Source: a virus
UHGV virus genome: UHGV-0341269
Length of the DNA stretch: 34,383 nucleotides
Strand: one strand, 5' to 3'
Positions 1 through 34,383 of the stretch are shown here, piece by piece. A program made the translations under genes and the position numbers. The notes beneath the pieces were generated by a model. It had not been told where the DNA came from and did not search any database. It saw nothing but the letters and a program-made list of their open reading frames with translations. Every line of letters starts with the position of its first letter. Within the stretch, counting starts at the first letter, position 1.

Positions 1-56
1 ACCTTGTTGACGGGAGGTAAGGAACCCAGAGACTGAACAACTGAAAGAACAAAATC
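1..56 (+). promoter_or_regulatory. Promoter/5' leader unit A (3' part); -35-like TTGACG at 8-13, conserved leader CTGAAAGAACAAAATCATG ending at the ATG of 57..932; the 5' part of the unit is at the window end (34346-34383)
   Basis: Near-identical to the internal unit at 1201-1261 (CTTGTTGACGG[G/A]AGGTAAGGA ... CTGAAAGAACAAAA[T/C][C/A]ATG), read directly from the sequence. Confidence 0.5.
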
Positions 57-932
57 ATGGAAATCACCAACACCAAAAACTTGACGGCGGAACAGATTGT
101 CCGGGCACTCAATTCTAAAGGCTATCTCTACTATGGCGAATCTGCCCGCGTCTGGAACGGCAACACGCAATCCCGAATCTACTTTGGCCGTGATTTTGTT
201 ACTATCCTCCCGGACGGAACCATCACCAACGACAAAAGCGGCAAGCGGACACTCACCATTGGAGACGAAGCCGTCGAAGCCATCCGAGACATTGTAACCC
301 CTTCCGCCTCTGCGGAAGAGCCGCAGGAAAAACCTGCCGGAGAATCAGCCACCATCAACACCACAACAACCCGCGGAACGGAAGTAGCAATCACTCTCAC
401 GGCAGATACAATCACCGCTGAACTCACAATTCCTCCTTTTGGCAAATTCACCACGGAAGCGGACATTGCACCCCTGAAGGGGCAATTTGCCCTGCGCGGC
501 AAGGTTCCGACCGGGGAAAACTTGTTTATCACCGTTGCAGAAGACGTCATCACGGACATCATTGCCAAACGTCAGCAGCTTTTCCAAAAACAAGAAGAAA
601 GGCTTTTCCCCGGAATTTCTGAACTCCGGGAAATAACCGCGCGTTGGAACAAGGCATGGGATAAAAACCGCCGGGCATGGGACAACATCGAAAACAACCC
701 TGCGTATAGCCCCATCAACACCGCAGCCATTGAATCCGAGTTAAACGCCGCCCGCGCCAAATACCCCCGCGCCGCACTGGCCCTAAACGCAACAAGCTAT
801 ACCCTGGCGAGCCATCACAGCAAAATAGCCGCAGGAAAAAAAGCCCTGGAACTCTTGAAAAATGGCGGAAGCTTGGAAGAAGCTCAATCAATTCTTGACA
901 ACTGGCTCCCTCAAGAGGCCATGTGGGACTAA
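57..932 (+). CDS. Hypothetical 291-aa protein, first gene of the only plus-strand operon; no recognisable motif
   Basis: Long ATG-initiated ORF preceded by the conserved promoter/leader unit; opposite orientation to all other phage genes. Confidence 0.6.
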   Translation: MEITNTKNLTAEQIVRALNSKGYLYYGESARVWNGNTQSRIYFGRDFVTILPDGTITNDKSGKRTLTIGDEAVEAIRDIVTPSASAEEPQEKPAGESATINTTTTRGTEVAITLTADTITAELTIPPFGKFTTEADIAPLKGQFALRGKVPTGENLFITVAEDVITDIIAKRQQLFQKQEERLFPGISELREITARWNKAWDKNRRAWDNIENNPAYSPINTAAIESELNAARAKYPRAALALNATSYTLASHHSKIAAGKKALELLKNGGSLEEAQSILDNWLPQEAMWD

Positions 933-947
933 ACAGAAAACAAAATC

Positions 948-1181
948 ATGACTATCCAAGAATTCCTCGACTGGATTTACAAGACCTATGAATTAAAAAA
1001 TCCTTATGATGCGGTAAAAAAGGCTATGGAGCTTTTAAAGGTTACGGAAATGAGTATCTATCATTGGAAAAATGGAAAAAGGAAGCTACAGCCTTATATG
1101 CAGCAGTTAATCGCTGTGACGATTGAAAACCATGATTTGAAAAAAAGTTGTCGGGAAAGTAATTTTCTCTTGCGTCACTAA
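948..1181 (+). CDS. Small HTH DNA-binding protein (Cro/Xre-like, 77 aa)
   Basis: Motif KKAMELLKVTEMSIYHWKNGKRKL resembles the helix-turn-helix of Xre/Cro proteins (…TISNWENGKR… pattern); its stop codon TAA (1179-1181) lies inside the operator palindrome. Confidence 0.55.
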   Translation: MTIQEFLDWIYKTYELKNPYDAVKKAMELLKVTEMSIYHWKNGKRKLQPYMQQLIAVTIENHDLKKSCRESNFLLRH

Positions 1182-1193
1182 ACATTGTTTAGT
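1177..1193. promoter_or_regulatory. Operator-like inverted repeat ACTAAACA-T-TGTTTAGT (copy B)
   Basis: Perfect 8-bp arms with a 1-nt spacer, immediately upstream of the -35-like TTGACG (1206-1211); a second copy is at 34360-34378. Confidence 0.5.
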
Positions 1194-1258
1194 ATATTGG
1201 TCTTGTTGACGGAAGGTAAGGATCCGGAAACAGAACAACAAACTGAAAGAACAAAACA
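1194..1258 (+). promoter_or_regulatory. Promoter/5' leader unit B (TTGACG at 1206-1211, conserved leader ending at ATG 1259)
   Basis: Direct repeat of the 1-56 unit; it drives a possible 32-aa ORF (1259-1357) that converges on and overlaps the 3' end of minus-strand gene 1299-1556. Confidence 0.4.
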
Positions 1259-1298
1259 ATGAATCAATACACCTACATCACCACCGCTTACGGACCAG

Positions 1299-1556
1299 CT
1301 AAAAATCACGCCCCTGCTTGCTCAAATAATGCACACAGGGACGTGACCCGGTTTTGACCACGTCGCCAGTCCTTGCCAGGTAATCCAGCCTGTGGGACAC
1401 GTTACTGGGGTCCAGATGGCACCTGTCAGCAATCTCCCGTGACGTTCTTCCCGGATGATCTCGGACCTCCATCAGGATAAGCAGCTGCGACGGCCGCACC
1501 CTCTGGCGGACAATGTTCCGCAACAGGTCTTTTCTGACTGACGACATGTTCTTCAT
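1299..1556 (-). CDS. Winged-helix (MarR-like) DNA-binding protein, 86 aa from the MKNM start
   Basis: LLILMEVRDHPGRTSREIADRCHLDPSNVSHRLDYLARTGDVV fits a winged-HTH; ATG at 1556 sits 8 nt after an AGGGAGG motif and 4 nt after the DnaB stop, so the two are translationally coupled; the ORF track's longer 1592 start is probably spurious. Confidence 0.5.
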   Translation of the reverse strand: MKNMSSVRKDLLRNIVRQRVRPSQLLILMEVRDHPGRTSREIADRCHLDPSNVSHRLDYLARTGDVVKTGSRPCVHYLSKQGRDF

Positions 1557-1560
1557 GATA

Positions 1561-2874
1561 TTAAGCCTCCCTGTAGGTAGTGGCGGCAGCATCCCATTTC
1601 AGGTCAATGTAACCAATCTCCCCGAAACGGTTCTTGCCGACGATGATTTTCGCCTCTTCCGGATCTGCATTTTTGTCCATGACGTATGGCCTGTAGAGCA
1701 ATAATATCTGGTCGGCATCCTGTTCGATGGAGCCGGAGTCGCGCAGGTCGGACACACGGGGAACCCCGGCTTCCTTCCCGGCGCGTTTCTCCGCTTCCCG
1801 GTTCAACTGGGCCAGCACGATTACCGGAATATTCAGCTCCTTGGCCAGGGCCTTGAGGCCGGCGGAAATCTCTGACACTTCCCGTTCCCGGGAAGCGCCG
1901 CGGCTGGAAGGATTGGCAAGCTGCAGGTAGTCCACGCCGATGCACCTCACGCCGTGGTCCGCCACCATGCGCCGGGCGGTTGCCTGGATCTGGTCAATCC
2001 TCAAGGCTCCCCGGTCGTCCACGAAGAAGGGCAGGCTCTTCACCTTGCGAACCGCATTGGTGAAAGCCTCCTGCTGCCACTTGGTCAGCTTGATGCCTCG
2101 GCGCAGATTGGCCGCATTGATTTTGGACATGCCAAAAAGCGTACGTTCAAGTAACTGCTCCTTGGACATTTCCAGAGAGAACATGCCTACTGGCACCCCT
2201 TCGGCAGCCAGATTGTACAGAATATTGGTCATGAAGGAAGTCTTCCCCACGGCGGGCCGGGCTCCGATGACGATCATGGAAGTCTTCTGCAGGCCGTCCA
2301 GCATCCTGTCCAGGGAGGGATACCCGGTAGGAAGCCCCTTGGTCTGTCCTGGATTCTTGATGCGGAACTCCAACCCTTCCACCACCTTCTGTGTGCCATC
2401 AGCCATGCGCGCCACTTGGGCCACTCCGTAAGTTTCCCGCAAGGAGGACATCACCTTTTCGGCTTCCGCCAGAACTTCGTCTTTGGTCAGGGTTGGGTTT
2501 TGAAGATTTTCCAGCCCGGAAATGAACAGGGATTCCACATCCCGCTTCTTCTTGGATTCCGCCAGAATCTTCACGGAGGGCTCGAACTGGAAATGGTAGG
2601 CAAAGCTGGTTGAAAGCTCGACAAGCCCGACATGTCCCCCTACGGATTCCAAGTCTCCGGAAGAGTCCAGGTGCTGGATCAGGTCGGTAATGTTGAGCTT
2701 CTCCGGCGTCTTGGACAAGGCTTCAAAGGCAGCCCATATTTTCTGGTGGGCAGGAAGGGCAAAGTGGCTCCTTCCAATGCCTTGTTCGACGAGAGCGGCC
2801 ACCTTGTCGGCTCCGTCAATGCAGTTGCCAAGAACGGTTTTCTCGGCGTTGAGTTGTGTTTCTGTAAGTTGCAT
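1561..2874 (-). CDS. dnaB: Replicative DNA helicase, DnaB family
   Basis: Walker A GARPAVGKTSF, plus the DnaB-type C-terminal RecA-like domain (GVDYLQL, LKALAKELNIPVIVLAQLNR, SDLRDSGSIEQDADQI). Confidence 0.9.
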   Translation of the reverse strand: MQLTETQLNAEKTVLGNCIDGADKVAALVEQGIGRSHFALPAHQKIWAAFEALSKTPEKLNITDLIQHLDSSGDLESVGGHVGLVELSTSFAYHFQFEPSVKILAESKKKRDVESLFISGLENLQNPTLTKDEVLAEAEKVMSSLRETYGVAQVARMADGTQKVVEGLEFRIKNPGQTKGLPTGYPSLDRMLDGLQKTSMIVIGARPAVGKTSFMTNILYNLAAEGVPVGMFSLEMSKEQLLERTLFGMSKINAANLRRGIKLTKWQQEAFTNAVRKVKSLPFFVDDRGALRIDQIQATARRMVADHGVRCIGVDYLQLANPSSRGASREREVSEISAGLKALAKELNIPVIVLAQLNREAEKRAGKEAGVPRVSDLRDSGSIEQDADQILLLYRPYVMDKNADPEEAKIIVGKNRFGEIGYIDLKWDAAATTYREA

Positions 2875-2890
2875 AAATTGTTATTGAGGG

Positions 2891-3706
2891 TTAAATGTTT
2901 TTTCTAAATCTTGGATCGAAGGGGTCTCTTTCCACTCCTGGTGATTGCCCTTTTGTTTCGAGGTTCCTTGCCCAACGCTGGGCGTAACTCCAAGCATTGC
3001 TTTTCCAGTTTGAAATAGGCACGCCTGACCTGTCCACCCAACCCAAACCGTCCCGATCCGCCCAGTATTGCTGGGCGCATTCTGGAATCTCTCTGGGGGG
3101 TAGGAGCAAGCAGCCTCTTCCAACCTCGTTTTTCAGGTGGGCTTCCACTTCTCCCGGTGAAGAAGGAAGAGAAGAACGAGAAGGAGCAGTTGCCGAACGC
3201 GAGCCGTTAGGCGAAGCTTCCTTCGTCTCCGTCTCCGATTTCGTATACGTATCCGTCTTCGTCTCCGTCTCCGTATAAGCGGTGGATTTCCGTGACTCAC
3301 CGTTATTCACCGTGGATTCCCGTGAACTACCGTGACTCACTGTATTACACGGTGAATCACCGTCAGGAAGCGGGAACTTGGGCTTACTCTGTCTGCGCTG
3401 CCCGAAATTGATGATCTGCACGTAATCCTTGCCCCCGACACAGTATGCCCTTACAAGCCCGGCTTCCTCCGTTTCGTGAAGGCAGTCTTGAATGTCCTGG
3501 TTACTGATTTTGTCAAGGTGCAGGGGGAATAAGCGAGTCCTCAATACCGTAGGGCGAGCGTCAAACAGGCCGTAGTCATCCGCCACCAACAGGAGCCGAT
3601 GGAAGAAGCATTCGGTACGCCATGAAAGTGCCGCGACCTTTTCTGAATCAAGGAACCCCTCTCTAATCATTCGTGATGTTGCCATACCCTTTAAGCATAA
3701 TTTCAA
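2891..3706 (-). CDS. Putative phage replication initiation / replisome-organiser protein, with a TETE-repeat linker
   Basis: Lies immediately upstream of dnaB in the same operon; the N-terminal domain resembles phage replisome organisers; the central low-complexity linker is encoded by an iteron-like DNA repeat array. Confidence 0.45.
   Translation of the reverse strand: MKLCLKGMATSRMIREGFLDSEKVAALSWRTECFFHRLLLVADDYGLFDARPTVLRTRLFPLHLDKISNQDIQDCLHETEEAGLVRAYCVGGKDYVQIINFGQRRQSKPKFPLPDGDSPCNTVSHGSSRESTVNNGESRKSTAYTETETKTDTYTKSETETKEASPNGSRSATAPSRSSLPSSPGEVEAHLKNEVGRGCLLLPPREIPECAQQYWADRDGLGWVDRSGVPISNWKSNAWSYAQRWARNLETKGQSPGVERDPFDPRFRKNI
3281..3360. repeat. Eight consecutive 10-bp iteron-like repeats (consensus CGTGANTCAC), flanked upstream by two copies of TCGTCTCCGTCTCCG (3224-3238, 3259-3273)
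   Basis: GGTGGATTTC/CGTGACTCAC/CGTTATTCAC/CGTGGATTCC/CGTGAACTAC/CGTGACTCAC/TGTATTACAC/GGTGAATCAC read directly; the period is one helical turn; they lie inside the initiator CDS, as in lambda O/ori. Confidence 0.55.
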
Positions 3707-3755
3707 TTGTCCTTTTTCTTACTCTCCGCGGCCTGGATGCTAAATATGGAGGGTT

Positions 3756-4247
3756 TCATAACACTGCCACCTTTCCATACCCCCGGTTTTGCAGTGTATG
3801 CAGTAGGGGTGCCTCGGTATTATCCCACGCCACAAGGCAACTTGGCGCGTTGGGCTGGTTTCCGTGGGTCTCACCGTCCGGGCGGCAAAAGCGGATGCGG
3901 CCTTTCCAAAGGAACAGATACCGGGCACGGTGCAGCACGCACCGCTGGAACCAGCGAGTATCTGACCTCATGAAAATGAGTGCCAGACCTCCGCCGACAT
4001 GGTTACTCATACGTTCCATGAACGCTTCTGCTTCATTCCCATAAGGAGGGTTAAGCCATACGCGCCCCTCCCATGGCATCAGAAGGCCGTTATCCTCCAC
4101 GGTGTAGTTAACACGGGCACAATCCCACGGACGCACGGTAGCGGCGCAGGGGTCCACGTCGAACTGTCCCAGCAGATCCAATACGTAGCGCGGAGTGAGC
4201 CAGACGTTGGTAGTTTGCGCGGTTTTGGCAGTGTTAAAGGTATTCAT
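3756..4247 (-). CDS. DNA N6-adenine methyltransferase (phage Dam-like)
   Basis: Catalytic NPPY motif (WLNPPYG) in a ~160-aa protein typical of the phage Dam family. Confidence 0.75.
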   Translation of the reverse strand: MNTFNTAKTAQTTNVWLTPRYVLDLLGQFDVDPCAATVRPWDCARVNYTVEDNGLLMPWEGRVWLNPPYGNEAEAFMERMSNHVGGGLALIFMRSDTRWFQRCVLHRARYLFLWKGRIRFCRPDGETHGNQPNAPSCLVAWDNTEAPLLHTLQNRGYGKVAVL

Positions 4248-5224
4248 TCTCCCTCCTTTCCGCGTCGGAATCTGCTGAGCAGAACCCGGAATGCTGTTGC
4301 CGCCACTGCCGGAACTTGTCCGTTGCCAAGGGCTTCAATGCGGTCCACTCTAGCGGCCACCCCATGAGCCACTCGGTCCACGTCGGGTTCAGCTGACCAC
4401 CATTCCCCGCAGTCATCTGTTTCCGCTCTTCCGTCGTGACAATCCCTTCGGCTTCCAGGGCTTTCATTTTCTGAAAAGCCCCACTTCCTCCGCACATGCC
4501 TTTTGTTCTTGGGGTAGGAAATCTGCTGGCTATAGTTCCCAGGTTCGGGGACTTCCGATTGCCCTGGCTGGAGCCGCTGTCCTTCCAATCCCGTGAGGTT
4601 GGAGTCGGGAATTTTGCAATCTGGTCGTTCAGGTTCCGACTTCGGGCTGGGTCTTCCCATCTTCTGGCTTCTCCCGTCCTGAAATCCCTGGCTTGCGGGG
4701 TTGCAAATTTCATGCCCTGCCCCAGCGGCGGAGTTGACAGCAAGTATCCACATGCGCTTACGCTCATGCGGGGCACCCACGTCGTCCGCTCCCAGCACCA
4801 TCCATTCCGCATCATACCCGATCGCGGCCAAGTCCCCAAGAACACATCCAAGCCCGCGAGAAGTGAGCATTGGGGAGTTCTCCACAAAGACGTATTTCGG
4901 TCGTACTTCGCCAACAATCCGGTGCATTTCCCGCCAGAGTCCAGAGCGGGCGCCATCAATGCCGGCACCTTTACCTGCCGCGCTGATGTCCTGGCACGGG
5001 AAGCCTCCAGATACCACGTCAACAAGGCCGCGCCATGGTCGCCCGTCAAAGGTGCATACGTCATCCCAAACCGGGAAAGGCGGGAGTAGGCCGTCATTCT
5101 GTCGGGCGAGCAGTACGCTTGCGGGATAGGGTTCGAGCTCGACGGCGCAGACGGTGCGGAATCCGAGCAGCTCGCTGCCAAGTATTCCTCCACCAGCGCC
5201 CGCGAAAAGATGTAGCTCATTCAC
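4244..5224 (-). CDS. DNA (cytosine-5)-methyltransferase
   Basis: Motif I LFAGAGG, motif IV GFPCQDIS, motif VI VENSP, and a C-terminal LGNGQVP (motif X-like); the stop overlaps the Dam start. Confidence 0.8.
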   Translation of the reverse strand: MNELHLFAGAGGGILGSELLGFRTVCAVELEPYPASVLLARQNDGLLPPFPVWDDVCTFDGRPWRGLVDVVSGGFPCQDISAAGKGAGIDGARSGLWREMHRIVGEVRPKYVFVENSPMLTSRGLGCVLGDLAAIGYDAEWMVLGADDVGAPHERKRMWILAVNSAAGAGHEICNPASQGFQDGRSQKMGRPSPKSEPERPDCKIPDSNLTGLEGQRLQPGQSEVPEPGNYSQQISYPKNKRHVRRKWGFSENESPGSRRDCHDGRAETDDCGEWWSAEPDVDRVAHGVAARVDRIEALGNGQVPAVAATAFRVLLSRFRRGKEGE

Positions 5225-5586
5225 TCTCCCTCCTTTCTCGGCTCCCAGTTGACAGCAAATCCCTCGTTGATGCAGGGGTTACAAACAACCGGCACGGGTT
5301 TAATATTTTTGTAAGCGCAGTTGTGGCAATCGCGATGGATTAAAGGCACCCACGCCCGGCACGCGGCCCGTTTCTGGCGGACGGTATAGATTTTCCCGGC
5401 AAGGTCCGTTGCCATTCTTAAGATCCTTTTTTCAGAGGGCATCAAAAGGTAATATGGCTCTCCAAATTCATGAATGGCGTGTTGCCGGATTTTCTGAATG
5501 GTTTCCCTGACGGACTCCACGGATTTCCCGTACTCGTAAAAAGCTTTCTGCTCAGGCGTCATCTTCATGCGAGCACCCTTTCTCAA
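5221..5586 (-). CDS. Hypothetical protein with a C-terminal Cys cluster (CHNC…CNPC)
   Basis: ORF with an ATGA stop/start overlap to the downstream MTase gene. Confidence 0.4.
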   Translation of the reverse strand: MRKGARMKMTPEQKAFYEYGKSVESVRETIQKIRQHAIHEFGEPYYLLMPSEKRILRMATDLAGKIYTVRQKRAACRAWVPLIHRDCHNCAYKNIKPVPVVCNPCINEGFAVNWEPRKEGE

Positions 5587-5809
5587 TTAAGGATTTAAGT
5601 TCATTGAAACAACGGAGGCGTGAGGCATTCTTGGTCGTGCAAATAAGGTGCTGCGCCCACCGTGCATGTCGTTTGGTGGGGTACCCCATGCGGTAACGGC
5701 CCGTTATGCCATTGTGGTGCACAATCGCGGCCTGAACTTCGTATTTCCGGCTGTCGGTTTTCTTCATGGGGCAAACCTGCTGGACGATGATATGAGGGTT
5801 CTTTTTCAT
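5552..5809 (-). CDS. Hypothetical small protein; weak HNH-like HHNG motif
   Basis: IVHHNGITG … HARWAQHLIC loosely resembles HNH nuclease cores; low confidence. Confidence 0.3.
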   Translation of the reverse strand: MKKNPHIIVQQVCPMKKTDSRKYEVQAAIVHHNGITGRYRMGYPTKRHARWAQHLICTTKNASRLRCFNELKSLIEKGCSHEDDA

Positions 5810-6132
5810 TGTTCCGCCCCTCCTTTCCGTTCAAGCTCCCACGGATATGTGTCGATTTTACCGTCAACCAAAGTTCGGAATATTAAGTTTCCTTGTTCTT
5901 CGTCGAATCTATCATCTACCGCCGCAAGATCGCCTGTTATCCCATATTCGTTTTCAACAGGATCACCGCCTCCATTATGAAGCAAATAATCCAATGGTTC
6001 ACCGTTTTTATCTGCTATAATAACATGTTGACCATTATTCCAACCAACGATCGGATAAATGCATCCTGCAACAAAACCTCCTGATGATACTAAGCAAAGG
6101 CATTCTTTATATGTTTTCTTAAATCTATTCAT
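5806..6132 (-). CDS. Hypothetical protein encoded in an AT-rich island
   Basis: ORF in a region (about 5830-6180) whose base composition is clearly lower in GC than the flanks. Confidence 0.4.
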   Translation of the reverse strand: MNRFKKTYKECLCLVSSGGFVAGCIYPIVGWNNGQHVIIADKNGEPLDYLLHNGGGDPVENEYGITGDLAAVDDRFDEEQGNLIFRTLVDGKIDTYPWELERKGGAEQ

Positions 6133-6133
6133 T

Positions 6134-6601
6134 TTAATTTCCTTTCTTTAATTTAAGTTTTCCGCTTGGACTAATTGTCCAATCATCAAAAGTGACGGTG
6201 CCGGACAGATTGATCACGGGGTAGGCGTCATAGGGACGGCAACCAAACTTGCCTTTATCGTTCTTCACTCTTAGCCATGCGCCCCATTTTGCACCGATAA
6301 CGGTATATCTATGTCCTCTAACTATGACTTGCTGACCGTGCCGGAAGCGGGTGCCGTAGATGGCGTTGAGGGCGTCAAGATCGACTTGAGCGGCGTTCCT
6401 CTCCGCCTTTTCCTTCTTCCGTCTCCTCTTCTCGCGGGCAGCCTCTTCGCGAGCCTTGCGTGCCTCGTTGGCCTGGTTGGCGCGGAGTATCTCCATAGAC
6501 TCGCGCTCGGCTTGTTCCTGGCTCTTCGTGAGGCCCGCCTTCTTACGGAGATTGTACGCAATCATGACCTGCCGTTTTTTCTCTCTTTCTTCGGGACTCA
6601 T
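6134..6601 (-). CDS. Hypothetical basic protein (start at MSPEE, ATGA-coupled to the upstream gene)
   Basis: ATG 6601-6599 overlaps TGA 6600-6598 of the DUF1064-like gene; the longer 6724 start overlaps that gene by 127 bp. Confidence 0.45.
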   Translation of the reverse strand: MSPEEREKKRQVMIAYNLRKKAGLTKSQEQAERESMEILRANQANEARKAREEAAREKRRRKKEKAERNAAQVDLDALNAIYGTRFRHGQQVIVRGHRYTVIGAKWGAWLRVKNDKGKFGCRPYDAYPVINLSGTVTFDDWTISPSGKLKLKKGN

Positions 6602-6942
6602 TCCGCTTCTCCTTCCTGGATTGTTTCGATTTCCCAACCCGTTTTTGTCTGCTTGGCAGCGATAAAAACAAAGGGGAACTTGTCGGCGGCCGTCTTGATT
6701 TTTACCCTGGCGTCGTCGCGCCAAAAGCCTTTCACTTCGTGGAATTCAAGGGTGCCGTCAGGGCGGACAACCATGAAATCCGGCGTGTATGAGCAGCGGT
6801 TCCCAAGGACCAGTTTGACGGCTTCAAACTTGAATTCCCTTATTTCCCCCTTGTTTTGGAGGTCAGACAGGTAAAAGCAATAGGCGGCTTCTGTTTTATT
6901 CATCACGCCGGGCCGGTGGATAGCTCTTGCCCTGGTTCTCAT
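6598..6942 (-). CDS. DUF1064-like PD-(D/E)xK nuclease (putative phage Holliday-junction resolvase)
   Basis: YTPDFMVV…EFHEVKG…K pattern matches DUF1064; the start ATG overlaps the stop of the exonuclease gene (ATGA). Confidence 0.55.
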   Translation of the reverse strand: MRTRARAIHRPGVMNKTEAAYCFYLSDLQNKGEIREFKFEAVKLVLGNRCSYTPDFMVVRPDGTLEFHEVKGFWRDDARVKIKTAADKFPFVFIAAKQTKTGWEIETIQEGEAE

Positions 6943-7658
6943 GCCGCCCTCCCTTCTGCTGCCGGGCGAATCTCCGGCATGATGCGGGTGTATGCCTCAA
7001 GGTATTTTGGGCCGAATTCGTCCAGAGCCGCCTTAATGCGGTCGGTGTACTCGTCCCATTCCACTTTGACCAAAAACGGGCGCAGTCCGGGGCAGTAGGA
7101 AAGGAAATACCACGCCCGCAAGCCAGTCACAGCCATGGAGCCGTGCACCTGCGGCTTATATTTGTCCGGCAGCACGCCGTCCAGCAGATACCTGGCATGA
7201 TGTTTGGAGAGCGGGCACTTGATTTCAAGGCCGGCAATCACAAGATCAAGCCCGTCTTCCAGATTTTCAAAAACAAGTCCGTCAGGGCTGCACCCGATAG
7301 GGGCCGTTTTGCGGCGGATAAATCCAACTTCTTTTACCGCTTTGCCGGTCAAGGTCGCGAAAAGCTCGCGGGCTTCCGGTTCCAGGGCTTCCCCGCGATC
7401 CGTGTGAAAATTGCCTTCAAAGGTTATTTCATCCGGACGCAGACAGGAGCAGCACAGTTCGATGATTAAATCATCCTGCTGGGCTGACGGCTTCCCGGTT
7501 TTGGGAGTGATCAGTCGGTCAAAGTTGCTGGCGGTCAGATGACCGGAACGCAATTTAAACCATAGGTCGCTCCGTTGTGGGACATCCTCGTAAATAACTA
7601 TATTTTCAAGGTCTAACATAACTTTAGTAGTCCTCTCTATTGGCTGGTACATACTCAC
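6939..7658 (-). CDS. YqaJ-like phage exonuclease (lambda Exo / RecE-type PD-(D/E)xK)
   Basis: SDLWFKLRSGHLTASNF (the YqaJ N-terminal motif) and DGL…GLEIKCP (D…ExK). Confidence 0.75.
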   Translation of the reverse strand: MSMYQPIERTTKVMLDLENIVIYEDVPQRSDLWFKLRSGHLTASNFDRLITPKTGKPSAQQDDLIIELCCSCLRPDEITFEGNFHTDRGEALEPEARELFATLTGKAVKEVGFIRRKTAPIGCSPDGLVFENLEDGLDLVIAGLEIKCPLSKHHARYLLDGVLPDKYKPQVHGSMAVTGLRAWYFLSYCPGLRPFLVKVEWDEYTDRIKAALDEFGPKYLEAYTRIMPEIRPAAEGRAA

Positions 7659-8556
7659 GTTCCTGCTCCTTCAGACTTCCAAAAAAATCATCGGTATCAT
7701 CATTTGGAGGCGGTAATGCCTCCGATGCCGTAGGCCGTTTTTCCTCCGGTTTGGGCGGGTTAAAGGGGTCTATTTCCTCGTTTTCATCCTTGGACGGGGT
7801 TACATTCCGCATTTCGCTTCCAAATTCCTGATCGTCGGCGCTGCTCATGGCTTCTTGGATGTAGAGGGGCAAATCCCATTGCTTGGAGGCACGCTTGATG
7901 ACCGTTTTGAGCCCCATTTGCCCGAAGTCAGTCACCCACGGACCTACTACTTCCCCTTTCTTGTTCCGGGACTTGGTGCGGGCCTTGATTTCCTCCACGG
8001 CGCGCAGGCTCATGCGTTCCCCGTGTAGGTAGAGGTCCTTGTCTGTCCAGGTGCAATAAAAACCCCTGATGGGCGCCGTGCTGTCATCCCATTCCGGGAT
8101 GTGGCCCATTGCGAATTTTCCTTCTTCCAGGCCCCAGGAAAATGGCTCCCCCTCTCTCACAATTCCAATATTGAGGTTGGTGACGCCATTGGAGCGGGCC
8201 ATACGCATCAGGCCGCGGGCGGAGGGGACAGCAACGCAGGTCAATACAGACCGGCCGCTTGCCTTATCATTGCTCCAAAAAGGAACAAGATAGCCGTGGA
8301 TGCCGTCAGGCTCACAACGCATCATCAGCAGGTTTTTCAGGGATGCAATCAGCGTTACAGGGGCGCATTGCTGAAGGAGTGGGGTTTTCTGGCAGCAGTG
8401 CCAGAAGATACTGATACAGCGTTCCGGCGTCATCATGCCCTCTACAAGCTGGGCAATGTGTCTCTTCATGTCCTCCGACATCACAATTTCATGGAGTGTC
8501 TTTTTCGGGACTGGCGCCTGGGGCAAATCTAGTTTATGTGTAGGTGCGTTACTCAT
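7624..8556 (-). CDS. recT: RecT-family single-strand annealing protein
   Basis: C-terminal PWVTDFGQMGLKTVIKRASKQWDLP is typical of RecT; it is paired with the YqaJ exonuclease. Confidence 0.7.
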   Translation of the reverse strand: MSNAPTHKLDLPQAPVPKKTLHEIVMSEDMKRHIAQLVEGMMTPERCISIFWHCCQKTPLLQQCAPVTLIASLKNLLMMRCEPDGIHGYLVPFWSNDKASGRSVLTCVAVPSARGLMRMARSNGVTNLNIGIVREGEPFSWGLEEGKFAMGHIPEWDDSTAPIRGFYCTWTDKDLYLHGERMSLRAVEEIKARTKSRNKKGEVVGPWVTDFGQMGLKTVIKRASKQWDLPLYIQEAMSSADDQEFGSEMRNVTPSKDENEEIDPFNPPKPEEKRPTASEALPPPNDDTDDFFGSLKEQEREYVPANREDY

Positions 8557-8588
8557 AATCTTTGCATGGTGTTTTTGTTCTATTGGGT

Positions 8589-8972
8589 TCAGTTAAAAAG
8601 TGTTTTGAGCAGGAGGAAAATTAAGAATAAAAATCCTCCTCCAGCGGCAATTACTCCACACCACAAAATCAGGTAAGCGAGGATTTTGGAGAGGAGGTCT
8701 TTTGATTGTGCGGCCTGGGTGTAGTTCCAACAGCGCTCCGCTTCGTCAGGGATGCCGTTGAGACGCTCCCGGGCGCACAGGCGACACAGATAGCGGGCGC
8801 AGAAGACGCCGTCCTGATGGTCCCCTACCAGGGACACCCACGAAGACGAGGCGTTCAGCGGTTCGGCGCACATGTAGCAGCGCGCCGTTTTGGCGGGGTG
8901 CGGGTTGTTGGTGAGTGTTTCCACCATGCCCTTGTAGGGCCCCCGGTCGATGATGTGTTGATGTGTGGTCAT
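8589..8972 (-). CDS. Cys-rich (putative zinc-ribbon) protein with a C-terminal transmembrane anchor
   Basis: CYMC … CARYLCRLC, then a hydrophobic C-terminus ILAYLILWCGVIAAGGGFLFLIFLLL. Confidence 0.4.
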   Translation of the reverse strand: MTTHQHIIDRGPYKGMVETLTNNPHPAKTARCYMCAEPLNASSSWVSLVGDHQDGVFCARYLCRLCARERLNGIPDEAERCWNYTQAAQSKDLLSKILAYLILWCGVIAAGGGFLFLIFLLLKTLFN

Positions 8973-9322
8973 TGTTTTGATTGGTTGGAGAGAAAATCTC
9001 TGACTTCGCGCATGTTGAAGCGTGCTTCGCCCTTCCTGCCCCGTTGATTGTTCATAGGCGTCATCTTGGTAATTTTCCCAAGCCTCACCCCTTCCGACAA
9101 ATAAGGAGTAATACCACTGACGGAGTAGTGGAACCGTTCGGCGCAGTCTTTTGCGCTTCCGAATTCATCTACCGGAACAAAATTATTCATTCCGACGCTT
9201 GACGCTTCAGCCGAGGAAGGAACCGGAGTGTCCGCCAATTCCCTCAGCACTCCGGACAGCACTTCCAAGGCATCCGCAAGGCTGGCTATCGTTTTTTCGT
9301 TCCCGTTCATGGCTTTGGTCAA
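8969..9322 (-). CDS. Hypothetical protein with a C-terminal HTH_17/excisionase-like DNA-binding domain
   Basis: AERFHYSVSGITPYLSEGVRLGKITKM…ARFNMREVRDFL follows the AlpA/Xis-type HTH pattern. Confidence 0.4.
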   Translation of the reverse strand: MTKAMNGNEKTIASLADALEVLSGVLRELADTPVPSSAEASSVGMNNFVPVDEFGSAKDCAERFHYSVSGITPYLSEGVRLGKITKMTPMNNQRGRKGEARFNMREVRDFLSNQSKQ

Positions 9323-9507
9323 AAGTCGTCGTTGTGTCCGTCAGGGTTGTCCGTCGTGGCATGGTCCCGTTCGTACCGCACCAGGGCGTTTTCGAGGGCC
9401 GCGGCTGCGGTTTCGTGTTCGTTCATCAGCCGTTCGGCATCTGCGTGACTCACAGCTACATCATCCACACGGATGCAGCGGTCTTCTTCGTCGTATTCGA
9501 TGCTCAT
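9319..9507 (-). CDS. Hypothetical acidic small protein
   Basis: Short ORF tightly packed between two HTH_17-like genes. Confidence 0.3.
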   Translation of the reverse strand: MSIEYDEEDRCIRVDDVAVSHADAERLMNEHETAAAALENALVRYERDHATTDNPDGHNDDF

Positions 9508-9719
9508 TTTCGCCCTCCTTTCTTCAAAAATTCTTGAGATCTTTTCTCAAGCCACGCCGTTACTTCGTCAAGTTTGTAACGCGGGTGTGTTCCTTTTCCT
9601 CCCAGCCCGCCGGAAAAATAAACACGGGGACAACCTTCCTTATTAAGTCGAACTAGAGAACCCTTGCTAATGTTCAGGGTCTTGCGTAGTTCCTCGCTGG
9701 TGATGTATGGTGTATTCAT
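9504..9719 (-). CDS. Excisionase/AlpA-like HTH_17 DNA-binding protein
   Basis: YITSEELRKTLNISKGSLVRLNKEGCPRVYFSGG…RYKLDEVTAWL is the classic HTH_17 pattern. Confidence 0.6.
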   Translation of the reverse strand: MNTPYITSEELRKTLNISKGSLVRLNKEGCPRVYFSGGLGGKGTHPRYKLDEVTAWLEKRSQEFLKKGGRK

Positions 9720-9760
9720 ATGTTTTTTCTTGTTTGTCTTTGATGTAAACGCTATTGCCT

Positions 9761-9967
9761 CTACTTCCGTTTAAGCCTATTCTCTGTATCCATGATTACT
9801 TTAATTTCTGTTGATTGTTCTTCTTCGATAGCCAATAGACCGTTTTTAATTATTACTTTCGGGTATTTCTTCTTCACGGTTAATCTTTTGTTATCCTTGT
9901 AAAAACCATGATAAGGTTCATAACGAATGATAGAGAGGTCGTTATGAACGTCCAAGCTACCAAGCAT
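9761..9967 (-). CDS. Hypothetical protein in an AT-rich island
   Basis: ORF in a ~270-bp low-GC segment (9720-9990). Confidence 0.3.
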   Translation of the reverse strand: MLGSLDVHNDLSIIRYEPYHGFYKDNKRLTVKKKYPKVIIKNGLLAIEEEQSTEIKVIMDTENRLKRK

Positions 9968-9980
9968 TGCCAGTCAGTCA

Positions 9981-10256
9981 TCATTTAGCCTCCTTTCGTG
10001 TTATTCTCGCGGTGCCGGATATAAAGAGTTCCTCACCGTCCGGTTTAGTGACCAGATAGCCATAAATATCCTTTTTATAATCACTTATTGCCTTCACGCA
10101 CTCAGGGTCACTAGTGGAAAAAGAAATATCGAGAAGACCTGGCTGTTCGATCTTAATAATCCATTCCCGTTCCCCTTTCCAAATCCAGTCATAAGGGCGT
10201 GGGTTACAGGCGCACAGAACAAGCCCGGACAAAACGAGGGCAGCCAGCGCTTTCAC
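9981..10256 (-). CDS. Small secreted/lipoprotein (moron candidate)
   Basis: N-terminal signal peptide MKALAALVLSGLVLCAC with Cys residues in a lipobox-like position. Confidence 0.45.
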   Translation of the reverse strand: MKALAALVLSGLVLCACNPRPYDWIWKGEREWIIKIEQPGLLDISFSTSDPECVKAISDYKKDIYGYLVTKPDGEELFISGTARITRKEAK

Positions 10257-11044
10257 TTCTTCACCTCCTTCTGCTCGGTTTTATTCCCCGTCATCCGCTT
10301 CAACAGCCATACTTGACCTTTAGGCGTCAGATACGGGGTTGCTTTGCTTTCCGCTCTTCCGCTCGCGTGCTGGATAATCCGGTAACTGACCCGAAAACGA
10401 CCGGCTTCCACATGTTCCTGGGACGGCACGTTGCGGCGGTTTCCTGTCTTCCCAAGGATGCCTTCATTGCGCAGCAGCTCAAAAAGCCGGTTCTGTCCGA
10501 TTTCCCGTCCGTTCTGTGCCAGCACCTTGGCGAATTCTCCAATCAGCATGCAGCCGGCGGAGACTTCCACGCTCTTTCCAAATTCTGTGTAGGGAGCGTC
10601 CTCTTCTATCTTGGCTTCAAGAGCTTTTCTTTTGTCCTGCTCATCTTTGAGCGTCTGAAATACCTTGATGGCGTTCTCAGGCTTGGAAATCAACTCAAGA
10701 AGTTTTTCGCCCGTCGCATAGATGCCGTGCTTGCGTATTGTCGGTAGTACTTCTTCAAAGACCCAAGCCTCGAATCTCTTCGCTGATTCCAGTTTGGAAC
10801 CACAGATCAAACGCATCATGTCGGGTTCGTTGATGATGCGAATCTCCTGTACTCCTCCGGGAGTTTGAAGGGGGTAGCGTTTCACGACCCCCTTACAATG
10901 TCGGTTCATGGCATCAGTTTCATTGGCGTAACCAAGAGCGGCACACACGTCTTTTCCGACGAACCATGGCTCTTCGTCAAAGGTGACTGTCCTGACGGAA
11001 CAGCCCAAAGCGGCGTTGTTGAATGGTACTATGGTGTTGTTCAT
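10253..11044 (-). CDS. Phage antirepressor (Bro-N domain with a KilA-C/ORF6C-like C-terminal domain)
   Basis: The N-terminal FVGKDVCAALGYANETDAMNRHCKGV block is the Bro-N signature. Confidence 0.65.
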   Translation of the reverse strand: MNNTIVPFNNAALGCSVRTVTFDEEPWFVGKDVCAALGYANETDAMNRHCKGVVKRYPLQTPGGVQEIRIINEPDMMRLICGSKLESAKRFEAWVFEEVLPTIRKHGIYATGEKLLELISKPENAIKVFQTLKDEQDKRKALEAKIEEDAPYTEFGKSVEVSAGCMLIGEFAKVLAQNGREIGQNRLFELLRNEGILGKTGNRRNVPSQEHVEAGRFRVSYRIIQHASGRAESKATPYLTPKGQVWLLKRMTGNKTEQKEVKK

Positions 11045-11049
11045 GTTGT

Positions 11050-11286
11050 TTATCGGTTGGCGGTTTCGGTTTTCTTTATAGGTGGTTCACCACCTATAGG
11101 TAAAAAAACTCCCTTCTTTTTGATTCTCTTTTTTATAGGTGGTTCACCACCCGCGAGTAAAAAAACTACTTGCCCGGAAACTGATCTTTGTTCTTTCCGC
11201 GCAATCAATTTTATTTGCTCAAATAAGTCAATAGGGAGGTTAATTGTTATTTGCTTTTTCTCGTATTTCTCGGGCGATGTTTTCAT
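11050..11286 (-). CDS. Ribbon-helix-helix (Arc/CopG-like) DNA-binding protein with a repetitive GGEPPIKK tail
   Basis: ITINLPIDLFEQIKLIARKEQRSVSGQVVFLL has the RHH beta-alpha-alpha pattern; the tail repeats are encoded by the operator-like DNA repeats. Confidence 0.5.
   Translation of the reverse strand: MKTSPEKYEKKQITINLPIDLFEQIKLIARKEQRSVSGQVVFLLAGGEPPIKKRIKKKGVFLPIGGEPPIKKTETANR
11077..11098. promoter_or_regulatory. Operator-like inverted repeat TATAGGTGG-TTCA-CCACCTATA upstream of the antirepressor gene (partial second copy at 11134-11151)
   Basis: 9-bp perfect arms; part of a ~40-bp direct repeat (11076-11114 and 11128-11168) embedded in the 3' end of the RHH gene. Confidence 0.5.
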
Positions 11287-11671
11287 AATCTTCGGGTGTA
11301 AGGATTACGTTTTGAGTTTGTTGAACTAAATAAGCGGTAATGATTTCAGTCATCGTCATATTCAGTTCTTTTGCTCTCTTTTGAAATTTTCGGAAGAGGA
11401 CGATGGGGATCCATACTGAAATCTGTTTTTTGTCTATCTTCCGTTGACTTGGCATGCGCTCAACATAATCGGTGGTTAACCACCAGTCAACACTATTTTT
11501 CATCTTTTTTACATTTTTTTCATCCAGCATCATCCCGGATCTCCTTCCTAATTTTTTTTCATCATTAGAATTAAGCGCGTAATGTAGATAAGTAGACACA
11601 TCTACATTGATATGCACACCTAAGGAATCTTTGATCGCCGAACGAGGAAACGAGGAGATTGACGAGTTCAT
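11240..11671 (-). CDS. Ribbon-helix-helix domain protein (the N-terminal extent is uncertain)
   Basis: QISVWIPIVLFRKFQKRAKELNMTMTEIITAYL follows the RHH pattern; the gene is AT-rich. Confidence 0.4.
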   Translation of the reverse strand: MNSSISSFPRSAIKDSLGVHINVDVSTYLHYALNSNDEKKLGRRSGMMLDEKNVKKMKNSVDWWLTTDYVERMPSQRKIDKKQISVWIPIVLFRKFQKRAKELNMTMTEIITAYLVQQTQNVILTPEDYENIAREIREKANNN

Positions 11672-11814
11672 TTCTTCTTCTCATCCTTTTGAGTGATGTT
11701 TCGCAAGATCCTCTTTGTGGTTCGCCGGTAACCCTCCACAATGCCGAGACCGAAACAAGTAGCCCCGAAAAGCACAGCCAGCAAGAAAAACACAAGCATC
11801 ACGTTACCCGACAT
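11668..11814 (-). CDS. 48-aa small membrane protein (MSGNVMLVFFLLAVLFGATCFGLGIVEGY…)
   Basis: Hand-translated; one TM helix; its stop TGA overlaps the ATG of the downstream RHH gene (ATGA). It is not in the ORF track because it is shorter than 60 aa. Confidence 0.3.
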   Translation of the reverse strand: MSGNVMLVFFLLAVLFGATCFGLGIVEGYRRTTKRILRNITQKDEKKK

Positions 11815-11888
11815 TGACGTAACCCTTTCTTGCTGAAAATTTATCTCCTAATAAACTAATATTTAGTGCGTTATAATGCGGGGGGGGT

Positions 11889-11896
11889 AATATTTC
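11889..11896. repeat. G8 homopolymer tract directly 3' of a perfect TATAAT (11881-11886), in the regulatory region
   Basis: TATAATGCGGGGGGGGTAAT read directly. Confidence 0.6.
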
Positions 11897-11990
11897 CTGT
11901 TTTTTCATGAGATTTGATGCCTTGTGGCTCCGGTAAGACGTTGTGTCATCGATTATCCGTTCACGTGATGACAAATTCCTCCCGAGAGGA

Positions 11991-13178
11991 TTACAAAACA
12001 ATCTTGCTGGATATTTCCTCTATTGCATGCACGACATCCTGCGAGTCGGGCCGGAAATATACCCGTTCAATCTCTTCAGAGTCATGCCCTACAATAAAAC
12101 GGCACAAGTCCGCCGGCACCCCTGCCAACCGCAAAATCGTCACCGCGGTCGCCCTCAGGCTGTGAAAGCTTTTTTCAGACAGCACGCGCTTGTCTCCCTT
12201 CCCTTTCCTTTCCCCGGCAGAAATGATGCCGTGTTTTTTCAGAAGTCCGGTAAACTCAAGAGAGAGCTTGCTGGACTTCCCGCCGCCTTGTGCGTGTTTC
12301 ATGGCGGCCAAAGGGAACACAAATTCATTGATGGAATATCTCTCCCTCTCTTCCAAAATCTCTTTCAGCGGTCGGATGATGGGCTTGTTCATGCGCCGCT
12401 TGGTTTTTTGTGAGGTCATGGCAATCAGTCCACCGTCAAGGTTGACCTGCTCCCATCTGAGGGTGGCAATATCGCCCAAACGCTGGCCGCCCGTATAAAG
12501 GCATACCCGTATCATGTCCGGCCATTCACCCGGTAAAATTTCTACCAGCCTCTTGACTTCTTCCACGGTGAACGCGTTGCGCTCCTGTTTGTCGTCCTGC
12601 TTTTTTTTCTTGTCCAGCCTGGCTCCCCTGAAAGGATTGGAGATGATCAATTCTTTTTCGACAGCCTGATTGAACGCGCAGGAAAGAGATTCGAGATACC
12701 TTGATACTGTACCGGATGACACGCGCTCCATTTCTGTCTCCGCAAACCGTCTCACGGTGTCTTTGTTGATGGAGGCTATGGCTTGCCCTCCATCATTCCC
12801 CAGGAACAAAATAAACTGCTTGATGGCCTTCCCGTCTCTTTCGTGTGCCTGAATCTTGCCGGATCGTGATTGCAGCCATTCATGGAGATACGCTCCAACG
12901 CTCACGGCCTTTCTGCCAAGGCTGGCCGCCTGAACATCTCCGCCAGCGATAGCTTTGAGCCGCTGCGAGTCAACAAAGCCGGTCTTGTGTCCATGCTCAA
13001 GCTCTTCGGCAATAAGGCGAGCCCTGGCCTCGTTTTGCGCTATGACCGCTCTTTTGTTTGCCCCGGGTGGAATAACCTTTGGCACCACGTCAATACGAGT
13101 GGTTTTCCTGACCTCTTTGCCGTCCAGCGTCTTGAAGACGGCTACCCATTTATTGCTTCTTTTGATAATCCCCGCCAT
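11991..13178 (-). CDS. int: Tyrosine site-specific integrase
   Basis: C-terminal catalytic region HSLRAT … VGHDSEEIERVYF (H-x-x-R and the Tyr nucleophile); N-terminal arm-binding-like domain; the first ATG is 13178 (MAGIIKRSNKW), and the ORF track begins at TTG 13190. Confidence 0.85.
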   Translation of the reverse strand: MAGIIKRSNKWVAVFKTLDGKEVRKTTRIDVVPKVIPPGANKRAVIAQNEARARLIAEELEHGHKTGFVDSQRLKAIAGGDVQAASLGRKAVSVGAYLHEWLQSRSGKIQAHERDGKAIKQFILFLGNDGGQAIASINKDTVRRFAETEMERVSSGTVSRYLESLSCAFNQAVEKELIISNPFRGARLDKKKKQDDKQERNAFTVEEVKRLVEILPGEWPDMIRVCLYTGGQRLGDIATLRWEQVNLDGGLIAMTSQKTKRRMNKPIIRPLKEILEERERYSINEFVFPLAAMKHAQGGGKSSKLSLEFTGLLKKHGIISAGERKGKGDKRVLSEKSFHSLRATAVTILRLAGVPADLCRFIVGHDSEEIERVYFRPDSQDVVHAIEEISSKIVL

Positions 13179-13180
13179 AG

Positions 13181-13386
13181 AACTGTACAATTTTTAAAAC
13201 TTGTACAGCCACTTGTACAGCAAGCATTCCGTTTTCTGTGGTAATGTAGCGTAATAAAAAAGCACGGAAACCTTGTAAAATCAGGCTTTCCGTGCTCTAG
13301 CGTAATAAAAAAGTGGCGGAGCGGGAGGGATTATATTTATTGATTATAAATATACTTATGAATATAATGTTCAGCTTTTTGTACAG
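13181..13386. other. Candidate attP region: four TTGTACAG repeats (13183-13190 inverted, 13201-13208, 13213-13220, 13379-13386), a 16-bp direct repeat AGCGTAATAAAAAAG ×2 (13248-13262, 13299-13313), and an AT-rich inverted repeat TATATTTAT-N5-ATAAATATA (13332-13354)
   Basis: Repeats read directly; placement next to int is typical for attP, with arm-type sites flanking a core. Confidence 0.4.
13253..13296 (-). terminator. Rho-independent terminator (minus strand): 10-bp stem AGCACGGAAA/TTTCCGTGCT, 16-nt loop, then a U-run
   Basis: Perfect stem 13261-13270 / 13287-13296; the T-run on the minus strand corresponds to plus 13253-13260 AATAAAAA; it lies downstream of the tail/GT operon. Confidence 0.6.
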
Positions 13387-13406
13387 TTCCTTTCCTACCC
13401 TCAGGG

Positions 13407-13432
13407 TCATCTTGTTGATATCAACAAGATGA
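13407..13432. promoter_or_regulatory. 26-bp perfect palindrome TCATCTTGTTGATATCAACAAGATGA abutting the stop of gene 13433-14158
   Basis: Reverse-complement identity verified by hand; the half-site CTTGTTGA also occurs in promoter units A and B (CTTGTTGAC). Confidence 0.5.
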
Positions 13433-14158
13433 TCAATTTTCTTTCTGGTGAAAACGGCAGCGGAATAAGGCATCCATGACGCGGGCCCGGTTTGCTTTTG
13501 GAATATGGGGAGGACGGGGGCTTCCCACGGTTACAACGTCAAACCCAACATATTTTTCCGGGGCGACCGAAATGCTGAACCAGTTCCATGCCGACCAGCG
13601 GCCAGCCCTGTTTTGGGGCGTCCAGGGGGGGATAATTCTCCCCTTGCCGACCCCAAAAAGTTCAATGACTGTGTGCCCGATGGTAAGATCCTCCGGAGCG
13701 TTGTCCGGCAGATCTGCTTGCATCAGCACTTCCGCGGCTCGTTTGGCGGCCAGTCCGGTCATGGCATAACACAGACCGTAGAATTGCCGGCTATCTGCTC
13801 CCGAGGCGCACCAATGCGCCCCCGTTTCAGACATGTCCCTGATCCATGCTCCGTTGAGCAGCGCCGTATCCGAATCGATTTTGACGACGATGTCATCGTC
13901 CGCCGCTTCGCTGGACAGCATGGAGATAATGCCCTGGACGCATTCCGGGCCGCGCAGGTTGCCGTGGCGCGGGAAGCTGGTTTGACGATACCGCGCTCCG
14001 GCTTCCAGAAGCGCCTTTCTGGTGCGTTCCGGTACTGGGTCGGCCTCATCGTCCGCCACGGTAATGACGGCATCAGGGAGGGCTGCCAAGGCGCACCGGA
14101 CGCAGGCTTGCGCCTCATCAGCGTCTCCGGCATAGGTGAATAGATAGATTCTGATCAT
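13433..14158 (-). CDS. Putative GT-A fold (family-2-like) glycosyltransferase; moron between the tail genes and int
   Basis: IRIYLFTYAGD…VITVADDEAD, then ~55 aa later IVVKIDSDT (DxD-like), then GLCYAMTGLAAKRAAEV; this matches GT2 motif spacing. Confidence 0.4.
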   Translation of the reverse strand: MIRIYLFTYAGDADEAQACVRCALAALPDAVITVADDEADPVPERTRKALLEAGARYRQTSFPRHGNLRGPECVQGIISMLSSEAADDDIVVKIDSDTALLNGAWIRDMSETGAHWCASGADSRQFYGLCYAMTGLAAKRAAEVLMQADLPDNAPEDLTIGHTVIELFGVGKGRIIPPWTPQNRAGRWSAWNWFSISVAPEKYVGFDVVTVGSPRPPHIPKANRARVMDALFRCRFHQKEN

Positions 14159-14170
14159 CGTATTGTCTGG

Positions 14171-16321
14171 TTAAGCTGGTCCGTAGGGGTAGAAGGTTCC
14201 TCCGAAGACCGGAATCTGGATCATGCCCAGGGCGTATTGCGTAACCTGGTCTTCGTTGATGTCGGCAACCTGGAAAGCATAGTCAAAGTTGACGCCGGGC
14301 TTTTCCTGGGCGAGCATGATCGGGTACACCGTTCCCGGTATGCCTGACATTTCCGCGCTGGTTAACTTGGCGTCCTGGTCGAAGTGGACATTTATCCAGA
14401 CCTCACCGCTGATCATCGGGAGTTTCACCCAGGAGGATCCGGAGCCGCCGTCTCCGGTCGGGTAGAATCCCAAGAGAGAGCCGTTGAGGTAGAGAGCGCC
14501 CGGTTTGATGCGAGCATCGGTGATGTTGCCCTCTGTGTCTTTGGTCAAGCGAACTTGGAAGCCGTATTCCGGCGCAGGAGCTTCAGACCCGGTGGCAGTC
14601 GTAATCTGCTGTCCAATGGTCGGAGATTCCGGCTTGGGGTCGTAGGTCAGGTCAATTGGTTCCGGCGCTCCCTGCATGTTTTCCAACGCGGAAGAGGATT
14701 CGGAATCACGGTTGACGCGTTTCAATTCGATAAACTCATCGATTCCCAACTGAAGAGGCGCACCGTAAGACAACTCAATCACATTAGTCTGCAAGTCACG
14801 GCTTACAGTCTGCACCATGGTATTGATGGTTTCCCATTCCGGATTGCCGCCAAGCAAGGAAACACGGCGCCCCATGTATTGCCAGTATTGAGCCCCCCCG
14901 CGAGCCGCAAAGGAGATAGAGCCGTCATAGGGAAGTTCCTGCATGGATTCCCAGACCGTCCTTGCTATGTCGGCATAAGGTATTCCGTCATTGGGCGCCT
15001 CAGAGGGGCCGTCTTCATCGTTTGACGGCTGCTCACCGTTATAAATGCCGTCAATCGGATAGGTAGCATTGGGGCGGTCGAGTGTCACCAGGTCCACGGA
15101 AAATTCCTGCCAGAAACAAGGCGTGTCTCCTCCTCCAATTACTCCGATGTTCTTAAATTTTTCTCTCCACTTGGCCGGGGCATTTTCCGGAATGGCTAGA
15201 CGCTGCTTGATGGTGGTATTGCACCATTTAGGGCGCAGGGATTTTGTGTGAATCTGCCCGTCTGTAAGTTCGTATGCGGTTGCCGTGGTATCGTACCCCT
15301 TGGGTTTTTCCTCTTCTGTGCCTTCCCATGCCTTGGGAGTGACGACCCGGTCGGAATAGGTCACAAGCTGCCCTGCCGGAATGTCTTTCATCCACGGGAA
15401 ATGGTGTGCCCAAAAGCTGTTGATCATGTCCGCAGCGTCAATGCGGCGCCCTTTGACAATCATCTTCTGATAAGCCAAGCTGCCGGATCTGGAAGTCTTT
15501 ACGGGCTGGGGTTCGGAAGCGGAACCGCCTGACTCATTGTAATTGGAGAAATAAAAGTCAGAGGAGACGCGATAGACGATCGAATGCGGCAGCGTAGGGT
15601 CGCCGTCCGACGGGTACTTGGAAAGGTAGGAGACGCGATAGCCTGAACTGCCGGTAGATTCTGCCACAATCGCAACACAGGGGGGAACAAGGTCGCCTCG
15701 CGGTGACAGTGATACGTCTATGCTTTTGACTGTGGCGGAGGGTTGCAGCGGCAGGGAAATAGGTTCAAGGGCGTCGTAGTCCGTGATGATGAGCTTGGGC
15801 CGTTCTCCCGTGTAGTCATAATAACTGACCATACGCGGAGACCAGCGCCGGATGGACTGCAGCAGACTTTGAAGAGTGTCGCAGGACGCATTCCACGGTA
15901 TCAACTGCTTGTCGTCTCTGATGCGCAGCTCATAGCTGGCTGGGTGGTGCTTTGCCATGTCAAGCACGCTGGACAAAGCGCCGCTCAGGTTGACCTTGGG
16001 AATAATACCCTCTACGCCTTTACGGGGGAAAAGCCCGAACGTCGGCTGCCATCCATTTTCCAAGGCATAGCAATTAGCGAGGTAATACCAGGGGTCGGAA
16101 AAAACAATCCTCCAGGACCGCTGGCTGCCGCTGTATACTTTTTCAATATTGGACACCAGCCCCACTAGGATGACTTGTCCGTTTTGGGAGATGGTGACGG
16201 TATCGAATTGCTTGTACGGCAAAGTTTCCCCAAGCGTCCTGACGGGGTAAACTGCCGTAATGGTGGACGTGGAGAAGCTCTGTTGATCGTGCGTGAGGCT
16301 TGATGGCTTGAGAGCCAGCAA
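14171..16321 (-). CDS. Large tail tip / host-specificity protein (716 aa)
   Basis: Positioned downstream of the tape measure gene; size and beta-rich composition are typical of tail tip or central fibre proteins. Confidence 0.45.
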   Translation of the reverse strand: MLALKPSSLTHDQQSFSTSTITAVYPVRTLGETLPYKQFDTVTISQNGQVILVGLVSNIEKVYSGSQRSWRIVFSDPWYYLANCYALENGWQPTFGLFPRKGVEGIIPKVNLSGALSSVLDMAKHHPASYELRIRDDKQLIPWNASCDTLQSLLQSIRRWSPRMVSYYDYTGERPKLIITDYDALEPISLPLQPSATVKSIDVSLSPRGDLVPPCVAIVAESTGSSGYRVSYLSKYPSDGDPTLPHSIVYRVSSDFYFSNYNESGGSASEPQPVKTSRSGSLAYQKMIVKGRRIDAADMINSFWAHHFPWMKDIPAGQLVTYSDRVVTPKAWEGTEEEKPKGYDTTATAYELTDGQIHTKSLRPKWCNTTIKQRLAIPENAPAKWREKFKNIGVIGGGDTPCFWQEFSVDLVTLDRPNATYPIDGIYNGEQPSNDEDGPSEAPNDGIPYADIARTVWESMQELPYDGSISFAARGGAQYWQYMGRRVSLLGGNPEWETINTMVQTVSRDLQTNVIELSYGAPLQLGIDEFIELKRVNRDSESSSALENMQGAPEPIDLTYDPKPESPTIGQQITTATGSEAPAPEYGFQVRLTKDTEGNITDARIKPGALYLNGSLLGFYPTGDGGSGSSWVKLPMISGEVWINVHFDQDAKLTSAEMSGIPGTVYPIMLAQEKPGVNFDYAFQVADINEDQVTQYALGMIQIPVFGGTFYPYGPA

Positions 16322-16375
16322 GTCATCTATGGTGATGTTATGGTTCCTGCTGCTTGAATATGGTTAGGTTGATAT

Positions 16376-16957
16376 TTATTTTTTGTCGGCGATCTGCTGA
16401 AGCAACGTCAGCACTTTCGCAAACCAAAAACACAGGAGGCAAGAGAAAGCCCCAGAAATCAGGTAAATGAAACATAAGGCCTGTTGCCCATCATCTGCGG
16501 TAGAGTAAAACAGCACAATCCCAGCAAGTAAAGCTATTACGCCAACAACACGGAATATCCCCTCTATTGTGATTTTTAGAGGCTCTTGATCGTTCAGTTC
16601 TTGGATTTCTTTCCAAGAAGGATTTTTTCTGGAATCTCTAAGAGAGCATTCAATAAAGCTCTTCTTTGGTTTGCACTCCGTTTCTTTTTTTTCTGCTTTT
16701 CTTTTTTCTGACTCATCTAAGAGAACTTCAATAAAGCTCTTCTTTGGTTTGCGCTCCGTTTCTTTTTCTTCTGCTTTTCTGTTGGTGTTTTTGGTCAGAT
16801 GATAAACCCTTCCAAATGGCATCCACTCTTGACCGCCTTCAGGGAAAACAAGTGTTTCTGATAAGATTTCCCCTTCCTTGTATAAGGCCTCAAGTTCTTC
16901 AAAAGAGTAGGGGCCCTCGGCGTTGTTTGAGTTGGAAGCAACGTAATAATTAGCCAT
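16376..16957 (-). CDS. DUF4339 (GYF-like) domain membrane protein with an internal 26-aa tandem repeat and two C-terminal TM helices; AT-rich moron inside the tail module
   Basis: YYVASNSNNAEGPYSFEELEALYKEGEILSETLVFPEGGQEWMPFGRV matches the DUF4339 consensus; hydrophobic C-terminus; GC content is far below the flanks. Confidence 0.5.
   Translation of the reverse strand: MANYYVASNSNNAEGPYSFEELEALYKEGEILSETLVFPEGGQEWMPFGRVYHLTKNTNRKAEEKETERKPKKSFIEVLLDESEKRKAEKKETECKPKKSFIECSLRDSRKNPSWKEIQELNDQEPLKITIEGIFRVVGVIALLAGIVLFYSTADDGQQALCFIYLISGAFSCLLCFWFAKVLTLLQQIADKK
16636..16791. repeat. 78-bp tandem direct repeat ×2 (…TCTAAGAGA…TTCAATAAAGCTCTTCTTTGGTTTGC[A/G]CTCCGTTTCTTTTT…)
   Basis: Read directly; it encodes the KAEEKETERKPKKSFIE repeat of the DUF4339 protein. 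Confidence 0.7.
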
Positions 16958-17003
16958 AGTGGTATGGTGCTATAAACTGGCGTGGGTGCAAGTCTAAAAG
17001 CTG

Positions 17004-18890
17004 TTAATGGCCTCCGGCAAGCCTGTTTATCCCTGTTTGCAATCTTCCGTTGCCCTTCTGCACTATCTTCAAGATTTCCTCGAATTTAGCATCTACATAT
17101 TTTTTTGTATCCACTTGCACGGCATTGACATTCGCGGCCTGTGCTGTTGCTATGGTTTTCAAATAATCCATTAATTTTTTTGTGTATTGTCCACTTTCTC
17201 TCAATGCGTTTTCCATAACGTCAAACGCGCCTTGAAGCTCGCTGGGGTCGATTTCCGTATCTGTTGCCGAAATGCTTTCTGCAATGCGTTTCTTCCCTGC
17301 ATTCAAAGCTTCGCGGGCAGCTGCGATCCGGGGACGTTGCTGGGCGGTAGGATGCTCGGGAACGCCTTCAAGAGTAATGCTGCGGATCATTGCCTGCTGC
17401 CTCTCGGCAGTCTGCTTTTTAGCCTCCTTTTCGGCCTGCTCACGAGCCTTCTTTATTTTTTCTTCATTTCTTCGGGCTTCCTCTGCTTCTTCTCTGTCTC
17501 TTTGCAAGTTAAATGATTTAACCTTGCCGGCGTCTATTTGATTTTGAAGAGCATCGGTTTGCTCCATATTTTTGATGGACGCCTCAGCGGAAGCCATCGC
17601 ATCACCCAATGAACCAGCTTTCTCCCTTAAAACATCAAATTGTTTTTTCGCAGCATCCGTATTTTTTTTAAACTCTTCTACCGCAGTTGAGGCTTGCTTG
17701 AAACGACTATTCACATCTGATCCTTGTCCATAGTCTAGTTCAATATTTACGCCGCCTTCTCTCAGCACAGCCTGAAGGGATCCCAATTGATCGTTTGCCT
17801 GATTAGCCTCTTCCCTCGCTGTTTTGATTAATTCAACAAGCTTCTCCTGCTTCGCAATTAAATCATCAATTTCTTTTTTCGCCTGTATGGAGTTTGAATT
17901 TTCATAACCACCAGTTTGTCTCAAAGCCGCGTTATACTCTTTATTTTTCTCCCATATTTCCCCGCGTAAATCTGGAAGTTGACTTTCTGCAGTGTCGATC
18001 CTCCGTTGAGCACGTTCTTGCTGCTGTAAAAGTCCAAGAATATTTTGAGGAGAAGGAAGGTTCCCTTGTTTAAACTGCATATCAAAAGCATGAGCTTCGG
18101 CGGCATCTCGGGCCTTGACTGCCTCCGCAAGCTGTTTTCCAATATCCATATAATTAGCCTGCTCCACGCCTAAATCACTCTGGCGGATTTTCTGGTCCAG
18201 ATTCTGATCAACCATCATCAGGCCGTAATCGCGTTGCCTCTTGGAGATTCTTCCTTCCTGGTAGTCCACTTCCAAATTGACGCGGTCAAGCTCTGCCTGA
18301 CGTGTATCAATTCCCTTCTGACGGGCCGCTTCCTCTCGTCTCAGGCGAATTTGCTTTTCAAGCTCTTCCGTCTGATATTCAAATTCCCGGGTAATGCCCT
18401 TTACATAGTTTTGATACTCTTCATTGACGGTCTTGGTGCGTTCTTCCTTGTTGAATTCCTGCAAGGCCTGATAGCTTTCCCGGATTGACTGACGATAGGC
18501 TTCGGCAACCTCTTTGCTCTGCTCCTTCATTTTTTTGGCAAGATCGTCTGTCTTGTCCGCACTATCGGAAAGCCACTCGTAGAGCTTCGCGCCTGCAAGC
18601 GTGGCAAGGGAGAGAGCGCCGGCCAGGCCCGCCCCGCCACCGAAGCCTATCACCAGTCCCGGGATGTTGTTCAGGATGCCCTTGATGCCATATTGGACGT
18701 CATCCATGAAGTAGGCAACCTGCAGCATCCCCTGCCCCATGTTCTTGATGCTCTTGGTCGCCTTTTGACTGCCTTTGTCGAGCTGGTCTGTGGATTTATT
18801 CAGGGAGTCAATCTTCTGCTTTGCTTCTTCTACGCCTTTTCCGTCCAGCGTGGACTTGAGTTTGATTTCGATTTCTTTCTTGGTGGCCAT
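17004..18890 (-). CDS. Tail tape measure protein
   Basis: 628 aa; a Gly-rich hydrophobic segment near the N-terminus (GLVIGFGGGAGLAGALSLATLAGA) followed by a long coiled-coil; it follows the chaperone gene. Confidence 0.6.
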   Translation of the reverse strand: MATKKEIEIKLKSTLDGKGVEEAKQKIDSLNKSTDQLDKGSQKATKSIKNMGQGMLQVAYFMDDVQYGIKGILNNIPGLVIGFGGGAGLAGALSLATLAGAKLYEWLSDSADKTDDLAKKMKEQSKEVAEAYRQSIRESYQALQEFNKEERTKTVNEEYQNYVKGITREFEYQTEELEKQIRLRREEAARQKGIDTRQAELDRVNLEVDYQEGRISKRQRDYGLMMVDQNLDQKIRQSDLGVEQANYMDIGKQLAEAVKARDAAEAHAFDMQFKQGNLPSPQNILGLLQQQERAQRRIDTAESQLPDLRGEIWEKNKEYNAALRQTGGYENSNSIQAKKEIDDLIAKQEKLVELIKTAREEANQANDQLGSLQAVLREGGVNIELDYGQGSDVNSRFKQASTAVEEFKKNTDAAKKQFDVLREKAGSLGDAMASAEASIKNMEQTDALQNQIDAGKVKSFNLQRDREEAEEARRNEEKIKKAREQAEKEAKKQTAERQQAMIRSITLEGVPEHPTAQQRPRIAAAREALNAGKKRIAESISATDTEIDPSELQGAFDVMENALRESGQYTKKLMDYLKTIATAQAANVNAVQVDTKKYVDAKFEEILKIVQKGNGRLQTGINRLAGGH

Positions 18891-18908
18891 GGTGGTAGAT
18901 GTGGAGGG

Positions 18909-19199
18909 TTATTGTTGAGGGCGGGCTTCTTCGATGACGAAAGCAGGCAGCTTCCCGTCCGCGAGGCTGGCGCGGGCGTCGTCCACGCGTTTTTGGAAGT
19001 ATTCAAGCATCATCATATCCCGGAAGATGATGCCGAAGGCTTCGGAGGGGTTGACGCCGGCTTGTCCGGCAGCGGCAAAGACGCTTTCCCGCAAGGCTCG
19101 CGTCGCCTGGTCCAGGGAGGGGTTCTTGAGGCAGGCTTCGGCAAATTCTCCGAAAAGCCGTTCCATGCCGTTTTCAGGTTGAGTGGATTGGTCAGTCAT
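18909..19199 (-). CDS. Tail assembly chaperone (gpG-like)
   Basis: Small acidic helical protein between the major tail protein and the tape measure protein. Confidence 0.45.
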   Translation of the reverse strand: MTDQSTQPENGMERLFGEFAEACLKNPSLDQATRALRESVFAAAGQAGVNPSEAFGIIFRDMMMLEYFQKRVDDARASLADGKLPAFVIEEARPQQ

Positions 19200-19226
19200 G
19201 ATTGGTGGTATGTTGAAAAGGTGTTG

Positions 19227-20450
19227 TTATCCGATGTATTCGACGTCCAGCGACATGGCCGGCATCACGGCAGGCGTGGTGATTGCGGCCGGATAAGGCC
19301 GATAGGCAATGCCGCCCCAATCGTAGGCCGTGATATTCTCAATTTTGGTGTATACGACGGCGCCGGGCTGGAAGATGAGCTGCATCCCGGCTTCCACCTT
19401 GGGCGGCGCCGGGAAGGTGAATGTCGCCTGCTGGCTGGCGGCGTCATTAACCGCGGCGTTGCTGGTAGCCAGCAGCGTTGTGGTGGACCCATCCTCATTG
19501 AGGACGTACAGCGAAAGGGCAGCGCTGATGTTGTTGGCGCTCCCGCGGGCCACGGTGACGGATTTGATGGAGGCTGCCGGCGGCGGATCACCGTCTACCT
19601 GTTCTCCCCACTTCATCCGGTATTGCCGCCAGTTAAATGTTCCCAAGGCGGCAATCTTGGCAGGATCCCCTTCCAGGAAGACGGGAGAGCCCACCGTTTT
19701 CTCCTGGGGCGTGGCTGCCGCCTGGGTGATCTCAATGAGAGGAGCGATTCCGGTTCCGTCCTGGGAAACTGTCAGATAAATGCTTTTTTCTTCCGTAGTT
19801 TCGTTGGGAGGCACTGTAACCCGGAAGGAGCCATTGTTGCCGTTGATGATGTTGGAGATGGAGATGCCGTCGTTCTCAAAGGCTTTCCAGCCCTGCCCGA
19901 TTTCGCCCGGGTTGAAGTAGGAGACGACGGAGAACGCATATTGTCCGCCGGCAGCCGGGACGGAAACCGAGGAAGGAGTCACGGAGAACACCCAGGCTGA
20001 ATTGTCGGGAACCCGGTCCGTGAGCGTCATGTTGATGGATACCAGCAGGCACAAATAACCGTCTTCCGGCGACGGAGGAGGAATGAAGTTCTCCGTTTCA
20101 AATTGGTAGCCGGCAAGGACGGACGTGAATCTCCATTGAGGCTGGTCGGCAAACTGCATGTACAGAGTGCCGTTCTGGTTGGTTGCCATCCAGACAGCCA
20201 GGTTTTCCTGATACCTGGCCATTTCTTCGTAGTCCTTAAACCAGCGGTAAAAGGCAAAGGTGCGGTGTTCTACGGCAGACCCCAATCCTTCCGCAAAAGC
20301 CCTCGTGCCGTCCACCAGGGACGTTTCAAAGACTTCCATGTCTCCGCCGAACCGGGGAGGCTCCGGCGTGGCATCCCAGAGGTTGAGGAGTTGGAGCGTG
20401 TTTCCGGCTCCGGAAACGTACCATGCGGAGTATGGGGCCTCATAGATCAT
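19227..20450 (-). CDS. Major tail protein (tube) with a C-terminal Ig-like/decorating domain
   Basis: Synteny (major tail protein, chaperone, tape measure); the beta-rich C-terminal half resembles Ig-like decoration domains. Confidence 0.4.
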   Translation of the reverse strand: MIYEAPYSAWYVSGAGNTLQLLNLWDATPEPPRFGGDMEVFETSLVDGTRAFAEGLGSAVEHRTFAFYRWFKDYEEMARYQENLAVWMATNQNGTLYMQFADQPQWRFTSVLAGYQFETENFIPPPSPEDGYLCLLVSINMTLTDRVPDNSAWVFSVTPSSVSVPAAGGQYAFSVVSYFNPGEIGQGWKAFENDGISISNIINGNNGSFRVTVPPNETTEEKSIYLTVSQDGTGIAPLIEITQAAATPQEKTVGSPVFLEGDPAKIAALGTFNWRQYRMKWGEQVDGDPPPAASIKSVTVARGSANNISAALSLYVLNEDGSTTTLLATSNAAVNDAASQQATFTFPAPPKVEAGMQLIFQPGAVVYTKIENITAYDWGGIAYRPYPAAITTPAVMPAMSLDVEYIG

Positions 20451-20456
20451 GATCGT

Positions 20457-20999
20457 CTACAGCTTGGAATAGGCCTTCACTCCTTCCGCAATGGCTTCCG
20501 CAATGGCTTCGGGATGGTCCTTCATAAGGGCGGCATTTTCAGGATTGGTGATAAAGCCGCATTCGCACAGCACCCACGGGCAGCGCGTCCTTTTCAGGAC
20601 GGCCAGCCCCGGACGGGACTGCACGGTGTTGGCCCGTCCTGGGAGCAGCCGGGCAAGAGGTTCCGCGACGCACATGGCAAGCCGGCTTCCCTTAACGCTC
20701 CCGGGATAGAAGCACACATGGGCGCCGTGAGCTTGCACATTATCCGATGAGTCACAATGCAGGGAAATCCCGAAGTCGTAGCCGCCTTCGTTGGCGGCCT
20801 TGATGGTGGCGTTCAGGTCGTCCGTGTTGTTCCGGGTCGGAAAGTCAATTACATCCACCTGGGCGCCCAGCTTTCTGAGCATAGGCGCGAGGCGTTCCGC
20901 AATCGTCGCTGCTACGGCGTGTTCTTCAAGCCTGTTTCCACGGGCTCCGGTGTTGTTGGCATGGCCTATATCAATGGCTATTTTCCTGGGTATTCTCCT
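20457..20999 (-). CDS. N-acetylmuramoyl-L-alanine amidase (Amidase_3), putative endolysin; the reading frame is open from 20999, the canonical ATG is only at 20882
   Basis: FGISLHCDSS … VLKRTRCPWVLCECGFITNPE after the ATG; the in-frame upstream translation RKIAIDIGHANNTGARGNRLEEHAVAATIAERLAP supplies the Amidase_3 N-terminal GH motif; AAAGGAGA precedes it at 21001-20994. Confidence 0.65.
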   Translation of the reverse strand, partial: RRIPRKIAIDIGHANNTGARGNRLEEHAVAATIAERLAPMLRKLGAQVDVIDFPTRNNTDDLNATIKAANEGGYDFGISLHCDSSDNVQAHGAHVCFYPGSVKGSRLAMCVAEPLARLLPGRANTVQSRPGLAVLKRTRCPWVLCECGFITNPENAALMKDHPEAIAEAIAEGVKAYSKL

Positions 21000-21053
21000 T
21001 TAATTGATTGGTTATTAATATGTATGAACTTGTAAGAAAAACTTTACAGTTGA

Positions 21054-21305
21054 CTATTTTTCAAGCTTCCGCTCGATATTCTCTATTCTGATGGCAAGAA
21101 GCTGAATAGCCTTTGCCGTCTCTACCTGGGCCTGCGTCTGCATCGTCATCAGATCGCAAAGTCGGTCGTTGTGATGTCCCATGACATCTCCGATGTACCA
21201 GCAGGCCGCGCCACAAATGCCCAGCGAGAGCATGACGCAGGCCCAGGCGGGGAAAGCCTTGGCGAAATCGAAGAAACGTGCCGGTACTTCGGAGAGTTTG
21301 CACAT
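21054..21305 (-). CDS. Lysis-associated membrane protein (N-terminal TM plus C-terminal coiled coil; holin or i-spanin-like)
   Basis: TM AWACVMLSLGICGAACWYIG, then a coiled-coil QAQVETAKAIQLLAIRIENIERKLEK; adjacent to the endolysin gene. Confidence 0.4.
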   Translation of the reverse strand: MCKLSEVPARFFDFAKAFPAWACVMLSLGICGAACWYIGDVMGHHNDRLCDLMTMQTQAQVETAKAIQLLAIRIENIERKLEK

Positions 21306-21309
21306 GGTC

Positions 21310-21762
21310 TTATTTCTTGGTGGCTTGAACTACGGGCGGCGTATCCGTGGCGGGCTGGGCCTGGCTGTAGGACAGGTGGCCCGGCTCGATGATCAGGCAG
21401 GAACCGTCCTTGCAGACCTCCGTGCGGTCCGGGGTAATGTCCACGTTATGCCCGCAGCCGGAGAGGGACATTCCCAAGCCGCCAAGGATGGCCCCGGCAA
21501 TAACTGCTCCGGCGGTATACAGGGCCTTTTCCCACCAGCTAGACTTGCCGGCAGCCTTAATACCGAGGTAGTCCCGGACATCCCCCAGCGCATGCCTGCC
21601 AATAATAGGCAGGGCTTGCTGCGCCAATCGCACAAACGCTGCCCGCTGCGGATCGGTTAATTCTTTCCAGGACTTCCAGCCGCCGCCGTTATCCTCGGAA
21701 ACCACCTCATAAAAATCCTTGGCGATAGCCTCGGAATGATTGCATTGATCATTAGTAGTCAT
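21310..21762 (-). CDS. Membrane/lipoprotein-like lysis-cassette protein (TM ending in lipobox LSGC, then a Cys/Pro-rich tail; o-spanin-like)
   Basis: …ALYTAGAVIAGAILGGLGMSLSGC GHNVDITPDRTEVCKDGSC…. Confidence 0.3.
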   Translation of the reverse strand: MTTNDQCNHSEAIAKDFYEVVSEDNGGGWKSWKELTDPQRAAFVRLAQQALPIIGRHALGDVRDYLGIKAAGKSSWWEKALYTAGAVIAGAILGGLGMSLSGCGHNVDITPDRTEVCKDGSCLIIEPGHLSYSQAQPATDTPPVVQATKK

Positions 21763-22169
21763 ATGATTATGTTGTTATTGGTGAAGTATTTGAAAAACGA
21801 CACAGCCGCGGAATCCGTGATGATGAATTCCGGGTAGTCCGAAGCCGTGAATGTCCGGCGGCCCCCATCCGCATTAACGGCCTCAACCGTAAGGATCACC
21901 GCCTCTGTGGACTGGTAATTGTCTGCATCTCCAGTCGGCGCCTGGAATACCCAGTTGCACCGCACCCAAACCTGCGCCGCTTGCCAGTCCTCGTCCATGC
22001 CGGCGATCGCGGCCACCGCTGCTTTCAAGGCCGGGGCTTGGTCGGCGGGTATATCCGCTTGTGTATAGCAGAGGGAGAGTACAAAGCCGTTATTGTCGGG
22101 AAATCTGGCGGTCATAACAAATTCGTTCCACCGTCCAGGCTCAGGGAACTGTAAATGTATCTCTTTCAT
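21759..22169 (-). CDS. Hypothetical protein
   Basis: ORF with a 4-bp overlap to the downstream gene. Confidence 0.35.
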   Translation of the reverse strand: MKEIHLQFPEPGRWNEFVMTARFPDNNGFVLSLCYTQADIPADQAPALKAAVAAIAGMDEDWQAAQVWVRCNWVFQAPTGDADNYQSTEAVILTVEAVNADGGRRTFTASDYPEFIITDSAAVSFFKYFTNNNIII

Positions 22170-22173
22170 GGTG

Positions 22174-24339
22174 TTATTGTGCTAATTGGTTGATTTCTAC
22201 AACAGCGGCCTCGGCGTAATGGTGGCCGACAAACGCCCACACTTGCCGGGGTTGCCCGGTCGTGTTGGCCGCCAGCGTCAGGACAACCTGGCCGCCGGAC
22301 CCTATTTCTTCAGAGGATTGCGTGCACCACACAGCGGCGGGGTCATGTCCGCACATGGTATCGTTCAGCACATAGATAGCTTCGGAGAGGGTGGAAGACG
22401 CCGTCAATGTCACCTCGCCGCCAGAGGCCGGAACTTCCTGCGCAGAAGCCGTTACTTCTGGAACTGGTTTAGGCGTCACACCCTCCATTACCGTGTCCTT
22501 CATGAGGCCCCAGGAATTGGTTATGCCCAGTGAGGGTACATTGTCTATCCTTATCCCTCCCATACGGAGGCCCGCCTGATAAGTCCCGCTGACTTCGTGT
22601 GCTTTGAATTTGGTTGTAAGGCATGCTGTGTTGCCGGCGCCCCAAAAGGAGGAAGCCATATCCATTACATATTGCTTGTCCACAAACAAAGCCCAGCGAT
22701 TGTAAATCTCCTGGTCATCGGGGTTGGGTGGCGTCATGGCCGCGGAGACGTAGGTAAAAGCCGGAGCCAATGCCCAAACATAATGGGAATCTACCTTGAG
22801 GGGTCCATAAAACGTTCCTCTTATCAAGGCCGACTTATTGCTCCCCAGATACCCCATAGGGTAGGTAGTGATCTGATACGCCGGCACATTGTCGCCCCCT
22901 CTCGCTCCATTGACTGTATTGTTTTGAGGGTATCTGTAATTTGCATTATCCCAGGCATAATCCACCCAGTGCACAGGATGTGCATAGCAGGACGCCAGCG
23001 GATCGGCAGTCGTAGCGTACCCTTGGGCAGTGCTGCCCAAGAGGACCGACACCTTGTCAGAGCCAAGTATCCGCCAGACGCAAGCGGCAGCATATTCGTT
23101 ATTTCTATTGTTGCCCATGTAATTGGCAAATTTCCATGATCCCGTGGATTTGCCGATAACAGAAACACCCCCTGCCGCCGTCATGGTTAACACCATATCG
23201 CACAAGTCGTTATTAAATACTCCCTTCTTCAGGGAGGCGTTAGCGGTAGCAATTGCGTAGCTTGTGCTCAACGACTGGGCTTCCGCCAAGGCAGTCACCC
23301 ATGACGGAATGACGGATTCCAGAAAATAATTGGTGCGGCTCCATTGGCCGGCAGCCGTCATGGTTATCATTCCCTCATAGGAAATGGCATTCTGCCCTGT
23401 GGCGGGCAGCGGCACACGGACTCCTTCGATTGCGGTGATCGTGGCGTCGTAGGTCTGCGGCTGCGTCCAGTTATAAGAACCGTCCGGATTAACATCCCCC
23501 GTATCTCCTTTCTCGCCACGGGGCCCTTGGGGCCCCTCCGGCCCCTCGGGTCCTTGCGGGCCGGCAGGACCCTGCGGTCCGGTTTCTCCAATGTCGCCTC
23601 TTGGTCCCTGTTCTCCGGTCGCTCCCTGAGGACCTTGAGGTCCTGCGTCGCCCCTGGGACCCTGGGGGCCTTCGGGGCCGGTTTCGCCCGGTTCCCCCTG
23701 CGGGCCTGGTGGGCCTTCGGGGCCGGCGTCTCCTTTGGGGATGGTAAACGACAACAGATAAGAGCCCGCTTCCGAGCCTTTCACGGCTTCCGCTGCGGCA
23801 GGAGTGCCAGGTTCGCCGGTAGTGACCCGGTCCACCGAAAGATTGAAATTCTCGGCGTACTTCTTGGCCTGCTCCGCGTACCAGGCGGCGCTTGACGCAT
23901 TATCAAGCACCACCTGCACGCATCCGCTTCCTTCCGGCAGCTGCACGACGACCGCACCCGCTACCGCCTGCTGCTCGTCCGGCAAGTCCGGCGTCACCCG
24001 GCCTGAGGAAACAAAGCATCCATAGAGAAGCGGGCTTTCCTCATTGCCGTCATCCATGAAGACATCGTAGGACCACATGCCCGCGGGCACCGAGGCCCAC
24101 GAAATCACGCCGTTGCCCTCGTCGTCACGGGAAAAGCCGAACTCGGCGATACCCGTCTTGAGGCGAACGGCTCCGCGCAGGGTGACGCCGCCCATATCGA
24201 CGGGATCCCCCTGGAAATCCACCACGCGCACGACCAGTGACTGGTTGAGCCCCGTGACTGTCCGGATGTCATATTTTCCTGCCTGTTGCCTGAAAAAAAA
24301 GGAGGATGCGGGGGCGCGCGGCGCCCCCTTGTGAAACAC
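22174..24339 (-). CDS. Collagen-like repeat tail fibre protein (about 27 G-X-Y triplets) with a C-terminal beta-rich receptor-binding region
   Basis: [80 protein letters not shown]. Confidence 0.6.
23490..23735. repeat. DNA encoding the collagen-like G-X-Y triple-helix repeat (GGNCCN-rich periodic sequence)
   Basis: Periodic GGGCC/GGTCC-rich sequence read directly. Confidence 0.6.
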
Positions 24340-24340
24340 G

Positions 24341-24898
24341 TCAGGAGCCCGGGGCCGGCGTCACGTCCTGCACATTGGAGGGCGTGAACTTGTACTGGCC
24401 GCGGTAATCCATTTCAAATTCGAACTGGGGTGAAGCAATCGCCGTGGTGTGCTCGGGGTCCTGCAGCAGGCGCAAAGCGCCATGCGCGGTTCCAACAAGA
24501 TAGATGGTTCCTACATCGTTCTGGTACCAGAAATGAAGATATCCTTCGATCTTGTTGTCGCCTCCGTGTCCGACGGTGGTCGATTCCTCGCCGTTGGCGG
24601 GAGCAGTTCCCAGCGCGAACGCCAGCTGGAAATATTCGGGTGACATGTCCGGTGTGGTGAACGTCAACCGCTTGCCGGTCGTGGTGTTCTTGCGCTGCTG
24701 ACGGTAGCCGAGATTGCCGCCGTAAAAGCGCGTTACTTCCCCTTCGACCTGTGTGGCGACGGATTGGAAAGCCCCCAAAAGCCCGAAACTCACCCAGGGC
24801 TGTTCAGGCCCGGCTGTCGGATCGGCGGGCGGAGCCGTGGGAGGCGTCGGAAACTGGTCCGGCCCGGTGACGTAGGAAGCTCCCCCGTCTTCGGTCAC
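24341..24898 (-). CDS. Hypothetical structural protein (neck/tail-associated by position)
   Basis: ORF immediately upstream of the fibre gene. Confidence 0.35.
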
Positions 24899-25005
24899 CT
24901 TGATGCCGTCGGGGAGGAAAATCGCCAGAACGCCAGTAATCTGCGGCGTGACGTTGCGGTTAGAAAAGGTGGGATCGTATGTAGTAGCCCTGATGCTGGA
25001 AATGA

Positions 25006-25203
25006 TTAGTAAATGATGGATGCCTTGCCGTCGGCTTCCAGTTTATCGGCGAGTTCTTTTGTAGCACGGATGCGCGCCCCTTTCAAGAAGGTTGAGCGCC
25101 CTATCCTCACTTCTTTGGCGAGGATGAGGATATTCGTGTCGATGACGGCGGCCTGCTCCGTCTTCTTCTCCGGTTCGGTGTTGGATGTAGTTGCTTTGCT
25201 CAT
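25006..25203 (-). CDS. Hypothetical small protein
   Basis: ORF packed within the morphogenesis module. Confidence 0.3.
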   Translation of the reverse strand: MSKATTSNTEPEKKTEQAAVIDTNILILAKEVRIGRSTFLKGARIRATKELADKLEADGKASIIY

Positions 25204-25397
25204 TTGATGTCAACAAGGTTGAGGGTTGCCAGAGCTTCCGCGACGGGCGCGGGAAGTTCCAGGGTATCGGTTTTCATGAAGAGGCTGATGACCAGCCCTC
25301 CATCCAGTTCTGTTTTCGTGCTGACGACGCGGACGGTCACCTTGTCCTGGTGATCCCCCTGGTCTTTTTGCTGTTTATTTTTTGGCGTTCTGCTCAT
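25200..25397 (-). CDS. Hypothetical small protein
   Basis: ORF with a 4-bp overlap to the upstream gene. Confidence 0.3.
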   Translation of the reverse strand: MSRTPKNKQQKDQGDHQDKVTVRVVSTKTELDGGLVISLFMKTDTLELPAPVAEALATLNLVDIK

Positions 25398-25905
25398 GGA
25401 ATTCCGTTTTGGTTCGTATGTTGATATTGATCGGGACGCGGTAGTCCACGGTCAAGACGTTCATTTGCCTCTTCTCTCCGTCGATAATCCCGGAAGAGGC
25501 AAAGCGCCCCTTGATCTTGGGCTTCATCATGGCGGGCGCGGGAAACGGAAGTGGATTCCAGTTCCACAGGGCATGCTCAATCACGTCGCCCACGGCGCGC
25601 AAATAGTAGGCCGGCGTCAGGCATTCCTCCGGGAACAGGGCAGCGTTGTGATAGATGGCTACAATAATGAAATACTGCCTCCACATGGTAGGTTCCGCCG
25701 TCTGCCCGTGTCCGTCCTGGTATTCATCCGCATCCCCGGGACACACCAGCACCACGCCGTTATTCCCCATTGCAGACATGATGATGTCATTGGCGGCATA
25801 CTCCGGATCAAAGGGCGCGTCAAAGATGTGGCAGCTCAATTCCTTGCTGCTTTTGAGCCGCTCAATGATGCGGCAGCTCATGGTCTGGTCAATGGAGGGG
25901 ATCAT
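25375..25905 (-). CDS. Head-tail joining protein (Mu gp37/DUF1834-like by position and length)
   Basis: Start MIPSIDQ at 25905 is ATGA-coupled to the upstream gene; the fold assignment is weak. Confidence 0.3.
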   Translation of the reverse strand: MIPSIDQTMSCRIIERLKSSKELSCHIFDAPFDPEYAANDIIMSAMGNNGVVLVCPGDADEYQDGHGQTAEPTMWRQYFIIVAIYHNAALFPEECLTPAYYLRAVGDVIEHALWNWNPLPFPAPAMMKPKIKGRFASSGIIDGEKRQMNVLTVDYRVPININIRTKTEFHEQNAKK

Positions 25906-26567
25906 GATTCGTTTCCGATTTGGGTGAGGTATGTTTCCGCGGCGCGCTGCGCCATTTGGTCCATCGTCGGCAGGATGCCAGGAGTAGGAGCAATCGTTAC
26001 TTCCCGGCACAGGATATAGAGGACGTCTCCTGTTTTCGTTCCTTTGCTGAAAAGCTTGCGGGCCGCTTTCTTCCCGGTGGAGGACTGGGCTGTCTTGAGA
26101 ATCAGGACACCGGTTACATTTCCATTCCGTCCTCCATTTTTGGAGGGGATGAATTGCAAGTCCTCTTTGCGGAAGCCTGCGCTGTAAATGCTTCGGGTCC
26201 CTCCATGCCCTCGTGGCGCGTTGATGGTGGGGATGGCGAGGTTCTGAATCGGCTTGCCGGTGACTTCCGAAGTGCGTCCGGTGGGCCGCAGCGGGCCGCC
26301 CAGGTAGCCCTGCGTGCCTATCCAGTGCAGGCCGATGCCGCGCCAGGCAATGGAGACGCTGACGCCTTCGGCGGTTTCTTCCATGCTGGTGGCGTCCGCC
26401 GCGGCGTCGTAGTAGTCCTTGCCCTGCTGGCGCAGGGTTTGCTGAATCATCAGACTGAGGGCAACGCCCGCCTTGCGGATGGCGGTCTTGTGCAGGGCGG
26501 CGGACGGCGCCATGTCGGCAAACGCGCGGTTAATCGCGGATTGGTCGATGTGGACGGTTACAGCCAT
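25902..26567 (-). CDS. Putative virion morphogenesis / tail completion protein
   Basis: Start MAVTVHIDQ at 26567; position between the neck genes. Confidence 0.3.
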   Translation of the reverse strand: MAVTVHIDQSAINRAFADMAPSAALHKTAIRKAGVALSLMIQQTLRQQGKDYYDAAADATSMEETAEGVSVSIAWRGIGLHWIGTQGYLGGPLRPTGRTSEVTGKPIQNLAIPTINAPRGHGGTRSIYSAGFRKEDLQFIPSKNGGRNGNVTGVLILKTAQSSTGKKAARKLFSKGTKTGDVLYILCREVTIAPTPGILPTMDQMAQRAAETYLTQIGNES

Positions 26568-27694
26568 TTGACGGGTAAAACGTAAGGGGTTGACAGTTCC
26601 ACATTGAGGGCTCCGGCGACGTCTTCCACTTTCCTGACGTGCCCGGAGGTAATGGGATAGGTGAATTCCCCCTCTTCCTTTGGGGAAACGGGGATATACT
26701 GGCGGGAGGACGCGGCGGCCACGTCTGCGGGCCGGGCGTACCAATCACCTTCCGGCTCGGAAGCCAGACGGTCCAGCAGACGGTCCAGGTAGAGGGCCGC
26801 CAGCGTTCCGGCCACGGCTCCCCCGGCTGCCGCCAGGCTGAAGGCCTGGGCCTGGCGCAAGGGGATCTCTTCCGGGAAATCCCCGGACAGGACGTCCGCC
26901 AGTTCCGCGTCCGTGTAAGGGCGCGTGCCGTTCGGGTCCGTGTAGGCAAAGGTGGTATTGCCGTCGTTCCCGGTCTTGACGCGCACGGCGTCTTTCAGGA
27001 TGCGGCGGATCTTGTTCCTGTTGGATTCCGTCACGCCTTTGGCGTTGCTTTCCAAGGTTGCGTTGAAGCTGGGGGGAGCGGGACGGACGCGCGACACGGC
27101 CAGCCCGGCCGCGCGGGCTTCTTCGGCGCCCACGGGGGCAATGTTCATGCCGGACAGGTAGTCAAAGGGCGGGTAAGGCGTGCCAAAGCGCGAAAGGCGG
27201 ATCCAGATATCGGAGGCCGCCAGCGCATAGCCGACGATTTCCCCGCGGATGAAGCCGGATGATACCGCTTCCGTGGCTTCTTCTTCCAGCCCGGCCCGGG
27301 CACGGTTCCAGCGTTCGGCCCAATAGCGCGGGTCTTCCCGCCCCTGGGAGCGGTAAAATTTGAAGGCGGCCGTGTCTTCGTCCTGCATCCAGTTATACCA
27401 GTTCCGGTAACCGTGCGCCATGGCCGCATTGGTTTCCATGACGACCTGGATGCGGAGCCAGGATGACAAATCCTGAATGCCGCCCTGCCCCGTTGCCGGC
27501 GGTCGGTAGCCCTGCTGGCGCAGGGTTTCGCGGATGGACTGCTGCGCCTCTTCATAGCTCAGGGCGCCGGAGGCGACCTTCCCCGCCTTTTCCTCAAAGT
27601 CGGACAGGATAACGCCGGGCTCCACGCCGGACACGAAAAAGGCGCGTTCGGCGTAGTCGTTGGCGATCATCTCCATCTGGGCGGCGGTCATCAT
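26558..27694 (-). CDS. Hypothetical head/neck structural protein (378 aa from MMTAAQ)
   Basis: ATG 27694 is ATGA-coupled to the upstream gene; the Arg-rich 73-aa extension in the ORF track (to 27913) is probably spurious. Confidence 0.35.
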   Translation of the reverse strand: MMTAAQMEMIANDYAERAFFVSGVEPGVILSDFEEKAGKVASGALSYEEAQQSIRETLRQQGYRPPATGQGGIQDLSSWLRIQVVMETNAAMAHGYRNWYNWMQDEDTAAFKFYRSQGREDPRYWAERWNRARAGLEEEATEAVSSGFIRGEIVGYALAASDIWIRLSRFGTPYPPFDYLSGMNIAPVGAEEARAAGLAVSRVRPAPPSFNATLESNAKGVTESNRNKIRRILKDAVRVKTGNDGNTTFAYTDPNGTRPYTDAELADVLSGDFPEEIPLRQAQAFSLAAAGGAVAGTLAALYLDRLLDRLASEPEGDWYARPADVAAASSRQYIPVSPKEEGEFTYPITSGHVRKVEDVAGALNVELSTPYVLPVKWL

Positions 27695-28167
27695 CGGTAG
27701 GTGCTTCGCATGGGGTTGAACCAGGGGCGGCGCGTGTAGCGCGGCATCATGTAGGCGGGATCCGCGGGCGCGGAGCCGTCCACGCTTTCCGGCAGCATGT
27801 CCCCTTTGGCGTAGAGCGCCAGCATCGCGTCCGCCGATTCGGCGGCCTTCTGGCGCGTCTCGGTCAGGTTGAGCTGGTAGCGCAGGTAGAGCTGCCGGAT
27901 GATCAGCGGCCATGCCAGGGACCGCATGCTTTGCGGAATGTCGTACATGCCGCTGTTCTGGAGCGATTGCCGCAGGGCGAGGTTGTTGGCCAGCGCCCCG
28001 CGGATGGTCATGCAGACATCGTTGACCGCCTCCATCATGACATCCCGGTAGTCCAGGCTGCGCTGTTCCCCGGCTGTTACCAGGGCATCGCGTTCGGCGG
28101 TGTTGAGACCGAGCAGCCGATCGGCTTCGTCGGTGGAAATCGTGGACCAGGCAGGAAAGGCGGACAT
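27691..28167 (-). CDS. Head-tail connector protein (DUF1320/Mu gp36-like)
   Basis: Immediately downstream of the major capsid gene; helical pattern DALVTAGEQRSLDYRDVMMEAVNDV…. Confidence 0.35.
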   Translation of the reverse strand: MSAFPAWSTISTDEADRLLGLNTAERDALVTAGEQRSLDYRDVMMEAVNDVCMTIRGALANNLALRQSLQNSGMYDIPQSMRSLAWPLIIRQLYLRYQLNLTETRQKAAESADAMLALYAKGDMLPESVDGSAPADPAYMMPRYTRRPWFNPMRSTYR

Positions 28168-28186
28168 GATGGAGGCGGGGTTGGGG

Positions 28187-28927
28187 TTAATCGCCGGTGG
28201 CCGTCGCGTCGATGCGGACGATGGCGCTGGGGTTCGTCAACTTGGTCAGCGAGTAGACGCGGTTTGTGACGAGCGTCAAGGCCGGCGTCGGCTTGTATTC
28301 AGTGATGACTTCTCGGCGAAGCTTGCCGGAAAGACCGAAGGTCTTGACGGCGGAGGCGTCGAACTGCGTCGGGGAGTCTTCCTTGTACAGGACATAGACT
28401 TCGTTTTCCATGATGGTTTTCGCGTCGCCGGAAGCGTCGCGGTACGGCATGGAGGCGATGTAAATATCCCGGATGGGCCGGATCAGAGCCATGCGAAGAA
28501 GGTCTTCGTTGAACAGGCCGACGCTGTTGAAGGAAACCACCTGACGCGCGAGCGTGTTGGAGCGAAGCAGCTGCCATGCGTTGATGCCGAAGACAATCGT
28601 GTTCGGCATGTGTCCGGTTGCGGCGTTGATGGACAGGATCGCCTGGTCCAGATCCGCCAACGGGTTTTTCTGCTGGTTGGCCCAGTCACCCATCCCGGAA
28701 GCGGCCGGAAGCTGGCTCATCAGAAGCTTGGCGCGTTCGTATTCGTACGACGTCACAAACTGGGATTCGATGAGTTTGTATTCCGCCAGGGTGATGGCCT
28801 GCGCCTTTTCCCGGTTGACGCCCAGCAAGGCGTCAGGGATGGGCAGCGTCAAGCCGTAGCCCTGAAGGGTGTCGGTTTCGTTTCTTCCGCGCAGGACGGT
28901 CTGGCGGGGAGGTTCGCCCGGTCCCAC
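28187..28927 (-). CDS. Major capsid protein, lambda gpE-like (probably N-terminally longer; the reading frame is open to 29140)
   Basis: TIVFGINAWQLLRS ~ lambda E IVFDPKGWALFRS; the upstream in-frame translation …ESAFTVQPIQVGPGEPPRQTVL ~ lambda E …SEFTPGYVKPKHEVNPQMTL; the annotated start is a GTG. Confidence 0.55.
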   Translation of the reverse strand: MGPGEPPRQTVLRGRNETDTLQGYGLTLPIPDALLGVNREKAQAITLAEYKLIESQFVTSYEYERAKLLMSQLPAASGMGDWANQQKNPLADLDQAILSINAATGHMPNTIVFGINAWQLLRSNTLARQVVSFNSVGLFNEDLLRMALIRPIRDIYIASMPYRDASGDAKTIMENEVYVLYKEDSPTQFDASAVKTFGLSGKLRREVITEYKPTPALTLVTNRVYSLTKLTNPSAIVRIDATATGD

Positions 28928-29147
28928 CTGGATGGGCTGGACGGTGAAGGCCGATTCCGTGTCCCAGACCTTGTACTGGAAATTCAGGTCATAGACCGGG
29001 ACGATCGGAGCGATGCGGCTGATGATGGAGTTCTCTTCGGTGTTCCCGGACCCCGCGGAATAGGAGGTCAGGACATCGGTGAACTGAACGGCGGAGCAAA
29101 ATGGAGTAGCCCTTGTTCTTGGTCTTTCTGTTGGTTGGGGTTAATAG

Positions 29148-29579
29148 TTAGGCTGCGGCGACCTGGTAGGACGGAACGAAGCCGATTTCCACAAGGCCCT
29201 GTTCCCACTGGGCATGAATAACGCGGGCATAGACGGTGTCGCCGCTGGCGGCGGCCTTCCATGTCCCGTTGGCCGTGATGGTGACGGGCGTTCCGGCGTT
29301 GATGGTTCCGGGCGTGTCGGATAGAGCCGCCTTGATCAGGCCGGCATACATTCCGACGAGCGCGGCGACGCAGGTTCCCTTGTTGGGCTGTCCCTGCAGG
29401 ACGACGCCGAGCAGCTGCGTCTGCGTGGGGATGGCGGACAACGGAGTTCCGACAAATTCGGGGATGTCAGGATTGGCGGTCAGCGCCACGACGGTTCCTT
29501 CCTGTCCGCACAGGTCAACGCCTTCAGGGGCGTTGAAATAGACGATGGCGTTTTTCTGGGTTACGTTGAGTGATGGCAT
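29148..29579 (-). CDS. DUF2190-like small head protein (decoration/cement-like) between the scaffold and capsid genes
   Basis: Gly/Val-rich beta protein of ~140 aa in the characteristic position. Confidence 0.4.
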   Translation of the reverse strand: MPSLNVTQKNAIVYFNAPEGVDLCGQEGTVVALTANPDIPEFVGTPLSAIPTQTQLLGVVLQGQPNKGTCVAALVGMYAGLIKAALSDTPGTINAGTPVTITANGTWKAAASGDTVYARVIHAQWEQGLVEIGFVPSYQVAAA

Positions 29580-29597
29580 TGGTTGATATGGGTTAAG

Positions 29598-30710
29598 TTA
29601 TCGGTTGGCGGAGACGATGAAGCCTTCTTCGGTCGCTTTCTGGTAGGCGTCATAGCGCTTCATGCCGTCCTTGATCAGTTCGTTGACGCGGTTGTTGAAT
29701 CCGTCAATGGATTCCTTCTTGCGGAATGGGTCAGGGGGATTCAGCGTCGCGCGGCGGTTCAGAGGCGTCCTTTTCGGCAGTTCCTTCTTTTCCTCCTGAT
29801 CCGGTTTTTTGGGCGGAGTCTGGCGGTTGAGCGCACGGATAAAAGCGTTCAGCGCGGCGGGGCTTTCCCGGAGAGAGTTTTTCAGCTCTTCCCGGCGTTC
29901 TTCCGTGAATTCCTCGCGTTCTTCCTCGTCCAGCGCGTTTTCGTACGTGCTGACGGCGTCGTCCACTTCGGCGTTCACGTGGTCTTTCTCACGCTTTTCC
30001 AGCGAGAGCAGTTCATCAAGGCGTCCGAGGATCGCCCTGCTCATGTCGTCGGTGCCGTCAAATTCGACATCCAGCTTGTCAAGCAGGGAGTCGAACAGGG
30101 CCCGCTGGGCCTTGTCCATCTCCTTGGACGGATATTCTCTATCGTCGTTTTCCATATTGGTTTTCTGGGTTGTTTCCCCCTCTTCGGGGCTTTTGGGGTC
30201 GCCCCCGGCCTCGTCGGAGGCGGGGGAAGTCTGTCGGTTGACCAGAGGCCGCTTTCCCTTGATGCGCGGCCGGTTGGTCAGAGCGAAGCCGGTCAGACGC
30301 GACGGGCGGTAGACGCCGTCCGTCAAAGTCATGCCTTCGCCATATTCGGTGGATGATTGCGTGTATTCCTTGTCCTGCAGCATCTTCAGGCCGCGCGGCG
30401 TCCATTCGATGAACCCGTAGAGTTCCAGCGTGCCGGAAGGGTCGCGGTAGGTGTCCAGCCTCTTGAGCCATCCGAGGGCCCGAGTATCGCGGGAAAGGTC
30501 GTGGCTCAGGTGGTCGCCGTCGATGAGCATGCCCGGGCCGTCAAAGGTGCGGGCGTTGAAGTCGTCCACCATGTCCCGGATCGCCTGCTCGTCGATGCGC
30601 AACACGGCGGGACCCTCGCCGTAGTCAACGTCATGGTCTCCGCTTTTCTCAACGTGGAACCAGCCGTTGGCGGGTCGGGACAGGTCATTGATTTGTTTCG
30701 TGCTGATCAT
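29598..30710 (-). CDS. Head maturation protease / scaffold (Mu gpI-like N-terminal domain plus an acidic coiled-coil C-terminus)
   Basis: GWFHVEKSGDH…RIDEQAIRDMVDDFNARTFDGPGMLIDGDHLSH…ALGWLKRLD…ELYGFIEWTPRGLKMLQDKEY matches the Mu-like prophage I protein pattern. Confidence 0.55.
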   Translation of the reverse strand: MISTKQINDLSRPANGWFHVEKSGDHDVDYGEGPAVLRIDEQAIRDMVDDFNARTFDGPGMLIDGDHLSHDLSRDTRALGWLKRLDTYRDPSGTLELYGFIEWTPRGLKMLQDKEYTQSSTEYGEGMTLTDGVYRPSRLTGFALTNRPRIKGKRPLVNRQTSPASDEAGGDPKSPEEGETTQKTNMENDDREYPSKEMDKAQRALFDSLLDKLDVEFDGTDDMSRAILGRLDELLSLEKREKDHVNAEVDDAVSTYENALDEEEREEFTEERREELKNSLRESPAALNAFIRALNRQTPPKKPDQEEKKELPKRTPLNRRATLNPPDPFRKKESIDGFNNRVNELIKDGMKRYDAYQKATEEGFIVSANR

Positions 30711-31950
30711 CGGTAAATCCTTTCATGAGTCCGGCGTAAATCATTTGCTGAAGCTGTTCATAAGCATCGGGCGGAATGAGTGCTTTTTCCGGTTCCCTGT
30801 TGGCCGCCGCCGTCACCGGAACGGGGTCCTGCGTGTCCTCGATCGACATGCCGATCTTTTCTTCAATCTCGGTCTTCTCGGGGCGGACGCCTCCGTCGGC
30901 AAGCGCGGCGATTTCCTCGGCTTTCTGCAGCGGGGTCTGGACGGTGTCAAAAGTGATGTGGAGGCGGGCCAGCGGTTCGCCGTCTCCCAGGACAAGCGGG
31001 CTGATGGCGGCGTTAAAAGCTTCGGCGACCTTGGAACAGACCGCGGAGACGACCGAATTCCAGCTGTCCGTGTGCGCTCCCCCGGCCAGCGTGCCGGATC
31101 CTGATTCATTCAGGACGGTCAGAGTGCCGGCCATTACAAACCGCACCTGGTCCTTGTCGGACATGTTGATTCGGGATAGGAAATAGTTTTCGTTGATGTT
31201 GGAGGCTTTCAACGGTTCGGCGGTGCAGCCGGGAGGAAGCACAATGGAGGCTCCCGATTTGAGTTCCTCACAGGCCCGTTCCAGCGCGTCCATGACGGCG
31301 GCGCTCGCGTCCTTGGGCGCCGTGATGATGACCGGGGCGCTCCCGTAGCGGTCCATATGGTTGTCCCACGTAACTTTGGCGTGATTCCGCTCAAAAGAGG
31401 CGCGGGTTGCCGGAAAAAGAATGGGGTTCCGGTGCTCCATGACCACGAGCGTTTCTTCCTCTACGCTCTCGCCCGTGTCGACCCCGATGTAGCACTGGGG
31501 ATTAAACTGCCATTCGTTCAGCTCTCCGGGCCGCACCCAGTATCGCTGCGGGATGAATTCAAAGCGGCGGCCCCAGGAATCTTCGATGTATTGGAGGTGG
31601 GCGTACCCGTAAAACATAGCGGAGGCCAACTGCCCAAAGGCCTGTTGAAGTCCGGTGACGGAGTGATAGAATTCTTCCAGCGCGTTCTGCTGACGCTGGG
31701 CTTCCGGGCTGTCGTCCGCGGCGTCAATCTTCCATCCCTGCATGGAGACGCTTTCAATGAGCCGGGAATAGAGCATGCCCATCAAGCCGTCCGAGTAGAT
31801 GACCTCGTCCCAAATGAGCATTTGGCGGGCAAAGGCTCCACGCCGCGCTTCGTTCCGGGCGTCAATCAGGGTTTGCAGGTCGGCGCCCTGTAACGGGTCC
31901 CAATATTCGTACCATTGAGGCTGGTTAGGCTTCCGGCTCTGTTCCGTCAA
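30685..31950 (-). CDS. Portal protein (TTG start in the ORF track)
   Basis: ~420-aa protein immediately downstream of the terminase large subunit gene and upstream of the protease gene. Confidence 0.55.
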   Translation of the reverse strand: MTEQSRKPNQPQWYEYWDPLQGADLQTLIDARNEARRGAFARQMLIWDEVIYSDGLMGMLYSRLIESVSMQGWKIDAADDSPEAQRQQNALEEFYHSVTGLQQAFGQLASAMFYGYAHLQYIEDSWGRRFEFIPQRYWVRPGELNEWQFNPQCYIGVDTGESVEEETLVVMEHRNPILFPATRASFERNHAKVTWDNHMDRYGSAPVIITAPKDASAAVMDALERACEELKSGASIVLPPGCTAEPLKASNINENYFLSRINMSDKDQVRFVMAGTLTVLNESGSGTLAGGAHTDSWNSVVSAVCSKVAEAFNAAISPLVLGDGEPLARLHITFDTVQTPLQKAEEIAALADGGVRPEKTEIEEKIGMSIEDTQDPVPVTAAANREPEKALIPPDAYEQLQQMIYAGLMKGFTDDQHETNQ

Positions 31951-32193
31951 CGCTCGCCGGGCCAGGTCCGTTTCAAGCTCCTTGATTCTGGTCTCCTGTT
32001 GGGCTACCAGCTTCGGGGCGTTGAGGATATTTCGGACGGCGTTAAACCTGCGGCTTAATGATGGAAAGGGATTGGTTGCAGGGGGAGGAGTTGGACCTCC
32101 GACACGGGGACAGGAACCCCGTATGATACCGTTTCACTACCCTGCGATTGAATACAAATCAACACATATAGATATGTTGATATATTGTCAACC

Positions 32194-33501
32194 CTAATAT
32201 CTACCGATGGCGCGTTTTTGTGCCGGATGTCTGGCATACCAAGCCCCCAGATTCCGGACAAGTCCGCTGTGCCGGCGCGCGTGCCAGGCCATGACAAGGG
32301 CGTCGGCCCGGTCGGGAGAACGAACTCCACGCTTTGCCATGTCCTCCTTGCTCTCGATTTTGACACGCCCGATCGCGTCTGTCTGGACGCGCGGTGCGAC
32401 CAGCTGTTCGATCGTGTCTTCGTCGATGTCGAGAATGAGCTCTTTTTCTTCGATGGCTCGGGCCAGGGCCCTCCATGCCTGGGCGCGCAAGTTGACAAAG
32501 GCCTGCGTGTCGTCGGACGGGAAGCCGCCCCGGTAGGAGTGCACCGGGAATCCCTCGGCCCGGAAGTCGTCAATGATGGGAAGCCCTAACCCGTCGCCAT
32601 CCGCGAAGATGCGGTCGGCTGGAATACCGAGCTCGACGGCCTTTCGGCGGAACCGTCCCCGCGCTCCGACGGTGTCCGGGTCTGCCCAGTGATCAGCGAT
32701 GAAGAACCGGTTGCCGTGCCCGGCAGCAAAGACGTTTTCATCGCCTCCGGCGGCGAAGTCAAAGCCGCCGCAGGTCTCCCCAGTGTCCAAAAAGGGAGGC
32801 GGGTTGTTGAGCAGCTCCATGAGGGCGCGTCGGGAAATGACGGATTGTCCGTCAAGGTCCGTGAATTCTCCGAGGATGGCCGAACGGTAAAAGGAAGAAT
32901 CTTCGCCGTATTCTTTTTTGATGCGGGCGGCCTTGCCCGGGTCGTTGATCTCAATATGAGGACAGTCCTCGTATTTGACCCGGATTTTATAGTAAAGGGA
33001 GGAATTTTTGTGGAAGCAGTCGTAGAAGGTGCCGGAATCAGCTCCAGGTGACGATGTGATGAACGCATGAAAGAGCGTGCAGCGGGAAACCGCGGTAAAG
33101 ATGGGGTCCGGGATGGTCTTGGCTTCGTCGAGGACGTAAAAGACCGGGTCCACGTCGGGCGATATTTTCGGGTGCCATCCTTCCGCGCGTCCGGCGTTGT
33201 CGGTGGAGAATCCCACGGCAAAACCTCCTTCAGGGGTACGGATTTCCGTCTTGTTGAACGTCCAGCCCGCAAAGAACGGATTGTCCATGTAGCGGCGCAG
33301 CGACGGGAAGAGCTGCTTTTCCACTTGCATCCACGAAGAGGACGTGACGGGAACCTGTCCCCGCGGAAAACAGGTGAGAAAGTACAGGATGGCCGGCGCA
33401 ATGCAGTTGCTTGTCTTGCCTGATCCGTTGGGGGCTACCAGAGCCACGCTTTTTCCGCCCAGGGCAATCTTGCCAAGGGATAGCGCCTTGATGGCCTCCA
33501 C
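32194..33501 (-). CDS. terL: Terminase large subunit
   Basis: Walker A GGKSVALVAPNGSGKTS near the N-terminus; 435 aa; a nuclease-like C-terminal half. Confidence 0.85.
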   Translation of the reverse strand: MEAIKALSLGKIALGGKSVALVAPNGSGKTSNCIAPAILYFLTCFPRGQVPVTSSSWMQVEKQLFPSLRRYMDNPFFAGWTFNKTEIRTPEGGFAVGFSTDNAGRAEGWHPKISPDVDPVFYVLDEAKTIPDPIFTAVSRCTLFHAFITSSPGADSGTFYDCFHKNSSLYYKIRVKYEDCPHIEINDPGKAARIKKEYGEDSSFYRSAILGEFTDLDGQSVISRRALMELLNNPPPFLDTGETCGGFDFAAGGDENVFAAGHGNRFFIADHWADPDTVGARGRFRRKAVELGIPADRIFADGDGLGLPIIDDFRAEGFPVHSYRGGFPSDDTQAFVNLRAQAWRALARAIEEKELILDIDEDTIEQLVAPRVQTDAIGRVKIESKEDMAKRGVRSPDRADALVMAWHARRHSGLVRNLGAWYARHPAQKRAIGRY

Positions 33502-33572
33502 CTGCCAGGGATAGGGATCCAGGCGGAGGATGTGGCGAAGGAAGAAGCTAACGGGGAGGTATGGCCTGATGT

Positions 33573-34130
33573 CTAGGGATTGAGCTTGCCAGCGATGGTT
33601 TCCAGCGCGGTTTTCTCGTCTTCCTGGAGCCGGGCAAGCTGCTCGGGGTCCAGAGTGATCTTGCGTTCCAATGGAGCGCCTGGAACGCCCGCTACATCCT
33701 GCCGGACTCGGTCGCCGAATTTCTCGGGGGCGAAGCGGGCGGCCACTTTCAGCCGCGTTTCAATGGCGAGCTTCTTCGCGGCGACGGAGGCAGAGCCACA
33801 TTCAGGGTCGAGCGCAACCTGAGCAGCGGCATCTGACAAAGACTGGCACTCGTCAAGCAGTGCTTCCGACTGCGCTTCCCGTGCGCGTTGAATGAGTTTG
33901 GAAAACTCCGGCTTGGTTTCACGCCAATTCCAAACCGTCCAAACCTCCGGCATGTGATCGTCCGAGCAGATGGACTTCATCGTTTCCCCAGCAGCCAGCC
34001 TGGAGGCTATCTCGGCGGCTAGTGCCTCCGTATAGAGGCTGGGCCGTCCTATTTTCTTGTTGGTGGTAGGTGATTGTTTCTTTTTCCTGCGGGTGCACCA
34101 TAAGAGATTTTGCTCCCGTAAATCAAGCAT
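33573..34130 (-). CDS. terS: Terminase small subunit
   Basis: GRPSLYTEALAAEIASRLAAGETMKSICSDDHMPEVWTVWNW is the typical terminase small subunit HTH domain. Confidence 0.75.
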   Translation of the reverse strand: MLDLREQNLLWCTRRKKKQSPTTNKKIGRPSLYTEALAAEIASRLAAGETMKSICSDDHMPEVWTVWNWRETKPEFSKLIQRAREAQSEALLDECQSLSDAAAQVALDPECGSASVAAKKLAIETRLKVAARFAPEKFGDRVRQDVAGVPGAPLERKITLDPEQLARLQEDEKTALETIAGKLNP

Positions 34131-34154
34131 GTTGTTTGTTCTTGTCTCTCCATA

Positions 34155-34186
34155 AGCAAAAGGGCGGCCGCCGAAGCAGCCGCCCT
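34155..34186 (-). terminator. GC-rich hairpin (AGGGCGGC / GCCGCCCT, 10-nt loop) followed on the minus strand by a UUUUGCUU tract; terminator-like
   Basis: Stem arms 34161-34168 / 34179-34186 read directly; the T-tract is only 4 nt long, so it is weak. Confidence 0.35.
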
Positions 34187-34359
34187 CTTGTAAGGAATTG
34201 GACGATACACGGCCAAAGGGAGAATTCCCTAAACAGGCAGTTTTTCAATCCACGCCCCGAAGGGCGGCATCTGAAAGAACATTCAGAATACCTTCTTTTC
34301 CCACATTTTTTGAAGCCGAGCAAAGTTTTTTTTGCACATGCTGCATTTTCCTCTTGCAC

Positions 34360-34378
34360 TACTAAACATTGTTTAGTA
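34360..34378. promoter_or_regulatory. Operator-like inverted repeat TACTAAACA-T-TGTTTAGTA (copy A; 9-bp arms)
   Basis: Identical core to 1177-1193; it continues across the window end into the promoter at 1-56. Confidence 0.5.
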
Positions 34379-34383
34379 AATTA

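Follow-up and report, generated by a model that had tools for sequence, protein, structure and literature searches.

A probable self-limiting promoter cassette with an operator-filled spacer and a Cro/Xre-like protein in an Akkermansia phage genome

In the phage genome analyzed here (34,383 nt, hereafter the window), two copies of a ~100-bp unit each carry a predicted sigma-70-type promoter whose spacer is filled by a palindromic operator, with transcription expected to start about 7 nt past the −10 box. Together with the gene of a 77-aa Cro/Xre-like helix-turn-helix (HTH) protein, these units probably form a negatively autoregulated accessory module of the acr-aca kind, in which the HTH protein represses its own promoter and the downstream copy. 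Most likely, the cassette is a familiar self-limiting switch for variable accessory genes and not the master switch of the phage. Akkermansia muciniphila is a major gut symbiont for which few genetic tools exist, and to our knowledge gene regulation in its phages is essentially uncharted.

The duplicated unit and its promoter

The cassette comprises the following features, with coordinates given in the window:

34354–34359, plus strand: −35 of promoter A, TTGCAC, preceded by a T-rich tract; its TTG is unchanged in every homologous unit aligned
34361–34377, no strand: operator A, ACTAAACATTGTTTAGT, filling the 17-nt spacer, its final T being the first −10 base
34377–34382, plus strand: −10 of promoter A, TAAATT; TA...T is kept in homologous units except in contig L146, where it ends in G
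6–33, plus strand: predicted 5′ end of transcript A (start ~G6) with a 5′-terminal hairpin, containing TTGACG at 7–12
41–51, plus strand: leader word CTGAAAGAACA, 6–16 nt before the ATG at 57, in an A-rich leader lacking a Shine-Dalgarno sequence
57–932, plus strand: cargo of unit A, a 291-aa orphan protein with no Pfam, PHROG or PADLOC match
948–1181, plus strand: 77-aa Cro/Xre-like HTH protein, proposed repressor of operators A and B; recognition helix at about residues 33–41 (TEMSIYHWK)
1170–1175, plus strand: −35 of promoter B, TTGCGT (pattern match)
1177–1193, no strand: operator B, a 17-bp palindrome identical to operator A (exact match)
1193–1198, plus strand: −10 of promoter B, TATATT (pattern match and alignment of units)
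1205–1231, plus strand: predicted 5′ end of transcript B (start ~G1205) with a 5′ hairpin, containing TTGACG at 1206–1211
1243–1253, plus strand: leader word CTGAAAGAACA, upstream of the ATG at 1259
1259–1354, plus strand: ORF of 31 codons, the remnant after a ~1.0-kb deletion with its junction at ~1301–1312

The 17-bp palindrome ACTAAACATTGTTTAGT, with half-sites ACTAAACA and TGTTTAGT, occurs exactly twice in the window, a count reached in 0 of 100 shuffles, and no third site was found there even allowing 3 mismatches. Both palindromes are embedded in the ~100-bp repeat, of which copy B spans ~1163–1261 and copy A runs across the window ends (~34347–34383 plus 1–59). The independent contig L009 has continuous sequence through this end junction, and the window is therefore a circularly permuted genome. 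The duplicated, palindrome-bearing unit had been described in a first-pass annotation, and both copies were recovered, along with three repeat families: D11 (36 nt, 86% identity), covering the −35 to −10 region; D16 (24 nt, 92% identity), reading CTTGTTGACGG...; and D7 (21 nt, 90% identity), the leader before the ATG. The geometry given there, an inverted repeat, 12 bp and then TTGACG, with the palindrome centered about 20 bp upstream, also matches the sequence: in copy B, TTGACG begins 12 nt past the palindrome, whose center lies 21 nt upstream. Two further candidates were rejected. The half-site ACTAAACA at 928–935, beside the HTH start, results from the codons TGG GAC TAA of a conserved C-terminus, and is unchanged in contig L142 although the L142 operator differs; and the stretch 34131–34345, considered as a degenerate third unit, aligns locally only at shuffle level beyond an 11–14-nt word.

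Around each palindrome, a −35 and a −10 hexamer lie at a spacing within the 16–18 bp of sigma-70-type promoters (TTGCAC-17-TAAATT in A and TTGCGT-17-TATATT in B), with TTG and TA...T kept and with only 7/12 (A) and 8/12 (B) positions matching the E. coli consensus; a T-rich tract lies upstream in each unit. The frame TTG-N4-ACT-N11-AGTA-N3-T has 2 matches in the window against 0 expected. A scan for consensus promoters and terminators in the units picked up neither the operator-spacer promoter nor one at TTGACG, and therefore the promoter call rests on comparative conservation. We infer the start sites at about 7 nt after the −10, on a pyrimidine-purine step in both units (T-G in A); transcription start sites of A. 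muciniphila lie on a pyrimidine-purine step and are preceded by −35 and TATAAT-type boxes (PMC4782308). With starts predicted at G6 and G1205, TTGACG would constitute the first bases of the mRNA (about +2 to +7), within a small 5′ hairpin. This hairpin has the same topology in 21 of 21 unique units folded; RNAalifold gives no compensatory pairs for it, so that it is weakly supported, and its single-sequence z-scores are unremarkable and no Rfam match was obtained.

In the first-pass annotation TTGACG itself (7–12 and 1206–1211) had been taken as the −35, which would make the palindrome ~20 bp upstream an activator or looping-repressor site. The hexamer does share 5 of its 6 bases with TTGACA, and CTTGTTGACGG is kept in both copies, but neither copy has a −10-like hexamer 16–18 nt downstream (A, AGACTG; B, AACAGA), and the promoter scan was silent on it. 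Moreover, homologous units read TTGAAG, TTGATG, TTGAGA or GTCAGC in its place while the frame around the palindrome is kept, and the conserved block starts exactly at the predicted start of the transcript from the upstream promoter. Since TTGACG lacks both a −10 partner and conservation, and TTGnnn-16/17-TAnnn(T/G) is maintained around the palindrome, the latter appears to lie inside the core promoter, the classical position of a repressor site, and a −35 at TTGACG is very unlikely.

A second promoter with a palindrome in its 17-nt spacer, TTGACT-GGTGGTTAACCACCGAT-TATGTT, was observed at ~11475–11500 on the minus strand of the window.

Regarding translation, the leaders indeed have no Shine-Dalgarno sequence, as had been remarked, but this is not a special property of the cassette: it is also absent from roughly two thirds of the genes of this phage, most structural genes included, which have similar A/C-rich leaders. 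The resemblance once drawn to the leader of the third ORF start (948) is likewise generic (71%).

The HTH protein and its operators in related phages

The same arrangement is kept in ~25 distinct Akkermansia-phage contigs, which present TTGnnn, a 16–17-nt spacer filled by a palindrome, TAnnn(T/G) and then TTGT(T/C). Across 21 unique homologous units, and likewise in an alignment of nine units that represents four operator types, no change is seen in the −35 TTG, the outer operator bases ACT...AGT, the −10 TA..TT and TTGTTGA at the predicted start; the other positions vary. Three of the contigs were retrieved independently of the palindrome: L142, in which both units read TTGTAT-T-AGTATACATTGTATAC-TATATT (operator AGTATACA), L141 with TTGATT-G-CTATACGTCGTATAG-TAAATT, and L146 with TTGATT-T-ACTATCATTATGATAG-TAAAAG. 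The central base of the palindrome is free (T, A or G). All HTH-encoding loci with enough upstream sequence have such a unit upstream, with variable genes between.

The AlphaFold2 (AF2) model of the 77-aa protein (pLDDT 86) has helices at residues 3–13, 19–30, 34–41 and 49–76, in agreement with a four- to five-helix HTH fold. All top Foldseek matches to this model are Xre/Cro HTH proteins, with probabilities up to 0.95 and E-values of 0.1–1, and the structural neighbors include N15 Cro (rmsd 2.0 Å over 60 residues), C.Kpn2I, Aca2, Aca10 and Aca11, the best of them being Cro, C-protein and Aca regulators that bind operators as dimers; N15 Cro is also a weak sequence match. No Pfam or PHROG match to curated HTH profiles (HTH_3, HTH_31 etc.) was found at E ≤ 0.01. 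The family counts 68 cluster representatives in 1.84 billion proteins, and neither a search for the protein pattern in species-representative genomes nor a tblastn of the annotated phage collection returned a match.

At least 7 different palindromes occur among the ~25 contigs, and each varies in step with the recognition helix of the small Cro/Xre-like protein of its operon. Helices of the form VTEM(S/A)..(H/Q)W pair with operator ACTAAACAnTGTTTAGT, VSDILVWKW and VTEDAVWKW with ACTATAAAtTTTATAGT, the helices ..VWRW, ..IWRW and RELSIWRW with ACTATC..GATAGT, and TTKACISHW, from the L142 protein, with AGTATACAnTGTATACT. Proteins of 68% identity but with different helices have different operators, whereas a common VTEM goes with a common operator at an identity of only 47%, and in L142 both operators of the genome changed together with the HTH protein. 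Only about ten independent lineages underlie this covariation, and helices and operators do not correspond one-to-one, as TEDA and SDIL share one operator; in addition, the operator and the HTH gene are physically linked, and part of the covariation could therefore reflect co-inheritance of the module. The first-pass annotation had proposed the 948–1181 product as ligand of the palindrome and possible autoregulator, and it is indeed the best candidate, given its predicted Cro/Xre fold and a palindrome that changes with the recognition helix. The stop codon of its gene (TAA, 1179–1181) does lie within palindrome B, as had been pointed out, but this position is incidental, because the window has an A7 tract (1140–1146) where relatives have A8; their protein has 71 aa and ends before the unit.

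The binder could in principle be another protein acting on the same promoter and operator architecture, either a regulator of the Akkermansia host or one of the phage, such as the MarR-like protein encoded at 1299–1592, with the HTH protein acting otherwise. The same 17–19-bp palindrome was seen in a genome scan in Bacteroidota, where in ~44 genomes an identical sequence, probably an operator, precedes genes for MGI(T/A)ERK... products (with a TetR-like N-terminus), and therefore the sequence of the palindrome alone does not identify its binding protein. In addition, L013, an unrelated phage contig of 36% GC, has the palindrome in the same promoter register with no homologue of the 77-aa protein in the 11.6 kb examined. 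Nevertheless, the palindrome is absent from the Akkermansia genomes of the species-representative collection, the MarR-like gene is found in the nearest relative only, whereas a gene of the HTH family accompanies every unit, and the operator variants track the recognition helix, including the joint change in L142. Another binder is thus unlikely, and a host regulon for the palindrome was rejected, as the genome scan gave no Akkermansia match; the Bacteroidota operator of the same sequence is unrelated.

We also considered that the units are conserved chiefly as recombination linkers, marking module boundaries for cassette exchange, with the palindrome as a by-product lacking a regulatory role. 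It is true that the units border mosaic cargo and are found in more than one phage backbone. However, selection retains precisely the promoter-defining bases and a perfect dyad, whose free central base fits a protein-bound palindrome, and the palindrome diversifies in sequence while its register is held, which makes this explanation very improbable.

In the mechanism that we favor, repression by the HTH protein, a dimer produced from the last gene of operon A would bind the palindrome at about −28 to −12 and exclude RNA polymerase. We infer from this arrangement a negative feedback, which would act on operon A (the 291-aa cargo and the HTH gene itself) and on the neighboring promoter B with its cargo. 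After entry or upon induction, the promoters would be active until accumulated repressor turns the cassette down, and the accessory proteins would be expected to appear in a pulse or to stay at a capped level.

Cargo, opposite-strand RNA and lysogeny control

Comparison across Akkermansia phages suggests that the promoter/operator and the HTH gene are a constant frame that has received different small orphan genes in different phages. Of the 291-aa cargo, just the N-terminal ~110 aa recur in other cassettes; its AF2 model (pLDDT 84) gave only weak, scattered PH/FERM-like or uncharacterised matches in Foldseek searches of PDB and BFVD, and the cargo proteins of relatives have no match in Pfam, PHROG or PADLOC, except for one pentapeptide-repeat protein. 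The two units are real, but the earlier view that they drive the plus-strand genes has to be narrowed, as B drives only the 31-codon remnant. In the near-identical L009, copy B drives ORFs of 93 aa and 100 aa; relative to that contig, the ~1.0-kb deletion, bounded by short repeats AAAA(C/A)TCACGCC, took the cargo of unit B and shortened the convergent MarR-like gene by its final 11 codons.

Aca genes have led to many anti-CRISPRs by guilt by association. The frame described here (operator-in-spacer promoter, variable genes, small HTH protein) offers a comparable marker for finding accessory genes of Akkermansia phages, possibly anti-defence, and its orthogonal operator/HTH pairs could supply repressible promoters for Akkermansia muciniphila.

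One more feature lies next to unit A:

34150–34292, minus strand: conserved structured element between unit A and terS, with a fold z of −5.0

The element contains the hairpin GCCGCCC-UUCG-GGGCG and a terminator hairpin (34162–34185) followed by a U-run, and for 8 distinct sequences RNAalifold predicts 21 pairs, of which 6 show compensatory changes. Its inverted repeat holds a third copy of the leader word (34271–34281 on the plus strand), and the word in the element co-varies with that of the cassette leader. The predicted RNA carries UGUUCUUUCAG, the perfect complement of CUGAAAGAACA, which is found 6–16 nt before both cassette start codons, and could therefore be a trans antisense RNA shutting off the translation of the cassette, which proceeds without Shine-Dalgarno sequences. 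Such a shut-off could act when the opposite-strand (late) promoter fires. An extended proposal, in which the cassette is an anti-defence (acr-aca-like) or host-takeover hotspot under an undescribed Aca-like HTH family with at least 7 operator specificities, and this ~130-nt divergent structured RNA is a second control layer, is in our view tentative and rather doubtful.

The first-pass annotation also suggested that the unit may be the immunity switch of the phage, of an unfamiliar type. In such a reading it would control lysis and lysogeny, and the 77-aa protein would be the master repressor or the counterpart of Cro. The observation in that annotation that no CI/LexA-type repressor is encoded agrees with our search, in which no Peptidase_S24 protein was found in the window, and both the Cro-like fold and the fact that the cassette is the only clearly opposite-strand module would fit such a role. 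Yet the operators are just two, both in the cassette's own promoters and none near the minus-strand early or late genes, and the cargo is mosaic and partly deleted in the window without loss of the genome. Elsewhere, the cassette lies in other Akkermansia prophages whose backbone encodes an S24 (CI-like) repressor of its own 1–3 kb away, and one such cassette sits at a prophage end, adjoining host genes. Operators over early lytic promoters, a partner repressor and divergent promoters, as in CI/Cro switches, were not found for the cassette, which makes this role highly improbable, and lysogeny control is thus to be sought elsewhere. Other regulators encoded in the window are the MarR-like protein, two ribbon-helix-helix (RHH) proteins, an HTH_17 protein and an antirepressor. 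The genes of the RHH proteins (11050–11286 and the C-terminal part of 11240–11671), located beside the integrase, and dyads of the form GGTGG(T/t)(T/g)AACCACC precede the Bro-N/KilAC antirepressor gene. This separate, P22 immI-like RHH/antirepressor region next to the integrase is most plausibly a better candidate for lysogeny control than the cassette.

Relationship to known regulatory systems

The closest parallel to the self-limiting cassette proposed here is the anti-CRISPR (acr-aca) operon with its Aca autorepressor (Aca1–Aca14). The inverted repeat bound by an Aca protein always lies in the core promoter of the operon that encodes it, and the adjacent downstream operon is often under its control too (PMC9410906; PMC13551039). 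The proposed likeness includes a strong promoter with an inverted-repeat operator in its core, variable small orphan genes first and a conserved HTH gene last, as well as a regulator that also controls the adjacent downstream operon and a conserved 5′-UTR (PMC9410906; PMC13551039). In the window, the small HTH gene is in the same operon, downstream of the variable genes, and judging from position the inverted repeat falls within its own predicted core promoter. By contrast with typical acr-aca operons, the 291-aa cargo is larger than most Acr proteins and the host is verrucomicrobial. Membership of an Aca family was not found: no Aca chain appears among the PDB sequence matches at E ≤ 10, there is no Pfam family, and the similarity to Aca2, Aca10 and Aca11 is at the level of the fold only (E ~1).

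With the lambdoid Cro proteins (lambda, 434, N15), the cassette has in common a small all-helical HTH protein, expected to act as a dimer, and a 17-bp dyad with a free central base that overlaps the promoter. Unlike those systems, it has no partner CI, tripartite operator or divergent PR/PRM pair, its operators are restricted to its own and one neighboring promoter, and separate CI-like repressors coexist with it in other phages. The controller (C) proteins of restriction-modification systems (C.Esp1396I, C.Kpn2I, C.BclI) are autoregulatory Xre-type HTH proteins of ~80 aa with palindromes at their own promoter, and are among the structural neighbors. Their gene, however, leads the operon, they first activate and later repress from two neighboring C-boxes, and their target is an endonuclease gene, whereas the cassette has one dyad, in the spacer, and the HTH gene last; the paired C-boxes and C-gene-led endonuclease operon of a restriction-modification controller were not found, there being a single dyad and no nuclease domain. 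The likeness to P22 immI (Mnt/Arc-ant) belongs to the RHH/antirepressor region of the window and not to the cassette. By analogy, then, the cassette would resemble acr-aca systems in how it works, and not in what it is.

Predicted promoter and operator in the duplicated unit

The palindrome ACTAAACATTGTTTAGT occurs in two exact copies in the window (1177-1193 and 34361-34377), whereas none of 100 shuffles gave two matches, and a third site was not found in the window even when three mismatches were allowed. Because one copy lies at 34361-34377, unit A, one of the two ~100-bp repeats, crosses the window ends, and the independent contig L009 has uninterrupted sequence across this junction. The duplication described in the first-pass annotation is real, with exactly two copies, and all the repeat families reported there are present. 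In each unit, TTGCAC or TTGCGT is followed by one base and then by the palindrome, whose final T also opens TAAATT or TATATT, a layout that we read as -35 and -10 boxes separated by a 17-nt spacer. The pattern TTG-N4-ACT-N11-AGTA-N3-T was found twice, against zero expected.

The hexamers of the window are modest (7/12 and 8/12 consensus matches) and neither promoter was called by a generic promoter scan, so that the argument for them is comparative. It draws on ~20 distinct Akkermansia-phage contigs, retrieved by an exact-word scan of viral contigs and then by a protein-based search with the HTH protein, and conservation was judged on 21 unique units and a nine-unit alignment spanning four operator types. 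Invariant across these are the TTG of the -35 box, the outer dyad ACT...AGT, the TA..TT of the -10 box and TTGTTGA just downstream; the other hexamer positions, the inner dyad (whose centre base can be T, A or G) and the flanks vary.

This frame, kept across homologous units, bears out the view that the repeats are promoter units, but places the promoter elsewhere than first proposed. TTGACG, initially taken as the -35 box, has no -10 partner (AGACTG and AACAGA stand at the right distance) and is not kept, the homologous units reading TTGAAG, TTGATG, TTGAGA or GTCAGC. The palindrome, thought to be an upstream activator or looping site, instead fills the spacer between the -35 and -10 boxes. 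In Cappable-seq data from A. muciniphila (PMC4782308), start sites are marked by -35 and TATAAT-type boxes and fall on a pyrimidine-purine step. From these features, the conserved frame and the lack of a -10 box for TTGACG, transcripts are predicted to start at G6 (unit A) and G1205 (unit B), so that TTGACG would occupy about +2 to +7.

The same palindrome and promoter register is seen at 9633-9661 of L013, an unrelated phage contig of 36% GC (TTGACA-T-ACTAAACAATGTTTAG-TAATAT), also divergent from the small terminase gene terS; no HTH77 homologue was found in 11.6 kb of L013 sequence. The 19-bp dyad TACTAAACAnTGTTTAGTA is present in ~44 Bacteroidota genomes (Saprospiraceae, Cytophagales, Chitinophaga; loci L051-L130). 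Downstream of it there is typically aaTTTGca (the Bacteroidota -7 box) and then a gene whose product starts with MGI(T/A)ERK, similar to the N-terminus of TetR-family proteins. The dyad looks like an independent operator that shares the same sequence, and no Akkermansia genome matched this dyad in the genome-contig scan.

The HTH family and its predicted operators

The 77-aa product of 948-1181 (+), HTH77, matched no Pfam or PHROG family. It is modelled confidently as four helices (pLDDT 86), and its structural neighbours are all of the Xre/Cro type, with weak E-values (0.1-1); those listed are N15 Cro (rmsd 2.0 Å), also a weak sequence match, restriction-modification controller proteins, Aca2, Aca10, Aca11, HigA and P22 C2. 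The family is small (68 cluster representatives among 1.84 billion proteins), and a unit of the same design lies upstream of the family member at every locus with enough upstream sequence. In nearly all loci the HTH gene comes last, after variable genes, with the exception of L144, where it directly follows the promoter. The HTH stop codon of the window falls inside operator B because an A7 tract (1140-1146) replaces the A8 of relatives, whose protein has 71 aa and ends before unit B.

Across loci, the dyad sequence varies together with the recognition helix:

Recognition helices and operators of the HTH family (helix; operator; loci)
VTEM(S/A)(I/V)(Y/W)(H/Q)W; ACTAAACAnTGTTTAGT; window and relatives
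VSDILVWKW, VTEDAVWKW; ACTATAAAtTTTATAGT; L042, L145
TRVTVWRW, TPMTIWRW, RELSIWRW; ACTATC...GATAGT or the related ACTCAC...GATAGT; L034, L035, L146 and others
TTKACISHW; AGTATACAnTGTATACT; L142
ITENSIYKW; CTATACGnCGTATAG; L141

Two HTH proteins that are 68% identical, with differing helices, have different operators, and a pair of only 47% identity that shares VTEM has the same one. In L142, which has the two-unit layout of the window, both operators have changed jointly. The free central base of the dyad strengthens the link between protein and operator further. Such a pattern is expected of a dimeric HTH repressor with its operator, and the HTH protein is predicted to bind the dyad. The comparison covers a small number of independent lineages, and some of the pattern could stem from linkage between adjacent DNA. 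The earlier suggestion that the HTH protein is the ligand and regulates itself thus appears likely, since the operator follows the recognition helix and the HTH gene lies in its own operon. With the operator at about -28 to -12, a bound HTH dimer would block RNA polymerase; as the HTH gene is inside the operon that it would control, this would amount to negative autoregulation. The protein would likewise limit the downstream operon, since copy B immediately follows the HTH gene.

Some family members are single proteins with 3-7 tandem HTH77 domains (L042 3263-4198; P0038-P0040, P0042); one of them, of 311 aa, has four. In these proteins the last copy alone resembles the stand-alone regulators. 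L034 (1892-4201) and L035 (1858-4201) carry two complete cassettes in tandem, each with its own operator type and HTH variant (one of 196 aa, acidic in its N-terminal half and with the HTH at its C-terminus, the other a 66-aa HTH), which look like orthogonal regulators side by side.

Cargo genes and candidate lysogeny control

The cargo genes that separate promoter from regulator are mosaic, and most are orphans. Of p291, the 291-aa product of 57-932 (+), the N-terminal ~110 residues alone recur elsewhere, and the cargo of relatives includes acidic ~100-aa proteins and a pentapeptide-repeat protein, among others; by analogy, an anti-defence or host-takeover role may be proposed. Copy B drives only a 31-codon remnant in the window, which lacks ~1.0 kb present in L009 between short AAAA(C/A)TCACGCC repeats (junction 1301-1312). 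This microhomology deletion took the 93-aa and 100-aa genes of the unit B cargo and the last 11 codons of a convergent MarR-like gene.

The window is the circularly permuted genome of a temperate Akkermansia phage, the closest annotated records being Akkermansia phages. Besides the integrase, its minus strand codes for a Bro-N/KilAC antirepressor, RecT, an exonuclease, a replication initiator, DnaB and an Sf6-type small terminase. Other features were observed along the genome:

3282-3361, GTGAnTCACC-like repeats of 10-bp period inside or upstream of the replication-initiator gene (2891-3706, -), probably origin iterons
16649-16705 and 16727-16783, 57-nt direct repeat (95% identity) in or near a GYF-domain gene
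22174-24339, tail-fibre-like protein of 721 aa with collagen triple-helix repeats
32076-32146 (-), tRNA gene (Rfam RF00005, 51 bits) between the large-terminase and the next structural gene

The first-pass annotation had found no CI/LexA-type repressor, and indeed a search of the window for Peptidase_S24 homologues found none. Its proposal that the unit is an immunity switch is not borne out: there are only two operators, each in the cassette's own promoter, and the cassette also occurs in backbones that have their own S24 CI-like repressor. One different Akkermansia prophage backbone holds the same cassette (unit A, p291 homologue, HTH, unit B and two small genes) with a Peptidase_S24 CI-like repressor ~3 kb away, and S24 repressors also adjoin more distant HTH family members. 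In L050 the cassette is at the prophage end, adjoining host genes. A better candidate for lysogeny control is a region next to the integrase that resembles P22 immI in its RHH proteins, dyads and antirepressor:

10253-11700 (-), P22 immI-like region
11050-11286 (-), RHH_5 protein
11240-11671 (-), ORF whose C-terminal part is a second RHH-like ORF, possibly leaderless from an ATG at ~11453
11991-13190 (-), integrase

The two RHH ORFs and the dyads, GGTGGTTAACCACC and two copies of TATAGGTGGTGAACCACCTATA, lie upstream of the antirepressor gene, one of the dyads in the 17-nt spacer of TTGACT...TATGTT.

Leaders, the opposite-strand element and known circuits

The cassette leaders have no Shine-Dalgarno sequence, as first noted, but the idea of a special leader does not hold, since ~2/3 of the phage genes, most structural genes included, also lack one; the resemblance of the third ORF's leader is generic. 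Translation starts in the window fall into two classes, a strong AAGGAGG in the early-gene block (about 3756-10256) and A/C-rich leaders without it in most structural genes and the plus-strand cassette. All units are predicted to form the same small hairpin from the predicted +1, with no compensatory pairs across units.

The 11-nt word CTGAAAGAACA lies 6-16 nt ahead of both start codons, and a third copy (34271-34281) is 83 nt upstream of promoter A. In relatives the leader and upstream words co-vary (CTGAAAGAACA(A), TCAGAAAGAAC, CTAGAAAGAAC) at a fixed distance of 74-83 nt. Because the match decays at some loci and shuffled leaders give similar match lengths, this co-variation is only suggestive. 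The upstream copy is at the 5' side of an element on the opposite strand, which carries the complement of the word:

34150-34292 (-), conserved structured element, fold z-score -5.0

Among eight sequences, 6/21 consensus pairs are compensatory, and the element includes a strong intrinsic terminator (hairpin 34162-34185 and U-run), with the terS start ~20 nt further on. Several phage backbones keep the element upstream of their unit A although the minus-strand gene downstream differs; a conserved -10 box was looked for and not located. The element could be a late-operon leader with terminator, in which case it would be comparable to lambda PR'-tR', an antisense RNA or a shared protein site.

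The cassette adds a member with a new small HTH family to a type of circuit that is already well known. Its main interest lies in its use as a signpost to the accessory genes of Akkermansia phages and in the opposite-strand RNA. Aca regulators have their inverted repeat always inside the core promoter of the anti-CRISPR operon (PMC9410906), and their control frequently reaches the adjacent downstream operon, with conserved motifs in the 5'-UTRs (PMC13551039). The cassette resembles these systems in the inverted repeat within the core promoter and in the downstream operon predicted to be under the same control.

Follow-up and report, generated by a model that had tools for sequence, protein, structure and literature searches.

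The segment at positions 3221-3365 of the 34,383-nucleotide stretch of DNA that we analysed (hereafter the window; UHGV virus genome UHGV-0341269) is most likely a phage replication origin located inside its own initiator gene, in the part of that gene predicted to encode a disordered linker. This reading, which rests on comparative and statistical data and is the best supported one, has in our estimate a probability of about 60%. Much more secure is a narrower conclusion, of which we are highly confident, namely that the two repeat arrays in this segment are functional DNA elements rather than by-products of the linker that they encode.

According to the origin reading, the N-terminal winged-helix domain of the initiator and the basic tail that follows it would bind a 10-bp lattice of GTGA and TCAC elements, at about one site per helical turn, with residue Q99 adding to the specificity of binding, and the outcome would be a phased nucleoprotein array. 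The adjoining purine-rich repeat, (ACGNAG)9, would fill the role that the AT-rich, purine-biased tract has in phage lambda, that is, strand opening or helicase entry, and the C-terminal helical domain of the initiator would recruit the phage DnaB encoded by the next gene. Few genetic tools exist for the gut bacterium Akkermansia; if confirmed, the origin and its initiator would be a candidate pair for the temperate phages of this host and could seed replicons or shuttle vectors.

The initiator gene, its product and its surroundings

The features on which the argument depends are the following (window coordinates; aa, residues of the initiator protein):

1561-2874, minus strand: gene for a DnaB-family replicative helicase, directly downstream of the initiator gene
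2891-3685, minus strand: replication-initiator gene, 264 aa, with PHROG matches; all relatives begin MATSRMIREG
2945-3178, minus strand: C-terminal three-helix domain (aa 170-247), confidently modelled by AlphaFold2 (AF2); candidate helicase-recruitment module
3221-3274, unstranded: hexamer array of nine units, (A/T)CGNA(G/T/A) on the gene strand and CGTCTC-like on the plus strand; candidate second origin element (unwinding or helicase entry)
3280-3365, unstranded: 10-bp phased array of eight full units and a partial one; candidate initiator-binding iterons
3362-3400, minus strand: basic tail after the wing (aa 96-108, QRRQSKPKFPLPD), containing Q99, which covaries with the array type
3401-3685, minus strand: N-terminal winged-helix domain (aa 1-95), AF2 pLDDT above 90, with three helices and a beta-hairpin wing (78-91)
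11991-13190: integrase gene

The window carries a phage of Akkermansia type, whose nearest cultured relatives, judged by DnaB, are the Akkermansia phages Chantilly and Chambord. The integrase and RecE-like/RecT-like genes, together with anti-repressor, tail, protease and portal genes, identify it as a temperate phage. Upstream of the initiator gene lie genes for a Dam-type and a C5 methyltransferase; beyond these come the RecE-like, RecT-like, anti-repressor and integrase genes, and then the tail, protease and portal genes. The initiator gene and dnaB are part of an early module that also contains the RecT, RecE and methyltransferase genes. The product of the gene at 1561-2874 matches PF03796 (E 7.5e-84), PF00772 (E 4.8e-11) and PHROG 19 (E 2.9e-88), in agreement with the earlier note, which had placed a putative initiator gene directly upstream of dnaB. 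A MarR-like winged-helix protein is encoded after DnaB, and this neighbour is kept in relatives.

The open reading frame that the earlier note had assigned to the initiator (2891-3706, minus strand) was recovered with one refinement: conservation places the start codon at the ATG at 3685, while the mechanical reading frame extends to a TTG at 3706. The assignment as an initiator was borne out as well. The protein matches five PHROG families annotated as "replication initiation protein" (1408, 2149, 16167, 5810 and 12556; E 2e-17 to 6e-10) over residues ~1-161, the best of them being phrog_1408 (E 2.1e-17, residues 2-161). Sequence searches of Pfam, NCBIfam and PDB gave no match, either with the initiator alone or with it as a 50-member family, and the DnaD-like and Phage_rep_org_N families of Pfam did not match it at E < 0.1. 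Homologues on Paenibacillus phages carry the depositors' label "DnaD domain protein"; their identity to the window protein over the N-domain is only 31%. This domain is very widespread: a search with it returned 7,204 clusters at 50% identity with E <=1e-3, of which 3,022 had E <=1e-10. The IMG/VR contig L003 is 99% identical across the initiator. A scan of genome contigs with the initiator protein gave no confirmed relative.

In an AF2 model built from a 50-sequence alignment, residues 110-169 (window 3179-3358) have a pLDDT below 50 and are predicted to be disordered, and they lie between two confident domains. The arrays at 3221-3365 encode residues 107-155, almost all of which fall inside this segment. 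The model therefore agrees with the earlier claim that the repeats sit in a linker-coding part of the gene, here one that joins a winged-helix N-domain to a helical C-domain. Foldseek comparison of the N-domain with the PDB gave weak matches only (best E 6.7e-3), and all of these are winged-helix DNA-binding domains: CodY, Fur, TubR, ArsR-type proteins and the winged helix of Orc1/Cdc6.

Several other searches of the region gave negative results. Signals in a promoter and terminator scan of 2700-4400 were at chance level. Cumulative GC skew has no inflection at 3.3 kb, which tells us nothing in the case of a phage that is transcribed from one strand. Rfam, searched at a permissive threshold on both strands of 2500-4000, returned no match, and for this reason a structured-RNA reading of the region was dropped. 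Finally, no partition NTPase was found among the open reading frames scanned in the window, a scan that left some small frames outside.

Two repeat arrays that share bases with a reading frame

On the plus strand, the 10-bp array reads, from 3280, CGGTGGATTT, CCGTGACTCA, CCGTTATTCA, CCGTGGATTC, CCGTGAACTA, CCGTGACTCA, CTGTATTACA and CGGTGAATCA, followed by the partial unit CCGTCA. Its periodicity is exceptional in the window: the lag-10 identity of 0.605 in the 86-nt frame at 3280 is the maximum of the whole 34 kb (mean 0.257, sd 0.054) and was attained in none of 200 first-order Markov simulations, whose maxima averaged 0.444 and did not exceed 0.50. Matches to the motif with no or one mismatch are grouped at 3290-3362 and occur as isolated ones in the rest of the window. 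The earlier note had described eight 10-bp repeats that share the palindrome GTGAnTCAC and that all lie on the same face of the DNA. The periodic array is confirmed, but the palindrome is not common to the units: it is exact in three of the eight (at 3292, 3332 and 3352), has one mismatch at 3302, and has two or three in the others. A better description is provided by the gene-strand consensus T-G-A-n-T-C-A-C-(G/C)-G, in which A7, C8 and G10 are invariant across all eight units. Variation is greatest at register positions 4 and 9, on which two overlapping palindromes are centred (GTGA-n-TCAC and TCAC-s-GTGA), and the array is therefore an alternating GTGA/TCAC lattice. It contains four GANTC sites, which may be methylated by the Dam-family enzyme encoded next to it. 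As to the common face, this holds approximately and not exactly: at 10.5 bp per turn, a 10-bp period drifts by ~17 degrees per unit, which amounts to ~137 degrees over eight units.

Every third unit of the array is degenerate (those at plus-strand positions 3280, 3310 and 3340), and this explains why the lag-30 identity (0.68) exceeds the lag-10 identity (0.61). The cause of the degeneracy lies in the reading frame. Among nine arrays, none of the 27 units that start at codon position 1 begins with TGA, which would be an in-frame stop there; they begin with GAA, AAA, TGC, AAT or TGT instead. In the other two phases, TGA starts 31 of 45 units. Since TGA is avoided solely in the in-frame phase, it is the open reading frame that imposes degeneracy on a DNA motif, and not the reverse.

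The pattern of substitution points in the same direction. A period of 10 does not divide into whole codons, and the peptide encoded by the array (GDSPCNTVSHGSSRESTVNNGESRKST) is accordingly not repetitive. In nine distinct related arrays, substitutions at codon positions 1, 2 and 3 are distributed 11:9:13 (minimum counts), so that codon position is ignored, whereas in the part of these genes that codes for the N-domain the distribution is 7:5:39, as expected under purifying selection on the protein. When all its positions are averaged, the array evolves at about the rate of third codon positions (0.41 versus 0.39 substitutions per site), and constraint within it falls on the core positions only: register positions 7, 8 and 10 vary among relatives in 3 of 24 columns, compared with 24 of 56 for the other positions (Fisher p 0.0098).

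Furthermore, the motif is not tied to one coding context. The N-domain and a GTGAnTCAC-type array have been kept together in 24 IMG/VR viral loci, and one relative, L036, contains the motif array twice, with six units in the middle of the gene and four at its 3' end, where the coding context is different. Array length differs among relatives in steps of 10 residues, equal to three units, and natural variants with only 2-5 units exist.

Transcription passes through the 10-bp array first and then through the second array, which on the gene strand consists of the hexamers ACGGAG, ACGGAG, ACGAAG, ACGGAT, ACGTAT, ACGAAA, TCGGAG, ACGGAG and ACGAAG, translated as T-E-T-E-T-K-T-D-T-Y-T-K-S-E-T-E-T-K. 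It is the only run of more than three such units in the window, and its lag-6 identity of 0.771 is the window maximum and was reached in none of 200 simulations. Two 15-bp direct repeats had been noted at this place before; both copies of TCGTCTCCGTCTCCG are present (3223-3237 and 3259-3273), but they do not form a separate pair, being parts of a single hexamer array at 3221-3274 that is found throughout the family. Runs of 4-11 hexamers occur in nearly all subfamilies examined, including that of a prophage of Luteimonas, a gammaproteobacterium, and near-identical phages may differ in having 9 or 10 units.

Conservation of the hexamer array extends across phyla, and two reading frames are used in it, giving T-E/T-K repeats in most genes and (Y/D)-G-D-V repeats in L028, L032, L033 and L036. 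Again stop codons leave their mark. In the second frame no unit is more frequent than ACGTAG (10 of 30). The first frame, in which its TAG would end translation, lacks this unit and has ACGTAT in its place.

The array is purine-rich and of ordinary G+C content. No AT-rich unwinding tract lies beside the arrays: between 3150 and 3400, 30-step duplex stability departs from the window mean by no more than 1 sd and the G+C content is 0.45-0.61, and the least stable 30-mer of the initiator gene is at 2891-2921, ~360 bp from the array. From its position and strand bias, we infer that the hexamer array may serve as the unwinding or helicase-entry element. In these two arrays the family offers unusually clean natural data for studying how the same bases can serve both a DNA signal and an open reading frame: degeneracy is shaped by stop codons in one array, and a single repeat is read in two frames in the other.

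Exchangeable modules and array types among relatives

In the 24 IMG/VR loci, the C-terminal part of the initiator falls into three unrelated or diverged classes, and it covaries with the partner gene downstream. The first class goes with DnaB (the window, L027, L029, L030, Chantilly and Chambord) and the second with a DnaC/IstB-like AAA+ protein (L006, L028, L031 and L032); the third, which is long, has neither DnaB nor a loader downstream (L018). The C-terminus of the window protein is 38-43% identical to that of the protein encoded upstream of DnaB in Chantilly and Chambord, although the N-termini are unrelated.

The arrangement is a general one in this protein family. Distant homologues have 10- or 11-bp arrays of their own at the same position in the gene:

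L028: ACAATTGCRG, 10 bp; lag-10 identity 0.90
L032: AGAACCACGG, 10 bp
L034: AGCAACTTGCA, 11 bp
L027: TGTCAG-type, 11 bp
L035: alternating GCGGC/GCCGC at multiples of ~10 bp
L029 and L030: two sets of 11-bp units around an AT-rich spacer

In homologues on cultured phages from four phyla we find the same two-part layout, in which iteron-like repeats are followed by a strand-biased short tandem repeat. The latter is purine-rich and has a period of 5, 6, 7 or 8 bp:

Stenotrophomonas phage SOVA965: (GGAGAA)6
Mycobacterium phage Bernal13: (GGAACAGG)4
Marinomonas phage P12026: (GGAACAG)5
Paenibacillus phage Mock2: (GAACA)n
Moorella phage: (CCTTCT)n

It was expected at first that the globular winged-helix domain would strictly covary with the array type, but this was ruled out by the pair L028 and L032. 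These two are identical in codons 1-96, diverge strongly between codon 97 and the far end of the array, and are similar again in the hexamer repeat, and the exchanged unit is thus a cassette made up of the basic tail (residues 97-108) and the array. GTGAnTCAC-type arrays are, moreover, also paired with several diverged N-domains.

Within the tail, one residue tracks the array. A regular expression applied to the encoded peptides divided the arrays of all retrieved proteins into two types. The third residue after the invariant Q96, which is Q99 in the window, is Q, L or M in proteins with the GTGAnTCAC-type array peptide and R in 117 of the 119 proteins with other array types. The association has a Fisher p of 2e-30 over all proteins and of 2e-12 over representatives at 50% identity, values that ignore kinship. 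At this position the residue shares 0.50 bits of mutual information with array class, compared with at most 0.21 bits at the 22 other positions from -12 to +10, which include some that are physically closer to the array than residue 99, whose own codon is only ~20 bp from it. This signal argues for a functional link between the initiator tail and the array, with the two caveats that kinship is ignored and that the codon lies so near.

These observations suggest a bolder extension, which we put forward tentatively and consider rather unlikely to hold in full. A self-contained cassette of ~120 bp, consisting of the basic tail with residue 99 as the reader and then the sites that it reads, may carry origin specificity, and its exchange as a unit may give a new specificity to an initiator that is unchanged in other respects, as between L028 and L032. 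The adjoining repeat, (ACGNAG)n or a purine-rich one of 5-8 bp, none of them AT-rich, would then represent a previously unrecognised class of unwinding or helicase-entry element, kept across bacterial phyla and read in whichever frame a given gene uses. This proposal yields a specificity hypothesis, Q99 versus R99, as well as a candidate unwinding element without AT-richness.

Possible roles of the arrays and comparison with known systems

An origin is not the only function that the arrays could have. On the one hand, they may be regulatory sites, bound by the initiator itself, by host DnaA, by the MarR-like protein or by a repressor, and acting in autoregulation, as a transcription roadblock or in copy control, with the origin elsewhere, for instance at the AT-rich junction of the initiator gene and dnaB. 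We regard this explanation as unlikely. In its favour, selection at the DNA level and the covariation of residue 99 show a relationship between protein and DNA, not the firing of an origin, and the least stable DNA of the gene (2891-2921) is away from the array. The MarR-like gene is a conserved neighbour; however, the array travels with the initiator tail and not with that gene. Set against the DnaA-box consensus TTWTNCACA, units such as TGATTCACC agree at 6-7 of 9 positions and so look like relaxed DnaA boxes. The ACAATTGCRG and AGCAACTTGCA units of other subfamilies are, however, unlike DnaA boxes, and the host DnaA reading was given less weight for this reason. An origin is also what best fits the presence of two parts, iterons and a strand-biased repeat, in the order seen in lambda.

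On the other hand, the arrays may be structural or recombinational DNA that is not bound in a sequence-specific manner, for example intrinsically curved or flexible DNA whose period is close to the helical repeat, or a microsatellite-like crossover point at which N- and C-terminal modules are shuffled. It is true that relatives keep the period (10 or 11 bp) but not the sequence of the unit, that the module boundaries (the three C-terminal classes and the cassette of L028/L032) fall exactly at the array and the hexamer repeat, and that hexamer number changes from 9 to 10 between near-identical phages. But within a subfamily specific core positions are conserved, array type covaries with a single protein residue, and the motif recurs at a second site in L036, and we therefore consider this explanation improbable. 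Curvature and binding are, moreover, not mutually exclusive, as the iterons of lambda are both bent and bound (PMC7466680).

Very improbable is the view that the repeats are a by-product of a low-complexity, slippage-prone linker without any function at the DNA level. The region does encode a predicted disordered linker, its hexamer part gives a TE/TK dipeptide repeat, and repeat number varies. However, an amino-acid repeat cannot generate a 10-bp period, substitutions ignore codon position, TGA is avoided in the in-frame phase only, and the hexamer DNA is kept in two frames that give different peptides (TETE versus GDVD). The earlier note had itself raised the concern that the repeats might reflect a mere amino-acid linker, and the codon-position, two-frame and TGA-avoidance results largely rule this out.

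The least probable role, to which we give hardly any weight, is that of a centromere-like site or a packaging (pac) site, to which a terminase or a protein like TubR or ParR would bind. The parC and tubC centromeres typically have repeats that adjoin one another and span about one helical turn each, TubR is among the weak fold matches and a small terminase gene lies two genes away in some relatives, but the phage has an integrase and no partition NTPase among the reading frames scanned, and the array stays with the initiator gene across relatives in spite of different neighbours.

We thus return to the origin reading and to the systems with which it can be compared. In lambda the origin is found midway through the O gene: four iterons that have dyad symmetry and are bound by O come first, and an AT-rich tract of 40 bp comes after them (PMC5043065, PMC7466680). 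Stx phages have two more iterons, six in all, and their O protein is 13 residues longer as a result (PMC7466680). The annotated iterons of lambda (39034-39118) correspond to codons 117-145 of 299, start 20, 24 and 23 bp apart and are followed by a purine-rich AT tract, and the 10-bp array of the window corresponds to codons 107-136 of 264. Several likenesses follow from this comparison. In both, the DNA that holds the sites codes for a linker, with an N-domain that binds DNA on one side of it and a C-domain that brings in the helicase machinery on the other; in the case of the window these domain roles are predicted ones. A strand-biased, purine-rich tract comes after the sites in the direction of transcription, and the helicase or its loader partner is encoded by the next gene. 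As among lambdoid phages, the number of sites varies among relatives, adding residues to the protein.

There are differences as well. Lambda has four iterons of 18-19 bp about two turns apart, whereas the window has eight contiguous units of 10 bp, each of one turn. The AT-rich tract of 40 bp is replaced by a 54-bp (ACGNAG)9 of ordinary G+C content, and in place of a P-type loader for the host helicase the phage encodes its own DnaB. Furthermore, no homology to lambda O was detected (hhalign probability 0.1%, E 0.59), and PF04492 (Phage_rep_O) matched neither the window protein nor any of 50 relatives. The earlier suggestion that the lambda O/ori arrangement is copied here is therefore right as to the in-gene linker position and the order of the elements, but not as to the AT-rich tract, which is absent, or the protein, which is unrelated.

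Arrays of short sites at about one helical turn are also known from the 11/12-mers of Vibrio cholerae RctB, the low-affinity DnaA boxes of Escherichia coli oriC, and the TubR-tubC and ParR-parC systems, in which contiguous or near-contiguous sites of 10-12 bp align proteins and are read by winged-helix or ribbon-helix-helix domains. These arrays involve other proteins and consist of non-coding sites; none is known to be embedded in an open reading frame, and hence none is known to be shaped by one.

Nearer to the window are the PHROG initiators of Bernal13 (gp48), P12026 (gp37) and SOVA965, which have a homologous N-domain and, in the middle of the gene, iteron-like repeats followed by a purine-rich tandem repeat, but which differ in unit sequences and periods and are annotated as initiators by homology only. 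The protein upstream of DnaB in Chantilly and Chambord shares with that of the window the host genus, the gene order and a homologous C-domain, and in Chantilly its gene has mid-gene repeats too, of the 12-bp GGAACCGA type, followed by a GGAA-rich tract. Its N-domain, on the contrary, is unrelated and has no PHROG match, and its repeats differ, their 12-bp period being in frame. A search of the literature found neither a published origin mapping for members of the PHROG families nor a description of the origin of this family. The initiator family, the grammar of its repeats and the second element all differ from those of lambda and are undescribed as far as the searchable literature shows. If confirmed, the arrangement would mean that the principle known from lambda, by which the initiator gene contains the origin, also holds in a very large initiator family that lies outside Pfam and NCBIfam.

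Co-variation of the repeat array with the initiator protein

The initiator genes of two related loci, L028 (2786-2950) and L032 (2786-2940), are the same through codon 96, after which there is a clean cassette swap. The swapped cassette comprises both the basic tail and the 10-bp array (CAATTGC-type versus CCACGG-type), and the array of L032 has two L028-type units ahead of seven units of the type found in the window. Codon Q99 of the initiator (window 3389-3391) specifies the third residue past the invariant Q96, and the identity of this residue follows the type of array: it is Q, L or M in initiators with GTGAnTCAC-type arrays, and R in those with other array types. No such association with array type was present at neighbouring positions of the initiator.

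The array also varies in copy number. The array-encoded peptide of four related initiators (P0046, P0048, P0049 and P0056) is shorter by exactly 10 or 20 residues, which corresponds to 3 or 6 units, and therefore nature contains arrays reduced to about 5 units and to about 2. In the related locus L036, four GTGAnTCAC-type units (1705-1745) form a second cluster, which occupies the 3' end of the initiator gene immediately ahead of the DnaB start; the mid-gene array lies about 250 bp upstream of it.

The hexamer repeat and GANTC sites

DNA-level conservation of the hexamer repeat (ACGNAG)n, located at 3221-3274 in the window, spans initiator subfamilies and extends to a Luteimonas prophage. Two different reading frames are in use, one encoding TETE/TK, as in the window, and the other GDVD, as in L028, L032, L033 and L036, and the ACGTAG unit is restricted to the frame in which it does not generate a stop codon.

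Within 80 bp, the 10-bp array contains four GANTC sites (window 3294, 3315, 3334 and 3354), and this motif is scarce in the window as a whole, with 92 occurrences where composition predicts about 130. The initiator gene has the following gene as its immediate upstream neighbour:

3756-4247, minus strand, N6-adenine methyltransferase of the Dam family

Other DNA around the arrays and elsewhere in the window

Within the gene region, DNA stability is lowest at the initiator/dnaB junction (window 2870-2921), which ranks at the 98.9th percentile for the window. This junction may serve as an alternative site of unwinding, or may be no more than an AT-rich intergenic ribosome-binding region.

The disordered-linker region that holds the arrays also contains a purine-rich tract on the plus strand, AAGAAGGAAGAGAAGAACGAGAAGGAG (window 3159-3187), which shows partial complementarity to 3217-3231 (15 nt, 87%) and is confined to the DnaB-associated C-terminal class of initiators. 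A small gene coding for a MarR-like winged-helix protein (window 1299-1592, minus strand; L018 4026-4307; L029 4682-4969) is conserved in this neighbourhood. It is positioned after the gene for the helicase, for the loader or for the initiator itself and, in the relatives, ahead of the small terminase gene.

Two further repeats are located elsewhere in the window. A 78-bp tandem duplication (16623-16780; 2.0 copies that match at 91%) is found where the DNA is T-rich and its G+C content lower (about 0.45 in the 16-18 kb windows), and the 9-bp repeat GGGGCCCCT (23520-23562; 4.7 copies), within the tail-fibre-like gene 22174-24339 on the minus strand, probably encodes a collagen-like Gly-X-Y segment.

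The initiator family and its cultured members

The N-terminal domain of the initiator (window 3401-3685) defines a very large family of 7,204 clusters (50% identity level, E ≤ 1e-3), for which there is no Pfam or NCBIfam model. Initiator homologues are present in the cultured phages SOVA965, Bernal13, P12026, Mock2 and Moorella MCACPph1 (L117-L121). In each of these initiator genes, iteron-like repeats come first and a tandem repeat with strand bias and a period of 5, 6, 7 or 8 bp comes after them. These cultivable phages could be used to test the hypothesis that the arrays constitute a replication origin inside the initiator gene.

Follow-up and report, generated by a model that had tools for sequence, protein, structure and literature searches.

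A ribbon-helix-helix cassette with three predicted operators, probably an immunity switch, in temperate Akkermansiaceae phages

The window analyzed here, a 34,383-nucleotide stretch of viral DNA (UHGV-0341269), carries on its minus strand a compact cassette in which two overlapping genes encode ribbon-helix-helix (RHH) proteins and a 14-bp dyad occurs three times. With a probability that we put at roughly 65%, this is an RHH-based control cassette for the early region of temperate Akkermansiaceae phages, probably an immunity switch, with the three dyads as its predicted operators. The layout of the cassette is kept in about 17 lineages (Akkermansiaceae prophages and related metagenome contigs), among which the dyad sequences differ. 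Akkermansia is a much-studied gut bacterium, and no description of an RHH cassette of this kind, or of lysogeny control in Akkermansia phages, was found in the literature searched; a scan of species-representative genomes returned just two Akkermansia loci. The analysis yields predictions at the level of single bases for a promoter, a start codon, three operators and two regulators, all of which are directly testable. The natural operator variants should define immunity groups, and they may offer repressor-operator parts for Akkermansia genetic tools.

Promoter, start codon and dyads

Four minus-strand ORFs, found where a sequence-only reading of this DNA had placed them, make up the locus: the gene for a hydrophobic 48-aa peptide (11668-11814), a 143-aa ORF (11240-11671), the 78-aa ORF of RHH-B (11050-11286) and a 263-aa ORF with Bro-N and KilAC (ANT) domains (10253-11044). 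A tyrosine integrase gene at the prophage end (11991-13190, minus strand; Pfam Phage_integrase, 1.2e-12) points in the same direction as the cassette, and the complete related phage DTMo-2021a opens with the same integrase gene. From int through the early genes, all genes lie on one strand in the window and in the window's phage group, and the complete related phage is almost entirely unidirectional.

The first dyad, O1 (GGTGGTTAACCACC, 11471-11484), is a perfect 14-bp palindrome situated directly after a -35 hexamer, within the spacer of a predicted promoter, P_O1. The other two lie 333 and 390 bp downstream of O1, inside the next gene. O2 (GGTGGTGAACCACC on the coding strand, 11138-11151) encodes GGEPP where helix B of RHH-B ends, and O3 (11081-11094), which is identical to O2 and 57 bp downstream of it, stands 37-50 bp before the ATG of the next gene. 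Both of these sites contain GGTGGTTCACCACC and are embedded in a 39-nt direct repeat (11072-11110 and 11129-11167, 57 bp apart, 85% identity), each copy of which has, on the plus strand, GTAAAAAAACT after GGTGGTTCACCACC, as the sequence-only reading had noticed. A search for GGTGGTTNACCACC with up to two mismatches gave six strand matches, representing three sites, versus 0.85 expected; none of 100 shuffles reached six, and no further copies of the dyad exist in the 34 kb. The earlier description of the downstream pair as operator repeats that overlap coding sequence and precede the antirepressor start is borne out, in that the repeats encode GGEPP twice within the 78-aa ORF and lie 37-107 bp before the Bro-N ATG at 11044. 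Their operator-like character also holds: the palindromes are invariant islands that co-vary between phages, and one of them lies inside a promoter spacer. The description had, however, missed the third copy and its promoter, and the 22-bp inverted repeat that it proposed (11077-11098) is real in the window but conserved in relatives only in its 14-bp core.

Across lineages, the elements follow one another as -35, dyad, -10, usually 6 nt, ATG, RHH-A and an overlapping RHH-B gene at about +169; most lineages have two more dyad copies at the RHH-B 3' end, while L041 and L042 are without O2 and O3. Relative to the ATG, the dyads occupy positions -29, +304 and +361, which are fixed in eight close lineages. 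All close loci have O1 at -29 and O2 at +304, the latter position being shared by L024, and distant relatives have another dyad at the place of O1. The three dyads are alike within each phage, and their sequence changes between phages. Thus L024 has TGCGGTTATACGCA at O1 and GGCGGTGAACCGCC at O2 and O3, L039 has GGTGATATATCACC and GGTGGTATATCACC at the corresponding sites, and L043 has GGTGTGATCACACC and GGTGTACTCACACC. L044 carries GGTGTAAAACACC at all three sites, L046 carries GGTGTGTTCACACC at O1 and O3 and GGTGTGAACACACC at O2, and L035, L037 and L045 also have dyads of their own, alike within each phage.

The promoter scan identified P_O1 as TTGACT-N17-TATGTT on the minus strand, with the -35 hexamer at 11485-11490, O1 filling the spacer, and the -10 hexamer (11462-11467) ending 6 nt before an invariant ATG at 11455. 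At the -35 position, 17 of 18 tabulated loci have TTGACN or TTTACA, the remaining one being TTGCGA in L045; in L026 the residues encoded there change from VDW to LYR, and five of the six hexamer positions are still matched. The -10 takes the form of 11 different hexamers in 15 loci, and the amino acids encoded across it are not conserved, yet in every one the second base is A and the sixth is T. Its distance from the ATG is 6 nt in 14 of 15 tabulated loci (8 nt in L043) and also in L044 and L046, which makes 16 of the 17 lineages with this promoter geometry. No Shine-Dalgarno sequence is visible before the RHH-A ATG in these 17 lineages; L045, which is not one of them, has a 27-nt leader that carries a Shine-Dalgarno sequence. 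Leaderless genes are recognizable from a -10 element approximately 6-7 nt upstream of the start and the lack of a Shine-Dalgarno sequence, and both features are present here. The RHH-A mRNA is, judging from the relatives, probably leaderless, and it is probably autoregulated, with transcription predicted to start at or beside the A of the ATG at 11455. In A. muciniphila, Cappable-seq detected promoters with a -35 and a TATAAT-like element, and about 10% of the starts were leaderless (PMC4782308).

The two RHH proteins and the tail of RHH-B

The conserved product of the 143-aa ORF is a 71-aa core, RHH-A (MPSQRKIDKKQISVWIPIVLF..., 11240-11455, minus strand). M73 is invariant, conservation drops sharply at this residue, and dN/dS is 0.00-0.17 in the core versus 0.31-0.77 upstream. 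Many distant homologues are 68-72 aa long and start at the equivalent of M73. The likely start of the gene is accordingly placed at 11455 rather than at the start of the 143-aa ORF. The 72 codons of the N-terminal extension (11456-11671, minus strand), which overlap P_O1 and O1, lie outside the ancestral protein; they evolve rapidly, are specific to the window's phage group and receive low AF2 confidence, and they are missing from distant relatives, which have in-frame stops 1-23 codons upstream. The ATG of the extension overlaps the stop codon of the peptide gene (ATGA), and its frame is open for 63-116 codons in nine close loci. Because this frame contains no stops in the nine loci while each of the five others contains 1-11, the extension is probably translated in the window's phage group, for which a non-coding reading of these codons was dropped. 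A 143-aa form, coupled translationally to the peptide gene and with a promoter inside its coding sequence, probably exists in the window's phage. Because the upstream frame is open in all nine close loci, we infer the short leaderless form in this phage from its relatives.

RHH-A belongs to the ribbon-helix-helix (MetJ/Arc) superfamily, in which dimers characteristically place a two-stranded sheet in the major groove and recognize repeated half-sites. When the profile of the family, which comprises about 186 clusters, was compared with the PDB, the best match was SvtR (3.8e-4), followed by HP0222, ORF56, MazE7, CopG, Arc and Mnt. Ten of 25 family members match Pfam RHH_1 weakly (best 2.9e-6), PHROG relates RHH-A to an Arc-like repressor (6.8e-4), and hhalign of RHH-A against RHH-B gave 86%. 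The AF2 model has the strand-helix-helix topology of the superfamily (strand 81-89, helices 90-103 and 107-120) and an extra helix at 126-141, with pLDDT of 72-85. The 143-aa ORF of the window by itself and one homologue tested had no Pfam match, PDB sequence searches with two earlier alignments gave no match, and Foldseek with the 143-aa model returned nothing significant, its best hit being an F-plasmid relaxosome chain with E about 1. SvtR (protein 56B) of the Sulfolobus virus SIRV1 (PDB 2kel) is, like RHH-A, a small viral RHH protein, but it comes from an archaeal virus, and the similarity is remote and limited to the RHH core. We know of no operator layout common to SvtR and the cassette.

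RHH-B belongs to the same superfamily: its residues 13-44 match Pfam RHH_5 at 3e-6, with 27.3 bits where the cut-off is 26. Both RHH proteins of the sequence-only reading are therefore upheld, one by Pfam and the other by its family profile, although in the 143-aa ORF the domain is confined to the C-terminal 71 aa and does not extend over the whole. In 10 of the 11 lineages in which the RHH-B gene was identified, its start lies at +169 relative to the RHH-A ATG. Its product consists of a conserved RHH core (about residues 10-45) and a variable tail of translated operator DNA, which is disordered in a poor AF2 model. What had been described as a repeated GGEPPIKK tail is correct insofar as the repeats encode GGEPP twice, but no constraint is detectable at the protein level. 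All 28 positions between O2 and the T-tract of O3 vary, as do 42% of positions overall, and the dyads and T7 tracts are invariant across close loci. These tracts (11159-11165 and 11102-11108, minus strand) lie 7 nt upstream of O2 and O3, respectively, the former being invariant at synonymous positions as well. After the RHH cores, the longest invariant island is the 15-nt GGTGGTGAACCACCT at O3. O2 lies inside the RHH-B ORF in all nine lineages that have it, and O3 lies beyond the RHH-B stop in six (L024, L037, L039, L044, L045 and L046). The GGEPP tail is translation of the predicted operator plus unconstrained spacer. Peptides such as GGEPP, GVLPP and GVKHQ are thus protein sequence dictated by a putative DNA-binding site, which cautions against reading them as functional peptides.

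The type of dyad goes together with the beta-strand of RHH-A: QISVW occurs with GGYGGY, and [RK]LN[IV]W with GGTGTAC in L035 and L043, which have this strand and dyad type in common and differ in their RHH-B sequences. In L024 the strand is unchanged despite a different dyad. This correlation, though weak, points to RHH-A, not RHH-B, as most likely the protein that binds the dyads.

The proposed switch

In the switch that we propose, a sigma-70-type promoter (TTGACT, 17 nt, TATGTT) with the 14-bp O1 in its spacer would drive a leaderless RHH-A mRNA, on which the overlapping gene for the paralogous RHH-B comes next. The dyad recurs, both times behind a T-tract, as O2 and O3 near the RHH-B 3' end, shortly ahead of the first early gene. 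All three dyads would be bound by an RHH protein, most likely by RHH-A in the form of a dimer of dimers. Occupancy of O1 would shut off the protein's own promoter, while occupancy of O2 and O3 would either strengthen repression by looping or block RNA polymerase before it reaches the early genes. Phage lineages have different dyad sequences, and the dyad would therefore determine the specificity of immunity. Inspection of the relatives revealed no conserved -10 near O2 or O3, and the early genes therefore probably depend on read-through. The suggestion that the phage lacks an obvious CI stands for those early-region ORFs that were scanned, which gave no HTH_3, CI or S24 match, and no CI-like HTH or S24 protein was found in the early region of the complete related phage either.

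Individual features of this arrangement have precedents. In the lac operon, the auxiliary operator O2 sits within lacZ, 401 bp downstream of the main one, and contributes to repression through looping; in lambda, the cI mRNA made from PRM has no leader and is subject to autoregulation. Both of these systems use unrelated helix-turn-helix proteins, whereas the cassette would join the two features in one small unidirectional RHH unit. It is common for RHH proteins to recognize short repeats as a pair of cooperating dimers and to repress the promoters of their own genes. An example is Reg576 of plasmid p576, a repressor that regulates its own and other promoters and whose operators each comprise two short repeats, to which two dimers bind cooperatively (PMC6294495). 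Unlike the cassette, the Reg576 regulon serves the establishment of a plasmid; its four promoters are separate, its repeats are direct heptamers, and it has neither downstream operators in coding sequence nor a leaderless start (PMC6294495).

A more specific version of the proposed switch, which we regard as tentative and rather doubtful, is a lysis-lysogeny decision with one promoter, one direction of transcription and no CI/Cro pair, in which RHH-A bound at O2 and O3 would halt polymerase inside RHH-B. The leaderless RHH-A would also repress its own promoter at O1, and the transcript of the lysogen would contain RHH-A, with RHH-B incomplete and the lytic genes missing. As the repressor falls, read-through would complete RHH-B, in the role of a lytic-phase paralogue, and turn on the early genes. 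The location of O2 upstream of the RHH-B stop in nine of nine lineages having O2 fits such an arrangement. For the proposed switch in general, negative autoregulation by itself leaves stable lysogeny unexplained, and the gating step is conjectural.

It is also conceivable, if unlikely, that the cassette is only an autoregulator of the early operon, of the Cro or Arc type, and that lysogeny is maintained by something else. RHH-A is indeed the first gene of the early operon, and the RHH-A gene of L037 stands opposite an operon that runs leftward from it (149, 67 and 362 aa), at the place where a CI-type gene would sit. However, the leftward proteins of L037 have no DNA-binding domain match, and divergent genes are wholly lacking in the window's phage group. 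The likelihood is smaller that O1 serves a maintenance promoter and that a separate, repressed lytic promoter lies at O2 and O3. Immediately ahead of the first early gene is a plausible place for one, and TTTACT-18-TATAAA and TTTACC-18-TATAAA can be drawn by inspection around O2 and O3 in the window, but the promoter scan reported none there, the candidate -10 that follows O3 varies among loci (TATAAA, TGTAAA, TTTTAA, TTTTGA, TAATCT, TTGTGA, AAACAC), and O3 of L037 ends 13 nt before the next ATG.

The gene behind O3, RNA structure and the 48-aa peptide

The first gene after O3 in the window, and one that would be co-regulated, encodes the 263-aa protein. Its Bro-N identity is confirmed by matches to Bro-N (80 bits, 2e-22) and ANT/KilAC (95.2 bits, 3.7e-27), both over the Pfam cut-off, and it matches PHROG 130, labelled anti-repressor, at 9.4e-86; its putative antirepressor role is a homology-based annotation. 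To our knowledge, most Bro-N/KilAC proteins have no demonstrated antirepressor activity. Relatives of the protein occur in 1874 phage records, all at less than 60% identity. A Bro-N/KilAC gene follows the cassette in four of 13 close loci (the window, L001, L026 and, behind SieB, L003), the slot being taken in others by SieB in reverse orientation, by a lipoprotein, or by proteins of 90 or 157 aa, and no ant gene lies beside the cassette among the distant relatives examined. The C-terminal ...TEQKEVKK of Bro-N/KilAC recurs as the end of RHH-B in L004-L006, where it marks a recombination junction. Bro-N/KilAC is optional, interchangeable cargo, which would come under control of the cassette by position only, and the antirepressor next to repressors amounts to a chance neighborhood.

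These distributions bear directly on the sequence-only reading, which had taken the antirepressor as the regulated target of a module parallel to P22 immI. In P22 immI, mnt is divergent, Pant and Pmnt share an operator, and arc precedes ant. The cassette resembles it in its small RHH repressors with short, in this case predicted, operators overlapping the promoter, in having an RHH gene first on the transcript that it is predicted to repress, as arc is, and, in the window, in the 'antirepressor' gene downstream. In contrast, the genes of the cassette are all co-directional, and there is neither a divergent counterpart of mnt nor a set of shared divergent promoters. It has three predicted operators, a probably leaderless mRNA and an optional ant that is a Bro-N/KilAC gene, a partner CI/C2 repressor was not found among the early-region ORFs scanned, and its proteins fall below the Pfam Arc threshold (RHH-B, E 0.19 and 12.1 bits against a cut-off of 20.4; RHH-A, no match). 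The cassette is not a P22 immI homologue. That RHH repressors nevertheless control an antirepressor that would drive induction by inactivating a main repressor is improbable: two RHH genes precede ant and the PHROG label agrees, but the distribution of ant, the direction of the genes, the Arc scores and the record of Bro-N/KilAC proteins all speak against it, as does the lack of a CI-like target in the early-region ORFs scanned.

Action at the level of RNA, in which the T7 tract and palindrome would form a -1 frameshift site truncating RHH-B or a hairpin would affect the mRNA in some other way, is highly improbable. A slippery heptamer in the RHH-B frame (U_UUU_UUA), a 6-nt spacer and a 5-bp hairpin are present at both O2 and O3, the hairpins have energies of -10 to -12.7 kcal/mol, O2 can pair with O3 (z = -4.0), and symmetric changes in a palindrome are also compatible with a hairpin stem and preserve it. 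However, the -1 frame reaches TGA inside the palindrome and would give no extended product; the dyad and a T-rich tract are kept where O3 follows the stop codon and is non-coding (L024, with T7; L037, with T9; L045 and L046); O1 lacks a T-tract and would precede the predicted start; positions 6 and 9, which would stay unpaired in a 4-nt loop, are as conserved as the stem; and no Rfam match was found in 9000-13500. Intrinsic terminators at O2 and O3 were rejected, as the hairpin comes after the T-tract on the sense strand and, on the opposite strand, has an A-tract behind it. A role of the dyads in excision or as part of att is unlikely, since they are at least 1.7 kb from the integrase-side prophage end. 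An inverted repeat spotted by eye, ATGTAGAT-N10-ATCTACAT (about 11585-11610), is not conserved in relatives.

The 48-aa peptide, which had no match in Pfam or PHROG, is missing in L008, L009, L013 and the distant relatives and conserved in L001-L007, L011, L012 and L026. A toxin-antitoxin reading, with the hydrophobic peptide and an RHH protein as the pair, was considered and set aside; the peptide gene is absent from many relatives bearing the cassette. The peptide has a single hydrophobic stretch and a basic tail, and by inspection it may span the membrane.

Two RHH genes and three dyads

Comparison of related loci suggests that two ribbon-helix-helix (RHH) genes and three short palindromes make up a cassette representing a new form of RHH-based phage regulation, of which a literature search found no account. 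The sequence-only reading had described a P22 immI-like module in which two RHH proteins control an antirepressor and operator repeats are written into coding sequence. Its observation was confirmed and extended, and its interpretation was supported in part. All four ORFs are present: a 48-aa peptide gene (11668-11814), a 143-aa ORF (11240-11671), the 78-aa RHH-B (11050-11286), which exceeds the cut-off of Pfam RHH_5, and the 263-aa ant (10253-11044), in which Bro-N and KilAC domains were found. The Pfam scan gave no match for the 143-aa ORF or the peptide. The 39-nt direct repeat, the palindromes and the plus-strand A7 runs were likewise borne out, and a third palindrome, GGTGGTTAACCACC (O1, 11471-11484), had been overlooked. 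Together with O2 (11138-11151) and O3 (11081-11094), it accounts for all palindrome matches in the window, a result equalled by no shuffle.

RHH-A, the 71-aa core of the 143-aa ORF (11240..11455, minus strand), has no Pfam match by itself. Its family profile retrieved solved RHH proteins: SvtR (3.8e-4), followed by HP0222, ORF56, CopG, Arc and Mnt. RHH_1 is matched by 10 of 25 family members, RHH-A aligns with RHH-B at 86% probability, and an AF2 model shows strand-helix-helix plus a fourth helix. Because dyad type is tracked more closely by the strand sequence of RHH-A than by that of RHH-B, RHH-A was chosen as the tentative candidate for the dyad-binding protein.

The break in conservation along the 143-aa ORF falls precisely at M73, with dN/dS of 0.31-0.77 upstream versus 0.00-0.17 downstream. 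The ancestral product is the 71-aa protein, which is predicted still to be made in this phage from an internal promoter. This phage group probably also makes a long form, through a lineage-specific extension overlying the promoter, since the upstream frame lacks stops over 63-116 codons in nine loci (the other five frames have 1-11 each) and its ATG overlaps the peptide gene's stop codon.

Conservation and layout of the cassette

The 14-bp dyad cores are constant and their flanks divergent across ten IMG/VR loci, the complete Akkermansia phage DTMo-2021a (CP084202.1), two contigs from Akkermansia genomes and additional metagenome contigs; the TATA arms of the sequence-only reading belong to the varying flanks. 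Relative to one ATG, the dyads are fixed at -29, +304 and +361. Among eight close lineages, 42% of positions vary, including 28 of 28 between O2 and the O3 T-tract, at every codon position, while the dyads and T7 tracts are invariant even at synonymous sites. In one related locus (L026), O2 reads GGTGGTGCACCACC, which changes E to A in the peptide and renders the palindrome perfect. Selection on the palindromes thus appears to act at the DNA level.

A profile search with the 143-aa ORF yielded 186 related clusters, assigned to Akkermansia or Akkermansiaceae in the few with a source name; many are proteins of 68-72 aa whose first residue aligns to M73 (MPNQR...). The DNA of ten fetched lineages and L024 was compared. 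Nine of the ten share TTGACN, a 17-18 nt spacer starting with the dyad, a -10 element (A2, T6), a gap of 6 nt (8 in L043) and the ATG, with no Shine-Dalgarno sequence before it; all seven tabulated have in-frame stops 1-23 codons upstream. The exception, L045, has a 27-nt leader and a Shine-Dalgarno sequence. A. muciniphila uses sigma-70-like promoters and approximately 10% leaderless starts (PMC4782308).

Nearly every distant lineage has a second RHH gene beginning at +169, and two further copies of the phage's own dyad, 27-71 bp apart, follow in L024 and in seven of the ten others (the L040 contig ends inside the first downstream copy). Dyads are alike within each phage and co-vary between phages, as in L039 (GGTGATATATCACC and GGTGGTATATCACC), L043 (GGTGTGATCACACC and GGTGTACTCACACC), L024 (TGCGGTTATACGCA and GGCGGTGAACCGCC) and L044 (GGTGTAAAACACC at all three sites), the pattern expected for operators of a co-evolving regulator. 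Only the two RHH genes are constantly linked to these sites, and the layout is much older than the window's phage group.

RHH-B residues past helix B, predicted to be disordered, mirror the dyad sequence (GGEPP here; GGISP, GVLPP, GVKHQ, GVYTA and GVNTP elsewhere), and loss of one repeat unit leaves some close homologues only 61 aa long. The proposed overlap of operator and coding information is real and conserved at O2, which lies within the ORF in all nine lineages possessing it, but reading on through O3 is incidental, as O3 lies beyond the stop in six of them.

An RHH-A homologue is also present in a second, widespread type of Akkermansia prophage, cluster P0072 (718 contigs). Its length in NCBI records is either 72 aa or 63 aa; the 63-aa entries begin downstream of the likely leaderless ATG and may reflect a systematic start-site miscall for the family. 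In L037, the first gene after O3 (2897-3097) encodes a third RHH protein (weak FitA-like/RHH_5 matches). Opposite RHH-A in this relative lies a divergent operon encoding proteins of 149, 67 and 362 aa, and the 362-aa product contains DUF6804. L009 (4001-4642) holds a decayed copy in which RHH-B is frameshifted past O2 and joined to an ant remnant (...QTPGGVQEIRVVN...), with O3 absent.

Possible mode of action

RHH binding at O1, inside the promoter spacer, would shut the promoter. O2/O3 have no conserved promoter nearby; expression of the early genes therefore probably relies on read-through, and O2/O3 could serve as looping partners or roadblocks. The T-tract recurs upstream of O2/O3 even in non-coding DNA and, by conjecture, would suit transcript release at a roadblock. 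The rival readings weighed against this were a separate early promoter, an immI-type module, a Cro-only role and a frameshift signal. In minus-strand RNA of 11040-11175, O2 and O3 can form a long-range structure with each other (-37.1 kcal/mol, z = -4.0); repeated palindromes would be expected to do so, but the pairing may be functional.

Cargo slot and genomic setting

Behind O3 lies a hot spot for cargo genes. The occupant is ant in the window, L001 and L026, and SieB on the reverse strand in DTMo-2021a, L007 and L003, with ant next after SieB in L003. L004-L006 have a lipoprotein gene there, whereas L002 and L008 have other genes. RHH-B of L004 ends as Ant does (...TEQKEVKK), marking the swap junction. 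Among phage records, 1874 contain relatives of the window's Ant, none reaching 60% identity. In DTMo-2021a, the SieB superinfection-exclusion gene (2395-2880, minus strand; Pfam 1.5e-19) directly follows RHH-B, and a spurious 169-aa ORF on the forward strand masks it.

One end of an Akkermansia prophage falls within the window; its genes are on the minus strand and extend from the tyrosine integrase (11991-13190) toward coordinate 1, with apparent host sequence beyond approximately 13.4 kb. Over 58% of its length, region 9900-12000 is 91.7% identical to DTMo-2021a, an unannotated record with almost wholly unidirectional genes. Genes for RecT, a YqaJ-type exonuclease, Dam and a DnaB-type helicase lie downstream. 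Apart from the RHH proteins, the early region contains a single DNA-binding candidate, a 71-aa HTH_17-like protein (9504-9719, minus strand; Pfam 1.6e-4, below cut-off; PHROG excisionase/regulator 3.8e-4), which may be the excisionase. A strong hairpin (13405-13434, within 13300-13434) lies near the likely prophage end, and a tRNA-Arg(CCT) (32073-32146) lies in the apparent host flank, approximately 19 kb from the integrase.

Between int and the peptide gene, just upstream of GCATTATAAC, is a poly-C tract (11880-11887, minus strand) of C8 in the window, C12 in DTMo-2021a, C11 in L012 and at least 13 in L026, at which two contigs break. It may be a length-variable homopolymer that influences how strongly the peptide gene and the long form of the 143-aa ORF are expressed. 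In L008, L009 and L013, three direct repeats of (A)ATCTAACA, approximately 250-330 nt upstream of the RHH-A ATG, stand in place of the peptide gene.
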